Part shown: positions 1-64,000 of the stretch, piece by piece
How the letters are laid out: each line of letters begins with the position of its first letter
Position numbering within the stretch: position 1 is the first letter of the stretch
NCBI GenBank assembly: GCA_951812755.1
Contig: OX638329.1
Span: 293,339-357,338, forward strand
Length of the DNA stretch: 64,000 bases
Reading direction: 5' to 3'
Source: an uncultured Latescibacterota bacterium
GTDB taxonomy: Bacteria > Latescibacterota > UBA2968
The notes under the pieces: model-generated
Database searches by the model: none
Seen by the model: the letters and a program-made list of their open reading frames with translations, nothing else
What the model was told of the DNA's origin: nothing
Translations under genes and position numbers: made by a program

Positions 1-1900
1 ATTTTGTCTCATATCTCTCTTGACCCACCTTTAACCCGAACACATCCACAAAGAGCAAAAAGTCCGGGATATCTACCGTCCCATTCCCGTTAAAATCCGC
101 AGAAGGCTCACCGACCGGTAAGGCAACAGAGGCCCCCTGTAAGGCTACGCTGAGAAACATCGGGAGGGTCTCGGACTGTCTCCCTTGCAAGAGCTTAATC
201 CGCACCAACCGTATCTCTGTCTCTGAAAGCGCATCCGTCGTGCGAAAACGAAGTGTGCCCATCAGACCACTATCCGCCCTTGTTTCGCTACCGGATAACG
301 TCATACCGATATTCGCAAAATCCTTGCCAGAAAGCGCAGACGTGCCCGATAAAACAGGACCCCGCTTAAATCCCTCGTAAATAACCTGCGTTGCATCGTA
401 TTCAAAGCGCACGGAAAGATCGTTTACAGGAATAGCTTTAAGATTTCTCCCGAAAATCTGGATAGATGCAATGCCGCCATCAGGAGAAACACCGAGAAAG
501 GACCTGAACTGATCTCCTTCAGAATCATCTATATCCAGAGAAAGGGAAAATCGGTCACTCGGAATGAGCGTGCTGGTACGCACTGTGCCCAGTTCCGACC
601 ACTCGCTATCGCCTGAAGAATTACTCGCCCGCACCTGGATCTCGTATTCCGTATCGGGATTCAGTCCCGGGATGATCGTTCTCGTCCCGATTATGTTCTG
701 TGGACCATCTATAAATTCTCCGGTGCTGCCTTCTCTATAGCGCAGGTCATAGCTCGAGACGACCGATCCCTCCGGCACTTGCCAGTTGATGACCATACTG
801 GTTACCAATGCCCGCGTCACCATAGGCGTGTCAGGCGGTGGTGGTGGTGTTACTGGTGGTGGTGGTGGTGGCGGTGGTGGCGGTGGTGGCGGTGGTGGTG
901 GTGGCGGTGGTGGAGGGGGAGGCGGTGGTGGTGGCGGTGGTGGTGGTGGTGGCGGTGGTGGCGGTGGTGGCGGTGGTGGCGGTGGTGGAGGGGGAGGCGG
1001 TGGTGGCGGTGGTGGCGGTGGTGGCGGTGGTGGCGGTGGTGGCGGTGGTGGCGGTGGTGGAGGGGGTGGCGGTGGTGGAGGGGGAGGCGGCTCCTCCTCA
1101 ATGTAGTCACCGCTGGCGGTTGCCGCCGTGTTGCCGTTGCCGGCGGCGTCGGTCGCCGCGTCCGCTGCAACCTCGAGTCTGTAGTCCGCGCTGGGCGTGA
1201 CTGCCAGCGTCCAGGCCTTGCCGGAGATCATCTCGACGAACGTCCCCTCCGCCCCGCCGGTGACAGTGATGTCCGCCGCCTCAAAGCCGCTCATCGCCTC
1301 GTCGAAGGTAAAGGTGGCGGTGAAAGCGTCGTTCGTGCGCTGTGGCACGCCCGTAATCGCGACCGTCGGCTTCGTGTTATCTACGACGAACGTGTTGTCG
1401 TTCCGACCATTCGGACCGGGATTCGTCATTATTTCGCCATCGCCCAGGCAGCCCAGGATATCCGGCTTTTCCAGATCCACATGGCCGGGCGTGCTCAGAC
1501 CACCGTCCTTGATGACGATGAAAGGTTCGATCATCACCTTCCCGTTCAGCCCCGCGAGGTCGCCGCCGGACAGCGTCGCATCCCATTGCCAGCTGCATCC
1601 CTCTTCGTCCAACTCAAGGGGCGTCAACGCAAGCGTCGCCGTCGTGCCCGACACCTTGAAGTCAGTCGGATCCACATTCTGCGGATGAGGAGCATCCGCA
1701 ACCGGCTCGGTGAAGGTAATCAGCCAGGTGAGCGCATCGGCGTTCGTGTGCTCGCTGGTCGGGGCCTTCCGCGAGATCGTATTTATATTCGGCGAGGCCT
1801 GAGCGGTAGTTATCATCACGAACAGAACTGCGACAAAAGCGGACGCTACAAGCCGGGCGGCGCGAAGATAAAGTATTATATTTAAGGTGGTTATGTTCAT
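1..1900 (-). CDS. Secreted multidomain surface protein, C-terminus truncated by the window edge. Signal peptide, Ig-like (BIg) domain, a polyproline tract of about 85 residues, an FN3 domain, a dockerin-like Ca-binding repeat and the start of a cadherin-like domain. Its C-terminal module is paralogous to that of the gene at 47160-50786.
   Basis: Hand translation of the minus strand from ATG (complement 1898-1900): MNITTLNIILYLRAARLVASAFVAVLFVMITTAQA... followed by ...VDNTKPTVAITGVPQRTNDAFTATFTFDEAMSGFEAADITVTGG.., then poly-P, then ..SYDLRYREGSTGEFIDGP..TEYEIQVRASN.. (FN3) and ..DFNGNGTVDIPDFLLFVDVFG.. (dockerin-like). The ORF is open through position 1, which is why it is absent from the ORF track. 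Nucleotides 1-790 are about 85-90% identical to 47540-48310. Confidence 0.8.
   Translation of the reverse strand, partial: MNITTLNIILYLRAARLVASAFVAVLFVMITTAQASPNINTISRKAPTSEHTNADALTWLITFTEPVADAPHPQNVDPTDFKVSGTTATLALTPLELDEEGCSWQWDATLSGGDLAGLNGKVMIEPFIVIKDGGLSTPGHVDLEKPDILGCLGDGEIMTNPGPNGRNDNTFVVDNTKPTVAITGVPQRTNDAFTATFTFDEAMSGFEAADITVTGGAEGTFVEMISGKAWTLAVTPSADYRLEVAADAATDAAGNGNTAATASGDYIEEEPPPPPPPPPPPPPPPPPPPPPPPPPPPPPPPPPPPPPPPPPPPPPPPPPPPPPPPPPPPPPPPPPPPPPPPPPPPPPPPVTPPPPPDTPMVTRALVTSMVINWQVPEGSVVSSYDLRYREGSTGEFIDGPQNIIGTRTIIPGLNPDTEYEIQVRASNSSGDSEWSELGTVRTSTLIPSDRFSLSLDIDDSEGDQFRSFLGVSPDGGIASIQIFGRNLKAIPVNDLSVRFEYDATQVIYEGFKRGPVLSGTSALSGKDFANIGMTLSGSETRADSGLMGTLRFRTTDALSETEIRLVRIKLLQGRQSETLPMFLSVALQGASVALPVGEPSADFNGNGTVDIPDFLLFVDVFGLKVGQERYETK
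820..1100 (-). repeat. GGT/GGC trinucleotide repeat (CCA/CCG/CCC on the coding strand) encoding a near-homopolymeric proline linker
   Basis: The sequence shows ggtggcggtggtgg... for about 280 nt. The minus-strand reading frame fixed by the flanking domains translates it as Pro. The plus-strand W/R/G-rich ORFs (779..1885, 786..1106, 838..1200) are repeat artifacts. Confidence 0.85.
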
Positions 1901-2058
1901 ACGATATATTAATAATGAATACTTGTAGATTAGAATAATTATCAGAATTTTACATAAAACGTTTGCAAAAAACAAATCCTGTTTTAAGGACCGTTATGGG
2001 TGGGCTAATGTCATGCATGTGGCATGCATGTGCAACCCAACCAGCCCTCAACCCCCGT

Positions 2059-2090
2059 GGATTGCGGCTCAACACCATGCCGCGATGACG
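2059..2090. repeat. REP-like intergenic palindromic element, copy 1 (GGATYGCGGCTMAACAYCATGCCGCGATGACG)
   Basis: ATCGCGGC...GCCGCGAT inverted arms. The same 32-mer recurs at 25150-25181, at 47102-47134 on the complement, and in part at 35949-35965. Confidence 0.7.
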
Positions 2091-2126
2091 AGTGCCTTTA
2101 ACGTTTTACACTTCACACTTCTTACT

Positions 2127-3224
2127 TCACACTTCCTGATCTCTCGTCTCCAAAAACGCATTCAAATCTTCCAACCCCATCCCCGCAATCCCCAACTCGC
2201 GCACGCTGCGCCCTGTTGTCCACCCATCAAAACCCATCACCACAGACGCAATATCCACCAGCCCGCGCATCAAAGGCGCATCCACCCCGTATTGCGCGCC
2301 CACATCGTGCCATGCTGAAAGACCATAAGGAATATCCTCCGTAAGCCATCGGCTCTCAAGCGACCCCGGCGCCTTGAGTTGCGTCAGCATCCGGCTGCCA
2401 TTAATCGCTGCCCACAAATCGCCCTTCGGACCAAAACCCGCGCGATAAAACGCCTCATCAGCCGCCATCAGATCGTACCCCAAAGCCTTTGCAATAGCTC
2501 TGCGCTCAGCATCCACAGCCATAATCGTCTTCGCCACAGACGGAGAAACCCCCTCCTCGTAAAAATAGAACTCCCCGTGAGAATACTCAATCCGCCCCGC
2601 ATTCATCAACACACCCGCGGGATGCACAACCGGATTCATCGCAGACAAACCACACGCCATCACCGTTGGATACGCCTGAATCCCCGGAAAAAAAGGCGAC
2701 AGACGCTCGCGCACCCGCTCTGTATCCGCAGCCGGCAAAACCCCCAAACCCAACCCGGTCACAGTACCCCAAATCGTCGCCGTATCTGGCGCGGTTTTCC
2801 GACACACATAAGGCGCAGTATCCACCTCGGCAAGCGTGACACCTCCCACACCCCGTTCCCTCAGCAGCGTCGCCCATTCCAGCGTACCCAGCGTACCCGG
2901 CATCAACACAACCGTATGCTCCGGTCTCAGATAGGGAGCACACACCAGCGCAAAAGGCTTATGGGCATACGCCGGCACAATCACCAGAATCAGATCCGAG
3001 GCATTCAAAGCCACTTCCATATCCGTGGTCAAACTGTGAACTTCTGCCGCCCCTGTCTCCTCAACGCCCAACAGATGAATCACGCCACTGTCGCGCACCG
3101 GATCGAGCATCTCCCCAAACTCCGGCAATTCGCAAAGCGTAACACCAAAACCCTTCAACGTCAGATTAGCAGCCGCAGCAAACGCCGTATTACCCCCACC
3201 GAGAATTGTAATATGTTCAGACAT
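2127..3224 (-). CDS. NAD(P)-dependent opine dehydrogenase family oxidoreductase
   Basis: N-terminal Rossmann motif ILGGGNTAFAAAANL. Overall collinearity with Arthrobacter opine dehydrogenase (VIVPA.H, LNPG.G.LE..., YFYEEG..PSV, VDAERRAIAKA). Confidence 0.7.
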   Translation of the reverse strand: MSEHITILGGGNTAFAAAANLTLKGFGVTLCELPEFGEMLDPVRDSGVIHLLGVEETGAAEVHSLTTDMEVALNASDLILVIVPAYAHKPFALVCAPYLRPEHTVVLMPGTLGTLEWATLLRERGVGGVTLAEVDTAPYVCRKTAPDTATIWGTVTGLGLGVLPAADTERVRERLSPFFPGIQAYPTVMACGLSAMNPVVHPAGVLMNAGRIEYSHGEFYFYEEGVSPSVAKTIMAVDAERRAIAKALGYDLMAADEAFYRAGFGPKGDLWAAINGSRMLTQLKAPGSLESRWLTEDIPYGLSAWHDVGAQYGVDAPLMRGLVDIASVVMGFDGWTTGRSVRELGIAGMGLEDLNAFLETRDQEV

Positions 3225-3233
3225 AAAAGACCC

Positions 3234-3815
3234 CTACCATGAAAAATCAGCAATCCGAAGCTCAAACCCCGGCAACTGATCAGAAGTATAAACATCGCCC
3301 TCTCCCAATTCCCGAGCCAGATAATCGTGCTCTCCACGCGAAAGAACCGTAACAACCCGCCGAAAGGGATCGACAATGACGTATTCTGCCACACCTATAT
3401 CAAAATATTCTCCACGCTTCAAAATATAATCTCGCTCCTCGCTCCCCCTGCTCACAACCTCAAAAACGAGATCGGGAACCAGATCGTAAATATGGTCAGC
3501 AGACACATCGTCTAAATACACGGCAATATCACCAACCCGATCCGTCTGGTCCGAAGTCCGTATCCAGCCCTCGGGCGCAATGAGTTCAATCATCTCTGAA
3601 TGGGTATGTCTATAGACGTAGAGCCTCTCGAGAATTTCGGAAACCACCTGCATATGCGGCAAATCGCTCGGCTCCATCACAACCAATCTCTTTTCCACGC
3701 GCTCATACCGATAGGGCGCATCCCACTCCGCCTCGGCAAACTCCTCGTCCGTCAGAAACCGCCCCTGATCTTTTAAACCCAATTTCAAGTGTGTTTTTGT
3801 CATAATACTCACCAT
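3234..3815 (-). CDS. Uma2 family (DUF820) PD-(D/E)XK endonuclease
   Basis: About 190 aa. Typical Uma2 layout (..YRYERV.G.LVVM.P....H...V..I...L ... PDLVFEVVS....RDY..K...Y...GV.EY.IVDP). Tandem paralog of the next gene. Confidence 0.7.
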   Translation of the reverse strand: MVSIMTKTHLKLGLKDQGRFLTDEEFAEAEWDAPYRYERVEKRLVVMEPSDLPHMQVVSEILERLYVYRHTHSEMIELIAPEGWIRTSDQTDRVGDIAVYLDDVSADHIYDLVPDLVFEVVSRGSEERDYILKRGEYFDIGVAEYVIVDPFRRVVTVLSRGEHDYLARELGEGDVYTSDQLPGFELRIADFSW

Positions 3816-4402
3816 CCCAGATTGGCAATTGGCAGTTCAAACCCTGGCAATTGATCAGAAGTATAAACATCGCCCTCTCCCAATTCCCGATCCAGATAAT
3901 CGTGCTCCCCACGCGAAAGAACCGTAACCACTTTTCGAAAGGGGTCGACAATCACATATTCTGCCACCCCCAGATCGAAATACTCCCCACGCTTCAAAAT
4001 ATAATCTCGTTCTTCGCTCCCTCTGCTCACAACCTCGAAAACAACGCGGGGAATCCTTTCGTATTGTTGATCGGACTGCGGCTCATCTTCCGTGAGATAA
4101 ACGCCGATATCCGCCATGCGATCCTGTCCTTCCCCAGTGCGAATCCACGCCTCTGTCGCTGCCATTTCAATCATTCCCGGATGGGCTGCATCGTAAATAG
4201 AGATCTCTTTCACAACAGCCCATACCAACCCCAAATGCGTCTTACCACTTGGCGACATAACCACAAGCCTCCCTTCCACGCGCTCATATCGATAGGGCGC
4301 ATCGCATGCCGCTTGGGCAAACTCCTCGTCCGTCAGCAACCGCCCCTGATCTTTCAAGCCCAATCTCAATTTTGTCTCCAGCATAGCCTGACCTCCGTTC
4401 AC
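3809..4402 (-). CDS. Uma2 family (DUF820) PD-(D/E)XK endonuclease, second tandem copy
   Basis: About 60% identical to the 3234-3815 product. It overlaps its neighbours by 7 nt and 4 nt, so it is translationally coupled within the operon. Confidence 0.7.
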   Translation of the reverse strand: MNGGQAMLETKLRLGLKDQGRLLTDEEFAQAACDAPYRYERVEGRLVVMSPSGKTHLGLVWAVVKEISIYDAAHPGMIEMAATEAWIRTGEGQDRMADIGVYLTEDEPQSDQQYERIPRVVFEVVSRGSEERDYILKRGEYFDLGVAEYVIVDPFRKVVTVLSRGEHDYLDRELGEGDVYTSDQLPGFELPIANLGW

Positions 4403-5556
4403 GACTCACTTTTCATCGCCCACTGTTGCTTCTTCTCTCTCATCTCTGCATTCAATTCCACCTCGCGCTGCGGCGTCTGATTCGCGCTATCCTGAACCCA
4501 CTCACCTTCGCGCTTCTCTACAGGCTGTCGCTGTGCCACATTCAGAATCCCAAATGGGCGATGCGGCTCTTTTTGGTACCAGTAAGCCACAGACGCCATC
4601 TCATTCGCCAGATGATTGCCGTGCCCGTGCTCAATCGTCACCTTAATCTCCTTTTCAAACCGCACCGGATTGGTCAAATGAAAAACATAAGACGTCTGAT
4701 ACCCACCCGTATTCCGCTCATAAATCGACGACCCATTCATCAAAAACGCATTATCCTGCATCCCCCACGCCTGATTGAGATAATCCTCGCTACCCGTACC
4801 GTGCAACTCCGGCGGCCACTTGTACCCATCCACCCAGATCATATCATCGCCCTCACCCCACCACGTCCCCTGAAAATTCGTCACCGACAAATTGCACCCA
4901 ATATAATGTCCGACACCCGCCGCCTCCAAAATCACATAATTGCCATCCCACGCCTGCCGCTCAACATTGACAATATTCGCCTCGGGCGTATTGACGCGAA
5001 TTTCGTGCCCCCAACCATCGCACGGATTTTCCCTGTGAAATTGCGCGTGAAAATACGCCGTATCTTCGCCCCAGGGAGCGTCGTACAACTCGTAATCCAC
5101 ATAAAAATATTGCCGATAAGACTCATCGCCCTCATTCGTCACCTCAACGCGCGCAGAGCGATTAAACGGCATAAGCAAATAGCAATTCAGTGCCGCATTG
5201 GGCACAAACTGATTCTCGCGCTGTGCATTGGCAGACGCTGAAAAGGGCAGCGATTGAAAAGACGTTGAAATACCGTGTCCCAAACAAAAGAAATCCCCCA
5301 ACGGCACCTCGACACTCGGATCTTCTTCACCATCCCAAAACATCTTCAAAACCACATTGCGAAAAGCACCATCCCCGCTTTGCGTCATCCAAATATGCGT
5401 AATACAACCCGGTCCCTTGAGATCGGCCAACACGCGCGTCTCTCCCCCCTCAATAACCCATGCATCGCCATTGCGTCCACTGTTATCCCATGACGACGCC
5501 CGCAACGTCCTGGCTCTTTTGGTCTGCGTAAGTGAAGCGAGCATATGAGCGTCCAT
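4399..5556 (-). CDS. DUF2961 family protein (GH172-like beta-jellyroll glycoside hydrolase family)
   Basis: 385 aa with GPGCITHIWMT and WGEGDDMIWVDG motifs characteristic of DUF2961. This is a call from memory and needs HMM confirmation. Confidence 0.5.
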   Translation of the reverse strand: MDAHMLASLTQTKRARTLRASSWDNSGRNGDAWVIEGGETRVLADLKGPGCITHIWMTQSGDGAFRNVVLKMFWDGEEDPSVEVPLGDFFCLGHGISTSFQSLPFSASANAQRENQFVPNAALNCYLLMPFNRSARVEVTNEGDESYRQYFYVDYELYDAPWGEDTAYFHAQFHRENPCDGWGHEIRVNTPEANIVNVERQAWDGNYVILEAAGVGHYIGCNLSVTNFQGTWWGEGDDMIWVDGYKWPPELHGTGSEDYLNQAWGMQDNAFLMNGSSIYERNTGGYQTSYVFHLTNPVRFEKEIKVTIEHGHGNHLANEMASVAYWYQKEPHRPFGILNVAQRQPVEKREGEWVQDSANQTPQREVELNAEMREKKQQWAMKSES

Positions 5557-5904
5557 CTCTCCTCCTTATTAGCAATCAACGCGAATTAATTAAAAGCACC
5601 CTCATCCTGGACGCCTAATTAAGGCATGCAGGCGTGACGAGCACCTATCGTCATTACAAGTACTCCAGTCTTTCCAACGTCCAGAATATTCAGAATTTTA
5701 CCCACCGCGTCAAAGGGTTTTTTTAGAAAAAAAATAATACGCCAACAAATCGCAAAATTTTCTTTTTGCAAACGTTAAATCCGTTTCCTACAGCCCCCGA
5801 TTTTTGCTCTAAATCTCGCAGATACAGACAATTGAACACACCTGCACCCCAACACCAGCAATATTACAATTTGCATATATTTGGTATTGACTTTTTTTTT
5901 AGAC

Positions 5905-5918
5905 CACCATATATTGTG
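5905..5918 (+). promoter_or_regulatory. Candidate NrdR box in the long nrdA leader
   Basis: CACCATATATTGTG is a 14-bp near-palindrome resembling the NrdR operator consensus (CACwAtATaTwGTG). It lies about 350 bp upstream of the nrdA start. I did not find a convincing second box. Confidence 0.35.
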
Positions 5919-6269
5919 CTTGAAGTTGTTAATGAGAATTTGTTCGATGTCCTCGTTGAGCTATTTTGTCGCGGTCAGACCAAACATGTGCTGAACTTGA
6001 TTCAGTAATCTTTAGCAACTGCTTTTGTTTTTCAAGTTGTTATTTTTTTTCGGGAAAACAAATCCATTGTTCGCAGTCTCTCCCCGTCTCTGCGATTGGG
6101 ATTTCTCACCTAAAGTTTTCCCGATTTGTTATCTAAAAACAAAACCCCACACTCATTTTTCAACCCTCCCCGTTGTGGTTTTTATGCAGCGGTTATGGGT
6201 TTATTTTTTCTGCGAGAACACGCAGGAGCAGGCTCCTATTGGTTCTCGGCTGGTATTTGGGAGGCAGGC

Positions 6270-9161
6270 ATGGCCGAAATAGTTGACGCTTTACTGGAAG
6301 CGGTTGGTTTTGCGGTACGCAAACGCGATGGTCGAATCGTCGATTTTGACCGCGTGCGCATTGAACGCGCGATTGAGGCAGCATTTAGAGCCGAGTTGGG
6401 GTTGTCCAACGATCATTCATTGCCGCCCAAAATTGAAACCGATGTGTCGGGACTCACCGACGCTGTTATTGCTGAAATTGAAGATGAATTGCACGAGCCG
6501 GATGACAGCGTGGATGTCGAACGCATCCAGGACAAAGTCGAAATCCAGTTGATGCGTGCAGGACATTTTGCGGTCGCGCGACGCTACATCGTCTATCGAG
6601 AAGACCACAAAAAAGCCCGCGTACTCAGCGGCCAGGAAGAACCCCAGGACCCCAACGCACCCAAACTCCGCGTACAAACAGCCGATGGCAAGCGCGAACC
6701 CCTGGATGCCAACCGCATTCGCACCGAAGTATTTGCCGTCTGCGATGACGACGTAGATCCTCAAGACCTGCTCAATGAGATATATCGCTCCCTCTACGAC
6801 GACATCAAACCCGACGATATTGAACGCGCCATGATCCTGTCAGCGCGCAGCCGCGTGGAAAAAGAACCCGCCTATAGCAAAGTCGCAATGCGCTTGCTCC
6901 TCAACGTAATCTATCGCCACGCCCTGGGATTCAAACCCGCGCTTGAAGACAGGGACACAGCATGTCAGCAGGGATTTGCAAAATTTATTGAAACGGGCAT
7001 TGAAAACGACCGTTTAGATCCCAAATTGCGCACTTATGATCTGGAGCGTCTATCTGAAGCCTTAAAACCCGAGCGCGATGAAGACTTTGAGTACCTGGGC
7101 GTACAAACGATCTTTGATCGCTACTTGCTCCACGTCAACGAGCGCCGCATTGAAACCCCGCAGTTCTTCTGGATGCGCGTGGCCATGGGCCTGTCCTGGG
7201 ACGAATATGACAAAGAGGCACGCGCCATTCAATTTTACGAAGTACTCTCTTCCTTCCGATTTGTCTCTGCCACGCCCACCCTGTTCAATGCCGGCACCCT
7301 GCATCCGCAGTTGTCCTCGTGTTATCTGTCAACCGCGCAAGATGACCTGGAACACATATTCAAAATGGTATCCGACAATGCCAAATTGTCCAAATGGGCT
7401 GGCGGTCTGGGCAATGACTGGACAAATGTGCGCGCGACAAATTCCTATATCCGCGGCACAAATGGCAAAAGCCAGGGCGTCATTCCATTTTTGAAAGTCG
7501 TGAACGATACCGCAGTTGCCGTCAACCAGGGCGGAAAACGCAAAGGCGCGGTATGCTCCTATCTGGAAACCTGGCACCTGGACATCGAAGATTTTATGGA
7601 ACTGCGCAAAAACACGGGCGATGACCGCCGCCGCACGCACGACATGAACACGGCCAACTGGATCCCCGACCTGTTTATGAAGCGCGTCATGGAAAAGGGA
7701 ACCTGGACTCTGTTCAGCCCAGATGAAGTCCCCGACCTGCACGATTTGTACGGCAAAGCCTTTGAAGAAAAATACCTCGCGTATGAACAAAAAGCCGAAG
7801 CCGGTGAACTGCAACAACATCGCCAGATCGATGCCGTGCAACTGTGGCGAAAAATGTTGTCCATGCTCTTTGAAACCGGGCACCCGTGGATCACATTTAA
7901 AGACCCGTCCAATATCCGCTCTCCGCAGGATCACGCGGGCGTTGTCCACAGCTCGAATTTGTGTACTGAAATTTTGTTGAACACGAGCCGCGAAGAAACC
8001 GCAGTATGCAACCTCGGCTCTGTAAATCTCGTGGCGCATATCACACCCACGGGCCTCAACCGCGAATTGCTGGAAGATACAATATCCACAGCGCTTCGGA
8101 TGCTGGACAACGTAATAGACATCAACTTTTATCCCACAGAAGAAGCCGCCACATCCAACAAACGCCACCGTCCAGTGGGCCTGGGCATCATGGGATTTCA
8201 GGACGCGCTATATCTGTTGAATTTGCCCTACGATTCGCAAGGCGCGGTTGACTTTGCCGACGTGAGCATGGAAATGATCTCGTATTACGCGATCCTATCC
8301 TCAACGCACCTGGCCGAAGAACGCGGCACATATCACTCCTACATCGGTTCAAAATGGGACCGCGGCATATTGCCCATCGATACCTTGAAGATATTGGAAC
8401 AGGAACGGGGGTCGTACTGTGAAGTGGATATGTCCGCGCGCCTGGACTGGAATATAGTGCGCGAGGCAGTCGCCGAACACGGCATGCGAAACAGCAATGT
8501 CATGGCCATTGCCCCAACCGCCACCATATCGAATATCTCGGGCGTGACGCAGTCCATCGAGCCGATGTATCGCAACCTGTATGTAAAAGCAAATCTGTCC
8601 GGTGACTTTACAGTATTAAATCCCTACATGGTCGATGCCCTGAAAGCGCGCGACCTGTGGGACGACCAGATGGTAGATGATCTGAAGTATTTCGATGGCT
8701 CAGTCCAGGAAATTGACCGTGTGCCGCAAGACATAAAAGCACTCTACAAAACCGCATTCGAAGTGGCACCCGAGTGGCTCATCGAATGCGCCAGCCGCCG
8801 ACAAAAATGGATCGACATGGGCCAATCGCTGAATCTGTACATCGCAGCCCCCAGCGGCAAGGCACTGGACGACATGTACAAACTCGCCTGGGTGCGCGGG
8901 CTAAAGACCACGTACTACTTGCGCTCGCTGGCAGCGACCCAGATCGAGAAATCCACCATGGACATCAACAAACGCGGCGTCCAGCCCCGGTGGATGCAGT
9001 CCAAATCCGCTTCGAGCGATGTGCAAGTGCAACGCGAAGATGCACCTGTAGAAACTGACGCGTCTCTCAACGGGCAGGTACACCACGAGACCCCTGCCAC
9101 ACCAGGCCCAACGGCTGCATCCTGCGATATTACAGACGGGACATGTGAGGCGTGTCAGTAA
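6270..9161 (+). CDS. nrdA: Ribonucleoside-diphosphate reductase large (alpha) subunit, class I, with N-terminal ATP-cone
   Basis: ATP-cone ([20 protein letters not shown]). Catalytic motifs [18 protein letters not shown] and [11 protein letters not shown]-terminal redox Cys pair ([12 protein letters not shown]). I place the start at ATG 6270 with GGAGG 6 nt upstream; the track ORF from 6126 is an in-frame upstream extension. Confidence 0.9.
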
Positions 9162-9193
9162 AAAAAGAAAGGGACGTGCTATGAACACGTCCC
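9160..9193 (-). terminator. Intrinsic terminator reading on the minus strand (stem gggacgtg / cacgtccc followed by a T-run on the minus strand)
   Basis: An 8-bp perfect stem at 9171-9178 and 9186-9193 with an A-run at 9160-9170 on the plus strand. It sits between the convergent nrdA and the minus-strand small-protein operon. Confidence 0.5.
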
Positions 9194-9365
9194 GATCACA
9201 ATAAATGACCTTGGCTAAAGACATCTATAATTTGCTACATCCCAAAGGTATTTGGCAAGGCTTCATAGAGGAGATGAATATGCGCTGAAAAGGGGAGCAG
9301 TTTATCTATCTCGGACCATTTTGGAGCAGACCACAATAAATTCTGGTGATTTTGAACGACCTCAC

Positions 9366-9659
9366 CTAATTTTTCGTCTCCGAGCGACTAAAACATCTGA
9401 ATAGACCGACTATAGATACATAGATGATGGCAATACCACCTACAAGAATCGCAAATCTATGGTCACTGAATTCTCCAAACGCTATATCCTCTAAAAAAAG
9501 GACACTATATCCGAGAAATAGTCCGGTATCAATCCCAACACCGATTGCAACAACAGAAACAAGTTTTGGAAGATCAGGAACTTCTTTACGCAAGCCACAG
9601 ACTACACAGTAAATCAAAAGAAACACTATACCGAGAATCAGCCCTCTATTTATTGTCAT
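9366..9659 (-). CDS. Small membrane protein of about 97 aa with 3 predicted TM helices. Last gene of the Panacea-associated operon.
   Basis: Hydrophobic segments LILGIVFLLIYCVVCGL, LVSVVAIGVGIDTGLFLGYSVLFL and FAILVGGIAIIYVSIVGLF. The start overlaps the upstream stop by 4 nt. AT-rich (about 42% GC). Confidence 0.5.
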   Translation of the reverse strand: MTINRGLILGIVFLLIYCVVCGLRKEVPDLPKLVSVVAIGVGIDTGLFLGYSVLFLEDIAFGEFSDHRFAILVGGIAIIYVSIVGLFRCFSRSETKN

Positions 9660-9997
9660 TGCTCTCTACTTTCCACCCAGTATCCGCACGAACCCCCGAT
9701 AATACTTCCAATGACAATCCCTAACATTCCAAAAGAGCTACCAGCCATCAATCCGCCTATAAGTCCGGCGACCGCGAGTGCATGCGAAGCCATAGAAGAG
9801 GTCTTGGATTGTTGAATCTGGTTATCACGGTTGACAGATGCACTTTCTTGATTGAGCTCTTGGGATTCTTTCGGTAATTCCTTAATAGTGGCAAAGACCG
9901 CATCTTCAATAGTGGCAAAGACCGCATCTTCAGTACGAGTTTGAATTGTCTCTCTTGATTGTTCTGGTCGAATATCTAATTTTGAGAGTTCTCCCAT
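9656..9997 (-). CDS. Small protein with a C-terminal glycine-zipper transmembrane domain. Candidate membrane-targeting toxin (PanT-like).
   Basis: The C-terminus reads ALAVAGLIGGLMAGSSFGMLGIVIGSIIGGSCGY, i.e. repeated GxxxG. The N-terminus is polar and carries a duplicated EDAVFATI. The ATG sits directly after the upstream stop (TGATG junction). Confidence 0.5.
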   Translation of the reverse strand: MGELSKLDIRPEQSRETIQTRTEDAVFATIEDAVFATIKELPKESQELNQESASVNRDNQIQQSKTSSMASHALAVAGLIGGLMAGSSFGMLGIVIGSIIGGSCGYWVESREQ

Positions 9998-10543
9998 TTA
10001 TTGACCTCCTATTCTATTCAGGTAGTACTCTCTTATGACCTTATTCGGTATGTGTGCATTTCTAAATCCATTCCTTCTTTTCCATGTTTTATCCCAGGGT
10101 GTGTCTTCTCTATGTGTTATATCAGAAAGCTGTAACCCTGTATATTCTCCGTAAACTTCCCAAATCTTATTTAATAAAGCACTGGGGAATTCATCGTTTG
10201 GATCTATCTTCGGAGTTATAGATTTTGTGTCGAGTTTTCCCCTATCATCATCGTATGAAAACTCAATATCTTTTGCAAACTCTGTTATTGGATCCCCACC
10301 AAAGCGTTTGAAATGATGGTAAAGTGATGGAAATACCGGACCATATTGCCAAGCCTCGGCGAACTCGTCGTCAACTAACGGAAGACCGTCAGACGAGTTA
10401 TCTCTTGCGGTGAAAGCGAGATGATACCCGTGAGCGATATACACAAGTTTTTGTATCATCAATGGTGTTATTTCAACACCATCCTTCTTACCAAGGTCTA
10501 AAAAGTAATTTGCCACAGCAAATGCAGAGTAACCCATATACAT
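9998..10543 (-). CDS. Panacea domain (DUF4065, SocA/PanA-like) protein. Putative antitoxin.
   Basis: N-terminal motif AVANYFLDLGKKDGVEITPLMIQKLVYIAHGYHLA...PLVDDEFAEAWQYGPVFPSLYHHFKRFG matches the DUF4065 signature (VANYFL... KLQKLLYYAqGwhLa .. F.AW.yGPV.p.lY). The likely start is the third codon, ATG at 10537, with AAGGAG 6 nt upstream. Confidence 0.6.
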   Translation of the reverse strand: MYMGYSAFAVANYFLDLGKKDGVEITPLMIQKLVYIAHGYHLAFTARDNSSDGLPLVDDEFAEAWQYGPVFPSLYHHFKRFGGDPITEFAKDIEFSYDDDRGKLDTKSITPKIDPNDEFPSALLNKIWEVYGEYTGLQLSDITHREDTPWDKTWKRRNGFRNAHIPNKVIREYYLNRIGGQ

Positions 10544-10675
10544 CTCCTTGATTACTCTCTCATCAGAACGGGAGAGGGGGATTATTAGATTATATTATTT
10601 ATGTTATTATAGGGAATTGCGATATAATAACATAGAAAGGAAGTGGGATCATGTCAAGGAGTTTAACCAACGTTT

Positions 10676-10725
10676 CTAACGCTTCTAACGCGCCCAGATA
10701 TGCTAACGCTACGAACATACTAACC
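10676..10725. promoter_or_regulatory. Iteron-like direct repeats: CTAACGC repeated 3 times plus one CTAACC. Candidate operator upstream of the Panacea operon.
   Basis: ...ttctaacgcttctaacgcgcccagatatgctaacgctacgaacatactaacc... at 130-190 bp upstream of the minus-strand panA-like start. Confidence 0.35.
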
Positions 10726-10837
10726 TACAAATCTACCGACGCCGTAACACCGGCATCATTGGCTATAGCCTTCTGATTTTTATTCAAAATTAAGTAATGA
10801 AACCACACTATTATGGAATAATTATTCGATTTATTAT

Positions 10838-10871
10838 TCTGCTACTTTAAGATATAACTTAAAGTAGCAGA
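10838..10871 (+). terminator. Perfect 14-bp stem hairpin (tctgctactttaag-atataa-cttaaagtagcaga) in an AT-rich block (about 25% GC), followed by a T-rich tract
   Basis: Read directly from the sequence. There is no plus-strand gene immediately upstream, so the hairpin could instead be a recombination or att-like site at the junction of horizontally acquired segments. Confidence 0.35.
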
Positions 10872-10958
10872 GACAAATTTGGAATTTTTATTTTGCGTAT
10901 GTAGATGGCGGCTTTAAGCAAAGAGGCCGGATGGCTCACAAGGGTAGTCCGGCTTTTC

Positions 10959-11209
10959 CTATGAATCTAACAGGCGCTCAAATTCATCGAGACTGGACAC
11001 CTGAACCGCCGCGCGGAGCAACTGCTTGAGGCGTTGCAAATCTTCGATAGTCGCAATGCGAGTAGATAGGGGGTCTGCTTCGTGCAGATCAAATCTCCAA
11101 CACTTCGAGGATATCTTCAATGGCGCATTGTCTGCCCCTGCTCAATACCTTCTTCAATGCCTTCTCGCTTAAATTGCTGAATAAGGGATGATTCGCGGAT
11201 GATATCCAT
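10959..11209 (-). pseudogene. Frameshifted remnant of a DUF4351 / Rpn-family (PD-(D/E)XK transposase-like) protein C-terminal region
   Basis: Minus-strand reading from ATG (complement 11207-11209, AAGGAGGG SD): MDIIRESSLIQQFKREGIEEGIEQGQTMRH* then, after a frameshift, ..IEDILEVLEI* then, after another frameshift, ..DPLSTRIATIEDLQRLKQLLRAAVQVSSLDEFERLLDS*. The EEGxEQG repeat and the C-terminal tail are typical of DUF4351 proteins. Confidence 0.5.
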
Positions 11210-11257
11210 GATGCCCTCCTTCAAAATAATATCAGAAATAGTTTCGGATATGTCCTC

Positions 11258-11372
11258 AATATGCTGTATTGCACCCTTTTTTTTAACTTGAATTTGTGGA
11301 TCGTCTGTTTGGCGTAAAACAATCTCTGTATATTTTGAACGATAAATGGGCGGTCATGTGAAAGATATGTAC
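11258..11372 (+). repeat. Dispersed intergenic element of about 115-135 bp, copy 1 (CAATATGCTGTATTGC ... TTGTGGATCGTCTGTT ... GTATATTTTGA.CGAT.AAT ... GTGAAAGATATGTAC)
   Basis: Collinear blocks of 16, 16, 11 and 15 bp are shared with 35815-35944, in the same order and orientation. Confidence 0.6.
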
Positions 11373-11467
11373 CACTTGTCCATTTGTCCGCCGCGGTGGT
11401 TCTTGCGTAACATCAGTTATATTCAGGGTAGGTCAGAGTATTTTTTTGATTATAAGTCCTTTTTAGG

Positions 11468-11497
11468 GTTGACAGTACGCGAGTACTTTTACTATAA
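11468..11497 (+). promoter_or_regulatory. Near-consensus sigma70 promoter: TTGACA, an 18-bp spacer, then TATAAT. The spacer contains the perfect 12-bp palindrome GTACGCGAGTAC.
   Basis: ttgacaGTACGCGAGTACttttacTATAAT lies about 240 bp upstream of the ATPase gene at 11735. It faces the plus-strand gene string 11735 to 16249 (ATPase, peptide ORF, ATPase, DUF4276, nrdB). Confidence 0.55.
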
Positions 11498-11646
11498 TAA
11501 GCACGTCTTTACCACAACATTTTGTGCTCTTTTTTCGTTAATTACAAAATATTGTGGCGTAAATAAAAGCACAGCAATAATTTAAAGCGATTCTCCAATC
11601 GCTTTAAGACCTCCCCTCGTCTTCCCCTGACGGCTCCTTACGGTCC

Positions 11647-11724
11647 ATCGCACTGGCGACCTTATTTTTTTTAGCTATATTCGACACAGTCATCTTTTCG
11701 GCAAAATGACCAGATTGCTCATCC
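11647..11724 (+). repeat. Decayed remnant of the 3-prime end of a second ATPase cassette copy, ending in the 27-bp direct repeat (DR1 at 11698-11724)
   Basis: 11647-11667 equals 12428-12448 (inside the gene). 11681-11697 equals 12588-12604 (inside the gene). 11698-11724 equals 12772-12798 (just past the stop). The order and orientation match the intact gene, with about 330 bp of intervening sequence deleted. Confidence 0.6.
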
Positions 11725-11734
11725 GAATTTCACA

Positions 11735-12763
11735 ATGCCTGCTCTTGACAACATTACCATCAAGGGCTTCAAGAGCATCGGTTCTATTGAGAACTTGAAG
11801 CTCGGCCCAATTAACGTCTTGATCGGGCCGAATGGATCGGGCAAATCAAACTTCATTGAGGTCTTCTCCTTCCTGCGCGAAATCACCTCGGATAGGCTGA
11901 AGGATTATGTGAACCGCGCTGGTGGGGCCGACAAAATTCTGCATTTCGGTTCCAGAACAACTGAAGAACTGATCATTGACATCTCATTTGACGACATAGC
12001 AAATCGGTACACGATCAGGTTGCACGCAACGGATACCGACATGCTATATCTGTCTTCAGAGTCTGACCGCTTCTGGAACGCCCACTCGGATTCCGATATC
12101 CGCAACCATCCCGATAGGTGGCGCGTTTATCACTTCCATGACACAAGTTCCACATCGCCAATGCGGAAAACCGCCGATGTAAACGACAACCGTTATTTGC
12201 GATCCGATGCTTCCAACCTATCGGCGTTTCTGTACTACTTGCATGAGACGCATGAAGCGTCATACAACCTGATTCGCCGCACAGTGCAGCAGGTCGCGCC
12301 ATTTTTTGATGATTTTCTCCTCCAGCCGCTGGCACTAAACAACGACAAAATCCACCTCGAATGGCGTCACAAGAAATCCGAAGCGTACTTTGATGCTTCT
12401 TCGCTCTCTGACGGCTCCCTGCGATTTATCGCACTGGCGACCTTATTTCTTCAGCCAGAGCCGCTTCGTCCATCCATTATTCTATTGGACGAGCCAGAAC
12501 TTGGACTACACCCCTATGCGACCGCCATGTTGGCTTCGCTTGTAAAACAGGCATCCGTCAAGACTCAGGTCATTCTTTCGACACAGTCATCTTTGCTAAT
12601 CGATCACTTCCAACCAGAAGATGTGCTCGTGGCTGAACGGGTAGATGGACAAACGCAATTCACAAGGCTCAACGCAATTCGCCTGAAAACATGGTTAGAG
12701 GACTACAGCCTCGGCCAACTCTGGGAAAAAAATGAGATAGGTGGGCGTCCCGTAGTGGAGTAG
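11735..12763 (+). CDS. AAA family ATPase (AAA_21/ABC-type, OLD/AbiL-ATPase-like). Orphan, with no nuclease partner.
   Basis: Walker [17 protein letters not shown]-loop and signature region. Walker B IILLDEPELGLHP. D-loop and H-loop TQVILSTQS. 342 aa. Confidence 0.8.
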   Translation: MPALDNITIKGFKSIGSIENLKLGPINVLIGPNGSGKSNFIEVFSFLREITSDRLKDYVNRAGGADKILHFGSRTTEELIIDISFDDIANRYTIRLHATDTDMLYLSSESDRFWNAHSDSDIRNHPDRWRVYHFHDTSSTSPMRKTADVNDNRYLRSDASNLSAFLYYLHETHEASYNLIRRTVQQVAPFFDDFLLQPLALNNDKIHLEWRHKKSEAYFDASSLSDGSLRFIALATLFLQPEPLRPSIILLDEPELGLHPYATAMLASLVKQASVKTQVILSTQSSLLIDHFQPEDVLVAERVDGQTQFTRLNAIRLKTWLEDYSLGQLWEKNEIGGRPVVE

Positions 12764-12771
12764 ATAGAGAA

Positions 12772-12798
12772 TCGGCAAAATGACCAGATTGCTCATCC
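12772..12798 (+). repeat. 27-bp exact direct repeat (DR2) TCGGCAAAATGACCAGATTGCTCATCC, 9 bp past the ATPase stop. Identical to DR1 at 11698-11724.
   Basis: Exact 27/27 match read from the sequence. The two copies bracket the gene with 10-bp and 9-bp margins. Confidence 0.85.
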
Positions 12799-12972
12799 TT
12801 GCGCTCGCTAAACTGATTAACTGACATTACACACAGTAGTTAAAAAACGAAAAACCAAACTATTACAGGGGATTGAGGTTCGACTCTCCTTGTTTTCTCC
12901 GTTCTTAGTTCCGTTGCTATCTCCTTAAAATGGATCAGTATTAAATCTACGAGTTTCATTAGGGAGGTTAAT

Positions 12973-13074
12973 ATGAAAAATTTGGCTGTTTTTATTAGTG
13001 CGATTTCTGAAATAGCATGTACTATAATATGTACTATCGGAGTTAACATCCTGGGGAGTCCCCTGTCTCAATAA
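12973..13074 (+). CDS. Putative 33-aa hydrophobic Cys-containing peptide (MKNLAVFISAISEIACTIICTIGVNILGSPLSQ)
   Basis: Strong SD AGGGAGG 5 nt upstream of the ATG. The hydrophobic core is long enough for a single TM helix. It lies between the two ATPase genes. The ORF track lists no plus-strand ORF here because it is under 60 aa. Confidence 0.35.
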   Translation: MKNLAVFISAISEIACTIICTIGVNILGSPLSQ

Positions 13075-13134
13075 GCTATTTAACAGGCAATGCCATTCTG
13101 CTTAAAGATGCGTAATGTCAGTGACTAAAAAGAG

Positions 13135-14406
13135 ATGAACCTAACAACTTCACAATACACAGCACCGGCGCGGATCGAGTATTTGAAGGTGCAGAACTTT
13201 CGTGCGTTGCGGGAAGTTGAGTTCAAGGAATTGACACCGCTGACTGTGTTGCTCGGTCCCAATGGCAGCGGGAAATCAACAGTATTTGACGTATTTGCGT
13301 TTCTATCGGAATGCTTTGAGTCGGGTTTGCGTCGCGCCTGGGATCAACGTGGCCGTGCCAAAGAACTGCGGACGCGCGGCAACATCGATCCCGTTGTCAT
13401 CGAACTCAAGTACCGCGAACAGCCGGGCACGCGTCTGATCACTTATCACCTGGCTATTGACGAAGACCGCAACCGCCCCGTTGTCAAGGAGGAATGGTTA
13501 CAATGGCGGCGCGGCCAACACGGCAGACCATTCCGATTTCTCGATTATCGCGAGGGACAGGGCAGAGCGGTCAGCGGTGAGCAACCCGACGAATTGGACA
13601 CGCTTTACTCGGGACCGATCCAATTAGACCCGCGCAACGAGGTACCGCTCCAATCGCCCGACCTGCTGGCAGTCAATGCCCTGGGGCAATTTGCCGATCA
13701 CCCGCGCGTAGCAGCACTGCGCGACTTCATCACCGGATGGCATGTGTCATACCTCTCGGCAGACAGCGCACGAGGCCAGCCCGAAGCAGGACCTCAAGAG
13801 CGACTGTCTAAGAGCGGCGACAACCTTGCCAATGTCATACAGCACCTTGCAGAACAATACCCCGAGCGACTTAACCAGATCTTTGAGGTGCTACGCCAGC
13901 GGGTGCCGCGCATTGAGCGCGTGCTATCAGAAGTCATGCCCGATGGTCGCTTGTTGTTGCAAATTAAGGACGCACCGTTCAGCAACCCGGTGCTGGCGCG
14001 ATTCGCTTCTGATGGCACATTGAAAATACTGGCTTACCTGGTGCTATTATACGACCCCGAACCGCCGCCCTTCATCGGCATCGAAGAGCCGGAAAACTTC
14101 TTGCACCCTCGATTGCTTCCGGAACTTGCCGAAGAATGCCGTGCGGCCTGCGAGCGCACGCAGTTATTGGCGACCACGCATTCGCCATTTTTCCTGAACG
14201 CACTGCGTCCCAAAGAGGTCCGCGTCCTCTGGCGCGACGCGGAGGGGTACACACAAACACGCCGAGTCGCAGATATACCCGGCATACCGGAATTTGTCGA
14301 AGAGGGTGCATATCTTGGCCATCTATGGATGGAAGGATATTTCAATCTGGGAGACCCGCTGGACAGACATGGTGAACCGACTCCTCCTCTGGAGGGACGC
14401 GGGTGA
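13135..14406 (+). CDS. AAA family ATPase (AAA_21 / OLD-family ABC-like ATPase). ATPase component of a two-gene split-OLD / AbiL / PARIS-like module.
   Basis: Walker [17 protein letters not shown] and Walker [14 protein letters not shown]. 423 aa with a long inserted region between the motifs, as in OLD/AriA/GajA-type ATPases. A 4-bp ATGA overlap joins it to the next gene. Confidence 0.8.
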
Positions 14407-15023
14407 TGACGGCACAACATCTGGAATTACTCGTTGAAGAACCCTCAATGGAGGCCTTCTTGCGAGAGCTATTGCCGCGTATGCTGCCTGCGGAATGCAC
14501 ATTCAAAATTCATCCGTTTCAGGGGAAGCCAGACCTGTTGGACAAGTTGCAAAATCGTCTGCGAGCCTATGCAAAATGGTTACCCGACAACTATCGCATC
14601 TTCGTAATCGTTGACCGCGATAACGACAACTGCGAACAATTAAAACAAAAACTTGAAAACATTGCTTCTCGGACTCAACTGCTCACCCGCTCACAGGCCC
14701 GTAGTCGTCTCTGGCAACTGGTCAACCGTATCGCCATTGAAGAACTGGAGGCATGGTACTTTGGTGACTGGCAGGCGGTGTGTAATGCCTATCCGAGGGT
14801 TTCAAAAAAAATTCCAAATCAGGCACGCTATCGCCACCCCGATGCAATCCGCGGAGGCACATGGGAAGCTTTCGAACGCATCCTGAAGCGACATGGCTAC
14901 TTTAAAACTGGACTACGCAAAGTGGAGGCTGCCAGAGACGTTGGCATTCATATTGATTCTAATCGTAGCCGTTCGCACAGTTTTGTGAAATTCCGCGAAG
15001 CCATCATTGAGGCAACTGCTTGA
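14403..15023 (+). CDS. DUF4276 family protein (Toprim-like predicted nuclease partner of the ATPase)
   Basis: 206 aa. The N-terminal [19 protein letters not shown] (acidic EE after a beta-strand) and the later [11 protein letters not shown] (DxD) fit a Toprim-like E...DxD arrangement. The size and the ATPase-then-DUF4276 gene order are typical of this family. The assignment is from memory. Confidence 0.55.
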
Positions 15024-15061
15024 ACCATTATTGTATCTCATTTTTTTAAAGGAGTTGTAAT

Positions 15062-16249
15062 ATGTCTAAGCTCATATTTGAAGACGAAGACGTTGAAAGT
15101 CAAGCAAATATGGACTACAAGGATGGTGGTCACGCGGAGCAAAACGGCATTCATGCGTCCGTTGAAGCGGATAATACTGACGTACCCTCCGCGCTGTGTT
15201 GTGGTGCCACTGGCGAGGCGTATGACCTGACCAGGCGCATCAACCCGGAAGACAAGCGATTGCTCAACTGCCGGCAGGTGGATGTAAACCAGTTGATGCC
15301 CCTCAAATACGAATGGGCATGGGAACACTATCTCAACGGATGTGCCAATCACTGGATGCCGACAGAAGTACCGATGCAGCGCGACATAGAACTCTGGCGT
15401 TCAAATGCCCTGAACGACGCCGAGCGAAAAGTCATCTTGAGAAACCTCGGATTCTTCAGCACGGGCGAAAGCCTCGTCGGTAACAACATCGTACTCGCCA
15501 TCTTCAAACACATCACAAACTCCGAAGCGCGACAATACCTCTTGCGCCAGGCATTTGAAGAAGCCATACACACCCACACATTCCACTACATCGTCGAATC
15601 CCTGGGCCTGAACGCACGCGAAGTATTCAACATGTATCACGAAGTCTCGTCCATCGAAGGCAAAGACAAATTCGTGATGGAACTAACCGAAGACGTGTTA
15701 GATCCCAACTTCTCAACACAAAGCATTGAAGGCATGCAGAAATTCGTGAAAAATCTCGTCGGATTTTACGTCATCATGGAAGGCATATTCTTTTACAGCG
15801 GCTTTGTCATGATCCTCTCCTTCCATCGGCAAAACCGCATGACCGGCATTGGCGAACAATTCCAGTACATCTTGCGCGACGAGACCATTCATCTGAATTT
15901 TGGCATTGACTTAATCAACACCATCAAATCGGAAAACCCAGAAATCTGGACAACGGAACTGCAACGCGACATCTACGACCTCATCCACGAAGCCGTGGAA
16001 TACGAAGTAATCTATGCACGGGATTGTGTGCCCGACGGCGTACTGGGCCTCAATGAAGACTTATTCCGCGAATACGTGCAATTCATCGCCGACCGTCGGT
16101 TGGAACGAATCGGCCTGCAAAGCGTATATGGATCAAAGAATCCTTTCCCGTGGATGGGAGAAACCATTGACATCGCAAAAGAAAAGAACTTCTTTGAAAC
16201 GCGCGTAACAGATTATCAAAGCGCGGGATCCTTACAGTGGGATGATTAA
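15062..16249 (+). CDS. nrdB: Ribonucleoside-diphosphate reductase small (beta) subunit, class I
   Basis: [16 protein letters not shown] and the di-iron ligand helices ([30 protein letters not shown]). AAAGGAG SD. Only 38 bp separate it from the DUF4276 stop. Confidence 0.9.
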
Positions 16250-16310
16250 CCCTAAAACTTTGACAGGAATTTATTCAGGCTGACGGGGGAAGGGAAATCA
16301 GAGCCTGGTA

Positions 16311-16348
16311 CAGGGTGGGAGACAAACGTCTTCCACCCTGTTTTTTTT
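16311..16348 (+). terminator. Strong rho-independent terminator for nrdB (long GC hairpin cagggtgggagac-aaac-gtcttccaccctg followed by T8)
   Basis: Read from the sequence. The T-run abuts the stop of the convergent minus-strand gene. Confidence 0.7.
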
Positions 16349-17633
16349 ACTGATCAGACATGGGAAAAGCCATAACCTCGCCTATAGAAGATGCCCCTGT
16401 AAGAAGCATAACCAGACGATCCACCCCAAGCGCAATACCGCCAGAAGGCGGCATCCCGTATTCGAGAGCCGAAAGAAAACGCTCGTCAATTGGATAAGCC
16501 GCATTCCCCTCCCTCACGCGCTGGGTGGCCTCCTCTTCCAAACGCTGGCGTTGCTCATCCGGATCGTTCAACTCTGTAAACGCATTGCACAACTCCATCC
16601 CCGCAATATAAACCTCAAACCGCTCTGCCAGATCTGGCGCGCTGGACTTGCGTTTGGCAAGCGCTGCCATCGGCGCGGGATAATCGTACAAAATCGCTGG
16701 CTTTTGCACACCCAGATGTGGCTCAACCCGATCGAGAAACACCTTGAAAAACGCGACGTCCGGCGGATCATCCTCATCAACTGTCACATGCCCCGCCTGC
16801 CTGATAAACGCGGCAGTATCCGAATACGGATCAGCGCGAATACCCGCATAGCGCAACATCGCCTCCCGCACAGAAATACGCTCCCACGGCGGCGTCAGAT
16901 CAACCGCGTACTGACCCGTCCGCACAACAGGCTCTCCATATAAATCTGTTGCAAGTCCGGCAATCAAATACTCAGTATCCACCATAATATCAGTATAATC
17001 CGCGTACGCCCGATACCACTCCAGCATCGTAAACTCAGGCGTATGCATCCTGCCAACAGGCTCGTGCCGAAACACCTTGCAAATCTGGTATATCCGTTCA
17101 AAACCAGCCGCGAGCAGGCGCTTCATCGCATACTCAGGCGAAGTATGCAGATAAAACTGCCGCATCTCATACGCCGTCTGAAACGCCTCGAGATGCGGCT
17201 CCATACCCGGTTGCGACACCATCAGAGGCGTCTCAACCTCCACAAAACCCTTCTCATCAAAAAATCGACGAATCCCCGCAATAATTTTGGCGCGCTTGCG
17301 CAAATTCGTCTGCACGACCTGGGATAAAGACACATCCGCACCACGGGACGGCACCAGCACCCGCAGCCCTGTAGCAGAAAAAACATCGCCTTCAAGACAA
17401 CCCTCAACCTCCACAATATCTCCAGTCTTTGCCTCGGTAGCAGTATTAAAACACAGGCACACCCTTCCCGTCTCATCGGAAAGCGCATCTCGCTCCACAA
17501 GACGCCCGGCCACAACCGCAAACTCACCCGCCTGCAGATCACAGACCCGATGCGTACGCTTACATCGTGCGGGATATTGGGGAGATGGATAATCGCGCAT
17601 GAATATTGTCCTTAGAAGTCGATTGACGACCAA
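16347..17633 (-). CDS. epmA: EF-P lysine aminoacylase EpmA/GenX-like class II LysRS paralog with an N-terminal OB-fold-like extension
   Basis: TSPEYAMKRLL, TPEFTMLEWY, ERFEVYIAGMELCNAFTELNDPDEQRQR and GIALGVDRLVMLL align with EpmA/PoxA. An extra N-terminal segment of about 100 aa (..FAVVAGRLVERD...IVEVEGCL) is not present in E. coli EpmA. Confidence 0.65.
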   Translation of the reverse strand: MVVNRLLRTIFMRDYPSPQYPARCKRTHRVCDLQAGEFAVVAGRLVERDALSDETGRVCLCFNTATEAKTGDIVEVEGCLEGDVFSATGLRVLVPSRGADVSLSQVVQTNLRKRAKIIAGIRRFFDEKGFVEVETPLMVSQPGMEPHLEAFQTAYEMRQFYLHTSPEYAMKRLLAAGFERIYQICKVFRHEPVGRMHTPEFTMLEWYRAYADYTDIMVDTEYLIAGLATDLYGEPVVRTGQYAVDLTPPWERISVREAMLRYAGIRADPYSDTAAFIRQAGHVTVDEDDPPDVAFFKVFLDRVEPHLGVQKPAILYDYPAPMAALAKRKSSAPDLAERFEVYIAGMELCNAFTELNDPDEQRQRLEEEATQRVREGNAAYPIDERFLSALEYGMPPSGGIALGVDRLVMLLTGASSIGEVMAFPMSDQ

Positions 17634-17710
17634 ATATGGTCCTATATATTACGTGTTATCGCCTCTTTAACACAAAAATTTAACTACCCCCGCAAACAAA
17701 AGGAACCACC

Positions 17711-18556
17711 ATGCGACCGTACATCTGTTGTCACAACCACATTGGACGAACCATTAACCGCGTCCCCACCGTCGGACAAAACGCCCAAATGTGCTTATCC
17801 CGCTTCGCCGAAACCAATATTTACGCAACCATATCAATGCCAACAGCCGTGGGAAGCCCAATCACCCGGGGAATACAAGACATACGGGAACAAAACGAAG
17901 CCATTGCCCGCGCGTGCAAAAAATTTCCAGACGTATTTCCCATAGGCATGGCACTCATCGAGCCGCGATTCGGCGAACTCGGCATCGATGAAGCCGAAAA
18001 AGCCCTGGACGACCTGGGCCTCGTTGGAATAGCCGGACACCCCCCAATGAAAGAAGAAATCCTCCCCATGGTAGAAGTCGCAGCCGCGCGAAACGGACTG
18101 TGCAACCTGCACTGGCACGACAACTTGATGGACCGCACCGCCCGAACCTTTCCGAATGCACAATTTATCGTACACGCCAGCACATGGGCCGCGGAAAACC
18201 TATCACAACACGATAATCTCTGGTTCGAAGTCGTACAATACCCCGACGGACGGAACTCCACCTGGGACTTCAAATGGTTCGCCGACAAAGTCGGACGCGA
18301 GCGACTCATCTTTGGCGCGGACCTGCCCTATTACGACTATCGCTTTCTCCAGCGCGTAATAGAAAAAGCCGACTGCGACGACGACTTGAAAGATCGAATT
18401 GCCCATCGAAATGTCATGACCCTGATCAAACACTACAAACCAGACTGGACATTGCCGACACATCCGCCTCAAGCACCCCGCGTGTACGATCCAGAGCTAC
18501 TCTGGGCGTGCAGATCAGATCAGACAGATCGGTTGACCGTGGATATCTTGCCCTGA
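17711..18556 (+). CDS. Amidohydrolase-2 family (TIM-barrel metal-dependent hydrolase) protein
   Basis: N-terminal CCHNHIG (HxH metal ligands). The size and distribution of His and Asp residues are consistent with PF04909-type hydrolases. Confidence 0.5.
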   Translation: MRPYICCHNHIGRTINRVPTVGQNAQMCLSRFAETNIYATISMPTAVGSPITRGIQDIREQNEAIARACKKFPDVFPIGMALIEPRFGELGIDEAEKALDDLGLVGIAGHPPMKEEILPMVEVAAARNGLCNLHWHDNLMDRTARTFPNAQFIVHASTWAAENLSQHDNLWFEVVQYPDGRNSTWDFKWFADKVGRERLIFGADLPYYDYRFLQRVIEKADCDDDLKDRIAHRNVMTLIKHYKPDWTLPTHPPQAPRVYDPELLWACRSDQTDRLTVDILP

Positions 18557-18565
18557 GGCACAAAA

Positions 18566-19945
18566 ATGACCAGTAAGCGACCAAATATAATCGTATTTTT
18601 AACCGACGACCAGGGCTATGGCGACCTGGGAATCTACGGAAACCCGGACCTGAACACGCCCCACATCGACCGCATCGGGCGGGAAGGCCTGTGTCTGAAC
18701 CAGCACTACACCGCATCGCCAATATGCGCGCCAGCTCGCGCCGCTTTTTTAACCGGACGCTACAACCACCGTGTAGGCGCATTGAGCGTAGAATCCAACC
18801 GCGGACTGGACCGGATTGCACTCGGCGAATCCACAATCGCGGACTTATTCAAAGCAAACGGCTATGCAACGGGAATGGTGGGAAAATGGCACAACGGACT
18901 ACACGACATGCGGTATCATCCGAACAACCGGGGATTCGATGAATTCGCGGGATTCTTGAACGGCGGAATGAATTACTGGAACTGGATCATCGAATACAAC
19001 GGACAGCCAAAGTGGTCAGACGGCCGGTACCTCACCGACGTATTTACACAGGACGCCATCGAATTTATCAAACGGCACAAAACACAGCCGTTTTTTCTCT
19101 ACGTCGCCTACAACGCACCGCACGGACCACTCGAAGCTCCCGAAGAAGATGTCCAGCCCTTTGAAGAAATGGAAAAATTTACCCGGGCCGTATGTCTCAC
19201 CTACGGCATGATCCGGCGGATGGATACCGGAATCGGGCAAATCCTGGACACACTCGAACAACACGGCCTGGCGGAAGATACGATTGTACTCTACACCAGC
19301 GACAACGGGCCTGTCCATCTCGGCAAAGGGGAAAACGACCAGACCCGCTACAACGGACCGTTTCGGGGCATGAAATACGATGTACTCGAAGGCGGAATCC
19401 GCGTACCGGGCCTGATCCGCTGGCCCGCGGGCTTGCCCCAGGGGAAGACGTATGACGGAATGCTGCACTTTACAGACTGGATGCCCACCCTGTTAAACGC
19501 CTGCGGAATCGACATGCAGACGCCCACAGACGGAATGGATGTCATGCCCGCATTACAGGGTGAACCCGAAAAACTACCGACCAAACGATACTGGCAATTC
19601 AACCGCTACGATCCCATTGGCACATGCAATGCCGCGATGAGAGACGGGGAATGGAAGCTCTACTGGCCCCGCATTGAAGAAGCCATGCAAAAAATGAGAT
19701 CGGACAATCCGCCATACCAGAAAAATCACGAAGTCCCGCATTTTCTCATGAACGTGGAAAATCCACCTGTGGAACGAACACTATCACCGCCCGGTGACCC
19801 AGAACTTTACAATATTGAAAACGATCCGCACGAAAACATCAACCTCGCGCAACAACAGCCAGACCGCGCACACCGCATGAAACGCGAACTGGAAACGTGG
19901 TTTGAAGCCGTAGAAGCAGATCGGCGACGCATCGCACCGTTATAA
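18566..19945 (+). CDS. Sulfatase (formylglycine-dependent arylsulfatase family)
   Basis: IIVFLTDDQGYGDLG. The CxPxR formylglycine motif within CAPARAAFLTGR. A GKWH motif. Confidence 0.85.
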   Translation: MTSKRPNIIVFLTDDQGYGDLGIYGNPDLNTPHIDRIGREGLCLNQHYTASPICAPARAAFLTGRYNHRVGALSVESNRGLDRIALGESTIADLFKANGYATGMVGKWHNGLHDMRYHPNNRGFDEFAGFLNGGMNYWNWIIEYNGQPKWSDGRYLTDVFTQDAIEFIKRHKTQPFFLYVAYNAPHGPLEAPEEDVQPFEEMEKFTRAVCLTYGMIRRMDTGIGQILDTLEQHGLAEDTIVLYTSDNGPVHLGKGENDQTRYNGPFRGMKYDVLEGGIRVPGLIRWPAGLPQGKTYDGMLHFTDWMPTLLNACGIDMQTPTDGMDVMPALQGEPEKLPTKRYWQFNRYDPIGTCNAAMRDGEWKLYWPRIEEAMQKMRSDNPPYQKNHEVPHFLMNVENPPVERTLSPPGDPELYNIENDPHENINLAQQQPDRAHRMKRELETWFEAVEADRRRIAPL

Positions 19946-20087
19946 GTGATATCACAGATATAAACCTGAAATCGGTACAAATCTCAAGTTTAACTTGAAA
20001 TATGTACCGATTTGCTTATTTTACCCCGCCTTTACAACGAAAAAGTCAATCCGACTCGCCTGTACCGAATAAAAGGAACATTGGCCT

Positions 20088-22028
20088 ATGGAAAAAGACT
20101 CTTATGCCGACCTCACCTGGGAAGACCTTGAACACTGGGCGGGGACTACAATCGTCAGCAGAGGACGCACCTACCAGCGCAACAGTAGCGTCTCTGATTT
20201 GGGAATCACACCTGAAGGCGCGCTCATCGCCTATGTGCTGGGCAGCACGCGCTATGTCACACAAGTGGCAATCCAGGAAGAGGACTTGACATCCGAGTGT
20301 ACCTGTCCTTACTGGGCAAATTGCAAACACGCCGTTGCCGTGGTATTGGAATACCTGATGTGCTTGAAGAATGATGTTGCAGTGCCACAAATCTCGCAAA
20401 CAGACCCCCGCCTGGACAGGCTGCGAGAAACCGAGACAACCGGAGAAGAATATTGGGATCTCGAACTGGGTAGGTGGACAGATACAGAAGAACAATTAGA
20501 GGCCGCACAACAGCAGAACACCGGCCCCCTTTTGGCCTACCTCAAAAAACAGACCAGAGCACAACTCGTAGAACTGCTCGACGAACTCACCAACGCCTTT
20601 CCCGATGTACGAAAATTTCTGGAGGATCGCCGAAAGGTTCGCAGTGGCAATGCCGACACGCTGCTCAAAGCGATCAGGCAGGAACTTGCGGATATAAGAG
20701 AAGGACCCGATTGGGATGAGTATGAATATGAGTATGACCAGGAATATCAGCCTGTAAGTTTCAATCGCCTAAAAACATATCTTCAGGCACTCCTTATAGC
20801 GGGACCTGCCGAAGAACTTCTTCAGGTGGGCAAAGAATTGATCAACGCCGTCAATTTCGCGCTTGACAACTACGATATCGAAGGAGACATAATTGATGAA
20901 GTCCCAGCCTGCATGGAAATAGTGATACAGGCCCTACCAGCGTCCTCGCTGTCGTCGTCCGAAAAATTGATATGGGCGGTGGACCTGGAATTGGCCGACG
21001 AGTGCGAATTTTGTTACGATGTGCTGGAAAATATCTGGAATAATGCAAATAATAAATCCGACTGGCATGCATTGGCCGACGAATTGCAGAAACGCCTGAA
21101 TGCCATTCGGTCAGACAATGAACTCCGAAATCGCGTGACCGGATGGCTCATCTCTGCATTCGAGCAAACCGGGCGCGAAGATGAAATCATCCCTCTGCGC
21201 GAGCGCGAGGCCGAGACCACCGGCGACTATATACAACTGATAGACCTCCTGACTGATGAAAAACACTATGAAGACGCCGAACACTGGTGCCAGAAAGCCA
21301 TTGCAAACACAAACCCCAATCATCCAGGTACTATCTCAAATCTTGAGGACCGGCTACGTACCATTCGAGAAAAAACCGGTGACTATCTGAGTGCTACGAC
21401 CTTTTATGCGGACGACTTTTTCTCGAATCCTTCGCTGCATACTTTTCAAGAATTGTGCGAGGCCGCACAAAAGGCCAAAGTGGGACCAGCCGTCGAAGCC
21501 TGGGCGCGCTATTTTCTGGAAACTGGACACTTACCGCGAACAAAGGGCAGAAAGCGAAAAGGGGAACCCAATGACAAATGGCCTTTACCAAAGACGGAAT
21601 TTGAAAAAGACATTGACGCTTCAGAAGGCCCCATGATCCATCTCCTGATCGAACTTGCCATCGCTGAGAAAAAGCCAACAGAGGTTTTGAAGTGGTACGA
21701 TCTGAAAACTCCCTCAACACATTACTCATGGGGCTATATGTACACATCATCGCTCAACGTAGCCCAGGCCATCAAAGAAAAATATCCAGACCGCGCCATA
21801 GCGATCTGGAAAGAACAGGCTGAGTCTGCGATCAGCCGCGTTGAAGTTTCCGGTTATCAGGAAGCTGGCACCTATCTCCGCGAGGTGCGAGACACATTAA
21901 AGCGTCTCAACAGGGAGCAAGAATGGGAAACGTATTTGAGCGAGTTGAGAGACCAAAACAAAAGAAGACCGCGTTGCCTCGAAGTCCTGGATGGTTTGGC
22001 AGGCAAGCGCATCATCGATAGGGAATAG
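20088..22028 (+). CDS. SWIM zinc-finger domain protein with a long C-terminal alpha-helical repeat region
   Basis: CTCPYWANCKHAVAV (CxC..CxH SWIM motif) near the N-terminus. 646 aa. Confidence 0.65.
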   Translation: MEKDSYADLTWEDLEHWAGTTIVSRGRTYQRNSSVSDLGITPEGALIAYVLGSTRYVTQVAIQEEDLTSECTCPYWANCKHAVAVVLEYLMCLKNDVAVPQISQTDPRLDRLRETETTGEEYWDLELGRWTDTEEQLEAAQQQNTGPLLAYLKKQTRAQLVELLDELTNAFPDVRKFLEDRRKVRSGNADTLLKAIRQELADIREGPDWDEYEYEYDQEYQPVSFNRLKTYLQALLIAGPAEELLQVGKELINAVNFALDNYDIEGDIIDEVPACMEIVIQALPASSLSSSEKLIWAVDLELADECEFCYDVLENIWNNANNKSDWHALADELQKRLNAIRSDNELRNRVTGWLISAFEQTGREDEIIPLREREAETTGDYIQLIDLLTDEKHYEDAEHWCQKAIANTNPNHPGTISNLEDRLRTIREKTGDYLSATTFYADDFFSNPSLHTFQELCEAAQKAKVGPAVEAWARYFLETGHLPRTKGRKRKGEPNDKWPLPKTEFEKDIDASEGPMIHLLIELAIAEKKPTEVLKWYDLKTPSTHYSWGYMYTSSLNVAQAIKEKYPDRAIAIWKEQAESAISRVEVSGYQEAGTYLREVRDTLKRLNREQEWETYLSELRDQNKRRPRCLEVLDGLAGKRIIDRE

Positions 22029-22045
22029 GTTATGTCGGAGCCGCC

Positions 22046-22783
22046 CTATTCAACCGCAAACAGCCGGTTGCGCGCTGGCATGCTGACGATCTTCGAGAAA
22101 TGGTAGATCTGCAAATCGGGATGGTCGGGATTGACCGTGGTAGGCACTTCGATCACAAAATCGGCGAAATGAGGGACATTAAAAGCCACGAAAGCCAGCG
22201 TTAGGCAATCGATGAGCCGCCCGGGACGCACCGAAAGATCCGGAAAGGCGACCGGACCGGTATCGACCTGGTAACGGTCGTCGTCACGGCGGGTATTCAT
22301 CGTCTTAACCGGACATTCAATCAGTGCCCGAAGGCCGGTATCGTCGTTGCGGATCTCGGTCTGCGAGACCAGCGGCGCGAAGCGGTACGTCTCCTCCCGG
22401 ATCGCCGCGTTCGTCGGCAACTCGCGAATCGTCGCGCCTTCGACGAGATGCAGGTCGTAACCGCCGAACATCTCCGTGTACGAACGCGTTTCCCGGTAGC
22501 GGTCGCTGAGATAGGCATGGCGCCTGAAAATGAGACCGTACCCTGCGCTGAAGATCGGCAGGAAATCGTAGTTGTCCCGCTGAAACAGATCCTTCTCGTG
22601 AAAGGTGTTCTCGCTCTTGCATGAGGCTGTCTGGTAGAAATCCTCACAGATCCCCTGCCTGTCATCGATAACGCGGGTGCGCGACTCGATCCAAAAACGC
22701 GCCTCATTGGTGCGCCCCTTCCCGATCAGGAACGAACGCCCGTAATCCAGTGGGGTCATGTCGATTTGCATATCGTCACTCAC
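22046..22783 (-). CDS. Hypothetical protein (245 aa), downstream of the SulP transporter in the same operon
   Basis: The ORF is open with coding-like composition, and there is a 12-bp gap to the SulP stop. I recognised no family. Confidence 0.4.
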   Translation of the reverse strand: MSDDMQIDMTPLDYGRSFLIGKGRTNEARFWIESRTRVIDDRQGICEDFYQTASCKSENTFHEKDLFQRDNYDFLPIFSAGYGLIFRRHAYLSDRYRETRSYTEMFGGYDLHLVEGATIRELPTNAAIREETYRFAPLVSQTEIRNDDTGLRALIECPVKTMNTRRDDDRYQVDTGPVAFPDLSVRPGRLIDCLTLAFVAFNVPHFADFVIEVPTTVNPDHPDLQIYHFSKIVSMPARNRLFAVE

Positions 22784-22794
22784 TGGTCTTCCTC

Positions 22795-25017
22795 CTAAGT
22801 GCGAGAATCCACTTGCAATTGCCTACCTCCCCGCTCGCCCTGGAGACGTCCGCCAAGGAGATATCGATACAGCTTGAGGGCAAGCCGCTCTTCGCTCTTC
22901 TCCAGATTATCCCGGGCGACCAGCGTCAGCACCATCGTCTGACAGGGTTCGTCCGCAACCACAGAGGTCTGGTCCGGCGCGTCCGCCGGCCATATCGCAT
23001 CGCCGGGACCGCACTGAAACAGGCGCGCACCTGCGGAATCATAGCCGGAAGCCCGGCCCGAAAGCAGCAGTTGCAGATCTTCATGGGACGCATCCGGTCC
23101 TGCGATAGTCTCGCCAGAGGAGTACTCGTGAGGATTCAGATAGCCTTGAAGTCCCTCTATCAGATTCTCGAACTCCATCTGCCGCTCCAGGTAGTGCTCG
23201 AGGTCATCGGCGGCGTGATCCAGCAGCGAGGCACGCCGCTCGTCTGCCATATCCACATCCGCATTCCACGCCTCAATAACGATATCCTCGCAGCGTTCGA
23301 GGGCACCATCCACATCTGGCTCTACCAGCAACTCATCATATACAGAAGGCGGAAGGCTTCGCTCAAGCCCTGACCTCAACCCCTCGGACACTGCGCTCAG
23401 AACGACCCGCACCCCGGCCGCGTTCGCCGTCTGCAAAAACCTCCCCAGGACGCTCACTGCCGAGAAGTCAAAGCCGGAGACAGCGCTGAAGTCCAGCAAC
23501 AGACAAAGGGGACGCGAAACACCGGTCAGGGACTGCCTGAGATGATCGGCCAGAGGGGACACGCTGCCAAAAAAGAGGTAGCCGCGCAGCCGGTATGCCT
23601 GCACCCGCTCACCCTCCTCCAGCAAGATGGCGCGATCGGGGACGGACCGGGTCTTGTTGCTCACGCGCTCGCGTGCGGTAAACCGCGATTCGATCGGATC
23701 CACGCGGCTCAGGCGCACGGCGAAAAACACCAGAGTGGCGAGCATCCCAACAGCCACGCCCTCAAAGAGTCCGAAGTACAAGATCACAAAGAAGATCAGC
23801 AGAATAATGCCGTACTCTGACCGGGGAAGCTGCCTGTAGCTTGTCACGAGACCCTGGTCCAGCATGCCGAGACCGGCAAAGACCAGAATTCCGCCTACGA
23901 GCGGTGCCGGAACGAACTCCAGCATCCCGTCGCCCATGAACAACGCGACCCCGATCACAAAGGCGGCAACCACCCCGGTCAGACGCGTTGCGGCTCTGAA
24001 CAGCTTGCTGCGCAGGGACGCCGGCACCACAATAGTCGCCACCGTTCCGCCGCCCAGACCGGCGATCACACTCGCGGCTCCTGTCACGCGGAACTCCCTG
24101 TCCCAGTCCAACTCCTGATTCGCAGCCAGTTCGAGACCAGCGACATTCATGACCACGCAGATGAAAGCGACCAGAATCAGCGTCAGCATGTGGGGGACTT
24201 GCGTAGCTATCAAAGACCAATCTACATGCACCAGATCCGCGGGAAGCAGAGCCGGCCACAGACTTCCATCCGCCGTGCTCGTGAGCAGCAATCCCTCTGC
24301 CCGCGCCTCGTCACCCGAAAAACCGAGACCGGCGAGTGTGAAATGGTACGCAGCTACGGCAAGCACGATACTCCCCGGCAGGATCAGCGGGTTGCCCCAG
24401 CGTTTCATCGCGAAGTACAGGGCAATCCCATACACCGCGCCCGGGCTCCACTTCCACAGAACGGAAGGCTCTATGAGTGCGGAAATCATCCACCATTTCA
24501 GTTCTGCTCCCATCAACGACAGGGCCGCCGGGCACACGACAGCCCCTATTCCCGCCACAAATCCGCTTGCCACCGGATAGGGGATGAAACGCACCAGATT
24601 GACGAGTCCGAAACGTCCGATCATGAAACAGCACACACCTGTGGCCACCGCACTGATCATGAGCGCGACCACTGTAGTGACGAACAACGCGTCGCCTTCC
24701 GCGCTGATCGAGATCGAGGACCCGAACAGTGCCATCACAATCACCAGCGCGGGAGACAGACCCGCAATCGCCCCGCGGTACCCGCTCGCGAGGGCGATAA
24801 CCAGGCATGCTGCGAAATTCCCGAACAGTATCAGACCGACGCCCTGGGAGGAATAGGGAGCCAATGGTCCCGAGAATATAAAGCTCCCAAACGCAATCTG
24901 CGCGATGAGCAGACCCATACCCGAAGTGAAGCCAACTGATAACACCAGAACGACCCGCGCGGGCAGGAGGTCGGCGCGAAGCTCAGATGCAAGGTCTCGG
25001 AATACGGATATCGCCAT
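22795..25017 (-). CDS. SulP family anion transporter with a STAS domain and an additional C-terminal extension of about 200 aa
   Basis: Typical SulP N-terminus and TM core. STAS (YRLRGYLFFGSVSPLADHL..). Then an extra region with a possible cNMP-binding-like segment. Confidence 0.8.
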   Translation of the reverse strand: MAISVFRDLASELRADLLPARVVLVLSVGFTSGMGLLIAQIAFGSFIFSGPLAPYSSQGVGLILFGNFAACLVIALASGYRGAIAGLSPALVIVMALFGSSISISAEGDALFVTTVVALMISAVATGVCCFMIGRFGLVNLVRFIPYPVASGFVAGIGAVVCPAALSLMGAELKWWMISALIEPSVLWKWSPGAVYGIALYFAMKRWGNPLILPGSIVLAVAAYHFTLAGLGFSGDEARAEGLLLTSTADGSLWPALLPADLVHVDWSLIATQVPHMLTLILVAFICVVMNVAGLELAANQELDWDREFRVTGAASVIAGLGGGTVATIVVPASLRSKLFRAATRLTGVVAAFVIGVALFMGDGMLEFVPAPLVGGILVFAGLGMLDQGLVTSYRQLPRSEYGIILLIFFVILYFGLFEGVAVGMLATLVFFAVRLSRVDPIESRFTARERVSNKTRSVPDRAILLEEGERVQAYRLRGYLFFGSVSPLADHLRQSLTGVSRPLCLLLDFSAVSGFDFSAVSVLGRFLQTANAAGVRVVLSAVSEGLRSGLERSLPPSVYDELLVEPDVDGALERCEDIVIEAWNADVDMADERRASLLDHAADDLEHYLERQMEFENLIEGLQGYLNPHEYSSGETIAGPDASHEDLQLLLSGRASGYDSAGARLFQCGPGDAIWPADAPDQTSVVADEPCQTMVLTLVARDNLEKSEERLALKLYRYLLGGRLQGERGGRQLQVDSRT

Positions 25018-25034
25018 AGCGGTTTCCTGGAAGC

Positions 25035-25130
25035 ATGTTGAAAAAATCGAATATCAAAACTATTGTCAACAAATCTGTTGAAAAAAATCGGGCAACCAAA
25101 TTATCGTCAACACATCCGTTGAAACATCTA
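25035..25130. promoter_or_regulatory. Three spaced repeats of YGTTGAAAMAAATC, two of them forming TCAACA-n4-TGTTGA inverted repeats. Candidate operator array in the SulP promoter.
   Basis: catgttgaaaaaatcg (25035-25050), ttgtcaacaaatctgttgaaaaaaatcgg (25063-25091), tcgtcaacacatccgttgaaacatc (25105-25129). Confidence 0.45.
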
Positions 25131-25149
25131 AAAACAACAAAAACCATCT

Positions 25150-25181
25150 GGATCGCGGCTAACAACATGCCGCGATGACGG
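25150..25181. repeat. REP-like palindromic element, copy 2
   Basis: ggatcgcggctaacaacatgccgcgatgacgg. Confidence 0.7.
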
Positions 25182-25295
25182 TGCTTGTTGATGGGTTCTT
25201 TTTCACAGTGAACTGGTCTGGACTGCGACCAGTTGTACACACTCCCTACTTCACAGTGAACTGGTCTGGACACTACGACCAGTTGTACACCGTCC

Positions 25296-26285
25296 CTACT
25301 TCAAAAACCCCTGAACTCGCGGGTGATCGAGCACATCGGTATTCAGCACATCTCTGGGCGTGCGACCTTCAACCGCGTCGATAATTTGCTCCACGCAACA
25401 CTCGTCAAGCCGAATAGCGGACTCAACGGTAATGCCTGCATTGTGATTGGTACAGATAATGCGGGGGTGGTCTTTGTGAATCGCACGCGTCTGATTGACC
25501 GGATCATCGACGAGATAATAATAGAGCCGCTCTTCTTTAATCGCACGGTTCACCGCTTCATCATCCACCAGATTGCCACGCGAGGGATTGATCACTGAGG
25601 CATGGGGTTTCATCGCGCAGAGCAGATCGTAGGTCACAACGGTATCATCGCCTGAAAGATGGAGAGAAATCGCATCGCATTCCTCGAAAAGGACGCGGGG
25701 ATCATCTACCACCTCGGCATCGTACTGCGCGGCGACCTCGTCAATATCCGGACGAATATCATAGACCAGCAAACGTCCTGAATCCCCCAGAAGCGGACGC
25801 GCGCGTTCGGCCATCGCCTGACCGATCCGCCCCAGACCCCAGATCCCCAGCGTAGAGCCTTCCGCCTCATAAGTCTTGATAATCTCAAAACTTCCCGCAT
25901 GGCTATTTCGGTTCAAAGTATAAACGCGCTTCAGCGCGGCCATCCACTGCGCGATCGCAAATTCGGCAACCGTCACCATATGCACAGGGGCAACCGTGAC
26001 AATAACACCGCAATCAGTCGCGCGTGGCACATCGACCTTTTCAAATCCCACACCCCAGCGCGCAACAATGCGCAAATCGCGCGCCGTGGCGTAAAACTCG
26101 GGCGAGAACACAACCGAATCCGCCAAAACACCCACCACACCCTCGGCGTGTTCGGCACCAAATTCGGTCTCAGCGTAAAATTCCACCTCCGCGTAATCGC
26201 GCAACCTGTCAATCGCCCTCGTCCGCTCCTCAGATGCAAACTCGGGACCCTGCAATTTATCTGTAATGAGAATTTTTTGAGCCAT
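25296..26285 (-). CDS. D-isomer-specific 2-hydroxyacid dehydrogenase family protein (NAD-binding)
   Basis: GLGRIGQAMAERA Rossmann motif. Catalytic-domain layout typical of PGDH/GDH-like enzymes. Confidence 0.75.
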   Translation of the reverse strand: MAQKILITDKLQGPEFASEERTRAIDRLRDYAEVEFYAETEFGAEHAEGVVGVLADSVVFSPEFYATARDLRIVARWGVGFEKVDVPRATDCGVIVTVAPVHMVTVAEFAIAQWMAALKRVYTLNRNSHAGSFEIIKTYEAEGSTLGIWGLGRIGQAMAERARPLLGDSGRLLVYDIRPDIDEVAAQYDAEVVDDPRVLFEECDAISLHLSGDDTVVTYDLLCAMKPHASVINPSRGNLVDDEAVNRAIKEERLYYYLVDDPVNQTRAIHKDHPRIICTNHNAGITVESAIRLDECCVEQIIDAVEGRTPRDVLNTDVLDHPRVQGFLK

Positions 26286-26325
26286 ATCTCCCTCTGTAAT
26301 TCGTCAATGAACCGCTGCCTTCTTC

Positions 26326-26476
26326 TCGCCTTTCATCTGCCTTCGCCTTTCATCTGCCTTCGCCTTTCATCTGCCTTCGCCTTTCATCTGCCTTCGCCTT
26401 TCATCTGCCTTCGCCTTTCATCTGCCTTCGCCTTTCATCTGCCTTCGCCTTTCATCTGCCTTCGCCTTTCATCTGC
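26326..26476. repeat. Intergenic 17-bp tandem minisatellite (CCTTCGCCTTTCATCTG), about 9 perfect copies
   Basis: Read directly from the sequence. There are no unique spacers, so it is not a CRISPR array. The track ORF 25899..26894 spanning it is spurious. Confidence 0.9.
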
Positions 26477-27413
26477 GAAAAACGCTCAAATTATTCGCGT
26501 TTTTTTCTACGCCATCTGCGGATCCAATCAGCGGCAACAACGTCTCAGCCGTTTTCTTCACCAGAAAAGTGTAAAACTCCTCACTCAACAAACTGCTCCC
26601 GTGATCCTGAATAAACTTGAGTTCCTCCGGTGTAATATCAACGGGATTGGTCTCAACCGCATTGGGATATTCATTCGCAGGCGTCCGATCAATCGGCGCG
26701 ACAAATTCCACCGTCAGCGCGTCATCATAACCCACCTCTTTGAGTGTCGCGACCAATTTTGCCCAATCCCAATTCCCCAGCCCACACGCCATGCGATTAT
26801 TATCCGCCACATGAAAATCCACGAGCCTGTCCCCAGCGTCTCGGATAGCTTGATACGGGTCCGCCTCTTCAATATTGATATGAAAAGCATCTAAACACAC
26901 ACCGCAATTCGCACCCGTCGCCTCTGCCAGGGCAAGAGCCTGAGCACCTCGGGTAATAAAATACGTCTCAAACCGATTGATGGGTTCAATGGCGAGGCGA
27001 ACCCCCTCTCTCTCGGAATGATCGTAAACCTCCTGCATGCCCGCCACAGCCCATTGCCATTCCTCATCTGGCGTGGCATCCGGTTCGATTTTTCCCACAG
27101 TAGCTGGCACCACAGTCAGCTCACACCCATTGAGTTCCTTAACCATCGTAACACAATCCTTGACGTATTGCACGGATTGTGCCCGAATCCCCGCGTCTTT
27201 TGCGAGCATATTGCGGTCGCCCATCATCAACGTCACCGCCCCCCAGCAGCGGATATTGTACTCATTGAGCAAAGCACGCACCTCTGACGTATCATACCGC
27301 TCGGGTTCACCGCTGAGCTCGATACTTTCGTACCCAAATTTTGCCAACCTCTCAAGCGTGACATCGAGGGATTCCGAGCGCATCCAATTGTGCATAGATA
27401 AATGCATCATCAA
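26469..27413 (-). CDS. Sugar phosphate isomerase/epimerase (xylose-isomerase-like TIM barrel) family protein
   Basis: Conserved E...D...H...E metal-site spacing (LAIEPINRFETYF, VCLDAFHINIEE). Confidence 0.65.
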   Translation of the reverse strand: MMMHLSMHNWMRSESLDVTLERLAKFGYESIELSGEPERYDTSEVRALLNEYNIRCWGAVTLMMGDRNMLAKDAGIRAQSVQYVKDCVTMVKELNGCELTVVPATVGKIEPDATPDEEWQWAVAGMQEVYDHSEREGVRLAIEPINRFETYFITRGAQALALAEATGANCGVCLDAFHINIEEADPYQAIRDAGDRLVDFHVADNNRMACGLGNWDWAKLVATLKEVGYDDALTVEFVAPIDRTPANEYPNAVETNPVDITPEELKFIQDHGSSLLSEEFYTFLVKKTAETLLPLIGSADGVEKNANNLSVFRR

Positions 27414-28228
27414 CCTCCCTGAACAATAACATCCGGCGTATTTTCAACGCGCCCCCACCAGAGTGCCATATCAAAAGTGGGATCTCCAGTGAGAAAACGC
27501 CAGAACTTGATGCGATTCATAAGTTCAATGCGGTGGCGTTGCCCATGCCAGGGAATCTTCTGATTGAGTTTCTGAATAACCTCGGGACTATCGAGATCGT
27601 CGGTATTCCACAGGCGCTGTTGGCGAACCGTGGGATTGAGACGGAGCTTAAACATATACCGATCTCTATCCGTAAAATTGCTCCGCGCCGAATGCCATAT
27701 ATTGGTGTGCCAGAAAAACATCGTCCCCGCATCGCAAATCGCCTGCACCTGCCCTATGATATTTTGATAGCGTTTGATCTCGGCTTCGTGAACCCGGCGA
27801 AATTGCGTGCCCGGCACAAAAAGCGTACCCCCGCTTTCCAGCGGCGTATCTTCTGGAAAAAAGGAAATTTGAATATCGAAATGCAAATCGCGAATATCGT
27901 ATTCGGCATCTTGATGCAAATTGGCACCCTTGCGCGTATTTGCCGGCGTGAGATGCGCCGCGTGATGATCGTATCGCGGATTGGGACCCACCAGACTGTG
28001 AATAATCGCTGCTACTTTGGGCAGACGAAAAACCTTGCCAATGGCTTCATCGGGCCAGGACTCACTAAAAGGTGAGCCCATCGGAGCGCGGCGTCTAATC
28101 TTGCCCGTACTCATCTCTTCATGAGCGGCTTCGCAGAGTTCCCGCGGCACCAGATTGTCAAAACGCAGAAAACCCGTGCTCGCGAACTGCGCCATTTCTA
28201 CAGACGTAAGCAAAAGATTCTTATCCAT
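27410..28228 (-). CDS. Phytanoyl-CoA dioxygenase (PhyH) family Fe(II)/2-oxoglutarate oxygenase
   Basis: HQDAEYD (HxD) and a distal His (WHTNIWHS). About 270 aa. Confidence 0.55.
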   Translation of the reverse strand: MDKNLLLTSVEMAQFASTGFLRFDNLVPRELCEAAHEEMSTGKIRRRAPMGSPFSESWPDEAIGKVFRLPKVAAIIHSLVGPNPRYDHHAAHLTPANTRKGANLHQDAEYDIRDLHFDIQISFFPEDTPLESGGTLFVPGTQFRRVHEAEIKRYQNIIGQVQAICDAGTMFFWHTNIWHSARSNFTDRDRYMFKLRLNPTVRQQRLWNTDDLDSPEVIQKLNQKIPWHGQRHRIELMNRIKFWRFLTGDPTFDMALWWGRVENTPDVIVQGG

Positions 28229-28511
28229 CTATAACCTCCATTTTTTCCAGAACAAATTCAAAATCGAGATAATCGTTTTCGTATTCGCGCCCGACTTGCG
28301 GTGCTTTGATAAAAGGCACCTGAATAACGCGCCAACCATCGCGCATGGCATCCAGCACAGAGTTGTAAGGCGGCTCGGCATCTTCACCTGCAGCCTCAAA
28401 CATCTCATCAGTCGTCCCATCGTAATACGACCAACCAACAACTTCGCTCTCCAAACTGGAATTGCCCAGATAGAGAAAGAGTAGCTTTTGTCTCAGTTGT
28501 GTTTCAGGCAT
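28221..28511 (-). CDS. Hypothetical small protein
   Basis: Open ORF overlapping its neighbour by 8 nt. No family recognised. Confidence 0.3.
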   Translation of the reverse strand: MPETQLRQKLLFLYLGNSSLESEVVGWSYYDGTTDEMFEAAGEDAEPPYNSVLDAMRDGWRVIQVPFIKAPQVGREYENDYLDFEFVLEKMEVIDG

Positions 28512-28571
28512 TCGCGGATTCCTTATAAGAATTATGCACATCTCTCATTCCGGTACCAATTAAGGGCGTTA

Positions 28572-28799
28572 TCAAACGAGGTTTTCGGTTGGGATCGTTC
28601 TTAAAAGATTCCCCATCACTTCTTTTGCGTTAAAGATATCGATCAGATAAACCTGATTATCTTTAAATTCAACTGTAAAACCATCACCTTCGATCACCTG
28701 GTCAGGTATGCCTCGCATATCCCGCCGAAAAAAGAGAATATTTCCGGTTTGAGGATCGATCTTCTTGTCAAAAAGTTCGGGCTTAAAGTTTAAATCCAT
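28572..28799 (-). CDS. DUF2283 family protein (putative antitoxin)
   Basis: 75 aa with a ..FTVEFKDNQVYLIDIFNAKEV.. core, as in DUF2283 (YD.e.D.lyi.l........Gi.vlnA). Confidence 0.5.
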   Translation of the reverse strand: MDLNFKPELFDKKIDPQTGNILFFRRDMRGIPDQVIEGDGFTVEFKDNQVYLIDIFNAKEVMGNLLRTIPTENLV

Positions 28800-29035
28800 C
28801 GTTTTGCCTTTCGTCGATTATCAATAGTTCTTTGATCCGTTCGATAAATTGTGATAAAATTTTTGGTGTCAGGATCAATGACAAGAACGAATAGTATGCC
28901 TGTGATGCGAACAATTTTGATATCAGTGTTTTGCCTCTTGTCGCAGAACGTATGTATCGCGCTACTTTTTTCTACAACATCCGAATCAATTTCATAAAGC
29001 TCGAGTTTATCAAGGGCGTGTTGGGTAAAATTCAT
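28790..29035 (-). CDS. DUF4258 family protein (putative toxin of the DUF4258/DUF2283 pair)
   Basis: MNFTQHALDKLELYEID..V....KIVRITGILFVLVIDPDTKNFITIY matches the DUF4258 pattern (..HA..rm.eR.I......ITvY). It overlaps the downstream partner by 10 nt. Confidence 0.5.
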   Translation of the reverse strand: MNFTQHALDKLELYEIDSDVVEKSSAIHTFCDKRQNTDIKIVRITGILFVLVIDPDTKNFITIYRTDQRTIDNRRKAKRWI

Positions 29036-29089
29036 ACCAAAATGTAGTAAAATTAAAGCCTAAAAACAGCGACTTTTTTATTTTCTATT

Positions 29090-29393
29090 TCATACATCAA
29101 ACACCAGCACATCATCGACAATTGGACGTATAAAAGTCTGGCTGAGAGCTTTGTGGTCTGGATGCGGCAAATAGAAATCTCGCGCGGCCTCATCCGTAAA
29201 CCGAATAATAAACCCCCAGTCATAGCCGTAATTCTTTCCCTCCGGGCTATTATTATACCCACCCGTAATCTCTTCCATACCCGGAATACTCCCCTTTTCT
29301 TTTAGCGCAAACAGACCATCGTGAAGTGCCTGAGTCTGTTCCCGCGTAACCCCATCTTTGAGCTTGAAAAGAACAATATGATCTATCATAAAA
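29090..29393 (-). CDS. Dabb (stress-responsive dimeric alpha/beta barrel) domain protein
   Basis: MIDHIVLFKLKDGVTREQ...GYDWGFIIRFTDEAARDFYLPHPDHKAL. The start is ATG at complement 29391-29393. The longer track ORF is an upstream extension. Confidence 0.65.
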
Positions 29394-31788
29394 AATCCTT
29401 TCCCGTTATTGCGCGTTCTCTGCATAAACTGTAAACACACCACAGAACAAACGCATAAGCCACAGCGGCAATATAAAAATTGGTAGAGATTCCAAATATA
29501 ATAGAAACAAACACAGCCAGCGCAGAACACAGCACACCCATAATCCCATTCAGTGCCCAGAACCACGGGGTTTCATCTTCATAAGAGGACTGAACCAGAC
29601 GCATACCCGTCGGAAAAAACAGCCCCATAAGCATCCCCACGGGAAAAATGACCAGAACAGACATCAGTATTTTTGTCGTTGTATCCTCAGCCATCATGTG
29701 AGACAGCAAATAGTGGAGAACCGTATTGAGAGCAACAACACCCACCGCCGTTATAATCGGAAAAACATAAACCCACGGCTTTCGAGTAAGCGGAAGATGA
29801 TCGCTTACAAAACTGCCCATACCCGTGCTTGCAATAAGTGTAAACAGCAATATACCCAGCGAATAGATGGGATGTCCAGTAAATACGTTGAGCCGTTGAA
29901 TCAGGGCAATCTCTACAAACATAAAAGCTGAGCCAATCAAAGAAAAATACAACGCACCAAACCAGAAACCGGGTGTTTGCATCAACGTTGTGGGTCTGTG
30001 CGCGAGCCACAAAGGCACGCCAATCGTCGCAACAGTGAGCACTCCGAGCACGAGCAAAAGTACGAGAAGTGTGGCGAGTGCTCTCAAATTCCCACTGAGA
30101 ACCCCCTCTTGACCTCGCAACGCGGTATCCAGATGATTCAGTTTCAACATATTAAAAAAATAGGGATTATCATCTGTCGGCGGGCTGTAGTCCAATTCAG
30201 CCTGAGCCACTGCCTCTGCGAGCTGATCTGTGGATTGAGCAGATAAAATCTGTCTCAAAATGGGTTCGGTGGGCAACCTGTTGGGCACATGAACAATCTG
30301 ATATTGCAACGCCTCGCACACCTGTCTCAACCGGTTAATATCCGCCTCACTCAGCGGCTGCCGGCAAATCAGCAAAGTCGAGACATTGCCAATTGTGATT
30401 AGTGCCATGTGGTCCGCCGGTTTTTTTACACTCAACCGCAAAAGCGATTCAACGCCCAGACTCAACACCCGACCGGTTTCCCCAATATGTTCGGCACTAT
30501 ACCACCGCGACACCGTGAAAATACCATCTTCTGACAGACGGCTGAGAAATGTCTGCCAGGCTTCAACAGTATAGAGCGCGTTTTCAGACAGCGAAAAAGC
30601 ACCTGCGCCCGTCGCTGCCCAGGTATCGATCAACGCCATCTGAATAACGGAAAATTGCTCGCGACTTTGCGACAAAAAACTGCGCGCATCATCAACCACA
30701 AACGTCACGTCGTCCCTATCGGCAAGCCCCGCAAATTCGCGAAACTCATTTTGGAGCAAATCGACAAATATCGGATTGACCTCAATACCCAAAACCGCAT
30801 CGTGACCAAAAAATAGCGCACTCTGGATATCTTTCCCCCCGCCCACACCAATAATACACGCTTTGCCCCGTCTATTGAGATAATATCCGATATTTGTAAT
30901 ATCATAACGCAAATGTTCAATATCTTTGGGCGAAGCAAAAGACCTGATAGCCGTGCCCGCTGCACCGTCAATCGTCATCCCGTGAAAAAAGACATTTTCT
31001 CCCCGTGCTACAGGACTACCACCCCAGAGTTGCGGGGGCAAATATTGCTGGCGATAAACAACAACGCGCGAAAAAGAATTCCACCGTTCTAAAATCTGTT
31101 CGCTAAGTCTTTGAAATTTCTCCTTCACAAACATTGGACGAACACCATACGGGGTCTGGGCATTGAGGATACCCAACACAAAAAACAGCAACGCGAGCGC
31201 GATATAACGGCGGACAGAGCGGGATTGTGCAAGACGGGCAAAACACGCACCTGCCAGCGCACCAATACCGCTACACCACAACATAAGACTCGGCGCATCA
31301 ACTATTTCGAGACCGCCCAGAACAATCAGACATCCAGCAGAAGCACCTGTCAAATCACTGGCATAAAGCCTGCCAATCGGTGCATTGAACCGCGTCAACA
31401 CAGTGGTAATAACAAGCCCCGCATAATAAAACGGCCAGGCACAGATCAGCGTTGCGACAAAAAGCACGATCAGACTCAGGATACTTCTGTAAAAGCCGAT
31501 GGGCAAAACGCACAAAAGAATCAAACTAACGGGAATAGACAGCGCAAACCCGACACAAGCCCGCGTGAGCGCTTCAACTTTGTTCTCATCGTCAAAGTGC
31601 TCTTTTTGTACATAGACCTGGATAGCCCCCGCCGTCATACCCAGCATGGCAATAGAAATCGAAAAAAATGCCAGATGGTACCAGGTAATAACACTCAGCA
31701 ACCGCACCAGAATAATCTGGATCGCCAGCGACGCCAAAGCGATCAAAAAAAGACCGGTATAAGTTGCGACTGATCGTTCGTCTTTCAT
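29386..31788 (-). CDS. Fused MFS / spermidine-synthase-like membrane protein (polytopic N- and C-terminal TM regions flanking a PABS-fold methyltransferase-like domain)
   Basis: GVGGGKDIQSALFFGHDAVLGIEVNPIFVDL (spermidine synthase fold) between long hydrophobic regions. Paralogous in architecture to 51133-53976. Confidence 0.65.
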   Translation of the reverse strand: MKDERSVATYTGLFLIALASLAIQIILVRLLSVITWYHLAFFSISIAMLGMTAGAIQVYVQKEHFDDENKVEALTRACVGFALSIPVSLILLCVLPIGFYRSILSLIVLFVATLICAWPFYYAGLVITTVLTRFNAPIGRLYASDLTGASAGCLIVLGGLEIVDAPSLMLWCSGIGALAGACFARLAQSRSVRRYIALALLFFVLGILNAQTPYGVRPMFVKEKFQRLSEQILERWNSFSRVVVYRQQYLPPQLWGGSPVARGENVFFHGMTIDGAAGTAIRSFASPKDIEHLRYDITNIGYYLNRRGKACIIGVGGGKDIQSALFFGHDAVLGIEVNPIFVDLLQNEFREFAGLADRDDVTFVVDDARSFLSQSREQFSVIQMALIDTWAATGAGAFSLSENALYTVEAWQTFLSRLSEDGIFTVSRWYSAEHIGETGRVLSLGVESLLRLSVKKPADHMALITIGNVSTLLICRQPLSEADINRLRQVCEALQYQIVHVPNRLPTEPILRQILSAQSTDQLAEAVAQAELDYSPPTDDNPYFFNMLKLNHLDTALRGQEGVLSGNLRALATLLVLLLVLGVLTVATIGVPLWLAHRPTTLMQTPGFWFGALYFSLIGSAFMFVEIALIQRLNVFTGHPIYSLGILLFTLIASTGMGSFVSDHLPLTRKPWVYVFPIITAVGVVALNTVLHYLLSHMMAEDTTTKILMSVLVIFPVGMLMGLFFPTGMRLVQSSYEDETPWFWALNGIMGVLCSALAVFVSIIFGISTNFYIAAVAYAFVLWCVYSLCRERAITGKDFL

Positions 31789-32105
31789 AGGTGATATCTA
31801 TACAATATAGGGGTGGTGTCTATCCGTCTATCCACCCCGAAGGTACACCGAATCGGCAAAATCATCAAGCCCAATACCCCCACCGCTCGTTGTCGGGTAT
31901 ATCAGGCAAAAAATTTGCGAATGTTTGTTAATGGTTTATATTAGTAAGTATCTACTTATCTTTATAGTACGGCTGGAAGAACAGGGGAACTTATGAATAA
32001 ATCTATTTGACTTTGAATTTTTTATTTTGCATTCTAAATAGCAAAGGTCGTGTCTCGGCAAAGACACGACCCTCAGAAAAGTATCTCTTTAGCAGGAGAG
32101 ATAAA

Positions 32106-32858
32106 ATGACAATAGGCAAGACAGTCACAGGAGTCAAGGGCGTTCTGTTGTTTATTACTGTCCTGACGACAAGCATTATTACGCCGTTTAATGAGTCTTC
32201 GGGCGGTGAATTTGCAGGCATGCGGCTTTATCTCGATACCGAGGTTGAAACGCCCCCTGTATTGAACAACACATTGACCATTCCCAAAAAGAGACCTGGC
32301 GATACGATACAATTTCAACTCTTTGCACCCACGACCGCAGACCAGCGAACATACGGCTATGAGATGGAACTTGCCCTGTCTGACGACAAGGCATTTTTCG
32401 ATCATATCGGGAACATATCGGGAAAGGGCTTTACTGGAACGTCACTGCGCCGAACACCCGGCCGTCCCCGTATAGCCGCACTGATTCTTTCTATCCCCAC
32501 AGTGCCAGAAAATGGCTATCTCGGTCAAATTAACTTGCAGGTCATCAAACCCCTCGAAGAAAAGACCACCCTTACTGTCAAAACCATTGTGATGGCTGGC
32601 CTCAGTGGTGAACTCGACTATTTAGATATATCTGAAGCCGCGATTTCTTTTACCGGTACTTTTAAACCGAGTGATTCCAATGGCGATTTCGATGGCGACC
32701 TCGACGTTGACTTTGCCGATTTTCTCGCCTTTGTTGGCGTCTTTGGATTGTCGGTATCAGACACCAATTTCGACGCGCGCATGGATATGGACGGCGATGG
32801 TATCATTAACTTTGTGGATTTTCTCGCCTTTATCGATACCTTTAGCAACAACCCATAG
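32106..32858 (+). CDS. Small secreted protein with tandem dockerin-like (EF-hand-type Ca-binding) repeats
   Basis: N-terminal hydrophobic segment. C-terminal DSNGDFDGDLDVDFADFLAFVGVFG and DMDGDGIINFVDFLAFIDTF. Confidence 0.6.
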   Translation: MTIGKTVTGVKGVLLFITVLTTSIITPFNESSGGEFAGMRLYLDTEVETPPVLNNTLTIPKKRPGDTIQFQLFAPTTADQRTYGYEMELALSDDKAFFDHIGNISGKGFTGTSLRRTPGRPRIAALILSIPTVPENGYLGQINLQVIKPLEEKTTLTVKTIVMAGLSGELDYLDISEAAISFTGTFKPSDSNGDFDGDLDVDFADFLAFVGVFGLSVSDTNFDARMDMDGDGIINFVDFLAFIDTFSNNP

Positions 32859-32993
32859 AGGAATACGCCGAAGCTGTTGACTATAAGAAGCTGTCTTAAA
32901 TATCAGGTACTGGATTTTAAAAAGCACGCTCCGTTTAGAGCGTGCTTTTTCATTCCCCCTTGACAGCCTCAATCCGCAGACCTATATACAGTT

Positions 32994-34940
32994 ATGGCTG
33001 AAGTCGCTCAAGAACACGAACAAAAAGACCCTACCGCACGCGCATTGACCTACAAGTCGATCATCCTGGGGCTAATACTTGTACTCGTAGCAGCACTCGG
33101 TGGATTTTATGCACGGCACATCTTGCACACAACGCGGCTGGCGCAAAATCACCTATCCCTCGCCGTGGTTTTTCCCTTTGCAATAACAGTTGTATTCTTG
33201 CGGCATTATCTCAAGCTCAATCGGGGCGAACTCCTGGTCATCTTTTCAATGGGCCTGATCGCCTCAACCCTGCCAACGTATTTCTTGAGCCGATTAATTG
33301 CCAGTTTTTGCGTACCGTATTATCTCGCCGACCCGACAAATCGATGGGGTGAGTTTACACACGATTACCTGCCATCCTGGGCCGTGATTGAACCAGGCCC
33401 GGCATTGACGTGGTTTTTTGAGGGCTTGCCGCGTGGCACACCTGTTCCGTGGGAAGTGTGGATCGGACCTCTGTTCTGGTGGTTGAGCCTGCTCGCGGCA
33501 CTCTGTGCGGTCTTGTTGTGTACAGCGGTAATCTTGCGCAAGCAATGGATCGAATACGAGCGATTGGACTACGCTCTCATGGAATTGCCCCTCGCAATGG
33601 TCGAAGGAGGCGATACACCCTCCCGCTTGCCACCATTTATGCGCTCGCCGCTCTTCTGGCTGGGCTTTTCATTTTCGATCTTCGGCATCTTGTGGAATAT
33701 CGTCTCCTATTTTAATCCCACGTTTCCCGTATTTCCATGGCGATTTGAATCCATTTCATTTGGACGAGATTTTCAGGCAATTCGCATGAACCTCTACTGG
33801 CCCATTGTGGGATTTGCTTACTTTATCAACTTAGACGTCTCGTTTAGCATCTGCTTCTTTTATATCCTCGCGGTCATCGAAGAGGGATTATTCAACCGAT
33901 TCGGCGTCATAATTTCAGAAGCAAATTTTGCTGGCACCTCCTTTGTGCCCGTGGGCTGGCAAATGATCGGCGTGTGGTTTACCGTAGTCGGCTGGGGGCT
34001 CTGGATTGCGCGGTCGCACCTGCGCGATGTATTTCGCAAAGCATTCAAAGGCGATGCAAAAATCGATGACTCAGACGAGTTGCTATCCTATCGAGGTGCA
34101 GTCTTCGGCTTGTTGGGCGGGCTGCTTTACATGGCCTGCTGGTTTTACGCTTCGGGCATGGCCTTGTGGGTCATCGCGGTATTTCTCGTCGTCATGATGG
34201 TCGTCTATATCGGTATTTCGCGCATCATCGCCGAAACCGGCGTCATCACCATCCGCGCCGTCATGGTACCGCAAACATTTATCATGTTCACATTTGGCAC
34301 CACGCGACTATCAGCACAAACCATGGTCGCACTCGGCATGTCTTATGGCTGGTGCGGCGACATGAAAACAACGCTCATGCCAGCATTGACCCACTCCGTC
34401 CGTCTATTTGACACCATTCAGCATCACAAACGGCAACTCGCGTGGGCCCTGTGTCTGGCAATGGGCGTGGGCATTGTCGCATCCTGTTTGTATATCATAT
34501 CCATGGGATACGAAGGCGGCGCGGGCAATTACGGATCGCAAATCTCCGGAGGCTTAGCGCGCGGACCCTGGGACTTTGTGGTAAAATACGCAAGAGACCC
34601 CGTCAATCCCGACTGGCGCAAAATGGCCTTCTTCACCAGCGGCATCGCCTTCGCTGCCCTCCTGTACTTCTTGCGCTACCGCTACACCTGGTGGCCCCTG
34701 CACCCACTGGGTCTGGCAACCGGGCCTGCGTATCCCGTAACCCATGTAATCTTCCCAATCTTTCTCGGCTGGTTGAGCAAACTCGCAATCTTGCGTTTTG
34801 GTGGCAGCAGAACCTATCGCAGTGCCCGCCCCTTCTTCCTCGGATTGATAATGGGATACTACGTGGGTGCGGGCATCTCGTTCTTTGTCGATATGATCTG
34901 GTTTTACGGGCAAGGTCACGGCGTCCCGTTTTCCGATTGA
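32994..34940 (+). CDS. Large polytopic membrane protein (about 14 TM) of an uncharacterised family. Paralog of 37996-39948.
   Basis: About 45-50% identical to the second copy across the full length (shared ELLVIFSMGL.AS.LP.YF, FEGLP, PWE.WI.P and RKQW.E.ERL blocks). Confidence 0.6.
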   Translation: MAEVAQEHEQKDPTARALTYKSIILGLILVLVAALGGFYARHILHTTRLAQNHLSLAVVFPFAITVVFLRHYLKLNRGELLVIFSMGLIASTLPTYFLSRLIASFCVPYYLADPTNRWGEFTHDYLPSWAVIEPGPALTWFFEGLPRGTPVPWEVWIGPLFWWLSLLAALCAVLLCTAVILRKQWIEYERLDYALMELPLAMVEGGDTPSRLPPFMRSPLFWLGFSFSIFGILWNIVSYFNPTFPVFPWRFESISFGRDFQAIRMNLYWPIVGFAYFINLDVSFSICFFYILAVIEEGLFNRFGVIISEANFAGTSFVPVGWQMIGVWFTVVGWGLWIARSHLRDVFRKAFKGDAKIDDSDELLSYRGAVFGLLGGLLYMACWFYASGMALWVIAVFLVVMMVVYIGISRIIAETGVITIRAVMVPQTFIMFTFGTTRLSAQTMVALGMSYGWCGDMKTTLMPALTHSVRLFDTIQHHKRQLAWALCLAMGVGIVASCLYIISMGYEGGAGNYGSQISGGLARGPWDFVVKYARDPVNPDWRKMAFFTSGIAFAALLYFLRYRYTWWPLHPLGLATGPAYPVTHVIFPIFLGWLSKLAILRFGGSRTYRSARPFFLGLIMGYYVGAGISFFVDMIWFYGQGHGVPFSD

Positions 34941-35002
34941 GCAATCAGCGGTCAGCAAAACTCTTTGCAGTGCAGAACAATGCTCGCCGGATATGTCGTG
35001 AG

Positions 35003-35272
35003 CTATGCGCTCAGCGTTAGCTCCTGAAGATATAAATTTCGCGCACTATCAGTGAGTGACACGGCATCGAGACCACCGGGACGGAGGGCAAATTTCGCAC
35101 GTTCGTCACCTGCTAAAATAAAAAATTCGGGATGGCTTTTGACGATTTGGGTTACCGTTTCAGAAGGAATTTGGAGAGCTCTTGCGATGCCCCCTGGCGT
35201 GCGCCAGTCACCTCTGGAGTGATAGATCACTTTGACAATATCCTTTATCGTTCCTCGTTCATTTTGATCCAT
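35003..35272 (-). CDS. Hypothetical small protein
   Basis: Open ORF. The start is probably the internal Met (MDQNERG...). Confidence 0.3.
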   Translation of the reverse strand: MDQNERGTIKDIVKVIYHSRGDWRTPGGIARALQIPSETVTQIVKSHPEFFILAGDERAKFALRPGGLDAVSLTDSARNLYLQELTLSA

Positions 35273-35732
35273 TTTCTCTCTCCTTTGATTGTGACCGCTG
35301 AACAATATCAGCTACGATATCAGCTACGATATCAGCTACGATATCAACTACAGTATCTCTAAATATATCACTTTCAACAAAATTTTCAATCTCTTCATTG
35401 CGTGCTATGCTTTCATCAACTTTATCCATTAAATTCAACGGATATTTCACCGTAATCCAGGCAACGAGGCCAACAACAGCTAAAAATAAAAAAGCCATAA
35501 CAAGAATCATGTAGAATTGCTGCATAGCGTCGAGTTGAGATTTAACGACTGTAATTCCAATGATTCCTTCAATGACCAGAAGTGCCAGAGCGAAAAATAT
35601 TAGGGGTGAAGTGACCTGTCCCAGAATGCCTTTATATTCTTTAATTGAATTGTTGTCGTCTGACACTTCTGCTTCCTTTGTTCTGAAGGTTGGTCGTATT
35701 TTGGACACACGCAACAGTCTGAACTCAAGCAA
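35259..35732 (-). CDS. Small membrane protein with an in-frame (DIVA)x3 repeat
   Basis: Two TM segments. The tandem 12-bp unit ATATCAGCTACG at 35305-35352 encodes DIVADIVADIVADIV. Confidence 0.45.
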   Translation of the reverse strand: MLEFRLLRVSKIRPTFRTKEAEVSDDNNSIKEYKGILGQVTSPLIFFALALLVIEGIIGITVVKSQLDAMQQFYMILVMAFLFLAVVGLVAWITVKYPLNLMDKVDESIARNEEIENFVESDIFRDTVVDIVADIVADIVADIVQRSQSKERENGSK

Positions 35733-35814
35733 ATATCAGGCCAACAATGCAATTATCACAAAATTGAGCGATAAAAAGAGGCTCGACAGAAACCCCGGCA
35801 TCTCATTATGCTTT

Positions 35815-35944
35815 CAATATGCTGTATTGCCGTCTTGTTTACAATTGTGGATCGTCTGTTGAAGCGGAGAGAGAAAGAAAAAGCGTTGGCAGCAAAAGTG
35901 TATATTTTGAGCGATGAATAAGTGGTATGGTGAAAGATATGTAC
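35815..35944 (+). repeat. Dispersed intergenic element, copy 2 (see 11258-11372), immediately followed by a partial REP-like element (35949-35965)
   Basis: Shared collinear blocks with copy 1. It lies about 150 bp upstream of the GT39 gene. Confidence 0.6.
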
Positions 35945-36093
35945 TTCTCATCATGCCGCGATGACAACTCAAACCCTCTGGATTAAGTCAAAAGTAAACA
36001 AAGCCCGTTGATCGATGGTGATCGACAGGCTTTCTTATTTTCCTCTCCTAATTTGGGTTGCATTCTAATGTCGCGGATTAGATATTACAAAAC

Positions 36094-37923
36094 ATGACAC
36101 CAAAAACAAACAACGCGACGGATCGGATCTCGCACTATTTTCCCTATATTGTGGGCGGGACTGCGATTGTGATCCGGTTTTTTTATCTCTGGTCATTCTG
36201 GGCCAATCATCCGTTTTCGCAGAAACTGATCTCAGATGCGCGGATATTCGACGACTGGGCACTGCGCATCGCCTCGGGAGACTGGCTCGGTGCCCCTGAA
36301 GTTTTCATTCTACCCCCCCTGTACCCATACCTTATGGGAATCGTCTATGCGATCTTTGGACATGCGCCCAAACTGATCGTAGGCTTACAGGCCGCCGCCG
36401 GATGTGCCAGTGCTATACTGGTCTATCGATTGGGCGCGCGGCATTTTGGCGCCTGGGCGGGATTATTTGCGGGGCTGTTATTCGCAAGCTATGGACCGCA
36501 ACTGTTTTACGAAGGCATGTTGCTGGGCACATCGGGTGCCGTATTCCTCAGCTTGATAGGATTGACGCTAATCTCGGGTAATAAAACCCACTGGCATTGG
36601 GGACTGGCCGGATTGGTTTTTGGGCTGGCCACACTCATGCGCCCCAACATCTTATCCGCAATTCCATTCTTACTATTCGGCGCGTGGTGGGCCTACCACA
36701 AAGCAACACCGGCAAAACGTTCAATACGACTGGCCGGTTACTTTCTATGGGGATTGATACTCCCACTCCTCCTGTGCGGACTGCGCAACGGCCTGGTCGC
36801 AGACGACTGGGTATTGATGACCGCGCACGGCGGCATCAACTTTTACATGGGCAATCACCCCGATGCGCCGGGCTGGTTTTCCGCCCCCGCTGGCATGGAT
36901 GCACAGATCACCCCGGATGGGGCACAGGGCAATTTGGAAGGACCGCGCCGCGTGGCCGAAGATGCTCTGGGACGGTCTTTGAAAGCCTCTGAAGTCTCTT
37001 CCTTCTGGTTTAATAAGGGCCTCGCATTCTGGATAGACGATCCAATAGGCGCGATAGCCGTGACCTTGAGAAAAGTGCGCCTATTTGCATCCGGATACGA
37101 AGTCCCGCTCAATTACAATTTTTATTACCAGCGAAAATTTTCTGCCCTCTTGCGCTTTCCAATCACAGAATTGTGGATATTATTTCCCCTATCCATCGTG
37201 GGGCTCATCGTCGCAGCCCGACAATTTGATCGCCACGCCACCCTCTATCTGTGGCTCATTGGATACGCGGTAGGCGTATTGGCTTTTCACGTATCATCGC
37301 GCTATCGCATGCCCGCAATTCCCATCCTCATGATATTTGCAGGCCTGGGAATATGGACATTGATATCCTGTGTACAATCGCAAAAATGGAAAAACCTCTG
37401 CATCGGTGCAGTGACACTGATCATCCTGTGGACCGGCTACCGCATTGAACAAAACGCACAACTCGCCCAAAACAACTGGGCGATGGACCCCTTCAATTTG
37501 GGTACCGCTTACTTGTGGTCCAACGAAAATGAACCGGCGCGATTATATCTCGAAGAAGCGAAAAAATACGGCCAGGGCGATGCCGTATTGTATTACAATT
37601 TGGGATTGGCTTATGCACGCACCAAAAAAATGGACGCTGCCAAAAATGCGTATCTCCAGGCACTATCCCAGGACCCCGACATGGTGCGTGCGTACGTCAA
37701 CCTGGGCAACATCTTATTTTTTGAAGAAAAATTTCACGAAGCCATAAAGAGCTATCGGGAAGCATTGAAACGAGATCCCAACACCCACAATGCGCGTGCG
37801 AACATGGGCTGGGCATATTGGTCTCTGGGACGGGTAAGTGAGGCACGCAGCGCCTGGGAAAAGGTCTTGCAAACAGCGCCCGACCACCCCTCGGCAAAAG
37901 CGGGAATGGCGCGCATGCGCTAA
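36094..37923 (+). CDS. Glycosyltransferase family 39/83 (PMT/ArnT-like GT-C) with C-terminal TPR repeats (TMTC-like architecture)
   Basis: N-terminal polytopic domain with a DD/DE first-loop motif (DARIFDDWALR). C-terminal LGLAYAR..AYLQALSQDP... TPR repeats. Confidence 0.65.
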   Translation: MTPKTNNATDRISHYFPYIVGGTAIVIRFFYLWSFWANHPFSQKLISDARIFDDWALRIASGDWLGAPEVFILPPLYPYLMGIVYAIFGHAPKLIVGLQAAAGCASAILVYRLGARHFGAWAGLFAGLLFASYGPQLFYEGMLLGTSGAVFLSLIGLTLISGNKTHWHWGLAGLVFGLATLMRPNILSAIPFLLFGAWWAYHKATPAKRSIRLAGYFLWGLILPLLLCGLRNGLVADDWVLMTAHGGINFYMGNHPDAPGWFSAPAGMDAQITPDGAQGNLEGPRRVAEDALGRSLKASEVSSFWFNKGLAFWIDDPIGAIAVTLRKVRLFASGYEVPLNYNFYYQRKFSALLRFPITELWILFPLSIVGLIVAARQFDRHATLYLWLIGYAVGVLAFHVSSRYRMPAIPILMIFAGLGIWTLISCVQSQKWKNLCIGAVTLIILWTGYRIEQNAQLAQNNWAMDPFNLGTAYLWSNENEPARLYLEEAKKYGQGDAVLYYNLGLAYARTKKMDAAKNAYLQALSQDPDMVRAYVNLGNILFFEEKFHEAIKSYREALKRDPNTHNARANMGWAYWSLGRVSEARSAWEKVLQTAPDHPSAKAGMARMR

Positions 37924-37995
37924 TTGAATAGACACCAGATATTTCCATCCTTATATTGCCCCTCCACCCGCATCATCCGCGATCCGGAGCCCTCA

Positions 37996-39948
37996 ATGGC
38001 CATTCGCGAACAACAAACACACACAGCACCACTTCAACGAGCCGTAACCGCGCGGTCAATAGTGATAGGTGCCATGTGCGCGGGTTTCCTGGGATGGGGT
38101 GGACATTTTACGCGACACATTGCACACACCACAAAAATGGCGCAAGATCATCTGCCATGGGGCGCAGTCGTGCCATTTTTGTTGATCGCAGTCGTATTGA
38201 ATAAAGTCCTGGAAAAAGTGCGCCCGCAATGGGTCTTGCGCCCTTCGGAATTGCTGGTCATCTTTTCAATGGGCCTGGTGGCATCGGCATTGCCCAGCTA
38301 TTTTATGGGACATCTGATCGCCAACGTCTCAGCACCATTTTATTTTGCCAACACAGAGAACCGATGGGCAGACGACATACATCCGTATTTGCCCGACTGG
38401 GCGGTCGTGACCGATGTGACGGCTGCGCGGTGGTTTTTTGAAGGACTACCAGCCGGCGCAACCATCCCCTGGGAAATCTGGATAACGCCGATGATCTGGC
38501 GCCTGAGCCTGGTATTTATGATCGGCGTATTTGGATTCTGCGCGGTTTCAATCCTGCGCAAGCAATGGGTGGAACACGAGCGCCTGACCTTTCCATTGAT
38601 GACATTGCCATTGGAACTGGTCAACAGAGAACCGCGAGGATTCTGGCCCGTGGGCATAATGAATCGCCCCGTGTTCTGGTGGGGATTCGCGCTCGCCTCA
38701 TTTCCCATATACTGGAACATGGTTGGATATTTCCAGCCGCTTTTTCCAACCATTCCCCGAGATCTGGGATTGATGGAATTCGGTCAGTATTTCCCGCCGA
38801 TACACACGCGGTTTTATCCAGTAATCATTGGCGTATCGTATTTTATGGACCTGGATGTATTGTTTAGCATTATTGTATTTCACCTGTTATTGACCCTTGA
38901 AATGGGGCTGTTCAACCGCCTGGGGATCGAGATAGGGCCAACCCATGTGTGGCCAGCATCGCAATTTGAAAACTGGCAGGGATTTGGTGCACTGTGCGTG
39001 CTGGTACCGTGGAGCTTGTGGATGGCGCGAGAACATCTAAGAAACGTATTTCGCAAAGCCCTGCTCAAGGCGCGGGATGTTGAAGACTCGGGCGAATTAT
39101 TGTCCTACCGCGCTGCACTTGGCGGACTGCTGGCGAGCGGACTATTTATTCTGGGCTGGTGCGTGACGTCCGGCATGTCGGTCTTTGTCGCCCTCACTTT
39201 TTTGAGCCTCGTGGGCGTGATCTGGTTGGGGATCACGCGCGTCTGCGTGGAGGGCGGCCTGATCAGCAGCCGCATGATACAGGGACAATTTGTCGCATAT
39301 CACCTGCTGGGTCCCGTGAATATCTCGCCATCGGGAATGGCGGCATTTGCACTCACAGAAACATGGCATCACGATATCAAAACCATATTGATGGCCAACC
39401 TCGCCAATGCCACGCGGCTTTACGACAGCATCCGACACGAAAGAATGCGCCTGGTCATCGCGCTCGGATTGGCCATGCTGGTGGTGATAACCACAAGTGC
39501 GTATTATCAAATTTCATCGAGCTATGTGACCGGCGCATTTAATTATGGCGGCATTTACGGTCCTTATGTGCAAAACACTTTTGATACCATAGCCGCTCAT
39601 ATTCGGGACCCCTTTGCCCTCGAGCGCGAGCGCATGCTCATCGCGCTGCTTGGAATGGCAACCACGGCATTGATGCTGGCGTTGCGCTATGTATGGCCCT
39701 GGTGGCCCTTGCATCCGATTGGGTTTGCCGCCGTGACAGCGTATCCGGTCAATCGCATTGTATTTTCCATCTTCTTTGCCTGGTTTTCCAAATTTGTCAT
39801 ATTGCGGGCGGGCGGCATTGATCTATACCGCAAAGCATCGCCGTTTTTCCTGGGGCTTATGGTGGGGTATTTCACGGGCGTCTTTGTGTCATTTCTGGTG
39901 GATTGTATCTGGTTTCCGGGACAGGGACATTCGCTGGCGTTGTACTAG
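37996..39948 (+). CDS. Large polytopic membrane protein, paralog of 32994-34940
   Basis: The start is probably ATG 37996 (MAIREQQ...), aligned with the paralog N-terminus. The track ORF begins at an upstream TTG. Confidence 0.6.
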   Translation: MAIREQQTHTAPLQRAVTARSIVIGAMCAGFLGWGGHFTRHIAHTTKMAQDHLPWGAVVPFLLIAVVLNKVLEKVRPQWVLRPSELLVIFSMGLVASALPSYFMGHLIANVSAPFYFANTENRWADDIHPYLPDWAVVTDVTAARWFFEGLPAGATIPWEIWITPMIWRLSLVFMIGVFGFCAVSILRKQWVEHERLTFPLMTLPLELVNREPRGFWPVGIMNRPVFWWGFALASFPIYWNMVGYFQPLFPTIPRDLGLMEFGQYFPPIHTRFYPVIIGVSYFMDLDVLFSIIVFHLLLTLEMGLFNRLGIEIGPTHVWPASQFENWQGFGALCVLVPWSLWMAREHLRNVFRKALLKARDVEDSGELLSYRAALGGLLASGLFILGWCVTSGMSVFVALTFLSLVGVIWLGITRVCVEGGLISSRMIQGQFVAYHLLGPVNISPSGMAAFALTETWHHDIKTILMANLANATRLYDSIRHERMRLVIALGLAMLVVITTSAYYQISSSYVTGAFNYGGIYGPYVQNTFDTIAAHIRDPFALERERMLIALLGMATTALMLALRYVWPWWPLHPIGFAAVTAYPVNRIVFSIFFAWFSKFVILRAGGIDLYRKASPFFLGLMVGYFTGVFVSFLVDCIWFPGQGHSLALY

Positions 39949-39958
39949 AGGCTACGTC

Positions 39959-42547
39959 ATGTGTAACGGCAAAAGAAAAATTCGCGCCATCTGTAAACGC
40001 ACCATTATCGCGTGTGCATTTGCCATGATATGTGCGCCAGTCTGGGGAGATCGCTTGCAGGAAAGTTTCGGTGGGGAGGAAGATTCGCTCGCTACAGTCC
40101 TGATCGCAGAACGCGCCGGACCGGACAGCGCAGCCGTATATCGGGCATTGCCCTGGGATGAGAAAGCGCAATTTTTAATAGCCTTTTGGCAACGGCACAA
40201 TCCCGTAGTACTGCAATTTTATTACGGGTATCATACCGGGCGTCGCTACCTGACGGTATCAGATGCTTTTTTTGAACGCGGCCGATTGATACCCCGGCGC
40301 TATAAAACGCGCGCCGCACCACCAGATACCGCCCTGCTCGACGATGCTGTTGCACTATTTGAACGGATGCTACAGGACGATGCCAACAACCGCGTTGCCC
40401 TGTGCGCGTTGGGATATTGCTTGCTGGAACAGCACAAAGGTCTGGAAGCAGAACGCATTTTTGTGCGCGTTCTGGAAAAAGACCGGCGGTTTCTCATCGC
40501 GCGACACGGCCGCGCACTGGCGTGCTTGATCCAAAAAAAACAGGTGCGCCGCGCACTGGATTTTTTTCAGGACACCGTATCTCTCGACGCGAAATACGAG
40601 GCGGCGTATTACAATCTGGCGATGTGCCACCTGGCAATGCGCAGCGTGGATATGGACCATCATTTTGGCAATGTGGTCAAACGCTTCCCGCAACACCGCG
40701 ATGCGTATTTTAAGCTCGGGGTGTTTTACGAATCGCTCTATTATTTTGAAAAAGCCGTCAAGGCATTGTCAAAGCAGGTCGCTGTAAATCCAGCACACAG
40801 CGTGGCAAGGGGCAGACTGGCGCGCGTAGCTATGGAATTGAAATATCTGAAACAAGAATTGCACACCACCACAGAACTGCGCGATCTCGCCGAAAAAGAT
40901 CCCGAGCGTTATCTGCCACTCCTGGGCGCACAATATCTGGAATCGGGTGCGTACGAGCAGGCAGAAGCATCATTTTCGCAATTTTTATCCCTCTTGCCGC
41001 AAAGTGAACGCCTCCTGTACGAAGATGTCACCTTGCTCCTGTCGGCAAATGAATTTGAGACCTTCCGCATGATCAGGGAAGATGAAAAACGCGCATTCAC
41101 CGGTTTGTTCTGGCGCAAAATAGACCCAACACCCACCACACCTGTTAATGAGCGCAGGTTGGAACACTACCGGCGCATAAATTACGCGATACAGAACTTT
41201 TCCGAAGGCCGAATACCATGGGATGCGCGTGGCGACGTGTATATCCGCTTTGGTCATCCCGATCACAGAAGCTGGTCCGACCACCTCGTATTCGAAACCG
41301 ATGCAAAAGTAATTCGGGTAAAAAACCGACTCATGGACCTCGCGGGACAAGCACTGCACGAAATCGCCCCTACGACATCGCTGCAGATAGAATCGTCTTT
41401 GGGCGCAAGCACCGTAATGAAGGTAACACCCGAGGTTCGGGGGCTGCCGATATTTCCCATGCCACACCAGGGCGCTTTATTTCGAGATGGCGCGTCTTTG
41501 AACTACAAGTGGGAAACCTGGATTTACGCCCATATTGGCGAAGGAATTGAAGTGACATTTCTCGACGCCCTGGGCAATTTTGATTTTCAATTTCCCCAGC
41601 CGCCTATTGACTCGCCCAATCGATTGCTGTGGCTGCACCTCGCACCCGAAGCCGTGGTCGCACGGGTCGTCAACCGCACGCCCTCTGTTTACCGCTATCC
41701 ATATCCCGGAGATCCAATGCCGCTGCTTATGTCCGTGGCAGATTTCCAGGGAAATGGACGCGATACCCGCCTGGATGCCTTTATCGGCGTACCGTGGACC
41801 GCACTGAAAACGCAAAAACGGGGAACACAGATATCGGCTTCGGTAAATCGAATGTGGGTCCTCTTTGACGCACAGGGCACAGAAATTGCCCGCGACAGCC
41901 TGAATACGCAGGCAACACAGCCCGAAACAGTTGACGACCCTGGCGTTTTATGGGTGGATCAGGTCACAGCAGAAGTTAAACCCGGCCACTATCTCATGGC
42001 TGTGCGCGTGAACGACCCGGCTTCGGGGAAACTACAAATTCACCGGCAACTCGTCGATGTAGAAGCATACAATGCCTCGATCCTGATGGTAAGCGACCTT
42101 GTCGTGGCGGGGAAAATTGCAACATTGGAAGCGCGCACAGAAGGCAAATTCATCCGAGACGACCTCGAAGTACTCCCCTTGCCGTCACACACCTTTGCCC
42201 CAGAACAGCCAGTCTATCTGTACTATGAAGTGTATAACCTCTTTAGAGATGACACAGGACAAACGCATTACCGCGTGGATTATGCCGTGCGCGGCAGCAA
42301 AAATGCTGGCGCCCGGTTGCTAAAAGGCATCGGCACATTGCTGGGCATATCTGAAAAGCAAGAAGGGGTGCAGGTATCTTATGAACATCGGGGCAATACG
42401 GAAACAGAACCCGTATATGTCGCCCTCAATGTAGCGGCAAAACCGGGACAAAAACTCACAATTGGCGTAACCGTAACCGACCTGAACCGCCCGGGAAAGC
42501 CAACAGCGACAAAAGATATTTGGGTAGCGATAGGAAGTGAGAAGTGA
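39959..42547 (+). CDS. TPR repeat plus GWxTD domain protein
   Basis: LFWRKIDPTPTTPVNERRLEHYRRINYAIQNFSEGRIPWDARGDVYIRFGHP matches the GWxTD signature (here PWDARGD). N-terminal TPRs. The likely start is ATG 39959. Confidence 0.65.
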   Translation: MCNGKRKIRAICKRTIIACAFAMICAPVWGDRLQESFGGEEDSLATVLIAERAGPDSAAVYRALPWDEKAQFLIAFWQRHNPVVLQFYYGYHTGRRYLTVSDAFFERGRLIPRRYKTRAAPPDTALLDDAVALFERMLQDDANNRVALCALGYCLLEQHKGLEAERIFVRVLEKDRRFLIARHGRALACLIQKKQVRRALDFFQDTVSLDAKYEAAYYNLAMCHLAMRSVDMDHHFGNVVKRFPQHRDAYFKLGVFYESLYYFEKAVKALSKQVAVNPAHSVARGRLARVAMELKYLKQELHTTTELRDLAEKDPERYLPLLGAQYLESGAYEQAEASFSQFLSLLPQSERLLYEDVTLLLSANEFETFRMIREDEKRAFTGLFWRKIDPTPTTPVNERRLEHYRRINYAIQNFSEGRIPWDARGDVYIRFGHPDHRSWSDHLVFETDAKVIRVKNRLMDLAGQALHEIAPTTSLQIESSLGASTVMKVTPEVRGLPIFPMPHQGALFRDGASLNYKWETWIYAHIGEGIEVTFLDALGNFDFQFPQPPIDSPNRLLWLHLAPEAVVARVVNRTPSVYRYPYPGDPMPLLMSVADFQGNGRDTRLDAFIGVPWTALKTQKRGTQISASVNRMWVLFDAQGTEIARDSLNTQATQPETVDDPGVLWVDQVTAEVKPGHYLMAVRVNDPASGKLQIHRQLVDVEAYNASILMVSDLVVAGKIATLEARTEGKFIRDDLEVLPLPSHTFAPEQPVYLYYEVYNLFRDDTGQTHYRVDYAVRGSKNAGARLLKGIGTLLGISEKQEGVQVSYEHRGNTETEPVYVALNVAAKPGQKLTIGVTVTDLNRPGKPTATKDIWVAIGSEK

Positions 42548-42647
42548 GAAGGAAGAAGTGAGAAGGAAGAAGACCCTGTCCAACCAGCCCCAGCTACACA
42601 GCCCGCCCTGCTCCCAATTTTTAATTCTTAATTTTTAATTTTTAATT

Positions 42648-43631
42648 CTAAGCCGTCCCAACTTCGCGGGCGACTTTGGGGCGGCGGAGTTTCCAGATCA
42701 GACCATCCAGAACAAAGTGGGCAAACGAAGTCCCATAGGCAAAAAAGAGGAAGGCAAAAAGGGAATAGGCGTAAAGACCATAGAGAATGCCGCAGATAAC
42801 AGCGGTAAAGAGAAATGTATTGCGTACAATATGGCTGGCGGCCTTATTGAGAAGTGGCGCGTCAAGAGCCGACGTGCGGACTTTATTTTTTATCGTAAGC
42901 GCGACCAGAGCGATATATTCAGAAGCGTGATTGATACTGGTGGCAATATAGATAGCGCCAGCCGACAGGGTGGGACCAATCCCGTAGAGAAAGACCACAG
43001 AGCCAAAAAAGAGCAGTTTGGGAACGCTGATACCCTGGGCACCGCGAAATTCATAGACGAGCCAGGCCAGAGTGATCAGAATAGCCAATCCGTACAAAAT
43101 GTGGGAGATCAGGAGCGGAGGCGTGAAGTCGAGCAGATTGCGAAGATAGTGCATGACCTTGACATCGGCTTCAGAACCAAAAAGGTAAAAGAAACCAGCC
43201 AATCCCCAGAGATACATCGTCCAGGCATCGAGGCGTTTGTGACCCCATCGAGCTTTGCCCGAGTAGATGCGGAGAATGCCGTATTTCTGACGAACAAAGT
43301 GAAAATAGTTGAAAAGGTACCAGAAGGCAAACATCTCGGGTTCGTCAATCCGAAAAAAATAACAGAGACCCACAAACACAAAACACAGGATGGGAATAAG
43401 CGTATAAAGGACGCGCGCGCGGCTAAATTCAGCGCGATCTAAATAGACGAGAAGAAACGTAAAGTACCGGTGCGTCGCAAAAAGAAACGTAACAGAAACA
43501 ATGCGGATAGTATCGAAGTATTGGGGAAACAGGTAGGGGGCAAAAAAGAAAAGCAACCAGCCCAGGGTGATGCAGGAAAGATCAACAACGGGCGTAACAA
43601 CCCAGAGCGCGTGTTTTTTTTTAACGGACAT
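42648..43631 (-). CDS. Polytopic membrane protein, unknown family
   Basis: Start ATG at complement 43629-43631 with AGGAGGG SD. Eight or more hydrophobic helices. The stop of the upstream PQQ-propeller gene is 14 bp away. Confidence 0.45.
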   Translation of the reverse strand: MSVKKKHALWVVTPVVDLSCITLGWLLFFFAPYLFPQYFDTIRIVSVTFLFATHRYFTFLLVYLDRAEFSRARVLYTLIPILCFVFVGLCYFFRIDEPEMFAFWYLFNYFHFVRQKYGILRIYSGKARWGHKRLDAWTMYLWGLAGFFYLFGSEADVKVMHYLRNLLDFTPPLLISHILYGLAILITLAWLVYEFRGAQGISVPKLLFFGSVVFLYGIGPTLSAGAIYIATSINHASEYIALVALTIKNKVRTSALDAPLLNKAASHIVRNTFLFTAVICGILYGLYAYSLFAFLFFAYGTSFAHFVLDGLIWKLRRPKVAREVGTA

Positions 43632-43644
43632 AGGGATTTCCCTC

Positions 43645-44868
43645 CTACTTCCCACTTCCCACTTCCAGACACACCATTTCGGTGTGATTACGAAGATAAA
43701 GCCTGCCATTAGATAGTGTGGGTGGCGTCCAGCACCGCGGAGACAAAACCTGAGCACTGGCTTTTTCTATGTACGCTTCTGGTATCGCCTCCACCAGAGC
43801 CAGTTTGCCCTGTTCGCCCAGGACGATCAAATGTCCATCGGCAAAGATGAGGGACCCCTTTTGAAAGCCGCGTTTGCGCCATTGCTCCTGTCCGGTCTCG
43901 GCGGCAATGCACTTGAGAATGGCGTTGTCAAACCCATAGAGGTGCCCCTCGTGATGAATAGACGTGGCAAAATGGTTTTTCATACTGCGGTTGCGCCATA
44001 CTTTTTTTACTGCAAACTGACCGTTTTGAGAAACAAGCTGGATAACCGCCGCGCCTTTGCCATAGCCCGAAGAGATAAAGAGTCTATCCGGAGCGAGAAA
44101 AACGGGCGTCGCGGCATTGACATCGGGACCTGTTTGCCAGGGATGCCGCCATAAAAGTCGGCCATCTTTGGCAGCGACACCAACCAGACCAGAGACTGGA
44201 AAAAAGACGATTTGCCGAATATCAGAAACAGTAATAGCAATGGGGGACGCATAAGAAGGAGCGTCATCTTGAGAGGCCCATGCGACCCTGCCGGTAGTTT
44301 TATCAAAGGCGATAAAGGATTTTCCAGAGGCCCCCCCAACCTCGACGATCAGCAACTTGCCTTCCAGCAAAGGAGAAGTAGAAAAGCCCCAATGAGGCGG
44401 ATCACTTATGAATTCAGTTTGCAAATGGTGAGTCCATACTATTTCTCCGTCCTCAACATCGAGCGCATAAAGCTGTCCGTTTGCACCTAAGAAGAAGGCC
44501 ATTTCTTTGTCAATGATAGGGGTAGATCGGGGACCGTTCCCGCCCTGCCAGTCTGAAAAATTGCTACCGGTCCTGACTCGCCAGTGCTCTTCCCCTGTAG
44601 CGGCATCCAGACATATCGCATATTCATCTTTCCCTTCTGCAAACATGGTATAGGCTGCGCCCTGTGCAATAGCAATGCTCGAGAAACCCTCGCCCAGCGG
44701 TGTTCGCCAGAGAACAGCAGGCCCGGAATCAGCCCATTTTTTGAGCAGCCCCGTTTCAGAGGAAACTCCATCGCGCTTGGGGCCAAACCACTGCGACCAA
44801 TCCGCAGCAAAGCCACTGCCCGTCAGGAAGAGCAGGGCTATCGATAAGGTAATAATAACGACACGCAT
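43645..44868 (-). CDS. Secreted PQQ-like beta-propeller repeat protein (BamB-like fold)
   Basis: Signal peptide. Repeated ..G.LYALD...G..W.. blades. Confidence 0.65.
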   Translation of the reverse strand: MRVVIITLSIALLFLTGSGFAADWSQWFGPKRDGVSSETGLLKKWADSGPAVLWRTPLGEGFSSIAIAQGAAYTMFAEGKDEYAICLDAATGEEHWRVRTGSNFSDWQGGNGPRSTPIIDKEMAFFLGANGQLYALDVEDGEIVWTHHLQTEFISDPPHWGFSTSPLLEGKLLIVEVGGASGKSFIAFDKTTGRVAWASQDDAPSYASPIAITVSDIRQIVFFPVSGLVGVAAKDGRLLWRHPWQTGPDVNAATPVFLAPDRLFISSGYGKGAAVIQLVSQNGQFAVKKVWRNRSMKNHFATSIHHEGHLYGFDNAILKCIAAETGQEQWRKRGFQKGSLIFADGHLIVLGEQGKLALVEAIPEAYIEKASAQVLSPRCWTPPTLSNGRLYLRNHTEMVCLEVGSGK

Positions 44869-44945
44869 GGGAACTTCTCCTTTGTGCTAAGGACTCTATT
44901 TACAGGCACAGTCTCAACAAAGCAAGTAATGCCTTTAATCCGTGT

Positions 44946-46193
44946 TCATCTGTGTTCATCTGTGGTTGCTTTTCCCACCCGTTCCAATTCCTGAACAACA
45001 GCCGTATGCCCTTTTGCCCTCGCCCACATCAGGGCTGTAACTCCATCTTTATCCTCAATTGCGACATCGGCACCGCCTCTTAAAAGCGCGTGGACCGCAT
45101 GGACATGTCCTTCAAACGCGGCGGCCATCAACGGCGTGTGGCCCTCGCGGTCGGGCGCATTGACATTTGCGCCCACTTCCAATAAAAACTCGATTCGTGC
45201 GGTCTCACCATCCCAGGCTGCACCCATCAAAGCCGTATCCCCCATATTGTCCCTGACGTTGAGATCTGCACCACCTGCTATGAGCACCCGCACAATTTGG
45301 CGATGATCTTGTAAAACAGCCCGCATCAAAGGCGTTTCACCAGCACCACCTCTGATATCGGGAATTCCCCCTTTTGTCAGAAGCGTATCGACAATAGCGG
45401 TATGACCTTTGAACGCGGCCAGTAGCAGGGGGGAATCGCCAAAATTGTCTTTGGCATTGGGATCAGCACCCGCATTCAGGAGGGCATCCACCATATCTGT
45501 TTGACCTTCGATTGACGCCCAGGTGAGAGCAGTCCGGTTGTCCTTATCTCTAATATTGGGATCCGCTCCATTTTCCAGCAGGACTTTCACTGCATACGTA
45601 TGGCCTGCAACAACCGCGCTCATCAGAGCCGTGCGCTCGTCGTTGTCCTGCGCGTTGACATCCGCGCCCGCGTCTATCAAAGCTTGAAGCGTAGTTGTGT
45701 GACCTTCTACTGCCGCGGGCATCAACGCAGTGGCGCCATGGGCGTTTTTCAAATGGAGATTCGCGCCTTTTTTCAGGAGAATATTGACGATATCTGTATG
45801 CCCATCAAAGGCGGCGGGCATTAAAGCGGTAGCACCGTGCTTGTCCTGAATATTGGGGTCCGCTTTGCCCAACAAAAGGGCTTGCACCGTCTGGATATGT
45901 CCTTGAAAAGCCGCGACAATCAAAGCCGTTTCCCCGCTCATACCCTGAGCATTGGGATCGGCACTTTTTTCGAGAAGCGCACTGACCACATCTGTATGCC
46001 CACCTCTGGCTGCGACCATCAGCACGGTAGTACCGTATTTGTCCCGAGCATTTGCATTATCGCCAGCACTCAGACGCGCCTGCACACCAGACAGATTTCC
46101 CTTTGCTGCGGCTTCGAGGAGTTGTGTGCCATTGGCATGTGCCGCTGCTGAAAGACAGAGGACAAGGATAAATGTAAATATAATCTTGTACAT
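44946..46193 (-). CDS. Secreted ankyrin-repeat protein (about 11 ANK repeats)
   Basis: Signal peptide MYKIIFTFILVLCLSAAAHA. Tandem ..G.TALM.AA..GH..VV..LL..GAD.N repeats. Confidence 0.9.
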   Translation of the reverse strand: MYKIIFTFILVLCLSAAAHANGTQLLEAAAKGNLSGVQARLSAGDNANARDKYGTTVLMVAARGGHTDVVSALLEKSADPNAQGMSGETALIVAAFQGHIQTVQALLLGKADPNIQDKHGATALMPAAFDGHTDIVNILLKKGANLHLKNAHGATALMPAAVEGHTTTLQALIDAGADVNAQDNDERTALMSAVVAGHTYAVKVLLENGADPNIRDKDNRTALTWASIEGQTDMVDALLNAGADPNAKDNFGDSPLLLAAFKGHTAIVDTLLTKGGIPDIRGGAGETPLMRAVLQDHRQIVRVLIAGGADLNVRDNMGDTALMGAAWDGETARIEFLLEVGANVNAPDREGHTPLMAAAFEGHVHAVHALLRGGADVAIEDKDGVTALMWARAKGHTAVVQELERVGKATTDEHR

Positions 46194-46210
46194 ATAGCAA
46201 AAGTAAAAAT

Positions 46211-46984
46211 TCAATGAACCAGCTTGATACCCCATTCAACACACCGCGTCTCGACTTCATTAAGTGGTGCCATGGTTACGATCACGCCATCAACTGTTTT
46301 ATCGGGGTGCAATGTCCGCATCAACGCCACTTTATCGGCAAAGCGATCCACATCTTCCACCTCGCAAACAGACTTCACCTCAAACACCAGTAAAGTGCTA
46401 TTATAGACCAGAATATCGACTTCATAGCGGCGCCCTGAAGGGCCGATCATGCCATCCACATCCTCCAGGGGCTGTCGCAAACGAACATTTTCAGATAAAA
46501 TATCGTCCCGCCCAAGTACCAATCTCATCGTGCCCGCAACAACATCCTCCAATTTTCTTCCTGACCGCGTTTGGAAACGTCCCACGATCATTTCGACCCA
46601 ATCTCTCAGATCGGAAAACCGCTGATCCATCTGGTCAAAACGTCCATCAATTTTCTCAAACCGCTCATTGACTTCCGAATGAAATGTGTCAAATTCGCCT
46701 CGAAATGAACTCAATTCATCTTCGACTTTCTCAAATCGTTCATCGACTTTCTCAAATCGTTCATCGACTTTCTCAAACTGTTCATCATTTCTCAAACGAA
46801 ATGTGTCAAATTCGCCCCGAAAATCGCGCAGTTCAGAAAGCACGGCTGCTACTTCTTCCTTCGAGGCAAAAGTCCGCATAAAAGCCGTATAGATTCGTTG
46901 TTCCATCTCTGGATGCCGCGCAAGCAAAGCCGGCAATTGTTTCTCAAGCGTCTCTAACAGTTCTTCATCTGTCAACAGGGCCAT
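46211..46984 (-). CDS. Coiled-coil protein with an ERFEKVD heptad-like repeat and a possible C-terminal PD-(D/E)XK-like domain (DUF3782-like)
   Basis: The 21-bp tandem unit TTCATCGACTTTCTCAAATCG (46716-46800) and a nested duplication of about 120 bp encode ..EQFEKVDERFEKVDERFEKVEDE.. plus a duplicated GEFDTF. The C-terminus reads ..YEVDILVYNSTLLVFEVKS... Confidence 0.4.
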   Translation of the reverse strand: MALLTDEELLETLEKQLPALLARHPEMEQRIYTAFMRTFASKEEVAAVLSELRDFRGEFDTFRLRNDEQFEKVDERFEKVDERFEKVEDELSSFRGEFDTFHSEVNERFEKIDGRFDQMDQRFSDLRDWVEMIVGRFQTRSGRKLEDVVAGTMRLVLGRDDILSENVRLRQPLEDVDGMIGPSGRRYEVDILVYNSTLLVFEVKSVCEVEDVDRFADKVALMRTLHPDKTVDGVIVTMAPLNEVETRCVEWGIKLVH

Positions 46985-47101
46985 CTCTCATTCCTCACTG
47001 GTGGACCACCAAGCTCAGTTTCCAGCTAATCATCTTAATCATCTATCGAGAAATATAACCACCTACCACCCGTTCCACAACCCCAAGCATGTACTGTAGT
47101 C

Positions 47102-47134
47102 ATGAAAGCCGTCATCGCGGCATGATGTTGAGCC
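47102..47134. repeat. REP-like palindromic element, copy 4 (reverse orientation)
   Basis: The reverse complement reads ggatcgcggctcaacatcatgccgcgatgacgg. Confidence 0.7.
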
Positions 47135-47159
47135 GCGATCCAGTGTCTGCTATTTCCAT

Positions 47160-50100
47160 CTATTCCGCAATATCAATAATGGCGATGTTCACAACAACAC
47201 TCACCTGCCCACCCTTACCATCGCTTACGCGCACAATCGGAGAATACCAGTTCCGCTCCTCAAAATTATACGCCTCTTTCGTCGCAAGCTGTCCTGTACT
47301 CGCATCTATCGCAAAATAATCGGCATCTACTCCCCACAGACTATACGTGAGAGATTCACCATCGGCACCCGTCGCTGAGACCGGGTCGCCTATCGCCTGT
47401 CCCGATGCCGTGTTCTCCTCCACAAAGCGCAGCACAGGACGCTCTGAAGTGAAAACCGGCACATGGCTCACCACTTTGCCAAAGTGATCGACAAAGATCA
47501 GAAAATCGGGGATCCCTATCTCATTGTTAATATCCAGATCGTATCTTGCCTCATACCGATCCTGACCCACCCTTAACCCGAACACATCCACAAAGAGCAA
47601 AAAGTCCGGAATATCTACGGTCCCATTCCCATTAAAATCCGGAGAAAGTCCTGTAACCGATAAACCAGGAGAAGACCCCTGTAAGGCAACGCCGAGGAAC
47701 ATCGGTATGGTCTCAGACTGTCCCCCTTGCAACAGCTTAACACGCACCATCCGGATCTCTGTCTCTGAAAACGCATCCGTCGTGCGAAAACGCACCGTCC
47801 CTACAAGACTACTATCCTCCCTTGTTTCTCTTAACGTCATCCCAAGAGTCACAAAACCCTTGCCACCAAGCGCAGACGTACCAGATAAAACAGAACCCAT
47901 CTTAAAGCCTTCATACACCACCTGCGTCCCATCGTATTCAAAGCGCACGGAAAGATCGTTTACTGGAATAGCTTTAAGACCCTTGCCGAAAATCTGGATA
48001 GATGCACTGCCCCCATCAGGAGAAACACCGAGAAAGGACGCGAACTGCTCGCCTTCTGCATCATCCATATCCAGAGAAAAAGAAAAACCATCTTGCGAAA
48101 TGAGCGTACTGGTCTGCACCATACCCTGTTCCGACCACTCGCCATCACCCGTAGAATTGCTCGCCCGGATCTGCACCTCGTATTCGGTATCGGGACTCAG
48201 CCCCAGGATGATGACTCTTGTCCCCCTGACATCTTGTGGACCGTCGATAAACTCATCGGTGCCAACCTGTCGATAGCGCAAGTCATAGTTCGAGATGACC
48301 ACTCTGTCGCCAGTCGGCTTCTGCCAATTTACGACCATACTGGTTGCCAATGCCCTTGGCACCACAGGCGCGTCAGGTGCTGGCGGAGGGGGTGGAGGGG
48401 GTGGAGGGGGCGGCGGAGGCGGTGGTGGCAATGGTCGTGGTGTTGGTGTTGGCGTTGGCGTTGGCGTCGGTGTTGGTGTTGGTGTTGGCGTTGGCGTTGG
48501 CGTCGGTGTTGGTGTTGGTGTTGGCGTTGGTCTCACTGGCCGCGGGACACCGCTGAAGACCCAGGGACGCGCCTGCTTGATCGCCAGGATATTCGCGCTG
48601 GTGATCTTGAACTCGATCTCCATGGCGAAGGGACTGGCATTGTACAGCCCCGCGAAGTGGTTATGGATCACGTCAAGATGTTCTCTTAACTGACGCAGTT
48701 GGCCGTCGCTCATGAGGAGTTGCCCTGGCGGCACCTGGTTGGAGGTCGAAATGACGGTGTAAGGGAGAGAAAAAATATCCGGTTGCAACAGGATTTCCTC
48801 TGGCTTTGAGTGCGCCTCGGGATTGGTGACCAGGTCCTCGCCGATCTGCGTGTTGACGTAGTAGAGTCCGCTTCTGCCGGAGAAGGGGTCAAAGCTGACG
48901 GCCACGCCGTTGGCCAGTTCGTCCTGATAGCTCGGATGGACCAGGATGCCCATCGCGGCGGCCCGATGATCGATGCGATAAAAGTCGCGTTCGACGAAGG
49001 CGCGGAAGTTCCACAGGCTGGCGTACACTTCCTTGAGCGACTTGGCAAGGTCATCCGCGTCCTCGATGGGCCTCTGGCTCTTAGAGTCATAAAGCCCCGC
49101 ACCGTTGAACCCGGGCAGGTCCTCGTTGTTAGTGCTGGAACGGTAACGCCGGTTGATGCCCGCGGGGAACCCCTTATTCATCTCCACGATCGCGTCAATG
49201 ATCCACTGGGGGGTCTCCGCGTCCTCAATGGCTTTGCGTAGTTTCTTGAGCGAATCCGCCTGTGCATCGAAGTTCGTCTGGAAATCGTGATCCTTCATCA
49301 TGGTCTCAATTCGGATGTAGAACCCGTTGTGTTTCATGAACTCGTCGTAGAAATAGAACGGGATCGCAAATCCGTCGGGCACCGTCCCCGCCGGGAAACC
49401 CAGAGTCCCCAGTACCGCCACGTTGGCCGCCTTGACGCCGAATGCGTCCCAGTCCTCGAAGCCGATCTCACTGAGCGGGGTGATCGACGTGACCGAGAGG
49501 TCCCGTTGCGGGGTCTGTTTGTGGGCAGGCCGGGAAGACTCATAGTGGGCATCGACTTCCGCGGGCGTAGCGGCGCGCAGCGTGTAGCTGCCCTCGGTCA
49601 CTTCGTACCGTACGTAGCGGCCGATGAGAGGCCCAATGGTGGGATGATCGTCAAGGGCGGTGGGGATAAAGGCGTTGGGAATACCGTCCTGAATGGCGCG
49701 CAGGTTGACGTGTGACAGCGGCGTTTGGAACACGGTGGTGACGATGCCGGCGACACGGGGCAACTCGTTGGGCAGCGCCTCGTAGATCACCACGTCGCGC
49801 GGGTGGGGCCGCTCGTCCAGTCCCATAACCCGCAGCCGGCCAACCCCTTCCCCCTGGTTCAACGCCAAGAAGCCGGTTTTGGGAGAGATGTCTTCGTTGA
49901 ACACGAGGGAAACGCGGGATGCTCGCAAGAGCGGCAAAGAGGACTGGTAAGACTGAAGCTGCACGTTACCTATGTGAAGGGCCAGGTTGTCCTCGATCAG
50001 CGGCATGCTGGCGGCGAGAACTGTATAGGTGAGGGCCACCATGTTGAAGCTGAAGGAGTTATCGGCTGGGGATAGCTTGTAACGGTACATTCCCGGGCTA

Positions 50101-50786
50101 CCGTCGGGGGCGGCCTGTTCTGGATCATATTCGATATCACCCCGGACCACCCTGATGTCTATTTCGATATCTGCGGCATCCAGGAATGAGTGATGGTAGG
50201 GGTGCGTCTCGGCGTTCAGAAAGTAAACACGCGGGCGGGCGGTGTCCCTGTCGAGCAGCAGGAACTTGGTGTGCTTCCGGTAGTACGCAAGTGTCCCGAA
50301 TACTTCCTGATTCGGAAGGACCACGGCGCCGTCGTTGAGGTCGATGCTGCCGGCAGGGTTCACCGGGTTCTTGCCCACCGGGTCCCCGAGTTCAGTGACA
50401 TCGTCGATGCAATCGCCATCGACGTCGGCCGGATCGGAAATGAGATACTTCTCCACCCGGTAGCGCTCCTTCGGCAACGCCTCCACGTTCTCGGACAGCG
50501 TGGTCGAGCCTGCTTCACCCAACTTCACCAGGACCGGCAAATCCATCTCTGTGCCATTTACATCGTGCTTCACATACAGCACGAAGTACTCATCCGTCGT
50601 AGATGTGACTACGATGGGAACTGCCGTCACCCCCACCGCCACGGGCGTCGGGTTATAACCACCTCCTTCACACGGATCTGCCAATGTCCGGAACGACGGA
50701 AAGAAACCCTGTCCTTTGACCGCGGTGATGAACAAACTTATGGACAGCACCGTCGCCGCAATGAACCGTACGCTTGTTAATGACAT
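47160..50786 (-). CDS. Large secreted multidomain protein. Signal peptide, D-rich Ca-binding-like region, a possible PEP-utilizing-enzyme mobile (His) domain-like segment, a PPDK_N-like ATP-grasp (PEP/pyruvate-binding) domain, a (PT)n/Pn linker, FN3, a dockerin-like repeat and a cadherin-like C-terminus.
   Basis: FGVKAANVAVLGTLGFPAGTVPDGFAIPF and RYRSSTNNEDLPGFNGAGLYDS match the two hallmark motifs of PF01326 (GGKaanL..., vAVRSSAtaEDlp.aSFAGq). ..ILAIKQARP closes that domain. TPLSHVNLRAIQDGIP resembles the PEP-utilizers phospho-His motif. The linker is (PT)14 then P17. The C-terminal 400 aa are paralogous to gene 1-1900. Confidence 0.75.
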   Translation of the reverse strand: MSLTSVRFIAATVLSISLFITAVKGQGFFPSFRTLADPCEGGGYNPTPVAVGVTAVPIVVTSTTDEYFVLYVKHDVNGTEMDLPVLVKLGEAGSTTLSENVEALPKERYRVEKYLISDPADVDGDCIDDVTELGDPVGKNPVNPAGSIDLNDGAVVLPNQEVFGTLAYYRKHTKFLLLDRDTARPRVYFLNAETHPYHHSFLDAADIEIDIRVVRGDIEYDPEQAAPDGSPGMYRYKLSPADNSFSFNMVALTYTVLAASMPLIEDNLALHIGNVQLQSYQSSLPLLRASRVSLVFNEDISPKTGFLALNQGEGVGRLRVMGLDERPHPRDVVIYEALPNELPRVAGIVTTVFQTPLSHVNLRAIQDGIPNAFIPTALDDHPTIGPLIGRYVRYEVTEGSYTLRAATPAEVDAHYESSRPAHKQTPQRDLSVTSITPLSEIGFEDWDAFGVKAANVAVLGTLGFPAGTVPDGFAIPFYFYDEFMKHNGFYIRIETMMKDHDFQTNFDAQADSLKKLRKAIEDAETPQWIIDAIVEMNKGFPAGINRRYRSSTNNEDLPGFNGAGLYDSKSQRPIEDADDLAKSLKEVYASLWNFRAFVERDFYRIDHRAAAMGILVHPSYQDELANGVAVSFDPFSGRSGLYYVNTQIGEDLVTNPEAHSKPEEILLQPDIFSLPYTVISTSNQVPPGQLLMSDGQLRQLREHLDVIHNHFAGLYNASPFAMEIEFKITSANILAIKQARPWVFSGVPRPVRPTPTPTPTPTPTPTPTPTPTPTPTPTPTPTPRPLPPPPPPPPPPPPPPPPAPDAPVVPRALATSMVVNWQKPTGDRVVISNYDLRYRQVGTDEFIDGPQDVRGTRVIILGLSPDTEYEVQIRASNSTGDGEWSEQGMVQTSTLISQDGFSFSLDMDDAEGEQFASFLGVSPDGGSASIQIFGKGLKAIPVNDLSVRFEYDGTQVVYEGFKMGSVLSGTSALGGKGFVTLGMTLRETREDSSLVGTVRFRTTDAFSETEIRMVRVKLLQGGQSETIPMFLGVALQGSSPGLSVTGLSPDFNGNGTVDIPDFLLFVDVFGLRVGQDRYEARYDLDINNEIGIPDFLIFVDHFGKVVSHVPVFTSERPVLRFVEENTASGQAIGDPVSATGADGESLTYSLWGVDADYFAIDASTGQLATKEAYNFEERNWYSPIVRVSDGKGGQVSVVVNIAIIDIAE

Positions 50787-51042
50787 GCCACTTCCTCTAC
50801 TTTAGATAGTTAGGCGATTTTCTTTTTTCCAGACAAGAGAATAAAGAGAGGAAAAACGTTTGTATCAGATCACAAAATAAGGATACCCCCGGCACAAGTG
50901 TGGTGACCAGCGCGTCTTTCTGCGGATTGAATCCCTATTCTTTTACGATTGGTCAGATAATACAAACATTTGTTTTAAAAATATATAGTGATAAAAACGA
51001 ATGTCAAGAGAGGCTTCTATTGCTAAACTTTAGTGAGAAATA

Positions 51043-51080
51043 AAAAAACAGCCCCAACGCGGCAAGGCATTGGGGTTGCG
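51043..51080 (-). terminator. Rho-independent terminator for the fused MFS/spermidine synthase gene (hairpin then T7 on the minus strand)
   Basis: aaaaaaacagccccaacgcggcaaggcattggggttg on the plus strand. The minus-strand reading gives a ccccaa/ttgggg stem followed by TTTTTTT. Confidence 0.55.
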
Positions 51081-51132
51081 TGTGATGTAATATTGTATGC
51101 ACAGACCTCTGAAAAGTATTGCGAAATCATGC

Positions 51133-53976
51133 TCACGGAATTGGAATATTGAGATCAAACCTCTGGGCGAGCCACTGATAGTAGAAACGCTGTGCAGTGT
51201 CTTGCAGAATCTGGTCTTTCCATCCAGCGACAAGACGTTCGACCTCGGCAGTATCGCCGGCCATACACAGCGCGTAAAGATACAGGTAGCGTAGTGCCGG
51301 ATCGGCAGACTGAGCGCGCTGGTAATACTGTGCGGCAAGAGTATAGTCGCGCTCGACCAGCGCGCGCGCAGATAGATAGGGAAGATAGGGCGTTTCCGCA
51401 TCGCCCTTTTTCAAGCGGGTATCAACCGCATAGAGCAAATCGTCCTGAATCTGAAGATGCCACAGCGGGAGCGTCCGCAAATCGGTCTGCGTGAGAAGCG
51501 CGTGAAGCGTAGCGATGCGAGTGCCCTGATCATGTATTTCATCCGCCTGGGAAATTAGTGCAGCCTCGAGAAGGCGCTGTGCTTCAAAATAATCGAGCGT
51601 GCGCCTCCGCATGTCAGGAGGCCATGCATGGCGAATAAACGTGCTCTTTTCAAAACGCTCGCGGGTCAGCAGGGGATTCATCCACCGATCGTAAAATGTC
51701 CGATGGGGTTCGCGGTTGAAAAACCCCACAGAAAGGCGTTTGGGATAATTATCCACCAGCGGCGGGGTATCGCGCGTGAGCGCGTTGAGATGGTCCGCAT
51801 CAGACATAAAGAGCGCACCGAGTTGCTCGGGTTGCTCCAAACCGAGGGCGCGAAGTTCGGAACGCACGACAGGATCGCGCCACTGTCGGCTAAAAGAGAC
51901 CTCAGATGGGGAATAGGACGCATTGCGAGAGCCAGCGAGCATCCAGTTAAAACCCGCCCCAGCCCAAAGAGAGGCGTCCTCAAAAACATTGCAAAACGCG
52001 CGGATAATAGCTTTTGTATCCTCGGGCTTGAGATGGTGAACCGGGAGCCAGTACGTGCATAAGCCCCCTTCTGAGAGACGGTTGTAGATGAGCTGGAAAT
52101 ACTCCTGTGAATAGAGATTGACCACGCCGGCCTGCCTGGGCGGCGGGGGTTCACTGGTAATGAGATCGTAGCGGTTTTGCGTCGTCTGCAAAAAATAACG
52201 CCCATCGTCAATATGCACCCGCACCCGGGGATCCTGGAGCGGTTCTGTATCGGGATCGGGATAGACGATGCGATTCATCTCGAGCACATCGCGGGAAATA
52301 TCGACCACATCGATATGCTCGAGCGAGCGCGTATCCGTAAGCGCTTTGGCTGTAGAACCCACCCCAAAGCTGATCAACAGGGCATTTTTGAGATCGGGAT
52401 GAAGTGCGACGGGCCAGTACACATAGAGCTTCATATAGCGGCGATTGACCAGGCTGCTGGACGCCATCGAAAAGCCATCCGTGAGCATCTGGTACGCAAC
52501 TGGCACGCCAAAATAAGCACCTTCCAAATAGATGATCGTCTCCGTGCGCCCTTCGCGGGTACCGGCGATTTTCCATGTATCGGGATAGCCAAAGCGCCGC
52601 GCGACAAAGGTGAAGTACGCGTTCTCCATTCGGCCAAAGGGAAAAAGGATCAGAATCAAGAGATACGCGGCAAAGAGGACATAATACACCCGGTATTTCC
52701 GGCGCAGACCCGAAACGAGAAAAGCGACAACACCGTAGCAGACTGCCAGAACAAAGGTGGCGATTTCCATACCCAAAAGCGGCAACAATCCAAAACCCGC
52801 AATAAGCGCACCCAGACCAGCACCAATGGTATTGGCGAGCGTGAGCAAGCCAGCGGCCCGGGTATCGGGCTGGATGTGGCGGCTGAGCGCGGCACCGGTG
52901 AAGGTAAACAGAATACCCGAGAGAAGAGATACGGGAAACATCAGAGCCAGAGATAGCGTCAGGATTTGCGATATGTTGCCAATATACCCCGTGCCAAAAG
53001 GCGTCACCACATAGACAAAGATCAGGTAAGTGACAACGGTGAGCATCCCTGAACCGAGGGCGAGGGCGGGAAGCACGCGAAATGCCCCGGCATGGCGGCG
53101 CAACCACCGGGCGGCCAACCCACCGCCCACACCAATACCCGTGAGCACCACAGACAGCATCACGGCAAAAGCAAGCGTAGTCGCCGGCACAAAAAGGTGG
53201 AGGAAACGGAACCAGACCACCTCCAGAGCCAGAAGAACAGCCCCCGAAAGAAAAGCAGCACCCAACAAGCACCAGGTCCGGAAGGTCGGTCGCCCGTCCA
53301 ATTTTGGGGAAAGAGCCTCGCGCGAACCAGAGAAATAGCGCGCAATACCGAAAGCACCCCCAGCGGCGATGAGATCCAACAGCGCGGCGACCCATGCCGT
53401 GCCCAGAACACCGACCCATTCAATGATGACAACCTCTCCCGCAACCGCACCGACCACGGCACCCAGCGTATTACACGCATAGAGCCGACCGAGCGCGATC
53501 CCAAAACCACCTCCATCGCCAGACACAGAAGCGTCATCTCGCACGCGCAATGCCCTGACCAGAATGGGCAGCGTAGCCCCCATCGCAGTCGTCGGCACGA
53601 TGAGAACGGCAAAACTCAGCAGCAAACGCAACGCGTTGAGCAACAGGGGTTGGTCGAGAAAAGATGCGAGAAAAGCAGACAGCCCCGCGGTAAGCGCTGG
53701 CAATATCCACACAATGACCACACCCGATAGGGCAATGGCGATTTCCAACAGTGCATAGACGCGCACAGGCCGTACAATTCGCCTGCCCAAACGAGCAGAT
53801 AGACCATTGCCCAGAGCCAAACCGCCCATAAATGCGGCCAGCACCAGACTGGATGCCGTAATACTATTGCCAAATGTAAGCCCTGCCTGGCGAAACCACA
53901 GGGTTTCAAACAGCAGCGCGGCTGCGCCCGAAAGAAAGAAAACAGCGTACAGGATAGGGGATAAAATACGAGTCAT
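51133..53976 (-). CDS. Fused MFS / spermidine-synthase-like membrane protein with a C-terminal TPR-like helical region
   Basis: Polytopic N-terminus. PABS-fold region (..LISFGVGSTAKAL..IDVVDI..). A C-terminal helical repeat domain. The start is probably the internal ATG (complement 53974-53976, MTRILSPILYAVFFLSG). Confidence 0.65.
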   Translation of the reverse strand: MTRILSPILYAVFFLSGAAALLFETLWFRQAGLTFGNSITASSLVLAAFMGGLALGNGLSARLGRRIVRPVRVYALLEIAIALSGVVIVWILPALTAGLSAFLASFLDQPLLLNALRLLLSFAVLIVPTTAMGATLPILVRALRVRDDASVSGDGGGFGIALGRLYACNTLGAVVGAVAGEVVIIEWVGVLGTAWVAALLDLIAAGGAFGIARYFSGSREALSPKLDGRPTFRTWCLLGAAFLSGAVLLALEVVWFRFLHLFVPATTLAFAVMLSVVLTGIGVGGGLAARWLRRHAGAFRVLPALALGSGMLTVVTYLIFVYVVTPFGTGYIGNISQILTLSLALMFPVSLLSGILFTFTGAALSRHIQPDTRAAGLLTLANTIGAGLGALIAGFGLLPLLGMEIATFVLAVCYGVVAFLVSGLRRKYRVYYVLFAAYLLILILFPFGRMENAYFTFVARRFGYPDTWKIAGTREGRTETIIYLEGAYFGVPVAYQMLTDGFSMASSSLVNRRYMKLYVYWPVALHPDLKNALLISFGVGSTAKALTDTRSLEHIDVVDISRDVLEMNRIVYPDPDTEPLQDPRVRVHIDDGRYFLQTTQNRYDLITSEPPPPRQAGVVNLYSQEYFQLIYNRLSEGGLCTYWLPVHHLKPEDTKAIIRAFCNVFEDASLWAGAGFNWMLAGSRNASYSPSEVSFSRQWRDPVVRSELRALGLEQPEQLGALFMSDADHLNALTRDTPPLVDNYPKRLSVGFFNREPHRTFYDRWMNPLLTRERFEKSTFIRHAWPPDMRRRTLDYFEAQRLLEAALISQADEIHDQGTRIATLHALLTQTDLRTLPLWHLQIQDDLLYAVDTRLKKGDAETPYLPYLSARALVERDYTLAAQYYQRAQSADPALRYLYLYALCMAGDTAEVERLVAGWKDQILQDTAQRFYYQWLAQRFDLNIPIP

Positions 53977-54380
53977 GAATTTTACAATGATATTGTGATT
54001 TGTGTAGGGGACGGTCCCTGTGCCGTCCGTCAAACAACGCGTTTCCAAACATTCTGTCAAGGGCTATCCGTTCAAATGTTAGCACCAAAATATCCTTGCA
54101 CGACTTCCTATAACTGCATACCTTGATGCAAAAGCCGCGTGAACACCTCCGCGAATGATATTTCTTTTGGCACGCTCGTCCTCGACATATTTGTGTCGTG
54201 TGGTGCTGCGTGCCTTTCTCTAGTTCATCGCGGCAAAAGAGACTACCCATATCAATCTTACTTGCGATTGTCATTGCGGCATGGTTTTAGCCGCAATCCA
54301 GAAGGTTTTGCTGTTCACTTCTATATGTCGCAAGACTTACGCCACGATGCACTAGTACTAATGCCATTGGAAACCCTGCT

Positions 54381-54881
54381 ATGAATAATGTGTGGGCAGT
54401 ACCCGAACCACTTTCGACATGCGAAGTCCAGCTCGACGAGGATACTGTCACCATTCTGCGCCGACATGGGAACCCCGCAGGACCCCGCCTCGTTCTGAGC
54501 CACGGCAATGGCCTCGCAAGCGATCTCTACTATCCTTTCTGGTCACTGCTCGCCGATGACTTCGACCTCATCATCTTCGACCTCAGGAACCACGGCTGGA
54601 ATACCATTGGCCCACGCGCAAATCACAATGTTCCAACGCTGGTCCGCGACCATCTCTGTATTTTTGAAGCCATTGATCAACACTACGAAAACAAACCAAA
54701 AACCGGTATATTTCACTCTGCTTCAGGACTGATAACACTCCTATCACTAACGACTATGGCAGACCTCGGGCCATCTGCCCAAAGCGGCCACTTATCCGCG
54801 ATGATACTATTCGATCCCCCCCTGTGCAAGCCCGGCAATAGCCAGATAGAATTTGATGAAGCAGCCGAATACGCAGCCTGA
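54381..54881 (+). pseudogene. Truncated alpha/beta-hydrolase-fold protein (N-terminal about 60% only)
   Basis: HGNGLASDLY..FDLRNHG and the nucleophile elbow HSASG are present. The expected C-terminal Asp/His segment is missing, and 166 aa is too short for the fold. Confidence 0.45.
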
Positions 54882-55041
54882 GTTGAGATAGTCCGGGAAT
54901 TTCTCGAGAGTAGCCACCTGCTGTAAAATCCATGCAAACAGGAAAAATTGTAGGGGTGGCGTCCCCGTATAAAAGCATTACGGGGCAGGCCCCGTGCCCG
55001 CCCGTCCTGGAAAAACCCGTCCGAACATGGAGGATTAAATC

Positions 55042-56273
55042 ATGAAACCGGACAAATCTTTCGGTCCTTCCGTATCAGATGTCGGCCATCTGGAGTCGGC
55101 AGCGGGCGTGGCCGGGTTAATCAAAGCAGCACTGGTACTGAAGCGGGGTGTGATTCCAAAGCACCTCCATTTCCAGAATCCCAACCCGAGTCTCGACTGG
55201 GACCGTCTGCCATTACAGGTGACATCGTCGATGATGGACTTGCCGCACCGTCCCGGGCGGCCACGACTCGCGGGGGTGAACTCCTTCGGAATATCCGGGA
55301 CAAACGCCCACATTGTGTTGGAAGAATACCGCGCCCCGGACGGTACGTCCGTTGGCTCTGGAAAATCGGTGACGATTTCGCTGCCGGCGACCATTGGGGA
55401 TCTACCGCTGCCGGAGCAAGAGGTCCAGCCGCGCCAGACCCGTCTCCTTCCGCTGTCGGGAAAATCCGATGGAGCACTTCGGGACCTGGGGAGGCGATAC
55501 TTGCGGACATGACGTGGACAGCAGGTGTGGGTCGGAGCCATTTTGCACACCGGGCAGGCGTCGTATTCAGCGATGCTTCGTCGCTGCGCGAAGGCCTGCG
55601 CGCACTTGCAGAGAACGGCATGGGACCTGCATCGCAAACACCCTCCAAAGTGGCGTTCGCCTACACCGGACAGGGAAGTCAGTGGGTCGGCATGGGACAA
55701 GTGCTCTACGAGAGCGAGCCAGTGGCGCGGGCGGTTCTGGACCGCTGTGAAGCGGTCCTTCTTCGGGAAAGAGGGACCTCGCTGCTGGACGTGATGTTCG
55801 GGAGGTCCGGAGAAGACCTTGGCGACACGGCATGGGAGCAGCCAGCCCTCTATGCGCTGGGTTGCACACTGACAGCGCTCTGGTCAAGCGTCGGCATCTG
55901 CCCCGACGTAGTCGTCGGACACAGCATTGGGGAACTCGCCGCGGCGCAGGCGGCAGGCGTATTCAGTCTCGAGGATGGAATGCGGTTCGCCGCCTTACGG
56001 GGCGCGCTGATGTCGCAGATGGAAGAGGGCGGCATGGCTGCGGTCTTCGCACTGGCCGAGCGCGTGGCATCAGCGGTGGAGGAGGTGAACGCGGCCTCCA
56101 CCGACGCTGGGCTGAGCATCTCGGGGTACAACGGTAACCACCAGGTGGTCAGCGGCCCGATTGCGGGAATTGAAGCGATTTCAAAGCGATTCGACCTGGA
56201 GGGCGTGCGGGTCAGGCAGCTCCCGCTCACCCTCCCAAAATCAGTGTTGCCATTCGTCTATTCGTCTGTCTAA
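55042..56273 (+). pseudogene. Remnant of a modular type I polyketide synthase: the C-terminal part of the KS domain, the KS-AT linker and the N-terminal half of the AT domain. One frameshift near 55505. Truncated at both ends.
   Basis: GHLESAAGVAGLIKAALVLKRGVIPKHLHFQNPNP...AGVNSFGISGTNAHIVLEE (KS C-terminus). LPLSGKSDGALRDLGRRYL (linker). Then in the next frame VAFAYTGQGSQWVGMG (the GQGSQ motif) and VVGHSIGELAAAQAAGV (GHSxG). It stops before the AT C-terminal motifs. Confidence 0.75.
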
Positions 56274-56290
56274 ATCCAAAGAGGAATATT

Positions 56291-59200
56291 ATGCGTATCG
56301 CGACGATATTTTTGAGTTTAATAGTCGCAGTCTATGAAATACACGCCAGCGAGATGGACCTCCCGCCGCGCGGAGAAGGATCCATAGCTTTTGAGATCGA
56401 TGTGTGCAGTTTTCGATATCGGGGCCGCGAGGGATTCGAAGAAATAACCCTGCGCTTCCCCGTGGCGCAATTTGCATTCTTGAGGCAAAATTCGGGGATT
56501 TATCTCGCGCGCTACAAACCCTCGCTGCGAGTCTTAAACGATGCCGGAGAAGTTGTGCAACAGGTGGAGGCAGAAAGCAGGTTGACAGCCGAATCACTGG
56601 AAGCCACCGTCGAGACAGACCGCATGGTATATGACATGGTGCAGGTGCGCCTGCCCACAGGTCGCTATCGCGGGGAACTGACCCTGAGCGACTTGCAGGC
56701 CGACCGCTCGGGATTGGCGGTATTTTCTCTTGATGTACCCACTTATGATCCCGGTAAAATAGGCATGAGCGACCTGTATTTGTCTTCCGGATTCAATCCA
56801 CAGGGAGCCGGAGAGAGCCTGGAGATGTTCCGAAAAGACGGACGATTAATACTGCCCAACCCGGCACGGCAATATCGGCGGGGGGATCCGCTTTACTTGT
56901 ATTTTGAGGTGTATTATCTGGGCTATCAGAGCCACCGGGTTGAGATGCAGATAGAAGACCGATACGGACATCGCCTTTGGCGCGATCAGCGGTCATTTCC
57001 CGGGTATCGGGGTGAAGTCAAATTCGCCGAGGGCATTCCCACCCATGAACTGCTTCCGGGAACATACACGTTGCGGGTTCAAGTGGCAGCCGGACGGGAT
57101 ACACTCGTATCGGCCCGAAAATTTGAAGTGATGGGCGACGCGCTTGTTCCGGCTTCGGGCTTTGATGATCAGCGCTCAAAAACAGCGCAGCACTTATTAA
57201 AACGATTTGGTGGAGCCGAGGCCGAAGCCACTTATACTGGCCTGGGACGCGCAGACCGCGCGGCATTCCTCTATGGATACTGGATGGACCGCAATCCGAT
57301 TGTGGCGCGGTCGTATTACAACCCGCTACTCGGTTTTGGCGCGCCTCCCAACCTGAACGGGGCGATAATCACCGCCATGGGCAGGCGCAAAGAATTGGCA
57401 ACACATCTCGACCCGCGCTATGCGGCCCGACAGGTGTTGCCAGATACGGCAATGGCGCGAGCGGCCCTGATGGTGATTGAGGCGATTCACAAGGACGATG
57501 GGAACGATTTGATGGGACAAGCCGCCCGGGGGTATGCCTATCTATTTGCCAGCAACTTGCCATACTCAGAACGGGCATTTAACTCGGCATTGAACGCAGG
57601 TGGGGTATTCCCCGAAGTGTACAATGGTGTGGGGATATCCCACATGGGACGCAAGCGGTGGGACAAAGCCGTGACGGCTTATGATCAGGCTCTCGCCCTC
57701 CGCCCCGACTGGAAACCCGCGCAGGTCAACCGCGCGCTTGCCCGCTTACTCGGAGGCAAACAGCGGGCAGAAGACGCCTTGAAAGAGGCGATTGAAGCCT
57801 ATCCGCATCACCCTGAGTTGCTGTATTTGCTCGGGCGAGTGTTTGAACGCGAGGGCAAGATCGAAGCTGCCGAGAAAGCCTATACCCGACAGATTGTGGT
57901 AAACCCAATGCACGCGCGGGCGCGATTCGATCTGGGGCGAATATGGCTGAAACGGGGACAACGCGCAAGAGCGACGCACGTGTGGCGCGAACTGATGGAC
58001 ACGCGCCCCGAACTGCGCGAGGAATGCCTCCCCCTTCTCCTGGGCGTGTATCAACTGCTGGGACAAACGGGAGAAGCGCAAAAGGTGATGGCCGAGTATT
58101 TGCGCACCGTAGATGACGACACGCGCGGACTTCTGCAAGACATCCGCCTTATTGCGACCCTGAAAGAAACCGCCACTTACGAGGTATTGCCGCCCGAGCA
58201 GCATCCGGACTTTGAGCGGATGTTCTGGCAGCGCCGCGACCCCACGCCAGCCACCCCTGGCAACGAGCGGCTGGTGGAGCACTATCGGCGGGTGCTCTAT
58301 GCGATGCAGCATTTTTCTGCCGGGCGCAAGCCGTGGGACAGGCGCGGGGAGATTTATATTCGCTATGGAGAACCCGCACACAAGAGCCGCGCAGGCGATG
58401 TGCGCTATGAGATGGACCCCGATGTCGTGCGGGTCAAGGAGCGGCTGTGGCTGGGCATTCCAGTAGATGGTCGCAAAGAGATTATCGCGCGGATGGGCAG
58501 GTTGCGGACATCCATGCAAGATGTGGTGATACACGACGAATACGGGCTTGAGGTCACTGTAAACGATTTTGAGGCAATAGACTTTGAATTGAACCCCAAC
58601 CGCTCCCGTTTTGGTGCCACATCTTACAATCAGGTAAGCACTGACCGCTATCAGCCCACCGTGGAACTCAGCGGCTATGATCGAGGTGCGAGCGATAAGA
58701 CGGTGCGGGGCTATCCGCTCTATCCCATCGACAGCGGCACGCGCTGGGAATACTGGATTTATCCGGATGTCGCCGGAGGAATCGAGGTGGTGTTCACGGC
58801 TTTAGACCGGAAAGGGAACTACATCTATCCCGATATCCCGCAGGGCCGGAGCGAATCGCACTTCAACATGGCACTGTGGACAGACCGCCGGCCCGACCGG
58901 CAGGTGACGTCGGCCATCCAGGCACAGGCAGATCTTATGCCGCCTTTTGACGATGTATTGAATTTCCATTTTGACGCGGTCGATTTCCAGGGACAAAACG
59001 ACCGCAGCCGCATGGAAGTATATTACGGCGTACCCCTATCTAATTTGCCAGACAGCGTACAGGCAACCGGCATTTTGGAACGGGGCATTGCGTTATTTGA
59101 CAGCACATGGCGACCAGTCTATCGAAAAATGGCCCCCCTGCCTTTTGCGGTAGATGCGACAGATTCGCTGGGAGCAGGCGATCTCGCCGTTGATCAAATC

Positions 59201-59761
59201 GCGCTCAATCTGCCGCCGGGCAACTATCACCTGGGGGTGGAGGTGCGCAGTCTGCAAAGCAATCTGCGGGGCGCTTATACCCGGTCGCTAACAGTGGAGC
59301 CTTATGTAGGTCCTTCGCTGATGCTTTCCGACATCGAGATGGCCGGTCTGGTGGTGCAAGACCCTTCCTCAAAAGTAAAAGGTGGACACAAAGTCGTGCC
59401 TATGCCATCCAAAACCTATTTGCCGGGACAACCTGTGACGATTTATTACGAGGTTTATGGGTTGACATTCAACGAATTGGGTCAAACGCGCTACCAGATG
59501 GATTACAAAATATCACCCCGCAAAGGCAAACCCCTGGCCGTGACGATTTTGCGCGCGGTCGGAAAACTCCTGGGTATTGAGCAAAAGAAAGTGGTAACAA
59601 TTTCTTACGAACAGACAGGCACGCAGAAAACAGAGCACAATTATCTGGAGATTGACGTGAAGGGATCAGAGGCGGGGCGCTATGAATTAGAGGTGGCAGT
59701 GACGGATTTGAATACGGGAACAAAGGTCGCCAAGGACGTTATATTCTTTATTGCCAGGTAG
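56291..59761 (+). CDS. Secreted TPR repeat plus GWxTD domain protein (paralog of 39959-42547)
   Basis: Signal peptide. TPRs. MFWQRRDPTPATPGNERLVEHYRRVLYAMQHFSAGRKPWDRRGEIYIRYGEP (the GWxTD block). A C-terminal region collinear with the paralog. Confidence 0.65.
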   Translation: MRIATIFLSLIVAVYEIHASEMDLPPRGEGSIAFEIDVCSFRYRGREGFEEITLRFPVAQFAFLRQNSGIYLARYKPSLRVLNDAGEVVQQVEAESRLTAESLEATVETDRMVYDMVQVRLPTGRYRGELTLSDLQADRSGLAVFSLDVPTYDPGKIGMSDLYLSSGFNPQGAGESLEMFRKDGRLILPNPARQYRRGDPLYLYFEVYYLGYQSHRVEMQIEDRYGHRLWRDQRSFPGYRGEVKFAEGIPTHELLPGTYTLRVQVAAGRDTLVSARKFEVMGDALVPASGFDDQRSKTAQHLLKRFGGAEAEATYTGLGRADRAAFLYGYWMDRNPIVARSYYNPLLGFGAPPNLNGAIITAMGRRKELATHLDPRYAARQVLPDTAMARAALMVIEAIHKDDGNDLMGQAARGYAYLFASNLPYSERAFNSALNAGGVFPEVYNGVGISHMGRKRWDKAVTAYDQALALRPDWKPAQVNRALARLLGGKQRAEDALKEAIEAYPHHPELLYLLGRVFEREGKIEAAEKAYTRQIVVNPMHARARFDLGRIWLKRGQRARATHVWRELMDTRPELREECLPLLLGVYQLLGQTGEAQKVMAEYLRTVDDDTRGLLQDIRLIATLKETATYEVLPPEQHPDFERMFWQRRDPTPATPGNERLVEHYRRVLYAMQHFSAGRKPWDRRGEIYIRYGEPAHKSRAGDVRYEMDPDVVRVKERLWLGIPVDGRKEIIARMGRLRTSMQDVVIHDEYGLEVTVNDFEAIDFELNPNRSRFGATSYNQVSTDRYQPTVELSGYDRGASDKTVRGYPLYPIDSGTRWEYWIYPDVAGGIEVVFTALDRKGNYIYPDIPQGRSESHFNMALWTDRRPDRQVTSAIQAQADLMPPFDDVLNFHFDAVDFQGQNDRSRMEVYYGVPLSNLPDSVQATGILERGIALFDSTWRPVYRKMAPLPFAVDATDSLGAGDLAVDQIALNLPPGNYHLGVEVRSLQSNLRGAYTRSLTVEPYVGPSLMLSDIEMAGLVVQDPSSKVKGGHKVVPMPSKTYLPGQPVTIYYEVYGLTFNELGQTRYQMDYKISPRKGKPLAVTILRAVGKLLGIEQKKVVTISYEQTGTQKTEHNYLEIDVKGSEAGRYELEVAVTDLNTGTKVAKDVIFFIAR

Positions 59762-59762
59762 A

Positions 59763-61205
59763 TCACGCACCGCCATAAGCTCTCGCAAAATAGGTCTGGA
59801 ACCCCTCTGGCCCGGGCCAGCCATCGAAAAGACGGCAATTCTCGGGCACCTCGCCTTCTGCACCGTTTTTGAGCCAGTCGATCAGAATGGGATCAGCACC
59901 CCGGCGCTCGAGTTCAGAAAGCCCAGCGGTTTGCAGGTTCTGGACGCGGTCGGGATATTCCGCCGCCGTGTTGTCCAGCGACCCATAAGGCGTGAGCATG
60001 CAGTCTTCTGGCCTGGGCTGCCATTCCAGATATCCCTCCTGATCGAACACAGTGAAAAATCCCCGCTGTTTTGCCCACCCCCGGGCAGTGCCCGCAAGCG
60101 CGAGTTGCCGCATTCCCGTACTCCCCTCCCGTGCGGCGGCGAGAATATCCTGGCTGTCTATATCCCCCGGAATTGGCGCACTCGCCAGATTGGCGACAGT
60201 AGCGTAAAAATCCTGCGGTTGAAAAATAGCTGAACTGCGTCCCCCGTCGCCTTCGGGAGTTTTGATAATGAGCGGGATGTGAATCTCCTGCTCGTACACA
60301 GGCGCGTACTTGCCAAAGCGACCGCGCTCACCTACATTGGTACCGTGATCCCCAGCAATAATGATCGCGGTATTTTTGCTCAAGCCAGTGGCGTCAAAGG
60401 CTTCGAGAAAACGCCCAAAGCAATGATCCATCCATGTAACCTTGGCGGCATAACTCGCTTTGAGGCGCGCTCTGGCTTCATCGGGCAAATTGGGATTGTT
60501 GCGTCCCCCGCCCTGAAAAGCGCGGGGATCAAGCCGCCCATCATAACCGGGAGTTTTGTCGTATTTCAGCATAAAAGCCGGGGGCACGTCCCACGGTTCG
60601 TGGGGATCAAAGCAATCAATCCAGAGAAAGAAATTTTCCCGCCGCGCATTATCCCGCAAGAATTGGGCTGCCGTATTGAACAATTTGGCGCAATTCCAAT
60701 CGTCTAAATTTGTGCGTCCCCGGTTGGTACGGGCATACGTATAGTTGTGTTTTGTCAGAGCCGCGTCTTCTCCCAGAACATCGAATACGGGATCTTTGCA
60801 CCAGTTGCTGGGCCATTGTGCTTCATCATCCATCCATGCGCGGTCAACTTCTGCACCGCGAATAAACGTCCATGTGTGAAACGGATAATCAAATGCGTGC
60901 CCGCCGTTGACGAGATGAGGCGTATCGTGAATGAGTTGTGTCGCATATCCCGCTTCGCCCAGCACAGACGGAAGAGAGCGCGTGTCAAAAGGCAGGGGTT
61001 TCCAGGTGTGGAACGGACTGCCGTATTTTCCGGTCATAACATCCGTGCGATAGGGAATGGTGGGAAAACTGGCGGCAAAAGCGCGGTCAAAACACCATGA
61101 CTGCGCGGATAGACGATCGAGATTGGGCGTCTCAATCCAGTCATTTCCGTTAGCACCAATATAGTCATAGCGCATCGTATCAATGATAATGAGAACGATA
61201 TTCAT
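59763..61205 (-). CDS. Sulfatase-like hydrolase/transferase of the alkaline-phosphatase superfamily, with a non-canonical motif in place of CxPxR
   Basis: NIVLIIIDTMRYD metal-site start. ..SFPTIPYRTDVMTG in the position of the formylglycine motif (no Cys). The start is ATG at complement 61203-61205 with GGGAG SD. Confidence 0.55.
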   Translation of the reverse strand: MNIVLIIIDTMRYDYIGANGNDWIETPNLDRLSAQSWCFDRAFAASFPTIPYRTDVMTGKYGSPFHTWKPLPFDTRSLPSVLGEAGYATQLIHDTPHLVNGGHAFDYPFHTWTFIRGAEVDRAWMDDEAQWPSNWCKDPVFDVLGEDAALTKHNYTYARTNRGRTNLDDWNCAKLFNTAAQFLRDNARRENFFLWIDCFDPHEPWDVPPAFMLKYDKTPGYDGRLDPRAFQGGGRNNPNLPDEARARLKASYAAKVTWMDHCFGRFLEAFDATGLSKNTAIIIAGDHGTNVGERGRFGKYAPVYEQEIHIPLIIKTPEGDGGRSSAIFQPQDFYATVANLASAPIPGDIDSQDILAAAREGSTGMRQLALAGTARGWAKQRGFFTVFDQEGYLEWQPRPEDCMLTPYGSLDNTAAEYPDRVQNLQTAGLSELERRGADPILIDWLKNGAEGEVPENCRLFDGWPGPEGFQTYFARAYGGA

Positions 61206-61281
61206 AGAATCTCCCTTCACAACGGGCGAAAGGTTTTTCGCCCCTACCATTTATCTGTGTGTATCTGCGTTCATCTGCGGA

Positions 61282-62058
61282 TCACACTTCCTGCACCACC
61301 GGTGGTCGTCTTCCCGCAGATGGCGGCGTCAAGATACGCCGCTGTTGATCTGATGGGTTGGTATAATCATCCGCATTGTAAAACTTATTGGAATATGCCA
61401 GATTGCCCGGCGCGTATTTATACAGAAATGCGCGGCGTTCATGGCCTGCTCTCCACGGCATCGTGCCGTGCATCAGTGCCTCTGTAAAAATCAGCGCATC
61501 GCCTGCTTCCACTTCTGGTTGAACCATATAATCGGGAACGCGTTCAAAATCTCGCACTTCGAGTGGCACATTTTGTCCAAAATTGGTCTTATGGCTCCCG
61601 GGAATACAGGCAAAGCCCCCATCTCCCGCCTTTGCATCCGCCAAAAAGAACGTCACCACACTCAACCCATTCAGCATCTCACCTTCCAGATACAGGTACT
61701 TGCGTTGACTGCCCCTGTGCCCACCGGGCGAGCCGTGCAACCGACCACAAGCAGCCCCCGGTCTCATAAAGATACAATAGTCGTGATCGAGGCGAAAACC
61801 TGGACCGAGCAATTCAATTAAATACGGCAAAATGCGCGGGTGATCGATCAGAGCCTGTGTTTCTGGCGACCACGCAGACACCCGCCCTACTTGTCGGCGA
61901 CCTTTTCGCCCCTTTGAGTCCTCGCCCGGGTCGTCGTAATCGCGAATGAATGTCGCATCAGCGACCTCATTGAGCCGTTTGACTTCCTGAGGCGTCAACA
62001 CATTTTTAATGATCAAATAGCCATCGAGGTCAAACATAAACCGTTCTTCTGGTGTCAT
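61282..62058 (-). CDS. Phytanoyl-CoA dioxygenase (PhyH) family protein
   Basis: LDHDYC (HxD) and a distal His (IPGSHKTNF). About 260 aa. Confidence 0.5.
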   Translation of the reverse strand: MTPEERFMFDLDGYLIIKNVLTPQEVKRLNEVADATFIRDYDDPGEDSKGRKGRRQVGRVSAWSPETQALIDHPRILPYLIELLGPGFRLDHDYCIFMRPGAACGRLHGSPGGHRGSQRKYLYLEGEMLNGLSVVTFFLADAKAGDGGFACIPGSHKTNFGQNVPLEVRDFERVPDYMVQPEVEAGDALIFTEALMHGTMPWRAGHERRAFLYKYAPGNLAYSNKFYNADDYTNPSDQQRRILTPPSAGRRPPVVQEV

Positions 62059-62101
62059 TTTGCCCTCCTTAATTCTTAATTCCTAATTCTTAATTGCATT
62101 C

Positions 62102-63247
62102 TTAAATATAATTCGTCGAGCCATCGGGCGCTTTGGTACTCCCCCGTTCCCAGTGGACGTATTCACCCGCTTTGATGACTTCCTCATTCACTTCCACGCC
62201 CAGGCCGGGACGGTCTGGCCTCAATTCCAAATATCCATCCACGGGCCAATAGGGTTCGTCCAACCAGTTCAGGGCATTGCTCTCATCGGGCAGGTGATAT
62301 TCCAGAATTTTGAAATTGGGCGTGGCGGCTGCAAAATGGACATTGACCGCAGTCGCCAATGGTCCCATCGGGTTGTGCGGTGCCACCGTCACATAATGCG
62401 CCTGTGCAATTGCAGCGATCTTGCGCATCTCCAATAAACCACCGCATATACAAACATCCGGCTGAATAATATCCGCGCCATCTTTCGACAACAAATCCAA
62501 AAACTCAAACTTCGTGTACAGAGATTCACCCGTTGCCAGCGGAACCTGCATTTGAGAACGCAAGCGTCCCCACGCATCGCTGTTCTCGGGCCTTAAGGGT
62601 TCTTCATAAAAGAGCGGATCATAAGGTGCCAGGGCATTGGCCAGTTGCAATGCGCGAATTGGCTCAAAAATTTTGGCATGTGGATCAAATGCAAATTCCC
62701 AATTGTCATCCGAATACTTTCGCAATGCCTCAAAATAATCGGCGGCAGCCGCACAGACCCGACCCCATCGATCCGCACTGGGGTCCAGGCGAAATGGGCT
62801 GGTCTTAAATGCCGTAATACCGTGTTCTTCGTTTAGTTTGCGCGCAACACCTGCTGCTTCCTTGCCGTCTTTTCCGCCGACACTCCGATAAACCTGAATG
62901 CGATCGCGCACAGCACCACCCAACAGCATATAAACCGGCAATCCAGCAGCTTTGCCGCTGATATCCCACAGCGCGTGGTCCAGGCCCGACATAGCGGAAA
63001 GACCTATTGCTCCTGGTGGAAATCTGAACTGCTGAAACAGCTTGAGCATGATATATTCAATCCGCCGAGGATCTTCACCTTTAATCAGTTCAAAAATATA
63101 ATCCATCGTGGGACCAATTGCCAGATCGGGACCCGGGCTATAACACTCTCCCCATCCGTAAATCCCTTCATCGGTTTCGACCTTTACCAGCGCGCGGGAC
63201 CGCTGTCCCATGCTCGCCATAAACGTCTTGATTGCTGTGATTTTCAT
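62102..63247 (-). CDS. Mandelate racemase / muconate lactonizing enzyme family protein (enolase superfamily; sugar-acid dehydratase-like)
   Basis: The N-terminal capping domain leads into the barrel domain, which carries the metal ligands D/E/D (..FDPH.., ..YEEP.., ..IQPD..). Its start abuts the stop of the next gene. Confidence 0.75.
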   Translation of the reverse strand: MKITAIKTFMASMGQRSRALVKVETDEGIYGWGECYSPGPDLAIGPTMDYIFELIKGEDPRRIEYIMLKLFQQFRFPPGAIGLSAMSGLDHALWDISGKAAGLPVYMLLGGAVRDRIQVYRSVGGKDGKEAAGVARKLNEEHGITAFKTSPFRLDPSADRWGRVCAAAADYFEALRKYSDDNWEFAFDPHAKIFEPIRALQLANALAPYDPLFYEEPLRPENSDAWGRLRSQMQVPLATGESLYTKFEFLDLLSKDGADIIQPDVCICGGLLEMRKIAAIAQAHYVTVAPHNPMGPLATAVNVHFAAATPNFKILEYHLPDESNALNWLDEPYWPVDGYLELRPDRPGLGVEVNEEVIKAGEYVHWERGSTKAPDGSTNYI

Positions 63248-64000
63248 TTATCCCCCCACTTTGCACGCAACGCGATAAACATCGGTTCTCGCTGTAAAAA
63301 ATAACGTCTTCAGACCTTCACCGCCCCAGTTCAAATTGGCAGCGGGAAGGGGCAGTTTAATTTTCCCAAGGAGGTCACCCGCAGGATTAAACACCCACAC
63401 AGCACCCGGTCCCGTGCAATAAATATTCCCATTGCGATCCAGCTTCATGCCATCGGGCGCGCCATCTTCATCGCCTTTCAGTTCAGCCAATACTCTGCCA
63501 TTTGCGAGAGATCCGTCTTCCTGCACATCAAATGCGCGAATATGTCCCCGATGCGTATCATCGACGTACAGGGTTTTTTCATCGGCGGTTATCGCCAACC
63601 CATTGGGGCGTTCAAAATCATCAATCAAAAGAACGGGTTCTGATTCGCCTACAGGCAGGCGATACACCCCCAGGAACGGCAATTCCTGTTCTCCCGGCAC
63701 ACCATGCCTACCCGACAGACCATAAGGTGGATCCGTAAAAATGATGTCCCCATTCTGACAGACAATCAGATCGTTGGGCGAATTTAGCTTTTTGCCCTGA
63801 TAAGAATCCACCACCGTCCTCAATTCGCCATCTGCCTCAATGCTCACCCGCCGGCCAGAGTGTTCGCACGAAAGGAGCCGCCCCTGTCCATCCAATGTCA
63901 ATCCATTTGAATGATAACTCGGTTGGCGATATGCGACCACTCCCCCTTCGGGCGACCACTTAAAAATGGTATTTGTGGGAATATCCGAAAAAAACAAACA
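63248..64000 (-). CDS. SMP-30/gluconolactonase/LRE family beta-propeller protein (N-terminus beyond the window)
   Basis: ..NSPNDLIVCQNGDIIFTDPPYG.., ..RPNGLAITADEKTLYVDDT.. and ..APDGMKLDRNGNIYCTG.. are typical lactonase propeller blades. The ORF is open to the window edge. Confidence 0.65.
   Translation of the reverse strand, partial: CLFFSDIPTNTIFKWSPEGGVVAYRQPSYHSNGLTLDGQGRLLSCEHSGRRVSIEADGELRTVVDSYQGKKLNSPNDLIVCQNGDIIFTDPPYGLSGRHGVPGEQELPFLGVYRLPVGESEPVLLIDDFERPNGLAITADEKTLYVDDTHRGHIRAFDVQEDGSLANGRVLAELKGDEDGAPDGMKLDRNGNIYCTGPGAVWVFNPAGDLLGKIKLPLPAANLNWGGEGLKTLFFTARTDVYRVACKVGG

What the first reader, a model, noticed from the sequence alone, without database searches (positions are those of the whole stretch)
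9162..15061. Compositionally foreign 5.9-kb toxin/defence-type island inserted between nrdA and nrdB, with nrdB 38 bp behind a predicted nuclease gene
Class I RNR subunit genes are normally adjacent. Here nrdA (ending at 9161) and nrdB (starting at 15062) are split by an insert carrying four things: a Panacea-domain antitoxin-like gene plus two small membrane-protein genes (minus strand, about 42% GC against about 58% for nrdA); a DUF4351-type pseudogene; an orphan OLD-like ATPase bracketed by 27-bp direct repeats; a strongly ribosome-bound 33-codon peptide ORF; and an ATPase plus DUF4276 pair. The DUF4276 stop is 38 bp from the nrdB ATG, with only an SD in between, so nrdB expression is most simply explained by read-through from the island (candidate promoter at 11468-11497). 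An essential nucleotide-metabolism gene would then be transcriptionally hostage to a mobile defence/TA cassette. The arrangement also links dNTP supply to anti-phage loci, a theme known from viperin- and dGTPase-type defences. The combination and the location inside an nrd operon are, to my knowledge, not described.
Basis: partly seen in the sequence, partly recalled or inferred. Interest (0 to 1): 0.8.

Follow-up and report, generated by a model that had tools for sequence, protein, structure and literature searches.

The report
Defence-gene hotspot splitting the nrdAB operon
In one group of uncultured Latescibacterota bacteria, the gap between the two ribonucleotide-reductase genes has become a changeable parking place for toxin-antitoxin and candidate anti-phage genes, and in this genome nrdB seems to be kept running by a second nrd-type promoter placed upstream of the defence genes.

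Summary
The insert is real: nrdA ends at 9161, nrdB starts at 15062, and one relative (L003) has the genes 28 bp apart. About 60 more distant genomes have gaps of 750 bp or less.

It is not one foreign island. It is a mosaic in a clade-specific hotspot. Eight of nine close relatives carry different cargo between the same two boundaries.

The window holds:
- a low-GC Panacea antitoxin with two small membrane-protein genes;
- a truncated Rpn-like putative transposase;
- a HEC-01 ATPase whose TOPRIM partner was deleted (the 27-bp repeats are the start of that lost gene);
- a 301-bp MITE-like insertion containing the "33-codon ORF";
- an intact, purifying-selected HEC-01 pair (ABC ATPase plus DUF4276) abutting nrdB.

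It is followed by two NrdR-box-like palindromes 14 bp apart. Such pairs occurred nowhere else in 1.3 Mb except upstream of nrdA genes.

So nrdB is probably co-transcribed with HEC-01 from an nrd-type, NrdR-controlled promoter. That reverses the "hostage" idea: the defence genes sit inside nrd regulation. Transcription is inferred, not shown. Interest is moderate.

The parts
5887..5919 (+). nrdA promoter region (TTGACT-17-TATATT) with an NrdR-box-like palindrome at 5904-5919 (CCACCATATATTGTGC) overlapping the -10
   Evidence: It is the only hit with 3 or fewer mismatches to ACACWATATATWGTGT in the 64 kb. The same box is conserved upstream of nrdA in L001-L008 and in the outgroups L011-L015, L019 and L027.
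6270..9161 (+). nrdA (class I RNR large subunit, 963 aa; the mechanical ORF starts at 6126)
   Evidence: ORF. It is 92-98% identical to nrdA of relatives. The gene call in L082 has ATP-cone, Ribonuc_red_lgN and Ribonuc_red_lgC domains and 963 aa.
9171..9193 (-). Terminator-like hairpin with a T-run on the minus strand, ending the Panacea operon; there is no T-run on the plus strand
9366..9659 (-). 97-aa protein with three hydrophobic segments (candidate membrane toxin or accessory protein)
   Evidence: Hydropathy. It is 98% identical in L004 and L081 but only 36% in L001. It overlaps the upstream gene by 4 bp.
9656..9997 (-). 113-aa protein with a charged N-terminus and a C-terminal glycine-zipper hydrophobic segment (candidate PanT-type membrane toxin); it contains an in-frame 24-bp tandem duplication at 9879-9926
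   Evidence: The layout matches the membrane PanT toxins described in PMC8832971.
9998..10543 (-). Panacea-domain (SocA-like) antitoxin, 181 aa
   Evidence: PF13274 at 2e-17. NCBIfam SocA_antitoxin at 4e-29, below its cut-off. A promoter-like site lies at 10657-10629 on the minus strand.
10959..11248 (-). Pseudogene remnant: the C-terminal third, with frame breaks, of a multi-copy Rpn-like putative transposase/nuclease
   Evidence: tblastn to the intact 349-aa ORF at L001:8358-9407 gives 84% and 69% identity. A 734-bp deletion relative to L001 is visible. The family has more than 1600 homologues, several per chromosome.
11250..11620 (+). Conserved promoter module: -35/-10 at 11469-11498; NrdR-like box A at 11512-11527 (CCACAACATTTTGTGC); 14-bp spacer; box B at 11542-11557 (TTACAAAATATTGTGG); hairpin at 11582-11607
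   Evidence: Perfect consensus promoter. Alignment with L001, L002, L004 and L007 (A1) and with L081 shows the invariant blocks are the -10, box A, box B and the hairpin arm. It is the only box pair in the window, and 3 of 1000 shuffles gave any pair. All 14 non-island pairs in 1.34 Mb of loci lie upstream of nrdA.
11627..11724 (+). Decayed copy of the ATPase1 3' end (11627-11697) plus the first 27 bp of its lost DUF4276 partner (direct repeat copy 1, 11698-11724)
   Evidence: Repeat families D2, D4 and D6. The same remnant occurs in L002, L007 and L081 without an intact ATPase1.
11735..12763 (+). ATPase1: intact HEC-01A-type ABC ATPase (342 aa), orphaned
   Evidence: PADLOC HEC-01A at 4e-134 and AAA_21 at 6e-31. 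Identity is 95% to L005 and 79% to L009, where a DUF4276 gene follows. dN/dS is 0.08-0.13.
12772..12798 (+). Direct repeat copy 2: the start codon and first codons (MTRLLI...) of the deleted DUF4276 partner of ATPase1
   Evidence: Compare L005:7569-8264 (MTRLLIHVEG...; PF14103 at 2e-52, HEC-01B at 5e-74) and L009:6454-7191.
12821..13121 (.). MITE-like 301-bp insertion: terminal inverted repeats CTGACATTACAC / GCGTAATGTCAG, 7-bp duplication TGATTAA/TGACTAA; it contains the 33-codon ORF at 12973-13074
   Evidence: Inverted repeat I14. The TIR occurs only at these two places in the window. The piece is absent from L002, L006 and L007, and L007 has a single TGATTAA at the site. No second copy was found.
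13135..14406 (+). ATPase2: HEC-01A ABC ATPase, 423 aa
   Evidence: PADLOC HEC-01A at 1e-163 and AAA_21 at 2e-30. Walker A (GPNGSGKS) and Walker B (IGIEEPE) are visible in the translation. dN/dS is about 0.10 (0.34 for the nearly identical L002 copy, dS 0.045), and dS tracks nrdB.
14403..15023 (+). DUF4276 TOPRIM-like protein (HEC-01B), overlapping the ATPase2 stop (probable start ATG at 14406)
   Evidence: PF14103 at 4e-31 and HEC-01B at 4e-87. The family-invariant E12, D71, E114 and E116 are present, and the protein has a DRD motif (A2). dN/dS is 0.05-0.13.
15048..16249 (+). Conserved SD (AAAGGAGTTGT) and nrdB (395 aa)
   Evidence: The right boundary of all cargo variants falls at 15045-15048. 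PF00268 at 6e-91.
16310..16341 (+). Strong intrinsic terminator after nrdB (14-bp stem plus T-run)
   Evidence: It is the only strong plus-strand terminator between 11500 and 16350.

Best explanation
The nrdA|nrdB junction of this Latescibacterota clade is a recombination hotspot where toxin-antitoxin and defence cassettes accumulate, get swapped and decay.

The window's 5.9 kb is a mosaic with five pieces:
1. A low-GC PanA/PanT-like module on the opposite strand.
2. A truncated Rpn-like gene.
3. A conserved promoter module.
4. A HEC-01 variant-1 ATPase whose TOPRIM partner was deleted, followed by a small MITE-like insertion.
5. An intact HEC-01 variant-2 pair (ABC ATPase plus DUF4276 TOPRIM-like protein).

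Because the convergent Panacea module cuts nrdB off from the nrdA promoter, nrdB is expressed as the last gene of a transcript of about 4.8 kb. This transcript would start at the promoter at 11469-11498 and end at the terminator at 16310-16341. The promoter carries a tandem pair of NrdR-type operator boxes. HEC-01 and nrdB would therefore both be repressed or derepressed by the nucleotide-sensing repressor NrdR, as nrdA is.

Shown: the anatomy, the variability among relatives, the empty site, purifying selection on the HEC-01 genes, and the conservation and statistical specificity of the box pair.

Inferred: that the promoter fires, that NrdR binds it, that transcription reads through to nrdB, and that HEC-01 and the Panacea module are active.

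The confidence value is for the whole statement. The hotspot/mosaic part alone is about 0.9; the NrdR-promoter co-transcription part is about 0.55-0.6.
For: Hotspot:
- Eight of nine close relatives have 2.3-9.5 kb of different cargo between identical boundaries. The left boundary is just after the nrdA stop and the right is 14-17 bp before the nrdB ATG. L003 has 28 bp.
- Gaps are 750 bp or less in all other loci except L065 and L070.
- Cargo elsewhere includes HEC-01 variant 1, an MBL plus E2/E1/JAB plus TIR-like cassette, HepT/MNT, HNH and GIY-YIG.
- Different segments have different closest relatives: nrdA 3' end and Panacea with L004, ATPase2 with L002, nrdB with L004.
- L009 carries a duplicated nrdB 5' fragment between the two HEC-01 variants.

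Promoter and operator:
- A perfect consensus promoter, conserved in L001, L002, L004, L007 and L081.
- The boxes match the clade's nrdA box.
- The 14-bp spacer length is kept in L081 although its sequence differs. Spacers of 14-17 bp are functional for NrdR (PMC12051234).
- The pair test was highly specific: 3 of 1000 shuffles gave any pair, and 14 of 14 other pairs lie upstream of nrdA.
- In L001 and L004 the module lies 350 bp upstream of nrdB with nothing in between.

Co-transcription:
- The sequence just upstream of the nrdB SD takes five unrelated forms across relatives, and the gene upstream is always co-directional.
- In L008 most of DUF4276 is deleted and nrdB follows directly.
- The only promoter-like site inside DUF4276 (14611-14640) has its -35 in the VDRD codons, and its -10 is not conserved in L009.
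- There is no strong plus-strand terminator before 16310.

Selection: dN/dS is 0.05-0.13 for most comparisons of ATPase2, DUF4276 and ATPase1 (ATPase2 versus its near-identical L002 copy is 0.34), and dS is similar to that of nrdB.
Against: - There is no transcript data, so promoter use, read-through and NrdR binding are all inferred.
- Each box alone has four mismatches to the generic NrdR consensus, and single hits of that quality occur at background frequency (9 observed against 6.8 in shuffles).
- Box A is weaker in L002 (6 mismatches) and L004 (5 mismatches).
- No nrdR gene lies in the window or the fetched loci, and its presence in these genomes was not checked.
- L005, L006, L008 and L009 lack the promoter module, so it is not required for every arrangement. 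In those genomes all cargo is co-directional with nrdA.
- HEC-01 gave no phage protection when it was tested in E. coli (bioRxiv 10.1101/2024.01.29.577857).
Confidence: 0.6

Rival explanations
1. A single, recently acquired mobile defence/TA island inserted into the nrd operon, and its own promoter now controls the essential nrdB gene ('hostage').
For: The site is empty in L003 and in the outgroups. GC is low (37-45%) for 9200-11620. The cargo is of defence and TA type.
Against: - The content is a mosaic with different nearest relatives per segment.
- HEC-01 variant 2 has host-like GC, and its dS matches that of nrdB out to the most distant clade members.
- The window's insert has no integrase, no att-like repeats and no conserved ends.
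- The promoter carries nrd-type operator boxes and directly precedes nrdB in L001 and L004.
Confidence: 0.1
2. nrdB has its own promoter inside the DUF4276 gene or the 38-bp spacer, and is transcriptionally independent of the upstream cassette.
For: A weak promoter-like match (9 of 12) lies at 14611-14640. The last 60 nt or so of DUF4276 are unusually conserved, even in L009. Internal promoters are common and hard to predict.
Against: - The -35 of that site is the catalytic VDRD codons, and its -10 is not conserved in L009.
- L008 has lost DUF4276 codons 50-206 yet keeps nrdB.
- L005, L001/L004 and L003 have unrelated sequence upstream of the same SD.
- No NrdR-like box lies in 14403-15061.
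Confidence: 0.15
3. nrdB is still transcribed mainly from the nrdA promoter, by read-through across the antisense Panacea module and the rest of the insert. The 11469 promoter would be incidental.
For: The hairpin after nrdA (9171-9193) has no T-run on the plus strand. In L005, L006, L008 and L009, with no promoter module and all cargo co-directional, read-through from nrdA is the only obvious source of nrdB transcripts.
Against: Six kilobases of read-through against a convergent operon that has its own promoter-like site (10657-10629) would be inefficient. The promoter module is present in the genomes that carry the minus-strand Panacea module (window, L001, L004, L081) and in L002 and L007, with invariant -10 and box B.
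Confidence: 0.12
4. The promoter module is real, but the two palindromes are not NrdR operators. They could be another factor's sites or conserved by descent only, so HEC-01 and nrdB are not nucleotide-regulated.
For: Each box has four mismatches to the generic consensus. The relatives that carry the module are closely related (about 80% identity), so conservation is weak evidence. The spacer, at 14 bp, is at the short edge of the functional range. Box A degrades in L002 and L004.
Against: The pair criterion found only nrdA-upstream sites elsewhere in 1.34 Mb, and 0.3% of shuffles gave a pair. Box A matches the clade's own nrdA box at 15 of 18 positions including flanks. L081 keeps the boxes and the spacer length while the spacer sequence and the distance from the -10 to box A have changed.
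Confidence: 0.2

Closest known systems
HEC-01 (Hma-embedded candidate 01; ABC ATPase plus DUF4276 TOPRIM-like protein), a PADLOC candidate defence system
   Same: Both window proteins hit the HEC-01A and HEC-01B models strongly (1e-163 and 4e-87). The genes overlap. The ATPase has Walker A/B and signature motifs, and DUF4276 keeps the invariant acidic residues.
   Different: Two divergent variants are stacked here, and one is reduced to an orphan ATPase. The pair is embedded between an nrd-type promoter and nrdB rather than in an Hma system. Defence activity is unproven in general: there was no protection in the original E. coli assay.
PARIS (AriA ABC ATPase plus AriB DUF4435 TOPRIM) and the wider OLD-like family
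   Same: The two-gene architecture is the same: an AAA_15/21 ABC ATPase plus a TOPRIM-superfamily nuclease. DUF4276 is treated as one of the partner domains of this ATPase family in PMC11464382 and as a TOPRIM member in PMC12065111.
   Different: The partner is DUF4276, not DUF4435 or Toprim_Old. AriA models score far below HEC-01A (1e-29/1e-30 against 1e-134/1e-163). ATPase1 has no fused TOPRIM, so it is not a class 1 OLD protein. The trigger and target are unknown.
PanA/PanT (Panacea-domain antitoxin) toxin-antitoxin systems
   Same: A Panacea domain protein lies in an operon with small proteins that have a charged N-terminus and a C-terminal membrane segment, like the membrane-depolarising PanT toxins (PMC8832971). 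The antitoxin is 97% conserved between the window and L001 while its partners are only 36-53% identical, which fits partner swapping.
   Different: Two downstream small proteins are present instead of one toxin. Neither has a family assignment, and toxicity and neutralisation are untested.
Defence hotspots flanked by core genes (as described for Pseudomonas and E. coli pan-genomes; my own knowledge, see also PMC12629846)
   Same: The boundaries in conserved genes are fixed. The cargo varies among close relatives, mixing intact and decayed systems, TA modules and transposon debris. The mosaic pattern is consistent with homologous recombination through the flanks.
   Different: The hotspot lies inside an operon for an essential two-subunit enzyme rather than between independent core genes. 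Every cargo arrangement must therefore preserve nrdB transcription. Several arrangements carry a dedicated NrdR-box promoter module.
Phage T4 mobE, a free-standing homing endonuclease gene between nrdA and nrdB (PMC2790892)
   Same: A selfish gene occupies the same intergenic position in an RNR gene pair. L005 has a small GIY-YIG ORF directly after nrdA.
   Different: The setting is a bacterial chromosome, not a phage. The cargo is defence and TA genes. No homing endonuclease is present in the window.
NrdR operators (tandem 16-bp NrdR boxes upstream of RNR operons)
   Same: There are two palindromic boxes with a 14-bp spacer at a promoter that precedes an nrd gene, and their sequences are close to the clade's nrdA box.
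   Different: The operator sits 3.5 kb upstream of nrdB with two ATPase genes, a DUF4276 gene and a MITE-like element in between. The boxes lie downstream of the -10 rather than overlapping it. Binding is untested.

Membership tests
HEC-01 candidate defence system | ABC ATPase matching HEC-01A models | tested here: met
   ATPase2 scores 1e-163 and ATPase1 scores 4e-134. Both match AAA_21.
HEC-01 candidate defence system | Adjacent DUF4276/TOPRIM-like partner (HEC-01B) | tested here: met
   14403-15023 matches HEC-01B at 4e-87 and PF14103 at 4e-31, and overlaps the ATPase2 stop. This is NOT met for ATPase1, where only the first 27 bp of the partner remain.
HEC-01 candidate defence system | TOPRIM acidic residues present (a conserved Glu and a DxD motif are the expected catalytic residues; their role was not tested here) | tested here: met
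   E12, D71, E114 and E116 are invariant in a 12-sequence alignment. The window protein has VDRD (A2).
HEC-01 candidate defence system | Protection against phage | not testable with these tools
   The only published test of HEC-01 found no protection in E. coli.
PanA/PanT toxin-antitoxin | Panacea (PF13274) domain protein | tested here: met
   E 2e-17, above the gathering score.
PanA/PanT toxin-antitoxin | Co-directional adjacent toxin gene, and toxicity neutralised by PanA | tested here: inconclusive
   Two abutting or overlapping small membrane-protein genes follow. Toxicity cannot be tested here.
NrdR operator | Two 16-bp palindromic boxes resembling acaCwAtATaTwGtgt | tested here: met
   Boxes at 11512-27 and 11542-57 each match 12 of 16 positions of the generic consensus. 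They differ at 2 and 3 positions from the clade's nrdA-type box.
NrdR operator | Spacer of 14-17 bp (or 24-27 bp) between the boxes | tested here: met
   The spacer is 14 bp, and this length is kept in L001, L007 and L081. The functional range comes from PMC12051234.
NrdR operator | Located at a promoter of an RNR gene | tested here: inconclusive
   The module is directly upstream of nrdB in L001 and L004 (350 bp). In the window, 3.5 kb with three other genes lies in between.
NrdR operator | nrdR present in the genome, and NrdR binding | not tested
Conserved boxes upstream of nrdA across the phylum suggest that NrdR is present.
Integrative mobile genomic island | Integrase/recombinase and flanking att repeats | tested here: not met
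   No such gene was found among the window's island ORFs. No repeats lie at the boundaries. The junction sequences differ between genomes.
Integrative mobile genomic island | Presence/absence polymorphism and deviant composition | tested here: met
   The empty site in L003 and the variable cargo. Low GC holds only for 9200-11620 and 12821-13121.
OLD-family nuclease (class 1) | ABC ATPase fused to a C-terminal TOPRIM domain | tested here: not met
   ATPase1 is 342 aa with ATPase domains only. Old models score 2e-17 against 4e-134 for HEC-01A.
DUF4351 / Rpn-family (YhgA-like) putative transposase | Match to PF14261 (DUF4351), or to TIGR01784/PDDEXK models | tested here: inconclusive
   No Pfam hit even at E=10 on the intact homologues. 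TIGR01784 scores 0.0027, below its cut-off, on the L009 homologue. One 76%-identical homologue is named Rpn family by NCBI.
MITE | Terminal inverted repeats, target-site duplication, and an empty site in relatives | tested here: met
   12 of 13 TIR positions match and the 7-bp TSD matches at 6 of 7. L007 has the uninterrupted site.
MITE | Multiple copies in the genome | tested here: not met
   There is no second copy in the window or in 80 loci. The whole genome is not available.

The most novel reading that the evidence does not exclude
The nrdA|nrdB junction is not just a tolerated landing site but a selected one. By sitting between an NrdR-controlled promoter and the essential nrdB, HEC-01 (ABC ATPase plus TOPRIM) would be expressed in step with the cell's dATP/ATP status. 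For example, it would be derepressed when a replicating phage drains dNTPs. It would also be shielded from imprecise deletion, because losing the promoter or nrdB is lethal. That would be a direct regulatory coupling of an anti-phage system to the nucleotide-sensing repressor of RNR genes.
Probability: 0.15. Interest if true: 0.7.

Novelty: new variant of a known kind. Interest (0 to 1): 0.45.

Why it matters
Defence islands are usually described between independent core genes. Here the variable region lies inside the operon of an essential two-subunit enzyme.

That placement imposes a constraint visible in the comparison: every arrangement keeps the nrdB Shine-Dalgarno sequence and a co-directional upstream transcription source. 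Several arrangements carry a second promoter with NrdR-type operators.

This gives two things:
- A natural series of ten alleles showing how an essential operon survives repeated invasion.
- A concrete, testable case where a candidate defence system (HEC-01, so far without a demonstrated phenotype) may be under a nucleotide-pool-sensing repressor.

If HEC-01 is only active, or only expressed, under NrdR derepression, that might explain why it scored negative in standard E. coli assays.

The components themselves (HEC-01, PanA/PanT, Rpn-like gene, MITE-like element) are known kinds, so the finding is of moderate rather than high interest.

Tried and rejected
- Rfam scan of 5000-17000 at E<=1 found no RNA family, so no riboswitch or known leader.
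- Pfam DUF4351 gave no hit for the pseudogene fragments or for the intact homologues, even at E=10. NCBIfam gave only a sub-threshold Rpn hit.
This is uninformative for the genome as a whole.
- Single NrdR-box matches with 4 or fewer mismatches occur at background frequency. Only the paired-box test was discriminating.
- The hairpin at 11582-11607 is conserved in six genomes, but with no compensatory changes, so there is no evidence for an RNA structure.
- Searching for more copies of the MITE-like element found none.
- Viral-contig scans for Panacea relatives and for the box-pair pattern found nothing, so there is no evidence of phage origin.
- The metagenome scan for the box pair returned a single contig (L081), a 97% relative, not a donor context.
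- The internal promoter candidate at 14611-14640 was rejected as probably coding-driven.
- An assembly artefact was rejected: the same kind of arrangement occurs in several independent assemblies, including complete long chromosomes (L001, L004, L007, L008, L009) and contigs from other samples (L081-L083).
- An nrd-specific association of HEC-01 was rejected: 71-73% identical pairs sit next to unrelated genes in other genomes.

Full report
**1. What is in the sequence**

- nrdA ends at 9161. Its likely start is 6270, giving 963 aa as in relatives.
- nrdB (PF00268, 6e-91) starts at 15062.
- On the minus strand lie a Panacea/SocA-like antitoxin (9998-10543, PF13274 2e-17) and two abutting small proteins. 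The first has 113 aa, a charged N-terminus and a C-terminal glycine-zipper segment. The second has 97 aa and three hydrophobic segments.
- Two short minus-strand ORFs follow at 10959-11224.
- On the plus strand lie an ABC ATPase (11735-12763), a 33-codon ORF (12973-13074), a second ABC ATPase (13135-14406) and an overlapping DUF4276 gene (14403-15023, PF14103 4e-31).
- PADLOC models identify both ATPases as HEC-01A (4e-134 and 1e-163) and the DUF4276 protein as HEC-01B (4e-87).
- The 27-bp repeats are exact.
- The promoter match at 11469-11498 is a perfect TTGACA-18-TATAAT.
- GC is low only for 9200-11620 (37-47%) and 12821-13121 (37%). ATPase1 (50%), ATPase2 (57%) and DUF4276 (49%) bracket the host values (window 52%, nrdA 53%, nrdB 49%).

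**2. Source and relatives**

A scan of one genome per species with nrdB places the window in Latescibacterota. Nine loci (L001-L009) share 83-96% nrdB identity.

tblastn and blastn against them give the central result. The flanks are collinear, but the content between nrdA and nrdB differs in almost every genome.

| Locus | Content between nrdA and nrdB |
|---|---|
| L003 | 28 bp only (TAAAAAGAGACCTAAAAGGAGTTGTCGTATG) |
| L006, L007 | Essentially ATPase2 plus DUF4276 |
| L005 | A GIY-YIG ORF, then ATPase1 plus an intact 231-aa DUF4276 partner |
| L001 | The Panacea module, an intact 349-aa Rpn-like gene and the promoter module, but no HEC-01 |
| L004 | MBL, an E2/E1/JAB fusion, a TM protein and a TIR-like effector, then the Panacea module |
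| L008, L009 | HepT/MNT, TIR-like, HNH and NTase genes, then HEC-01 |

In every case the left boundary is just after the nrdA stop and the right boundary is 14-17 bp before the nrdB ATG, so only the SD is preserved.

In the more distant loci that hold both genes, the gap is 750 bp or less. The exceptions are L065 (1972 bp) and L070 (1329 bp). So this is an insertion site, and specifically a clade-restricted variable hotspot.

**3. The pieces have separate histories**

- *ATPase1 and the 27-bp repeats.* In L005 and L009, ATPase1 is followed by a DUF4276 gene beginning MTRLLIHVEG. The repeat TCGGCAAAATGACCAGATTGCTCATCC contains that start codon and its first codons. Repeat copy 2 (12772-12798) is therefore the stump of ATPase1's deleted TOPRIM partner. 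Upstream of copy 1 lie degenerate copies of the ATPase1 3' end (repeat families D2 and D6). L002, L007 and the 97%-identical metagenome contig L081 have this remnant with a single repeat copy and no intact ATPase1. The 1074-bp unit is therefore an indel mediated by the repeat. The direction of the event (duplication or import versus deletion) is unresolved.
- *The 33-codon ORF.* It lies in a 301-bp piece (12821-13121) with 12-of-13 terminal inverted repeats and a 7-bp duplication (TGATTAA/TGACTAA). L007 has the uninterrupted TGATTAA, and L002 and L006 also lack the piece. This looks like a MITE insertion, although no second copy was found. The ORF is not conserved and is probably fortuitous.
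- *The minus-strand fragments at 10959-11248.* They are the C-terminus of the L001 349-aa protein, with 734 bp deleted. That protein belongs to a multi-copy family with more than 1600 hits, several per chromosome. NCBI labels one member an Rpn-family recombination-promoting nuclease/putative transposase. Pfam DUF4351 is not detected.
- *Selection and divergence.* ATPase2 and DUF4276 have dN/dS of 0.05-0.13 in all comparisons except ATPase2 versus its near-identical L002 copy (0.34). Their dS values are 0.2-0.3 to L006/L007 and 1.1-1.7 to L008/L009. These track nrdB (0.33-0.38 and 1.14). The pair is therefore a long-term resident of the locus, or always moves together with nrdB, rather than a recent arrival.
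- *Panacea module.* The Panacea gene is 97% identical between the window and L001, while its two partners are only 53% and 36% identical. This is the partner-swapping behaviour described for PanA.
- *Recombination footprints.* Nearest relatives differ by segment (L004 for the nrdA 3' end, Panacea and nrdB; L002 for ATPase2). L009 carries a duplicated nrdB 5' fragment fused to a second NTase copy between the two HEC-01 variants. Both point to recombination through the conserved flanks, plus occasional illegitimate joins. No integrase or att site is present in the window's insert.

**4. How nrdB is expressed**

The segment 11250-11620 is conserved in L001, L002, L004 and L007 (alignment A1) and in L081. 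The invariant blocks are the extended -10, two palindromes and one arm of a hairpin.

The palindromes are CCACAACATTTTGTGC (11512-27) and TTACAAAATATTGTGG (11542-57). They resemble the NrdR box. They especially resemble the box at the clade's nrdA promoter, CCACCATATATTGTGC (5904-19). That box is the only hit with 3 or fewer mismatches in the window, and it is conserved upstream of nrdA across the phylum and its neighbours.

Single matches with four mismatches are not significant. I therefore tested pairs with the 14-17 bp spacing that NrdR requires (PMC12051234; PMC2892513).
- The window has exactly one such pair, this one.
- Only 3 of 1000 block-shuffled windows had any pair.
- In 1.34 Mb of fetched loci there are 16 pairs. 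Fourteen lie 150-650 bp upstream of nrdA in other taxa. The other two are this module in L001 and L007.
- In L081 the boxes and the 14-bp spacer length are kept, although the spacer sequence and the distance from the -10 to box A have changed.

In L001 and L004 the module lies 350 bp upstream of nrdB with nothing in between. I conclude, by inference, that it is an nrd-type, NrdR-regulated promoter. In the window, L002 and L007, the HEC-01 genes lie between it and nrdB.

The genomes that lack the module (L005, L006, L008, L009) have all their cargo co-directional with nrdA, so read-through from the nrdA promoter can serve there.

Several observations argue against a private nrdB promoter.
- The sequence upstream of the conserved SD takes five unrelated forms.
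- L008 has lost DUF4276 codons 50-206.
- The only promoter-like site in DUF4276 has its -35 in the VDRD codons, and its -10 is not conserved in L009.
- No strong plus-strand terminator occurs before 16310.

**5. Comparison with known systems**

HEC-01 is a published PADLOC candidate: an ABC ATPase plus a TOPRIM-like DUF4276 protein. It is related in architecture to PARIS, Gabija and OLD, and it gave no protection in its only test.

PanA/PanT systems with small membrane toxins are established. Defence hotspots flanked by core genes are well known. Selfish genes between nrdA and nrdB are known in T4-like phages (mobE).

Close HEC-01 homologues (71-73% identical) elsewhere sit in unrelated neighbourhoods, again directly upstream of a co-directional gene. 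The association with nrd is therefore specific to this clade.

Two things appear new. The hotspot lies inside an essential RNR operon. And a duplicate NrdR-type promoter module maintains nrdB expression, which places a candidate defence system under presumptive nucleotide-pool control.

**6. Verdict**

I rate this a new variant of a known kind. Interest is 0.45. All claims about transcription, NrdR binding and defence activity are inferences that need RNA mapping, binding assays and phage challenge.

Noticed in passing
L009:7229-8023: An nrdB 5' fragment (about the first 150 codons) is fused in frame to a second copy of an NTase gene. It sits between HEC-01 variant 1 and variant 2. This is a footprint of an illegitimate or unequal recombination that stacked two alternative alleles of the locus.
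   Followed up: partly
L005:6004-6402: A small GIY-YIG domain ORF (PF01541, 5.5e-6) begins just before the nrdA stop codon. It is reminiscent of the homing-endonuclease genes found next to nrd genes in T4-like phages, and could be a source of double-strand breaks at this site.
   Followed up: no
L004:2254-7463: The same nrdA|nrdB gap holds an MBL-fold protein, a 763-aa E2/E1(ThiF)/JAB fusion, a 250-aa membrane protein and a 335-aa protein with a TIR-like effector domain. This is a ubiquitin-like conjugation type of defence cassette.
   Followed up: partly
L065:8029-10001 and L070:8672-10001: Two distant lineages (a Verrucomicrobia bacterium and a Methylacidiphilales MAG) also have 2.0 and 1.3 kb between nrdA and nrdB. 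Each carries an MNT-type nucleotidyltransferase-like ORF plus another small ORF.
   Followed up: no
window 9879-9926: A perfect-to-92% 24-bp tandem duplication inside the 113-aa membrane-protein gene duplicates EDAVFATI in frame. The L004 orthologue (105 aa) has one copy.
   Followed up: no
L004:9021-9305 (equivalent to window ~10640-10700): A long hexanucleotide array (translating as ALEALE... or SNASNA...) lies upstream of the Panacea gene in L004. The window has only two units.
   Followed up: no
window 35814-35944: A short stretch is 78-83% similar to the left part of the promoter module (11256-11372), the part that flanks the 5' end of the Rpn-like gene. It lies next to small minus-strand ORFs at 35003-35732, possibly another decayed copy of the same multi-copy element.
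   Followed up: no
window 11582-11607: An 11-bp-stem hairpin (TTAAAGCGATT/AATCGCTTTAA) lies just downstream of the NrdR-like boxes. It is conserved in six genomes but without compensatory changes. There is no T-run on the plus strand, and its function is unknown.
   Followed up: yes
window 5920-6269: nrdA has a leader of about 350 nt between the promoter/NrdR box and the likely start codon at 6270. The leader is conserved at about 90% among relatives and has no Rfam match.
   Followed up: partly
window 14960-15023: The last 60 nt or so of the DUF4276 gene are nearly invariant, even in L009, which is otherwise 73% identical at the nucleotide level. This could be a coding constraint ([11 protein letters not shown]) or a signal relevant to nrdB translation or stability.
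   Followed up: no

Follow-up and report, generated by a model that had tools for sequence, protein, structure and literature searches.

A Panacea-domain gene followed by genes for two small membrane proteins raises the question of which of these proteins is a toxin and what holds it in check. The locus lies in a window of 64,000 nucleotides (the whole stretch of DNA analysed here), and a preliminary description had read it as a candidate PanAT toxin-antitoxin system, in which PanA neutralizes two alternative membrane toxins and regulates its own transcription through upstream iterons. The three minus-strand open reading frames, coding for proteins of 181, 113 and 97 residues, are real and lie where they had been placed (Table 1). 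What stands of that proposal is the Panacea protein and its coupled operon with a PanT-like membrane protein, whereas the two-toxin and operator parts do not. On comparative grounds the system is a putative variant of the PanAT family, comprising a Panacea antitoxin, a zipper toxin of swappable parts and a three-helix partner. Our reading of the whole, which we hold to be moderately probable, is of a PanAT cassette that captured a glycine-zipper/three-TM (3TM) module, with the third protein serving as an intramembrane immunity partner.

Table 1. Features of the cassette and its surroundings, with positions counted from the first nucleotide of the window
Feature	Position	Strand	Description or evidence
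PanA, stand-alone Panacea-domain antitoxin	9998..10543	-	PF13274 match, homologues, dN/dS
PanT-like toxin candidate, 113 aa	9656..9997	-	hydrophilic N-terminal region, then C-terminal glycine-zipper hairpin; conserved directly after PanA
Toxin N-terminal module, codons 1-38, presumed PanA-docking segment	9884..9997	-	KLDI(R/H/Q)PE and EDAxFAxI motifs
Glycine-zipper helical hairpin, residues 72-107, presumed membrane-inserting warhead	9677..9784	-	two GxxxGxxxGxxxG runs
Third gene, 97-aa three-helix inner-membrane protein	9366..9659	-	ATGA overlap with toxin gene, family search, AlphaFold2 model
Terminator-like hairpin	9171..9193	-	10-bp stem, then T-run; between cassette and convergent nrdA
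Conserved 5'UTR block	10544..10591	-	small hairpin (CUCUC...GAGAG) and AAGGAG Shine-Dalgarno
Promoter-like site, TTGACA (10652-10657), 17 nt, TATGTT (10629-10634)	10629..10657	-	consensus scan 10/12
GCGTTAG(AA) repeat tract	10667..10726	-	directly upstream of -35 box; behaves as VNTR

The Panacea identity of the first protein was confirmed by a search against PF13274 (SocA_Panacea; E=2.1e-17, 64.5 bits against a cut-off of 25.7 bits), the match spanning positions 1-112 of the 113 in the profile. According to Pfam the protein consists of the Panacea domain alone and lacks an HTH, and its sole match in NCBIfam is the SocA_antitoxin model NF047745. SocAB is a type VI toxin-antitoxin system in which the Panacea-domain protein SocA acts as a ClpXP adaptor. 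The window system shares the Panacea domain with SocAB but falls outside that family, as the NF047745 score of 101.7 bits lies far below the equivalog cut-off of 190 and a membrane protein takes the place of a SocB-like partner. Translation of PanA probably begins at 10537, the second ATG, which would give 179 rather than 181 residues, because this start accords with the Shine-Dalgarno spacing and with homologues of 179 aa. Searches recovered 556 homologues, with 40-97% identity in 80 genome loci (numbered loci below carry the prefix L), and the window protein shares 35% identity with the PanA annotated in E. coli phage PhiR47_1. At most of these 80 loci PanA is overlapped by a downstream ORF for a protein of ~100-180 aa that is charged at its N-terminus and has 1-3 TM helices at its C-terminal end; one class of these proteins matches, at the C-terminus, the PanT annotated in the same phage. 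PanA belongs to a PanA subfamily paired with small membrane toxins, which includes this E. coli phage PanA/PanT pair.

The junction between the PanA and toxin genes is not TGATG, as had been described; instead, TAA is followed directly by ATG with a 0-nt spacer. The 4-nt overlap between the toxin gene and the third gene does exist, in the form ATGA. Purifying selection acts on all three genes (dN/dS 0.03-0.4 among relatives), the individual ranges being 0.07-0.27 for PanA, 0.22-0.37 for the toxin and 0.03-0.31 for the 97-aa protein. The toxin gene directly follows PanA in L001-L010, L088 and L098, and the complete trio is kept in L001, L002, L005-L008, L010, L088 and L098, with differing genomic contexts in L001, L002, L005, L007 and L088.

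In the 113-aa protein a hydrophilic N-terminal region of ~70 aa, as judged by hydropathy, precedes the glycine zipper that had been noticed at the C-terminus, and which consists of two successive GxxxGxxxGxxxG runs (G78-82-86-90 and G93-97-101-105). No significant match to a curated family was found for this protein in Pfam, NCBIfam, PHROGs or PADLOC. The weak matches are to the glycine-zipper-type models C19orf12 and Gly-zipper_Omp and to LeoB of PADLOC; in Pfam, PF13488 (13.4 bits, threshold 25) and C19orf12 (19.3 bits, threshold 30) stay below their thresholds, and the apparent likeness to the Pfam glycine-zipper families is at the level of the motif only. [quoted passage not shown] PanTs of this layout from E. 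coli and Bartonella apis have been shown experimentally to form pores and to form a complex with PanA (PMC8832971), and in a Bartonella pair the Panacea domain contacts two parts of the toxin, its unstructured N-terminal region and a short helix that precedes the TM segment (PMC10440598). Family conservation, together with this published work on a related PanAT, suggests that the PanA docking site is probably the N-terminal segment of the toxin.

N-terminal motifs of the KLDI(R/H/Q)PE/EDAxFAxI type are also carried by toxins whose C-terminal membrane modules are unrelated (L089, L085 and L086), and the motif, which was defined post hoc, is found in 21 of 43 proteins as against 2.7±1.6 in shuffles. 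The module in the window additionally contains a 24-nt tandem duplication (9884-9932). Hairpins related to that of the window, with a ...GG.(C/F)GY...(S/K)R tail, are encoded in L006, L088, L090 and L094. The 113-aa protein looks chimeric, combining a conserved N-terminal segment with a glycine-zipper hairpin, and comparative genomics shows the putative docking segment to be common to PanTs with unrelated membrane domains.

These features allow a comparison with the membrane PanATs studied earlier, namely T3 of E. coli STEC O31 and T12/D11 of Bartonella apis/choladocola (Kurata 2022, PMC8832971; Ernits 2023, PMC10440598). As in the window, a stand-alone Panacea gene lies immediately upstream of a gene for a protein with a charged N-terminus and C-terminal TM helices, and contact is probably made through the N-terminal region. 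The window system differs from the T3/T12-type PanATs in three respects: its membrane domain consists of a hairpin with two glycine zippers and bears no relation to the T3-type TM pair; it adds a third gene, for a 3TM protein; and the toxin C-terminus and this third gene are exchanged as one unit. In particular, the TM domain of the toxin shows no homology to those of the T3/T12 toxins and does not resemble the class ('VLIALITTTT..VGL..IV..YLFP') with the match to the E. coli phage PanT. [quoted passage not shown]

The exchange is best seen in the syntenic locus L006, where the DNA is 96-100% identical to the window through PanA and the first ~20 toxin codons, falls to ~45-60% over the rest of the toxin gene and the third gene, and then returns to above 90%. 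At the protein level the identities are 97% for PanA, 53% for the toxin and 36% for the third protein, the toxin and third protein of L006 being 86 and 102 aa long. In L006 the third gene and all of the toxin gene beyond ~codon 20 have been replaced together. Where PanA is 80% or 71% identical to that of the window, the toxin has another C-terminus and there is no third gene, and a relative at 67% has both the glycine zipper and the 3TM gene. Comparative genomics shows the zipper hairpin and the downstream 3TM gene to come as a unit from a separate and widespread two-gene module that is also found without PanA.

The three TM helices proposed for the 97-aa protein were recovered both by hydropathy and in the AlphaFold2 model, a 3-helix bundle (H5-23, H30-55, H58-90; pLDDT 83.6); the predicted topology is N-out/C-in. 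An exhaustive phmmer search yielded 45 representatives, all of ~95-150 aa with nearly full-length matches; the protein belongs to an uncharacterised family of ~100-aa, three-helix membrane proteins. No family in Pfam, NCBIfam, PHROGs or PADLOC could be assigned to it, a structure search gave nothing (best E above 1), and broad alignments of the family contain no conserved block. A scan of viral contigs with a narrower alignment of the 3TM family gave no match, and a collection scan with the same alignment revealed in metagenomes only a near-identical copy of the window locus (L098). One candidate for a natural fusion of the zipper and 3TM proteins, P0145, turned out to be two in-frame ORFs split by a TAG that the gene caller had read as Gln; it is therefore no Rosetta-stone fusion, unless TAG is recoded on this 689-nt contig.

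Among ~100 loci, an HMM of the 3TM family matches only those with an upstream glycine-zipper peptide. The 97-aa-type gene is missing at ~70 PanA loci where the toxin is of another type, and in L090, L093, L094, L095 (partial) and L099 it lies beside zipper genes without PanA (seven PanA-less contexts were inspected, one of them without DNA); two of the PanA-less pairs adjoin TIR_2 genes. The 97-aa protein is, on this distribution, a predicted cognate partner of the glycine-zipper module and is not tied to PanA. This pattern contradicts the proposal that the two small proteins are alternative toxins of PanA, as does the 97-aa protein itself, which lacks the N-terminal docking motif and has a TM helix from its very start.

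The preferred reading can be cast as a mechanism in which PanA would hold the 113-aa toxin in the cytoplasm through the conserved N-terminal segment of the latter. Upon loss or inactivation of PanA the two-helix glycine-zipper hairpin would enter the inner membrane and depolarise or permeabilise it, as suggested by analogy with validated membrane PanTs and other glycine-zipper toxins. The 97-aa protein would bind the hairpin within the bilayer and buffer toxin that escapes PanA, acting as a second antidote, and PanA and the 97-aa protein would together provide a two-compartment neutralisation. The immunity role is a tentative assignment, to which we give slightly less than an even chance, and its basis is association and analogy. 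With PanA present, an immunity protein that acts stoichiometrically looks superfluous, and the system could fire only once that protein had been overwhelmed. In L009 the third gene is cleanly deleted with PanA and the toxin intact, and the third gene is therefore not the sole antidote; this deletion is equally well compatible with a role as co-effector.

The analogy is drawn chiefly from two systems. The first is the contact-dependent bacteriocin system of Caulobacter, in which CdzI, the small product of the last gene of the cdzCDI operon, has three predicted TM domains and neutralises the glycine-zipper proteins CdzC/D (PMC5380434). The likeness is one of gene order and sizes, with ~85-aa zipper proteins followed by a small 3-TM inner-membrane immunity protein, and when compared by architecture the same layout of a small zipper protein followed by a 3TM protein is seen in the window, L090, L094 and L099, the two proteins of L090 being 76 and 100 aa long. 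The Cdz proteins leave the cell through a type I secretion system encoded next to them and kill neighbouring cells. The cassette in the window has neither adjacent type I secretion genes (cdzAB) nor other secretion genes on its flanks, no ABC/MFP pair lies beside it, and unlike Cdz it carries a cytoplasmic PanA. The second is EsxX of S. aureus, a zipper toxin countered by ExiAB, which is soluble and cytoplasmic, and by ExiCD in the membrane (PMC12744356). This is the same logic as that proposed for the trio, a membrane-depolarising zipper toxin being neutralised by a soluble binder and by polytopic membrane proteins, but EsxX is a large LXG effector secreted by the type VII system, there is no sequence relationship between the systems, and ExiB binds the zipper itself, whereas PanA would bind the N-terminal segment. 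Tripartite toxin-antitoxin systems (TAC toxin-antitoxin-chaperone; SpoIISABC) likewise have three small co-transcribed genes and a second protein that modulates neutralisation. The window system differs from them in having no SecB-like chaperone and no homology to them, and in that an integral membrane protein, linked to the membrane domain of the toxin, serves as its third component.

Alternatively, the zipper and 3TM proteins might form a pore together, or the 3TM protein might be the receptor or insertase of the hairpin, with PanA as the sole antidote and the pair as a plug-in effector under varied sensors such as PanA and TIR proteins. The strict co-occurrence and joint exchange of the two proteins, the translational coupling of their genes through the ATGA overlap and the TIR_2 genes beside two PanA-less pairs are all compatible with this, as is the viability of L009 without the third gene; its toxin has a dN/dS of 1.74 relative to L008, which hints at relaxed constraint, although this value comes from very few substitutions. 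However, the free-standing pairs (L090, L099; varied contexts) would then be lethal effectors with no visible antidote, ~70 related PanTs with other TM domains do without such a partner, and CdzC/D and EsxX are neutralised, not assisted, by their co-encoded membrane proteins (PMC5380434, PMC12744356). We regard a two-component effector as unlikely, if by no means negligible.

The cassette is supported as a mobile accessory element of ~1.5 kb within a defence island, which is situated between nrdA and nrdB in a Latescibacterota-like genome; its neighbours in the window are nrdA and HEC-01-type ATPases. It is low in GC (~40% vs ~53%) and patchily distributed, no tRNA or integrase was found flanking it, and the terminator-like hairpin beyond its end is also kept in L008 and L009. 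This setting bears on a further possibility, namely that the zipper/3TM pair is a benign small membrane complex, for instance a stress-related one, and that PanA is chaperone-like or regulatory. Neither small protein was assigned to any family, glycine-zipper small proteins include harmless lipoproteins (OsmB and YiaD are among the weak matches), and many predicted PanAT pairs proved non-toxic in E. coli, ten such systems being reported (PMC10440598). A patchy, mobile, low-GC cassette in a defence island beside HEC-01 systems is not what this would lead one to expect; the cassette-style exchange of warheads is typical of toxin/immunity polymorphism, and validated toxin partners occur within this very PanA subfamily (PMC8832971). 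We consider the non-toxin reading improbable.

If the captured-module reading holds, the locus would provide a natural, sequence-resolved example of how a hyperpromiscuous Panacea antitoxin gains new toxins, with a short N-terminal docking segment kept constant and the membrane warhead swapped, the breakpoint lying near codon 20 between two syntenic genomes. The uncharacterised two-gene membrane module, a glycine-zipper peptide with a ~100-aa 3TM protein, could be a new toxin-immunity pair or defence effector. Two-compartment neutralisation of zipper toxins, recently shown for a secreted T7SS effector, might extend to intracellular toxin-antitoxin systems. More speculatively, and with the balance somewhat against it, the pair may represent a family in its own right, free-standing and hitherto unrecognised, of membrane toxin/immunity (or effector) modules that can be plugged into different cytoplasmic controllers, here by fusion of a ~20-40-aa PanA-docking peptide to the zipper and elsewhere beside TIR-domain proteins; PanTs in general would then consist of a docking peptide and an exchangeable membrane warhead that recombine at their junction.

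Upstream of PanA, the preliminary description had counted four copies of a 7-bp repeat. Three exact GCGTTAG copies are found (10676-82, 10685-91 and 10703-09), along with degenerate ones at 10667-73 (ACGTTGG) and 10720-26 (AGGTTAG). The true repeat unit is a 9-bp tandem, GCGTTAGAA, and in the tract 2.6 such units in tandem are accompanied by one exact copy, set apart from them, and one degenerate copy. The window contains no excess of GCGTTAG (5 found against 6.25 expected), but its clustering is non-random, with three of the five lying within 34 bp directly upstream of the TTGACA-17-TATGTT promoter match. The abutment of three exact repeats on the -35 box would suit an operator, as would the ~90% conservation of the repeat-bearing upstream region between the window and L086 despite a synonymous divergence of pS=0.42 in PanA. 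Orthologous cassettes, however, contain from 0 to 19 copies: L007 has 18.6 copies of GCGTTAGAA, L086 and L098 have three exact repeats each and L006 one, L005 has only degenerate copies, and there are none at all in L001, L002, L008, L009, L010 and L088; in half of the orthologous cassettes the upstream region is unrelated. Moreover, it has been argued that Panacea is not a transcriptional autoregulator (PMC10440598). We reject the operator reading because of this variable copy number, the lack of an HTH or other DNA-binding domain in PanA and that argument; the repeats are a length-variable tandem repeat (VNTR) beside the promoter. The model of two independent membrane toxins under an autoregulating PanA is, taken as a whole, very improbable.

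A 298-aa gene located upstream in L086 persists as a remnant in the window, and no family was found for it. The promoter-like block is nearly invariant in L005, L006, L007 and L086. A 12-nt perfect palindrome overlapping the -10 region (10600-10611 / 10623-10634) at first seemed the better operator candidate; it is imperfect in the same four loci, and is probably an AT-rich coincidence. As regards the 5'UTR block, the fold of its hairpin is not significant (z=-0.59) and Rfam gave chance-level matches only; the block itself is nearly invariant across all cassette copies, even those with a different promoter.

The window carries a conserved tripartite operon in which a Panacea protein is followed by a glycine-zipper peptide and a three-TM (3TM) protein, the latter two being strictly linked and subject to modular exchange. 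The three close-packed minus-strand ORFs lie where the preliminary description placed them (Table). Its Panacea assignment is borne out by a match of PanA to the Pfam SocA_Panacea model (PF13274; E=2.1e-17, 64.5 bits, cut-off 25.7), as are the 4-nt overlap (ATGA) between the candidate toxin and the third gene, the glycine-zipper C-terminus and the three hydrophobic helices of the 97-aa protein. Its TGATG junction is incorrect: the PanA stop codon TAA is directly followed by the toxin ATG. The Shine-Dalgarno sequence is too near the first PanA ATG; the second ATG, at 10537, gives a 179-aa product, the same length as most close homologues. The first ~70 residues of the toxin are hydrophilic and its C-terminal end consists of two GxxxGxxxGxxxG runs. 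In the 97-aa protein the first loop is basic (+3) and the second acidic (-4), which predicts an N-out/C-in topology, and AlphaFold2 models a three-helix bundle (pLDDT 83.6, pTM 0.67). Each gene has a dN/dS of 0.03–0.4 among relatives, indicating that all three are real.

Positions of the features discussed, in the window unless another comparison locus is named
Feature	Locus	Position	Strand	Remarks
nrdA, ribonucleotide reductase large subunit	window	6126-9161		
Terminator-like hairpin	window	9171-9193		
Third gene	window	9366-9659	-	97 aa
Toxin (PanT-like candidate)	window	9656-9997	-	113 aa
Tandem duplication in toxin gene	window	9884-9932		24 nt, perfect
PanA	window	9998-10543	-	181 aa
Inverted repeat	window	10600-10611 / 10623-10634		12 nt, perfect; TATGTTATTATA / TATAATAACATA
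GCGTTAG tract	window	10667-10726		
41-nt element copy, adjoining 34-nt palindrome	window	10776-10826 / 10838-10871		
Remnant of 298-aa gene	window	10886-11422		degraded
ORF in the remnant	window	10959-11120		53 aa
Second repeat	window	11627-11667, 12408-12448		41 nt, 88% identical
Direct repeat	window	11698-11724, 12772-12798		27 nt, perfect
Orphan HEC-01A-like AAA_21 ATPase	window	11735-12763		
Complete HEC-01 pair	window	13135-15023		ATPase 13135-14406, DUF4276 14403-15023
nrdB, ribonucleotide reductase small subunit	window	15062-16249		
Tandem repeat of GCGTTAGAA	L007	3208-3374		18.6 copies, 99% identity; directly upstream of same promoter
298-aa gene	L086	2759-3655		intact, upstream of PanA
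Direct repeat	L086	3723-3763, 5005-5045		41 nt
P0145	L093	76-537		153 aa
PanA-less pair next to a TIR_2-domain gene	L094	1070-2884		
112-aa ORF	L098	2803-3141	opposite	between cassette and nrdA

PanA has more than 550 homologues, and 80 genome loci containing them span 40–97% identity. In most of these loci PanA is followed by an overlapping ORF of ~100–180 aa with a charged N-terminus and 1–3 C-terminal TM helices. One common class of C-terminus among these partners (VLIALITTTT..VGL..IV..YLFP) is matched by that of the PanT annotated in E. coli phage PhiR47_1, whose PanA is 35% identical to that of the window. Two-fold evidence exists for PanTs built in this way from E. coli and Bartonella apis: they co-purify with PanA, and they cause membrane depolarisation and permeabilisation (Kurata et al., PMC8832971). 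For the Bartonella pair, modelling and mutagenesis showed that a bare Panacea domain touches two parts of the toxin, the unstructured N-terminal region and a short helix preceding the TM segment (Ernits et al., PMC10440598). Homology and synteny thus place the window system in the membrane-toxin branch of PanAT, and we regard the PanAT assignment as fairly secure. Paralogous PanA and membrane-toxin loci occur two or three to a genome in several MAGs, for example in a Latescibacterota chromosome, a Paracoccaceae chromosome and an Albidovulum bin (L028/L045; L053/L057; L017/L030/L042); the taxa recurring among PanA matches seem to represent a community that is marine or host-associated.

The toxin itself appears to be a chimera. 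N-terminal motifs are common to PanA partners with unrelated membrane domains: MGELSKLDIRPEQ...EDAVFATI in the window, MSEPPKLDIQPEP...VEDAAFANE in L089 (a different TM class) and ...PPPKLDIRSIE in L085 (a third class). Of 43 non-redundant partners, 21 carry a loose motif, (D/E/K)(L/F)xx(I/V), defined post hoc, within their first 18 residues, against 2.7±1.6 in composition-matched shuffles and 5 in residues 19–36. Between the window and the syntenic locus L006, DNA identity is 96–100% across PanA and the toxin gene up to about codon 20, falls to ~45–60% over the remaining toxin and the entire third gene, and exceeds 90% in the flank; the proteins are 97% (PanA), 53% (toxin) and 36% (third protein) identical. 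The toxin membrane domain and the third gene have thus been swapped together, with PanA and the presumed docking segment kept constant. The duplication in the window toxin gene doubles the EDAVFATI motif, giving 113 aa as against 105 aa in L007, L008 and L098; in L089 this motif has been duplicated independently (RVEDAA twice).

An exhaustive phmmer search with the 97-aa protein recovered 45 cluster representatives of ~95–150 aa, none in a curated family, which match over nearly the whole query with a common motif pattern; a Foldseek search with its model gave a best E-value above 1. When every ORF of the ~100 fetched loci was compared with an HMM of this family, matches occurred only at loci with a glycine-zipper peptide directly upstream. 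L086 (PanA 80% identical) and L089 (PanA 71%) have another toxin class and lack the third gene, and L088 (PanA 67%) combines a glycine-zipper toxin with a divergent 3TM gene at the same 4-nt overlap. The pair also occurs without PanA in L090 (76 and 100 aa), L094 (86 and 127 aa), L099 (55 and 112 aa, adjoining by eye an apparent VapC/PIN-type gene tail), L093, L095 (partial) and the JGI contig of P0149 (42-aa upstream ORF), and in none of these zipper peptides are the N-terminal docking motifs present. From sequence comparison, the window carries a PanAT system in which a docking-peptide/glycine-zipper chimeric toxin is joined by the zipper's own 3TM partner. TIR_2-domain genes directly adjoin PanA-less pairs in two unrelated contigs, just upstream in L094 and beside the pair in the JGI contig. 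P0145, on L093 (689 nt, 34.5% GC), is an apparent fusion of the zipper peptide with the 3TM domain; at the DNA level the two parts are separated by an in-frame TAG, which the gene caller took for Gln, so that there are either two genes or a recoded TAG.

By analogy with the family, PanA would bind the toxin N-terminus and keep the hairpin out of the membrane, and free toxin would depolarise the cell. In L009 the third gene is cleanly deleted with PanA and an intact toxin kept, so the third protein is not the sole antidote. We tentatively favour an intramembrane immunity partner, as the self-contained two-gene copies need an antidote and membrane proteins encoded alongside them neutralise both of the best-studied glycine-zipper toxins. 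The main rival, somewhat less likely, is an obligate co-effector or insertion partner; the joint exchange and the translational coupling suit such a role equally well, as does the L009 deletion, and the TIR neighbours of PanA-less pairs are slightly in its favour. Of these membrane neutralisers, Caulobacter CdzI is, like the window's third protein, a small three-TM protein encoded last in its operon (cdzCDI), and it is essential in producers (PMC5380434); ExiCD acts beside the soluble cytoplasmic neutraliser ExiAB (PMC12744356).

In the promoter region the preliminary description had four 7-bp direct repeats as a plausible autoregulatory operator. Repeats are present, as three exact and two degenerate GCGTTAG copies ending 9 nt upstream of TTGACA, and the unit is the 9-mer GCGTTAGAA (2.6 tandem copies). 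The arrangement recurs in L086 and L098; L006 has 1 exact copy, L005 degenerate copies only, and in L001, L002, L008, L009, L010 and L088 the upstream region is a different one with 0 repeats. The tract is thus a length-variable tandem repeat (0 to 18.6 copies) and not a fixed operator; PanA also lacks a DNA-binding domain (PMC10440598). Repeat number possibly affects promoter strength. Between the window and L086 the promoter/5'UTR is unusually conserved (K≈0.10, against pS=0.42 in PanA), for which either selection acting on regulatory sequence or a recent exchange could account. The 12-nt inverted repeat overlaps the -10 region and is not conserved in L005, L006, L007 or L086.

The cassette stretch has a GC content of ~40%, against ~53% in the flanks, and shares a ~5.9-kb accessory island in the nrdA–nrdB gap (9162–15061) with the orphan HEC-01A-like ATPase and the HEC-01 pair, whose presence marks the gap as a defence-island hotspot. 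L086 has the same hotspot and lacks the HEC-01 genes. The genomes nearest to that of the window are MAGs of Candidatus Latescibacterota. In L007 (PanA 96% identical) the cassette is at a different site and similarity to the window is confined to ~9202 to 10731, which defines a mobile unit of ~1.5 kb, from the promoter to just before the terminator-like hairpin. The 27-nt direct repeat brackets the orphan ATPase gene and, with the second repeat, may be a scar left by an insertion or a duplication. The degraded remnant corresponds to the L086 298-aa gene, whose product has no family in Pfam or PADLOC; the 53-aa ORF matches its C-terminus. In L086 the 41-nt direct repeat lies on both sides of the PanAT pair, and the window has one copy upstream of the promoter; cassettes may have been exchanged by recombination at this element. 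In the near-identical metagenomic copy L098, the inserted 112-aa ORF (YVYVL...IVYIGIT...) looks like a candidate small GIY-YIG-type protein.

Follow-up and report, generated by a model that had tools for sequence, protein, structure and literature searches.

The window, the 64-kb stretch of DNA that we analyzed, contains an intact gene for an ABC ATPase (ATPase1) that is bracketed by two identical copies of a 27-nt sequence, TCGGCAAAATGACCAGATTGCTCATCC (the 27-mer). Upstream of the first copy are fragments of a second copy of the ATPase gene. All of this lies in the gap between nrdA and nrdB. The features of the region are:

6126-9161, + strand: nrdA, which encodes the large subunit of ribonucleotide reductase and forms the island's left border (an open reading frame; ATP-cone and Ribonuc_red_lgN/lgC domains in the related loci L093 and L104)
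11469-11498, + strand: sigma-70-type promoter-like site (TTGACA, 18-nt spacer, TATAAT), predicted from 12/12 matches to the consensus only
11505-11616, + strand: conserved leader with two hairpins, at about 11512-11557 and 11582-11607
11617-11676, + strand: pseudogene fragment a of the duplicated ATPase copy, matching 12398-12457 (54-56 nt in sister alleles)
11680-11697, + strand: pseudogene fragment b of the duplicated ATPase copy
11698-11724, + strand: upstream 27-mer, a dead copy of the spacer and of the first 19 nt of the partner gene DUF4276-1 (ATG at 11706), with junction J1 at its 3' end (TCC at 11722-11724)
11735-12763, + strand: ATPase1, an intact HEC-01A-type ABC ATPase of 342 amino acids, identified by its matches to PADLOC and Pfam profiles
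12772-12798, + strand: downstream 27-mer, the native spacer and the first 19 nt of DUF4276-1 (ATG at 12780), which is cut off here at junction J2
12799-13134, + strand: filler TTGCGCTCGC and a 322-nt block that replace DUF4276-1 (the block is found in the window and in L091 only)
13135-15023, + strand: second complete HEC-01 system, with ATPase2 at 13135-14406 (423 amino acids) and DUF4276-2 at 14403-15023 (206 amino acids)
15062-16249, + strand: nrdB, which encodes the small subunit of ribonucleotide reductase and forms the island's right border (all allelic loci match Ribonuc_red_sm)

Among the PADLOC profiles, ATPase1 matches HEC-01A (PDLC04175) with E = 4.4e-134 and 445 bits, which is the best match by a wide margin; Old follows at 2.2e-17 and AriA at 4.9e-29. 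In Pfam, the protein matches AAA_21 (5.7e-31). HEC-01 stands for Hma-embedded candidate 01 in PADLOC-DB v2, and it derives from genes that are embedded in Hma systems (bioRxiv 10.1101/2024.01.29.577857). It is a candidate only: in the single published test, it did not protect E. coli from any of the phages that were tried (Payne et al., bioRxiv 10.1101/2024.01.29.577857). The system pairs an ABC ATPase with a DUF4276/TOPRIM protein, and by its profile matches, ATPase1 is the A subunit of this candidate system. One paper assigns DUF4276 to the TOPRIM superfamily (PMC12065111), and in another, it is among the partner domains used to label a tree of defence ATPases of the AAA15/21 type (PMC11464382).

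A look-up of the exact ATPase1 sequence gave no record, but a homology search showed that the family is very widespread and well conserved. The relatives of ATPase1 at 94-99% identity are all 342 amino acids long, and dN/dS is about 0.1 across nine alleles (dS ranges from 0.004 to 0.27). The contigs with these alleles come from the same kind of population, and the nearest named genomes are Candidatus Latescibacterota MAGs. One allelic MAG from NCBI carries the label Gemmatimonadota. From the ankyrin-repeat, sulfatase, and TPR genes in the window, our impression is that the host population is probably sponge-associated.

The two copies of the 27-mer, at 11698-11724 and 12772-12798, are its sole matches in the window with up to 3 mismatches allowed, and the number of matches expected by chance is 0. 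The upstream copy ends 10 nt before the start codon of ATPase1 (ATG at 11735), and the downstream copy begins 8 nt past its stop codon (a TAG that ends at 12763). Farther upstream, 11647-11667 is identical to 12428-12448 (21 nt), which lies 333 nt before the stop codon of ATPase1, and 11680-11697 matches 12577-12594, which lies 184 nt before the stop codon, at 18 of 18 positions. The 21-nt match is enclosed by a 44-nt match at 86% identity (11627-11670 versus 12408-12451), and comparison via related alleles extends the homology to about 60 nt (~11617-11676 versus 12398-12457). The three blocks of homology are collinear, with offsets of 781, 897, and 1074 nt. In the 45 nt nearest to the start of ATPase1, formed by the 18-mer and the 27-mer, there are no differences between the copies within the window; the next fragment is 14% different.

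All of the exact matches in the original prediction, namely the two 27-mers and the two upstream fragments, are present in the window. The order and the identity of the fragments are as it described, but the distance of 345 bp that it gave for the first one is slightly off, and the second is 18 nt rather than 17. The prediction also took the upstream stretch to be the 3' end, now collapsed, of what was once a second, head-to-tail ATPase gene, and the collinear fragments upstream of the first 27-mer bear this out.

The 27-mer is explained by the gene that usually follows the ATPase. Among 80 homologous loci that we fetched from GTDB species genomes, 77 have a DUF4276 gene within a few bases 3' of the ATPase. 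Closer to the window, an intact DUF4276 gene for 231-235 amino acids follows ATPase1 and the native 27-mer in L002, L003, L085-L089, L104-L107, and L110, and nrdB comes next wherever the contig reaches that far. The downstream 27-mer consists of the last 8 nt of the spacer between the ATPase and DUF4276 genes and of ATG ACC AGA TTG CTC ATC C, the first 19 nt of the DUF4276 gene (encoding MTRLLI). The native start of the gene reads ...GCTCATCC|ATGTCGAGG, where the bases after the bar begin with ATGTC, and in the alignment the gene of L002 and L003, for 231 amino acids, runs on past the 27-mer as ATGTCGAGGGCGAAACC. The same start, with one to three changes, is found in L004 and L005, whose ATPases are 79-83% identical to ATPase1. 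Because this sequence opens the DUF4276 genes of sister alleles and of relatives at 79-83% identity, the 27-mer is an ordinary gene start and not a recombination site.

In the window, ATPase1 has no adjacent DUF4276/TOPRIM gene; 19 nt of it are left (12780-12798). Such a partner does follow the ATPase in L002, L003, L085, L089, and L104, as it does in the window's second system (13135-15023). These loci, and the 77 of 80 GTDB loci, agree with the earlier claim that the surviving ATPase lacks its usual nuclease partner. The description of it as an orphan fits to the extent that its own partner is missing, but a complete second HEC-01 pair lies 371 nt downstream.

Homology to DUF4276-1 ends right after the 27-mer in the window and in L091, and homology among all haplotypes returns about 25 nt before the start codon of nrdB. 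Neither tblastn nor blastn found a remnant of DUF4276-1 in 12799-13134. One alignment of this stretch suggested a weak similarity to DUF4276-1, which looks like chance. The stretch encodes a predicted hydrophobic protein of 33 amino acids (12973-13074, with GGGAGG as the predicted ribosome-binding site), and there are 14-nt inverted repeats at 12820-12833 and 13109-13122. We considered if the 322-nt block might be a repeated mobile element and rejected this: L091 has the only other copy among the window and the fetched loci. In L001, most of DUF4276-1 is gone through other deletions than in the window, so there were at least two independent losses of the gene, one in L001 and one in the lineage of the window.

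We then asked where the upstream remnant came from. The remnant and its own 27-mer are present in the window and in L001-L003, L084-L086, L088, L089, L092, L094, L102, and L110. Among the 80 GTDB loci, no more distant relative has a remnant-plus-27-mer repeat upstream of the ATPase. (The distant locus L037 has a 34-nt self-match, which is unrelated to the remnant.) Several close alleles also lack the remnant. In L104-L107, the order is nrdA, a small GIY-YIG gene, 121 nt, ATPase1, DUF4276-1, and nrdB, and in L090, nrdA is followed by three small ORFs and ATPase1.

These unduplicated alleles reveal the native sequence before ATPase1, which is ...GGTGTCCGAATTTCACA|ATG in L104. The junction in the window, J1, reads ...GCTCATCC|GAATTTCACA, and the native upstream sequence ...TCCGAATTTCACA overlaps with it at TCC. 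Compared with the native flanks, J1 fuses DUF4276-1 at position +19 with ATPase1 at position -13, and the two sides have the TCC in common. Such a junction is expected if a 1,074-bp segment was duplicated head to tail through microhomology. The remnant is 84-88% identical to the ATPase1 of its own clade, 81% identical to that of L005, and 74% identical to that of L004; that it is nearest to its own clade fits a duplication in place. Overall, the locus has what is expected of a tandem-duplication scar: a collinear head-to-tail copy, a junction with TCC microhomology, and unduplicated alleles (L104-L107 and L090).

All carriers of the remnant share one deletion junction, in which position -169 is joined to position +9 relative to the stop codon (a 177-nt deletion), so the remnant has a single origin. 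The window-type remnant retains about 60 + 18 nt of the ATPase copy. L001 keeps 129 nt of the copy that are gone elsewhere (84-88% identical to the ATPase1 of the clade) and is missing a different piece, so the copy kept eroding along separate paths in different lineages. The leader and the remnant differ by 2-29% among alleles, which is a range like that of the synonymous divergence of ATPase1. We read the remnant as neutral sequence.

The gap between nrdA and nrdB varies in many other ways. The second system in the window matches HEC-01A at 1.1e-163 and HEC-01B at 4.4e-87, and DUF4276-2 matches Pfam's DUF4276 at 3.8e-31. ATPase2 and ATPase1 share just 24% identity, and the DUF4276-1 and DUF4276-2 proteins have no significant similarity by BLAST. 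L091, from an independent assembly, is 99.25% identical to 12660-15191 of the window. L093 (a 5.9-Mb contig), L095, and L096 have the second type of pair only, 13 nt after nrdA, while L110 has both HEC-01 systems with a TIR-domain gene between them. The ATPase has been lost in some strains, and the whole system is missing in still others. Given this varied gene content across contigs, the gap is a hypervariable island with at least 8 haplotypes.

One of these haplotypes bears directly on the repeats. L092 (a 78-kb scaffold), L094, and L102 have the leader, the remnant, and one 27-mer, followed by TTGCGCTCGC-ACATTAT; the contig of L102 ends within the last of these bases. ATPase2 and DUF4276-2 come next in L092 and L094, and in L092 these are followed by nrdB. 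Relative to the window, these loci are missing exactly 11725-12798, which is the 1,074-bp unit, as well as the 322-nt block. Thus, the suggestion that the unit between the repeats comes and goes holds up: it is a true presence/absence polymorphism, with the unit gone exactly from three loci. The unit-less haplotype fits the expected product of recombination between the two 27-mers, and it could also be the substrate of the reverse event.

We think that the region is probably a rearrangement scar in a two-gene, candidate HEC-01-type defence operon, and that the repeats have no function of their own. In the first step, which is strongly supported by the alleles, an ancestor with ATPase1 and DUF4276-1 would have undergone a 1,074-bp head-to-tail duplication of a segment that began 13 nt upstream of the ATPase start and ended 19 nt within DUF4276-1, with its junction at the TCC microhomology. 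As a result, each copy of the ATPase would have been followed by the same 27 nt (spacer plus MTRLLI). Second, as seen by comparing alleles, the upstream copy of the ATPase, which had only a stub of DUF4276 behind it, eroded by successive deletions. Third, DUF4276-1 was lost directly after the 27-mer in the window's lineage, where unrelated sequence and the second HEC-01 pair come next; this loss left the surviving ATPase1 bracketed by two identical stubs. Finally, the haplotypes suggest that the two 27-mers can serve as substrates for ordinary homologous or slipped-strand recombination.

A few observations are awkward for the scar. DUF4276-1 is broken at the same nucleotide at J1 and at J2, within the 3-nt microhomology, and two independent illegitimate events would rarely coincide this closely. 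Also, just after the upstream 27-mer, L001 has ATGTC in place of GAATT, which is not simply accounted for by one junction event. And the perfect identity of the 45 nt, next to sequence that has diverged by 14%, could reflect gene conversion or mild constraint. Reasoning from the sequences, we tried gene-conversion and template-switch scenarios for the coincidence of J1 and J2 and for the ATGTC of L001, and none fitted cleanly. Selection on the end of the stub, gene conversion, or a local hotspot for breaks are possible explanations for the three observations.

The order of the haplotypes could also be reversed. The haplotype without ATPase1 (leader, remnant, 27-mer, TTGCGCTCGC, second-type pair) might be the older state, with a type-1 operon that was almost wholly deleted, and a 1,074-bp circle with one 27-mer, looped out of a duplicated allele, might later have integrated at the resident 27-mer by homologous recombination and so restored ATPase1. 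The identity between the sequence right of the second 27-mer and the unit-less haplotype would then be explained for free. The unit-less haplotype is an established lineage, as three separate contigs have it and each has substitutions of its own. Also, the population is strongly mosaic: in L094, for instance, the type-2 block is 99% identical to that of the window, and the leader only 92%. However, the circle still needs a duplicated allele as its source, so the first duplication would be required in any case. Furthermore, 27 nt is very short for integration, while deletion between short direct repeats is common, and no circular form was observed. We view re-insertion as rather unlikely.

A stronger proposal is that the repeats are more than a passive scar, and that they let the ATPase-only unit loop out and re-enter by recombination. 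If so, a population could toggle the ATPase of one defence operon, or place the ATPase before another system, and the clustering of three junctions at one nucleotide (after CTCATCC) would mark a preferred site for breaks or crossovers. We doubt this strongly. The small probability that we leave to a switch-like reading comes from the coincidence of J1 and J2, the ATGTC of L001, and the 45 nt of identity.

It is very unlikely, we believe, that the remnant was co-opted to regulate ATPase1 as a 5' leader, either via the short reading frame whose start codon is the copied ATG (11706) and which overlaps the start of the ATPase gene, or via RNA structure. The remnant does lie between a perfect match to the consensus promoter and the ATPase start; at the position of this promoter-like site, L002 and L003 align with TTGACT-N17-GATAAT. 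The fold of the leader scores better than folds of shuffled sequence (z = -3.35), and the 45 nt beside the ATPase start are identical to their sources in the window. But the conserved hairpins are upstream of the remnant, outside the remnant itself, and the level of variation in the remnant among alleles is about that of silent sites. The ATPase-DUF4276 pair of L104-L107 and the ATPase1 of L090 have no remnant at all. As for the short reading frame, its third codon is a TGA in L084 and L085, and L089 has a changed sequence there; because of the early stops, we rejected it as a functional frame. The same leader stands before the type-2 ATPase in L092, L094, and L102. The stems of the hairpins are nearly invariant across nine alleles, and no compensatory changes were seen; the alleles are too similar to show covariation. 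Rfam had no match in the whole window at gathering thresholds, and a relaxed scan of 11200-13200 gave matches at the level expected by chance.

The original prediction favored another view, in which the ATPase gene is a mobile cassette in an integron-like array that is losing members, with the 27-mer as the site of a site-specific recombinase. The exact bracketing of the gene and the presence of the unit in some haplotypes but not others are what a cassette would show, and three different sequences (DUF4276-1, ATPase1, and TTGCGCTCGC) follow the 27-mer, all breaking at the same nucleotide. But rather than a cassette boundary or attC-like site, the 27-mer is the spacer plus codons 1-6 of the partner gene, native even in relatives at 79-83% identity, and in the GTDB loci the 27-mer sequence occurs solely as the start of DUF4276. 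There is no palindromic attC-like structure in the 27-mer and its flanks: folding both strands of both copies as single-stranded DNA gave z-scores of +0.44, +0.47, -0.12, and -2.03, and no paired arms like those of an attC. The prediction proposed looking for an integrase nearby, and a Pfam scan of 37 ORFs spread over the 64-kb window found no integrase (including IntI), recombinase, or transposase. It also proposed that the 27-mer might flank other genes in metagenomes. In the JGI metagenomes, the 19-nt core was found at one related locus and in five unrelated, chance contexts, so it is not a recurring neighbor of other genes. Microhomology such as the TCC at the junction is typical of illegitimate recombination, which also argues against a site-specific recombinase. 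We consider a cassette to be highly improbable.

It is hardly credible that mis-joined reads from different strains produced the repeats and the remnant: several strains do occur in the same samples (L090 and L094 are from one sample) and the scaffold of L088 is interrupted by Ns at the repeat, but the same structures are found in independent assemblies, each with its own substitutions (some appear to be long-read, judging by name, with coverage up to 86x), including L091 across 12660-15191 and at least 10 other contigs with the remnant, and judging from these contigs the arrangement is not an assembly artefact.

If the region is a scar, as we favor, then it is a concrete case of the natural decay of a candidate defence system with two genes, one for an ABC ATPase and one for a TOPRIM protein, and the series of intermediates could help studies of the turnover of defence islands. 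A further lesson, for annotation, is that a defence gene flanked by perfect direct repeats is not necessarily a mobile cassette. The importance of this case is modest, and it opens no long-standing question. Common mechanisms suffice to explain it (partial tandem duplication, erosion of a pseudogene, loss of a partner, and recombination between direct repeats), and it adds one more example to a known class of events.

Among known systems, HEC-01 is the closest: ATPase1 matches HEC-01A, the neighboring pair matches HEC-01A and HEC-01B, and the sister alleles have the order ATPase, then DUF4276. ATPase1 in the window differs in keeping a mere 19-nt stub of the partner. The OLD-family nucleases and their split relatives (Old from P2, GajA of Gabija, and AriA/AriB of PARIS) share the combination of an ABC ATPase of the AAA_15/AAA_21 type with a TOPRIM nuclease. 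In Old and GajA, the TOPRIM domain is fused to the ATPase, whereas ATPase1 has no fused TOPRIM. We rejected the idea that ATPase1 is a single-polypeptide (class 1) OLD-family nuclease, as all Pfam matches of the 342-amino-acid protein are of the ATPase type and none is to TOPRIM. Membership in PARIS was rejected as well: the score for AriA is far below that for HEC-01A, and the partner family in the sister alleles is DUF4276, while the AriB partner in PARIS belongs to DUF4435.

Like an integron cassette, ATPase1 is a single, promoterless-looking gene between repeats whose presence varies. Unlike integrons, the window lacks IntI, an attC hairpin, and an array of unrelated cassettes, and the repeat is coding sequence from a neighboring gene. 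The closest parallel for the process is microhomology-mediated tandem duplication, followed by the decay of a pseudogene and by deletion between direct repeats; the window and its relatives provide the junction, the eroding fragments, the unduplicated alleles, and the unit-less haplotype. Nothing essential differs from such known cases. What is unusual is that so many of the intermediates have been kept side by side in metagenomes.

The genes nrdA and nrdB are neighbours as a rule. In one population, which is represented by the window and by the fetched loci L001-L003, L084-L097, L102, and L104-L110, the gap between them (9161-15061 in the window) has at least eight haplotypes. Across these haplotypes, the genes in the gap include HEC-01 types 1 and 2 (each pairing an ABC ATPase with a DUF4276/TOPRIM protein), a KAP NTPase, Prok-E2/JAB, SIR2, TIR, PIN, a DDE transposase, GIY-YIG, and Panacea. 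The nrdA-nrdB gap is a hypervariable defence island.

Features of the window and of related alleles (window positions unless a locus is named)
3234-4402, minus strand: two adjacent Uma2-family genes in tandem, 193 and 197 aa
9366-10543, minus strand: three-gene unit
11512-11557 and 11582-11607: two leader hairpins, nearly invariant
12809-13130: AT-rich block of 322 nt, which occurs only in the window and in L091
32994-42547: two DUF6785/DUF6784 paralogues, 648 and 674 aa
L104 2490-2834, also in L105 and L106: GIY-YIG-domain gene, 114 aa, weak Pfam hit

In three alleles (L093, L095, and L096), 13 nt separate nrdA from the start of the type-2 ATPase, and in L093, the DUF4276 gene ends ~40 nt before nrdB. 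The type-2 HEC-01 pair thus probably shares a transcript with nrdA and nrdB.

At 11469-11616, the window has a perfect match to the consensus promoter and, downstream of it, a conserved leader. The same leader lies 5' of ATPase1 in some strains and 5' of ATPase2 in others. Its fold has a z score of -3.35; Rfam gave no match, and we found no covariation in the hairpins among the alleles.

The GIY-YIG gene, which has nrdA on one side and ATPase1 on the other, occurs in alleles without the duplication scar (the eroded remnant of a second ATPase1 copy). Another allele, L110 (3039-8141), carries both types of HEC-01 in damaged form: ATPase1 has lost an internal segment, ATPase2 is broken into ORFs of 108 and 306 aa, and DUF4276-2 is deleted. 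Between the two systems are a gene for a 230-aa protein and a TIR_2/DUF2513 gene.

At the downstream junction, the filler TTGCGCTCGCT (12799-12809) has an exact 11-nt match within nrdA (8919-8929, in codons for YLRSL), ~3.9 kb upstream of the junction. By a rough estimate, the chance of such an identity is ~3% for the window; the filler might be templated from nrdA, or the match might be a coincidence. In the allele L001 (5535-5569), the upstream repeat is 3 nt longer at the 3' end. At this point L001 has ATGTC, matching the DUF4276 gene, and all other alleles have GAATT or AAATT; the total length is unchanged relative to those alleles. A single junction event does not account for this variant.

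Inverted repeats of 14 nt (12820-12833 and 13109-13122) bound the 322-nt block, which encodes a 33-aa hydrophobic peptide, MKNLAVFISAISEIACTIICTIGVNILGSPLSQ (12973-13074), preceded by a strong GGGAGG ribosome-binding site. Two possible readings are a small membrane toxin and a miniature insertion.

Beyond the island, the Uma2 pair (putative restriction endonucleases) lies just upstream of the nrdA region. Genes for TPR proteins lie interspersed with the DUF6785/DUF6784 paralogues, and one of these TPR proteins also carries a PMT_2 glycosyltransferase domain; this stretch is a repeated module.

Within the island, the minus-strand unit at 9366-10543 opens with a gene for an antitoxin-like protein of 181 aa that has a SocA/Panacea domain (2.1e-17). 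The next two genes encode small proteins: one of 113 aa that has a hydrophobic, glycine-rich tail, and one of 97 aa that contains hydrophobic stretches. The unit, which is also found in L102, resembles a toxin-antitoxin module of the Panacea type.
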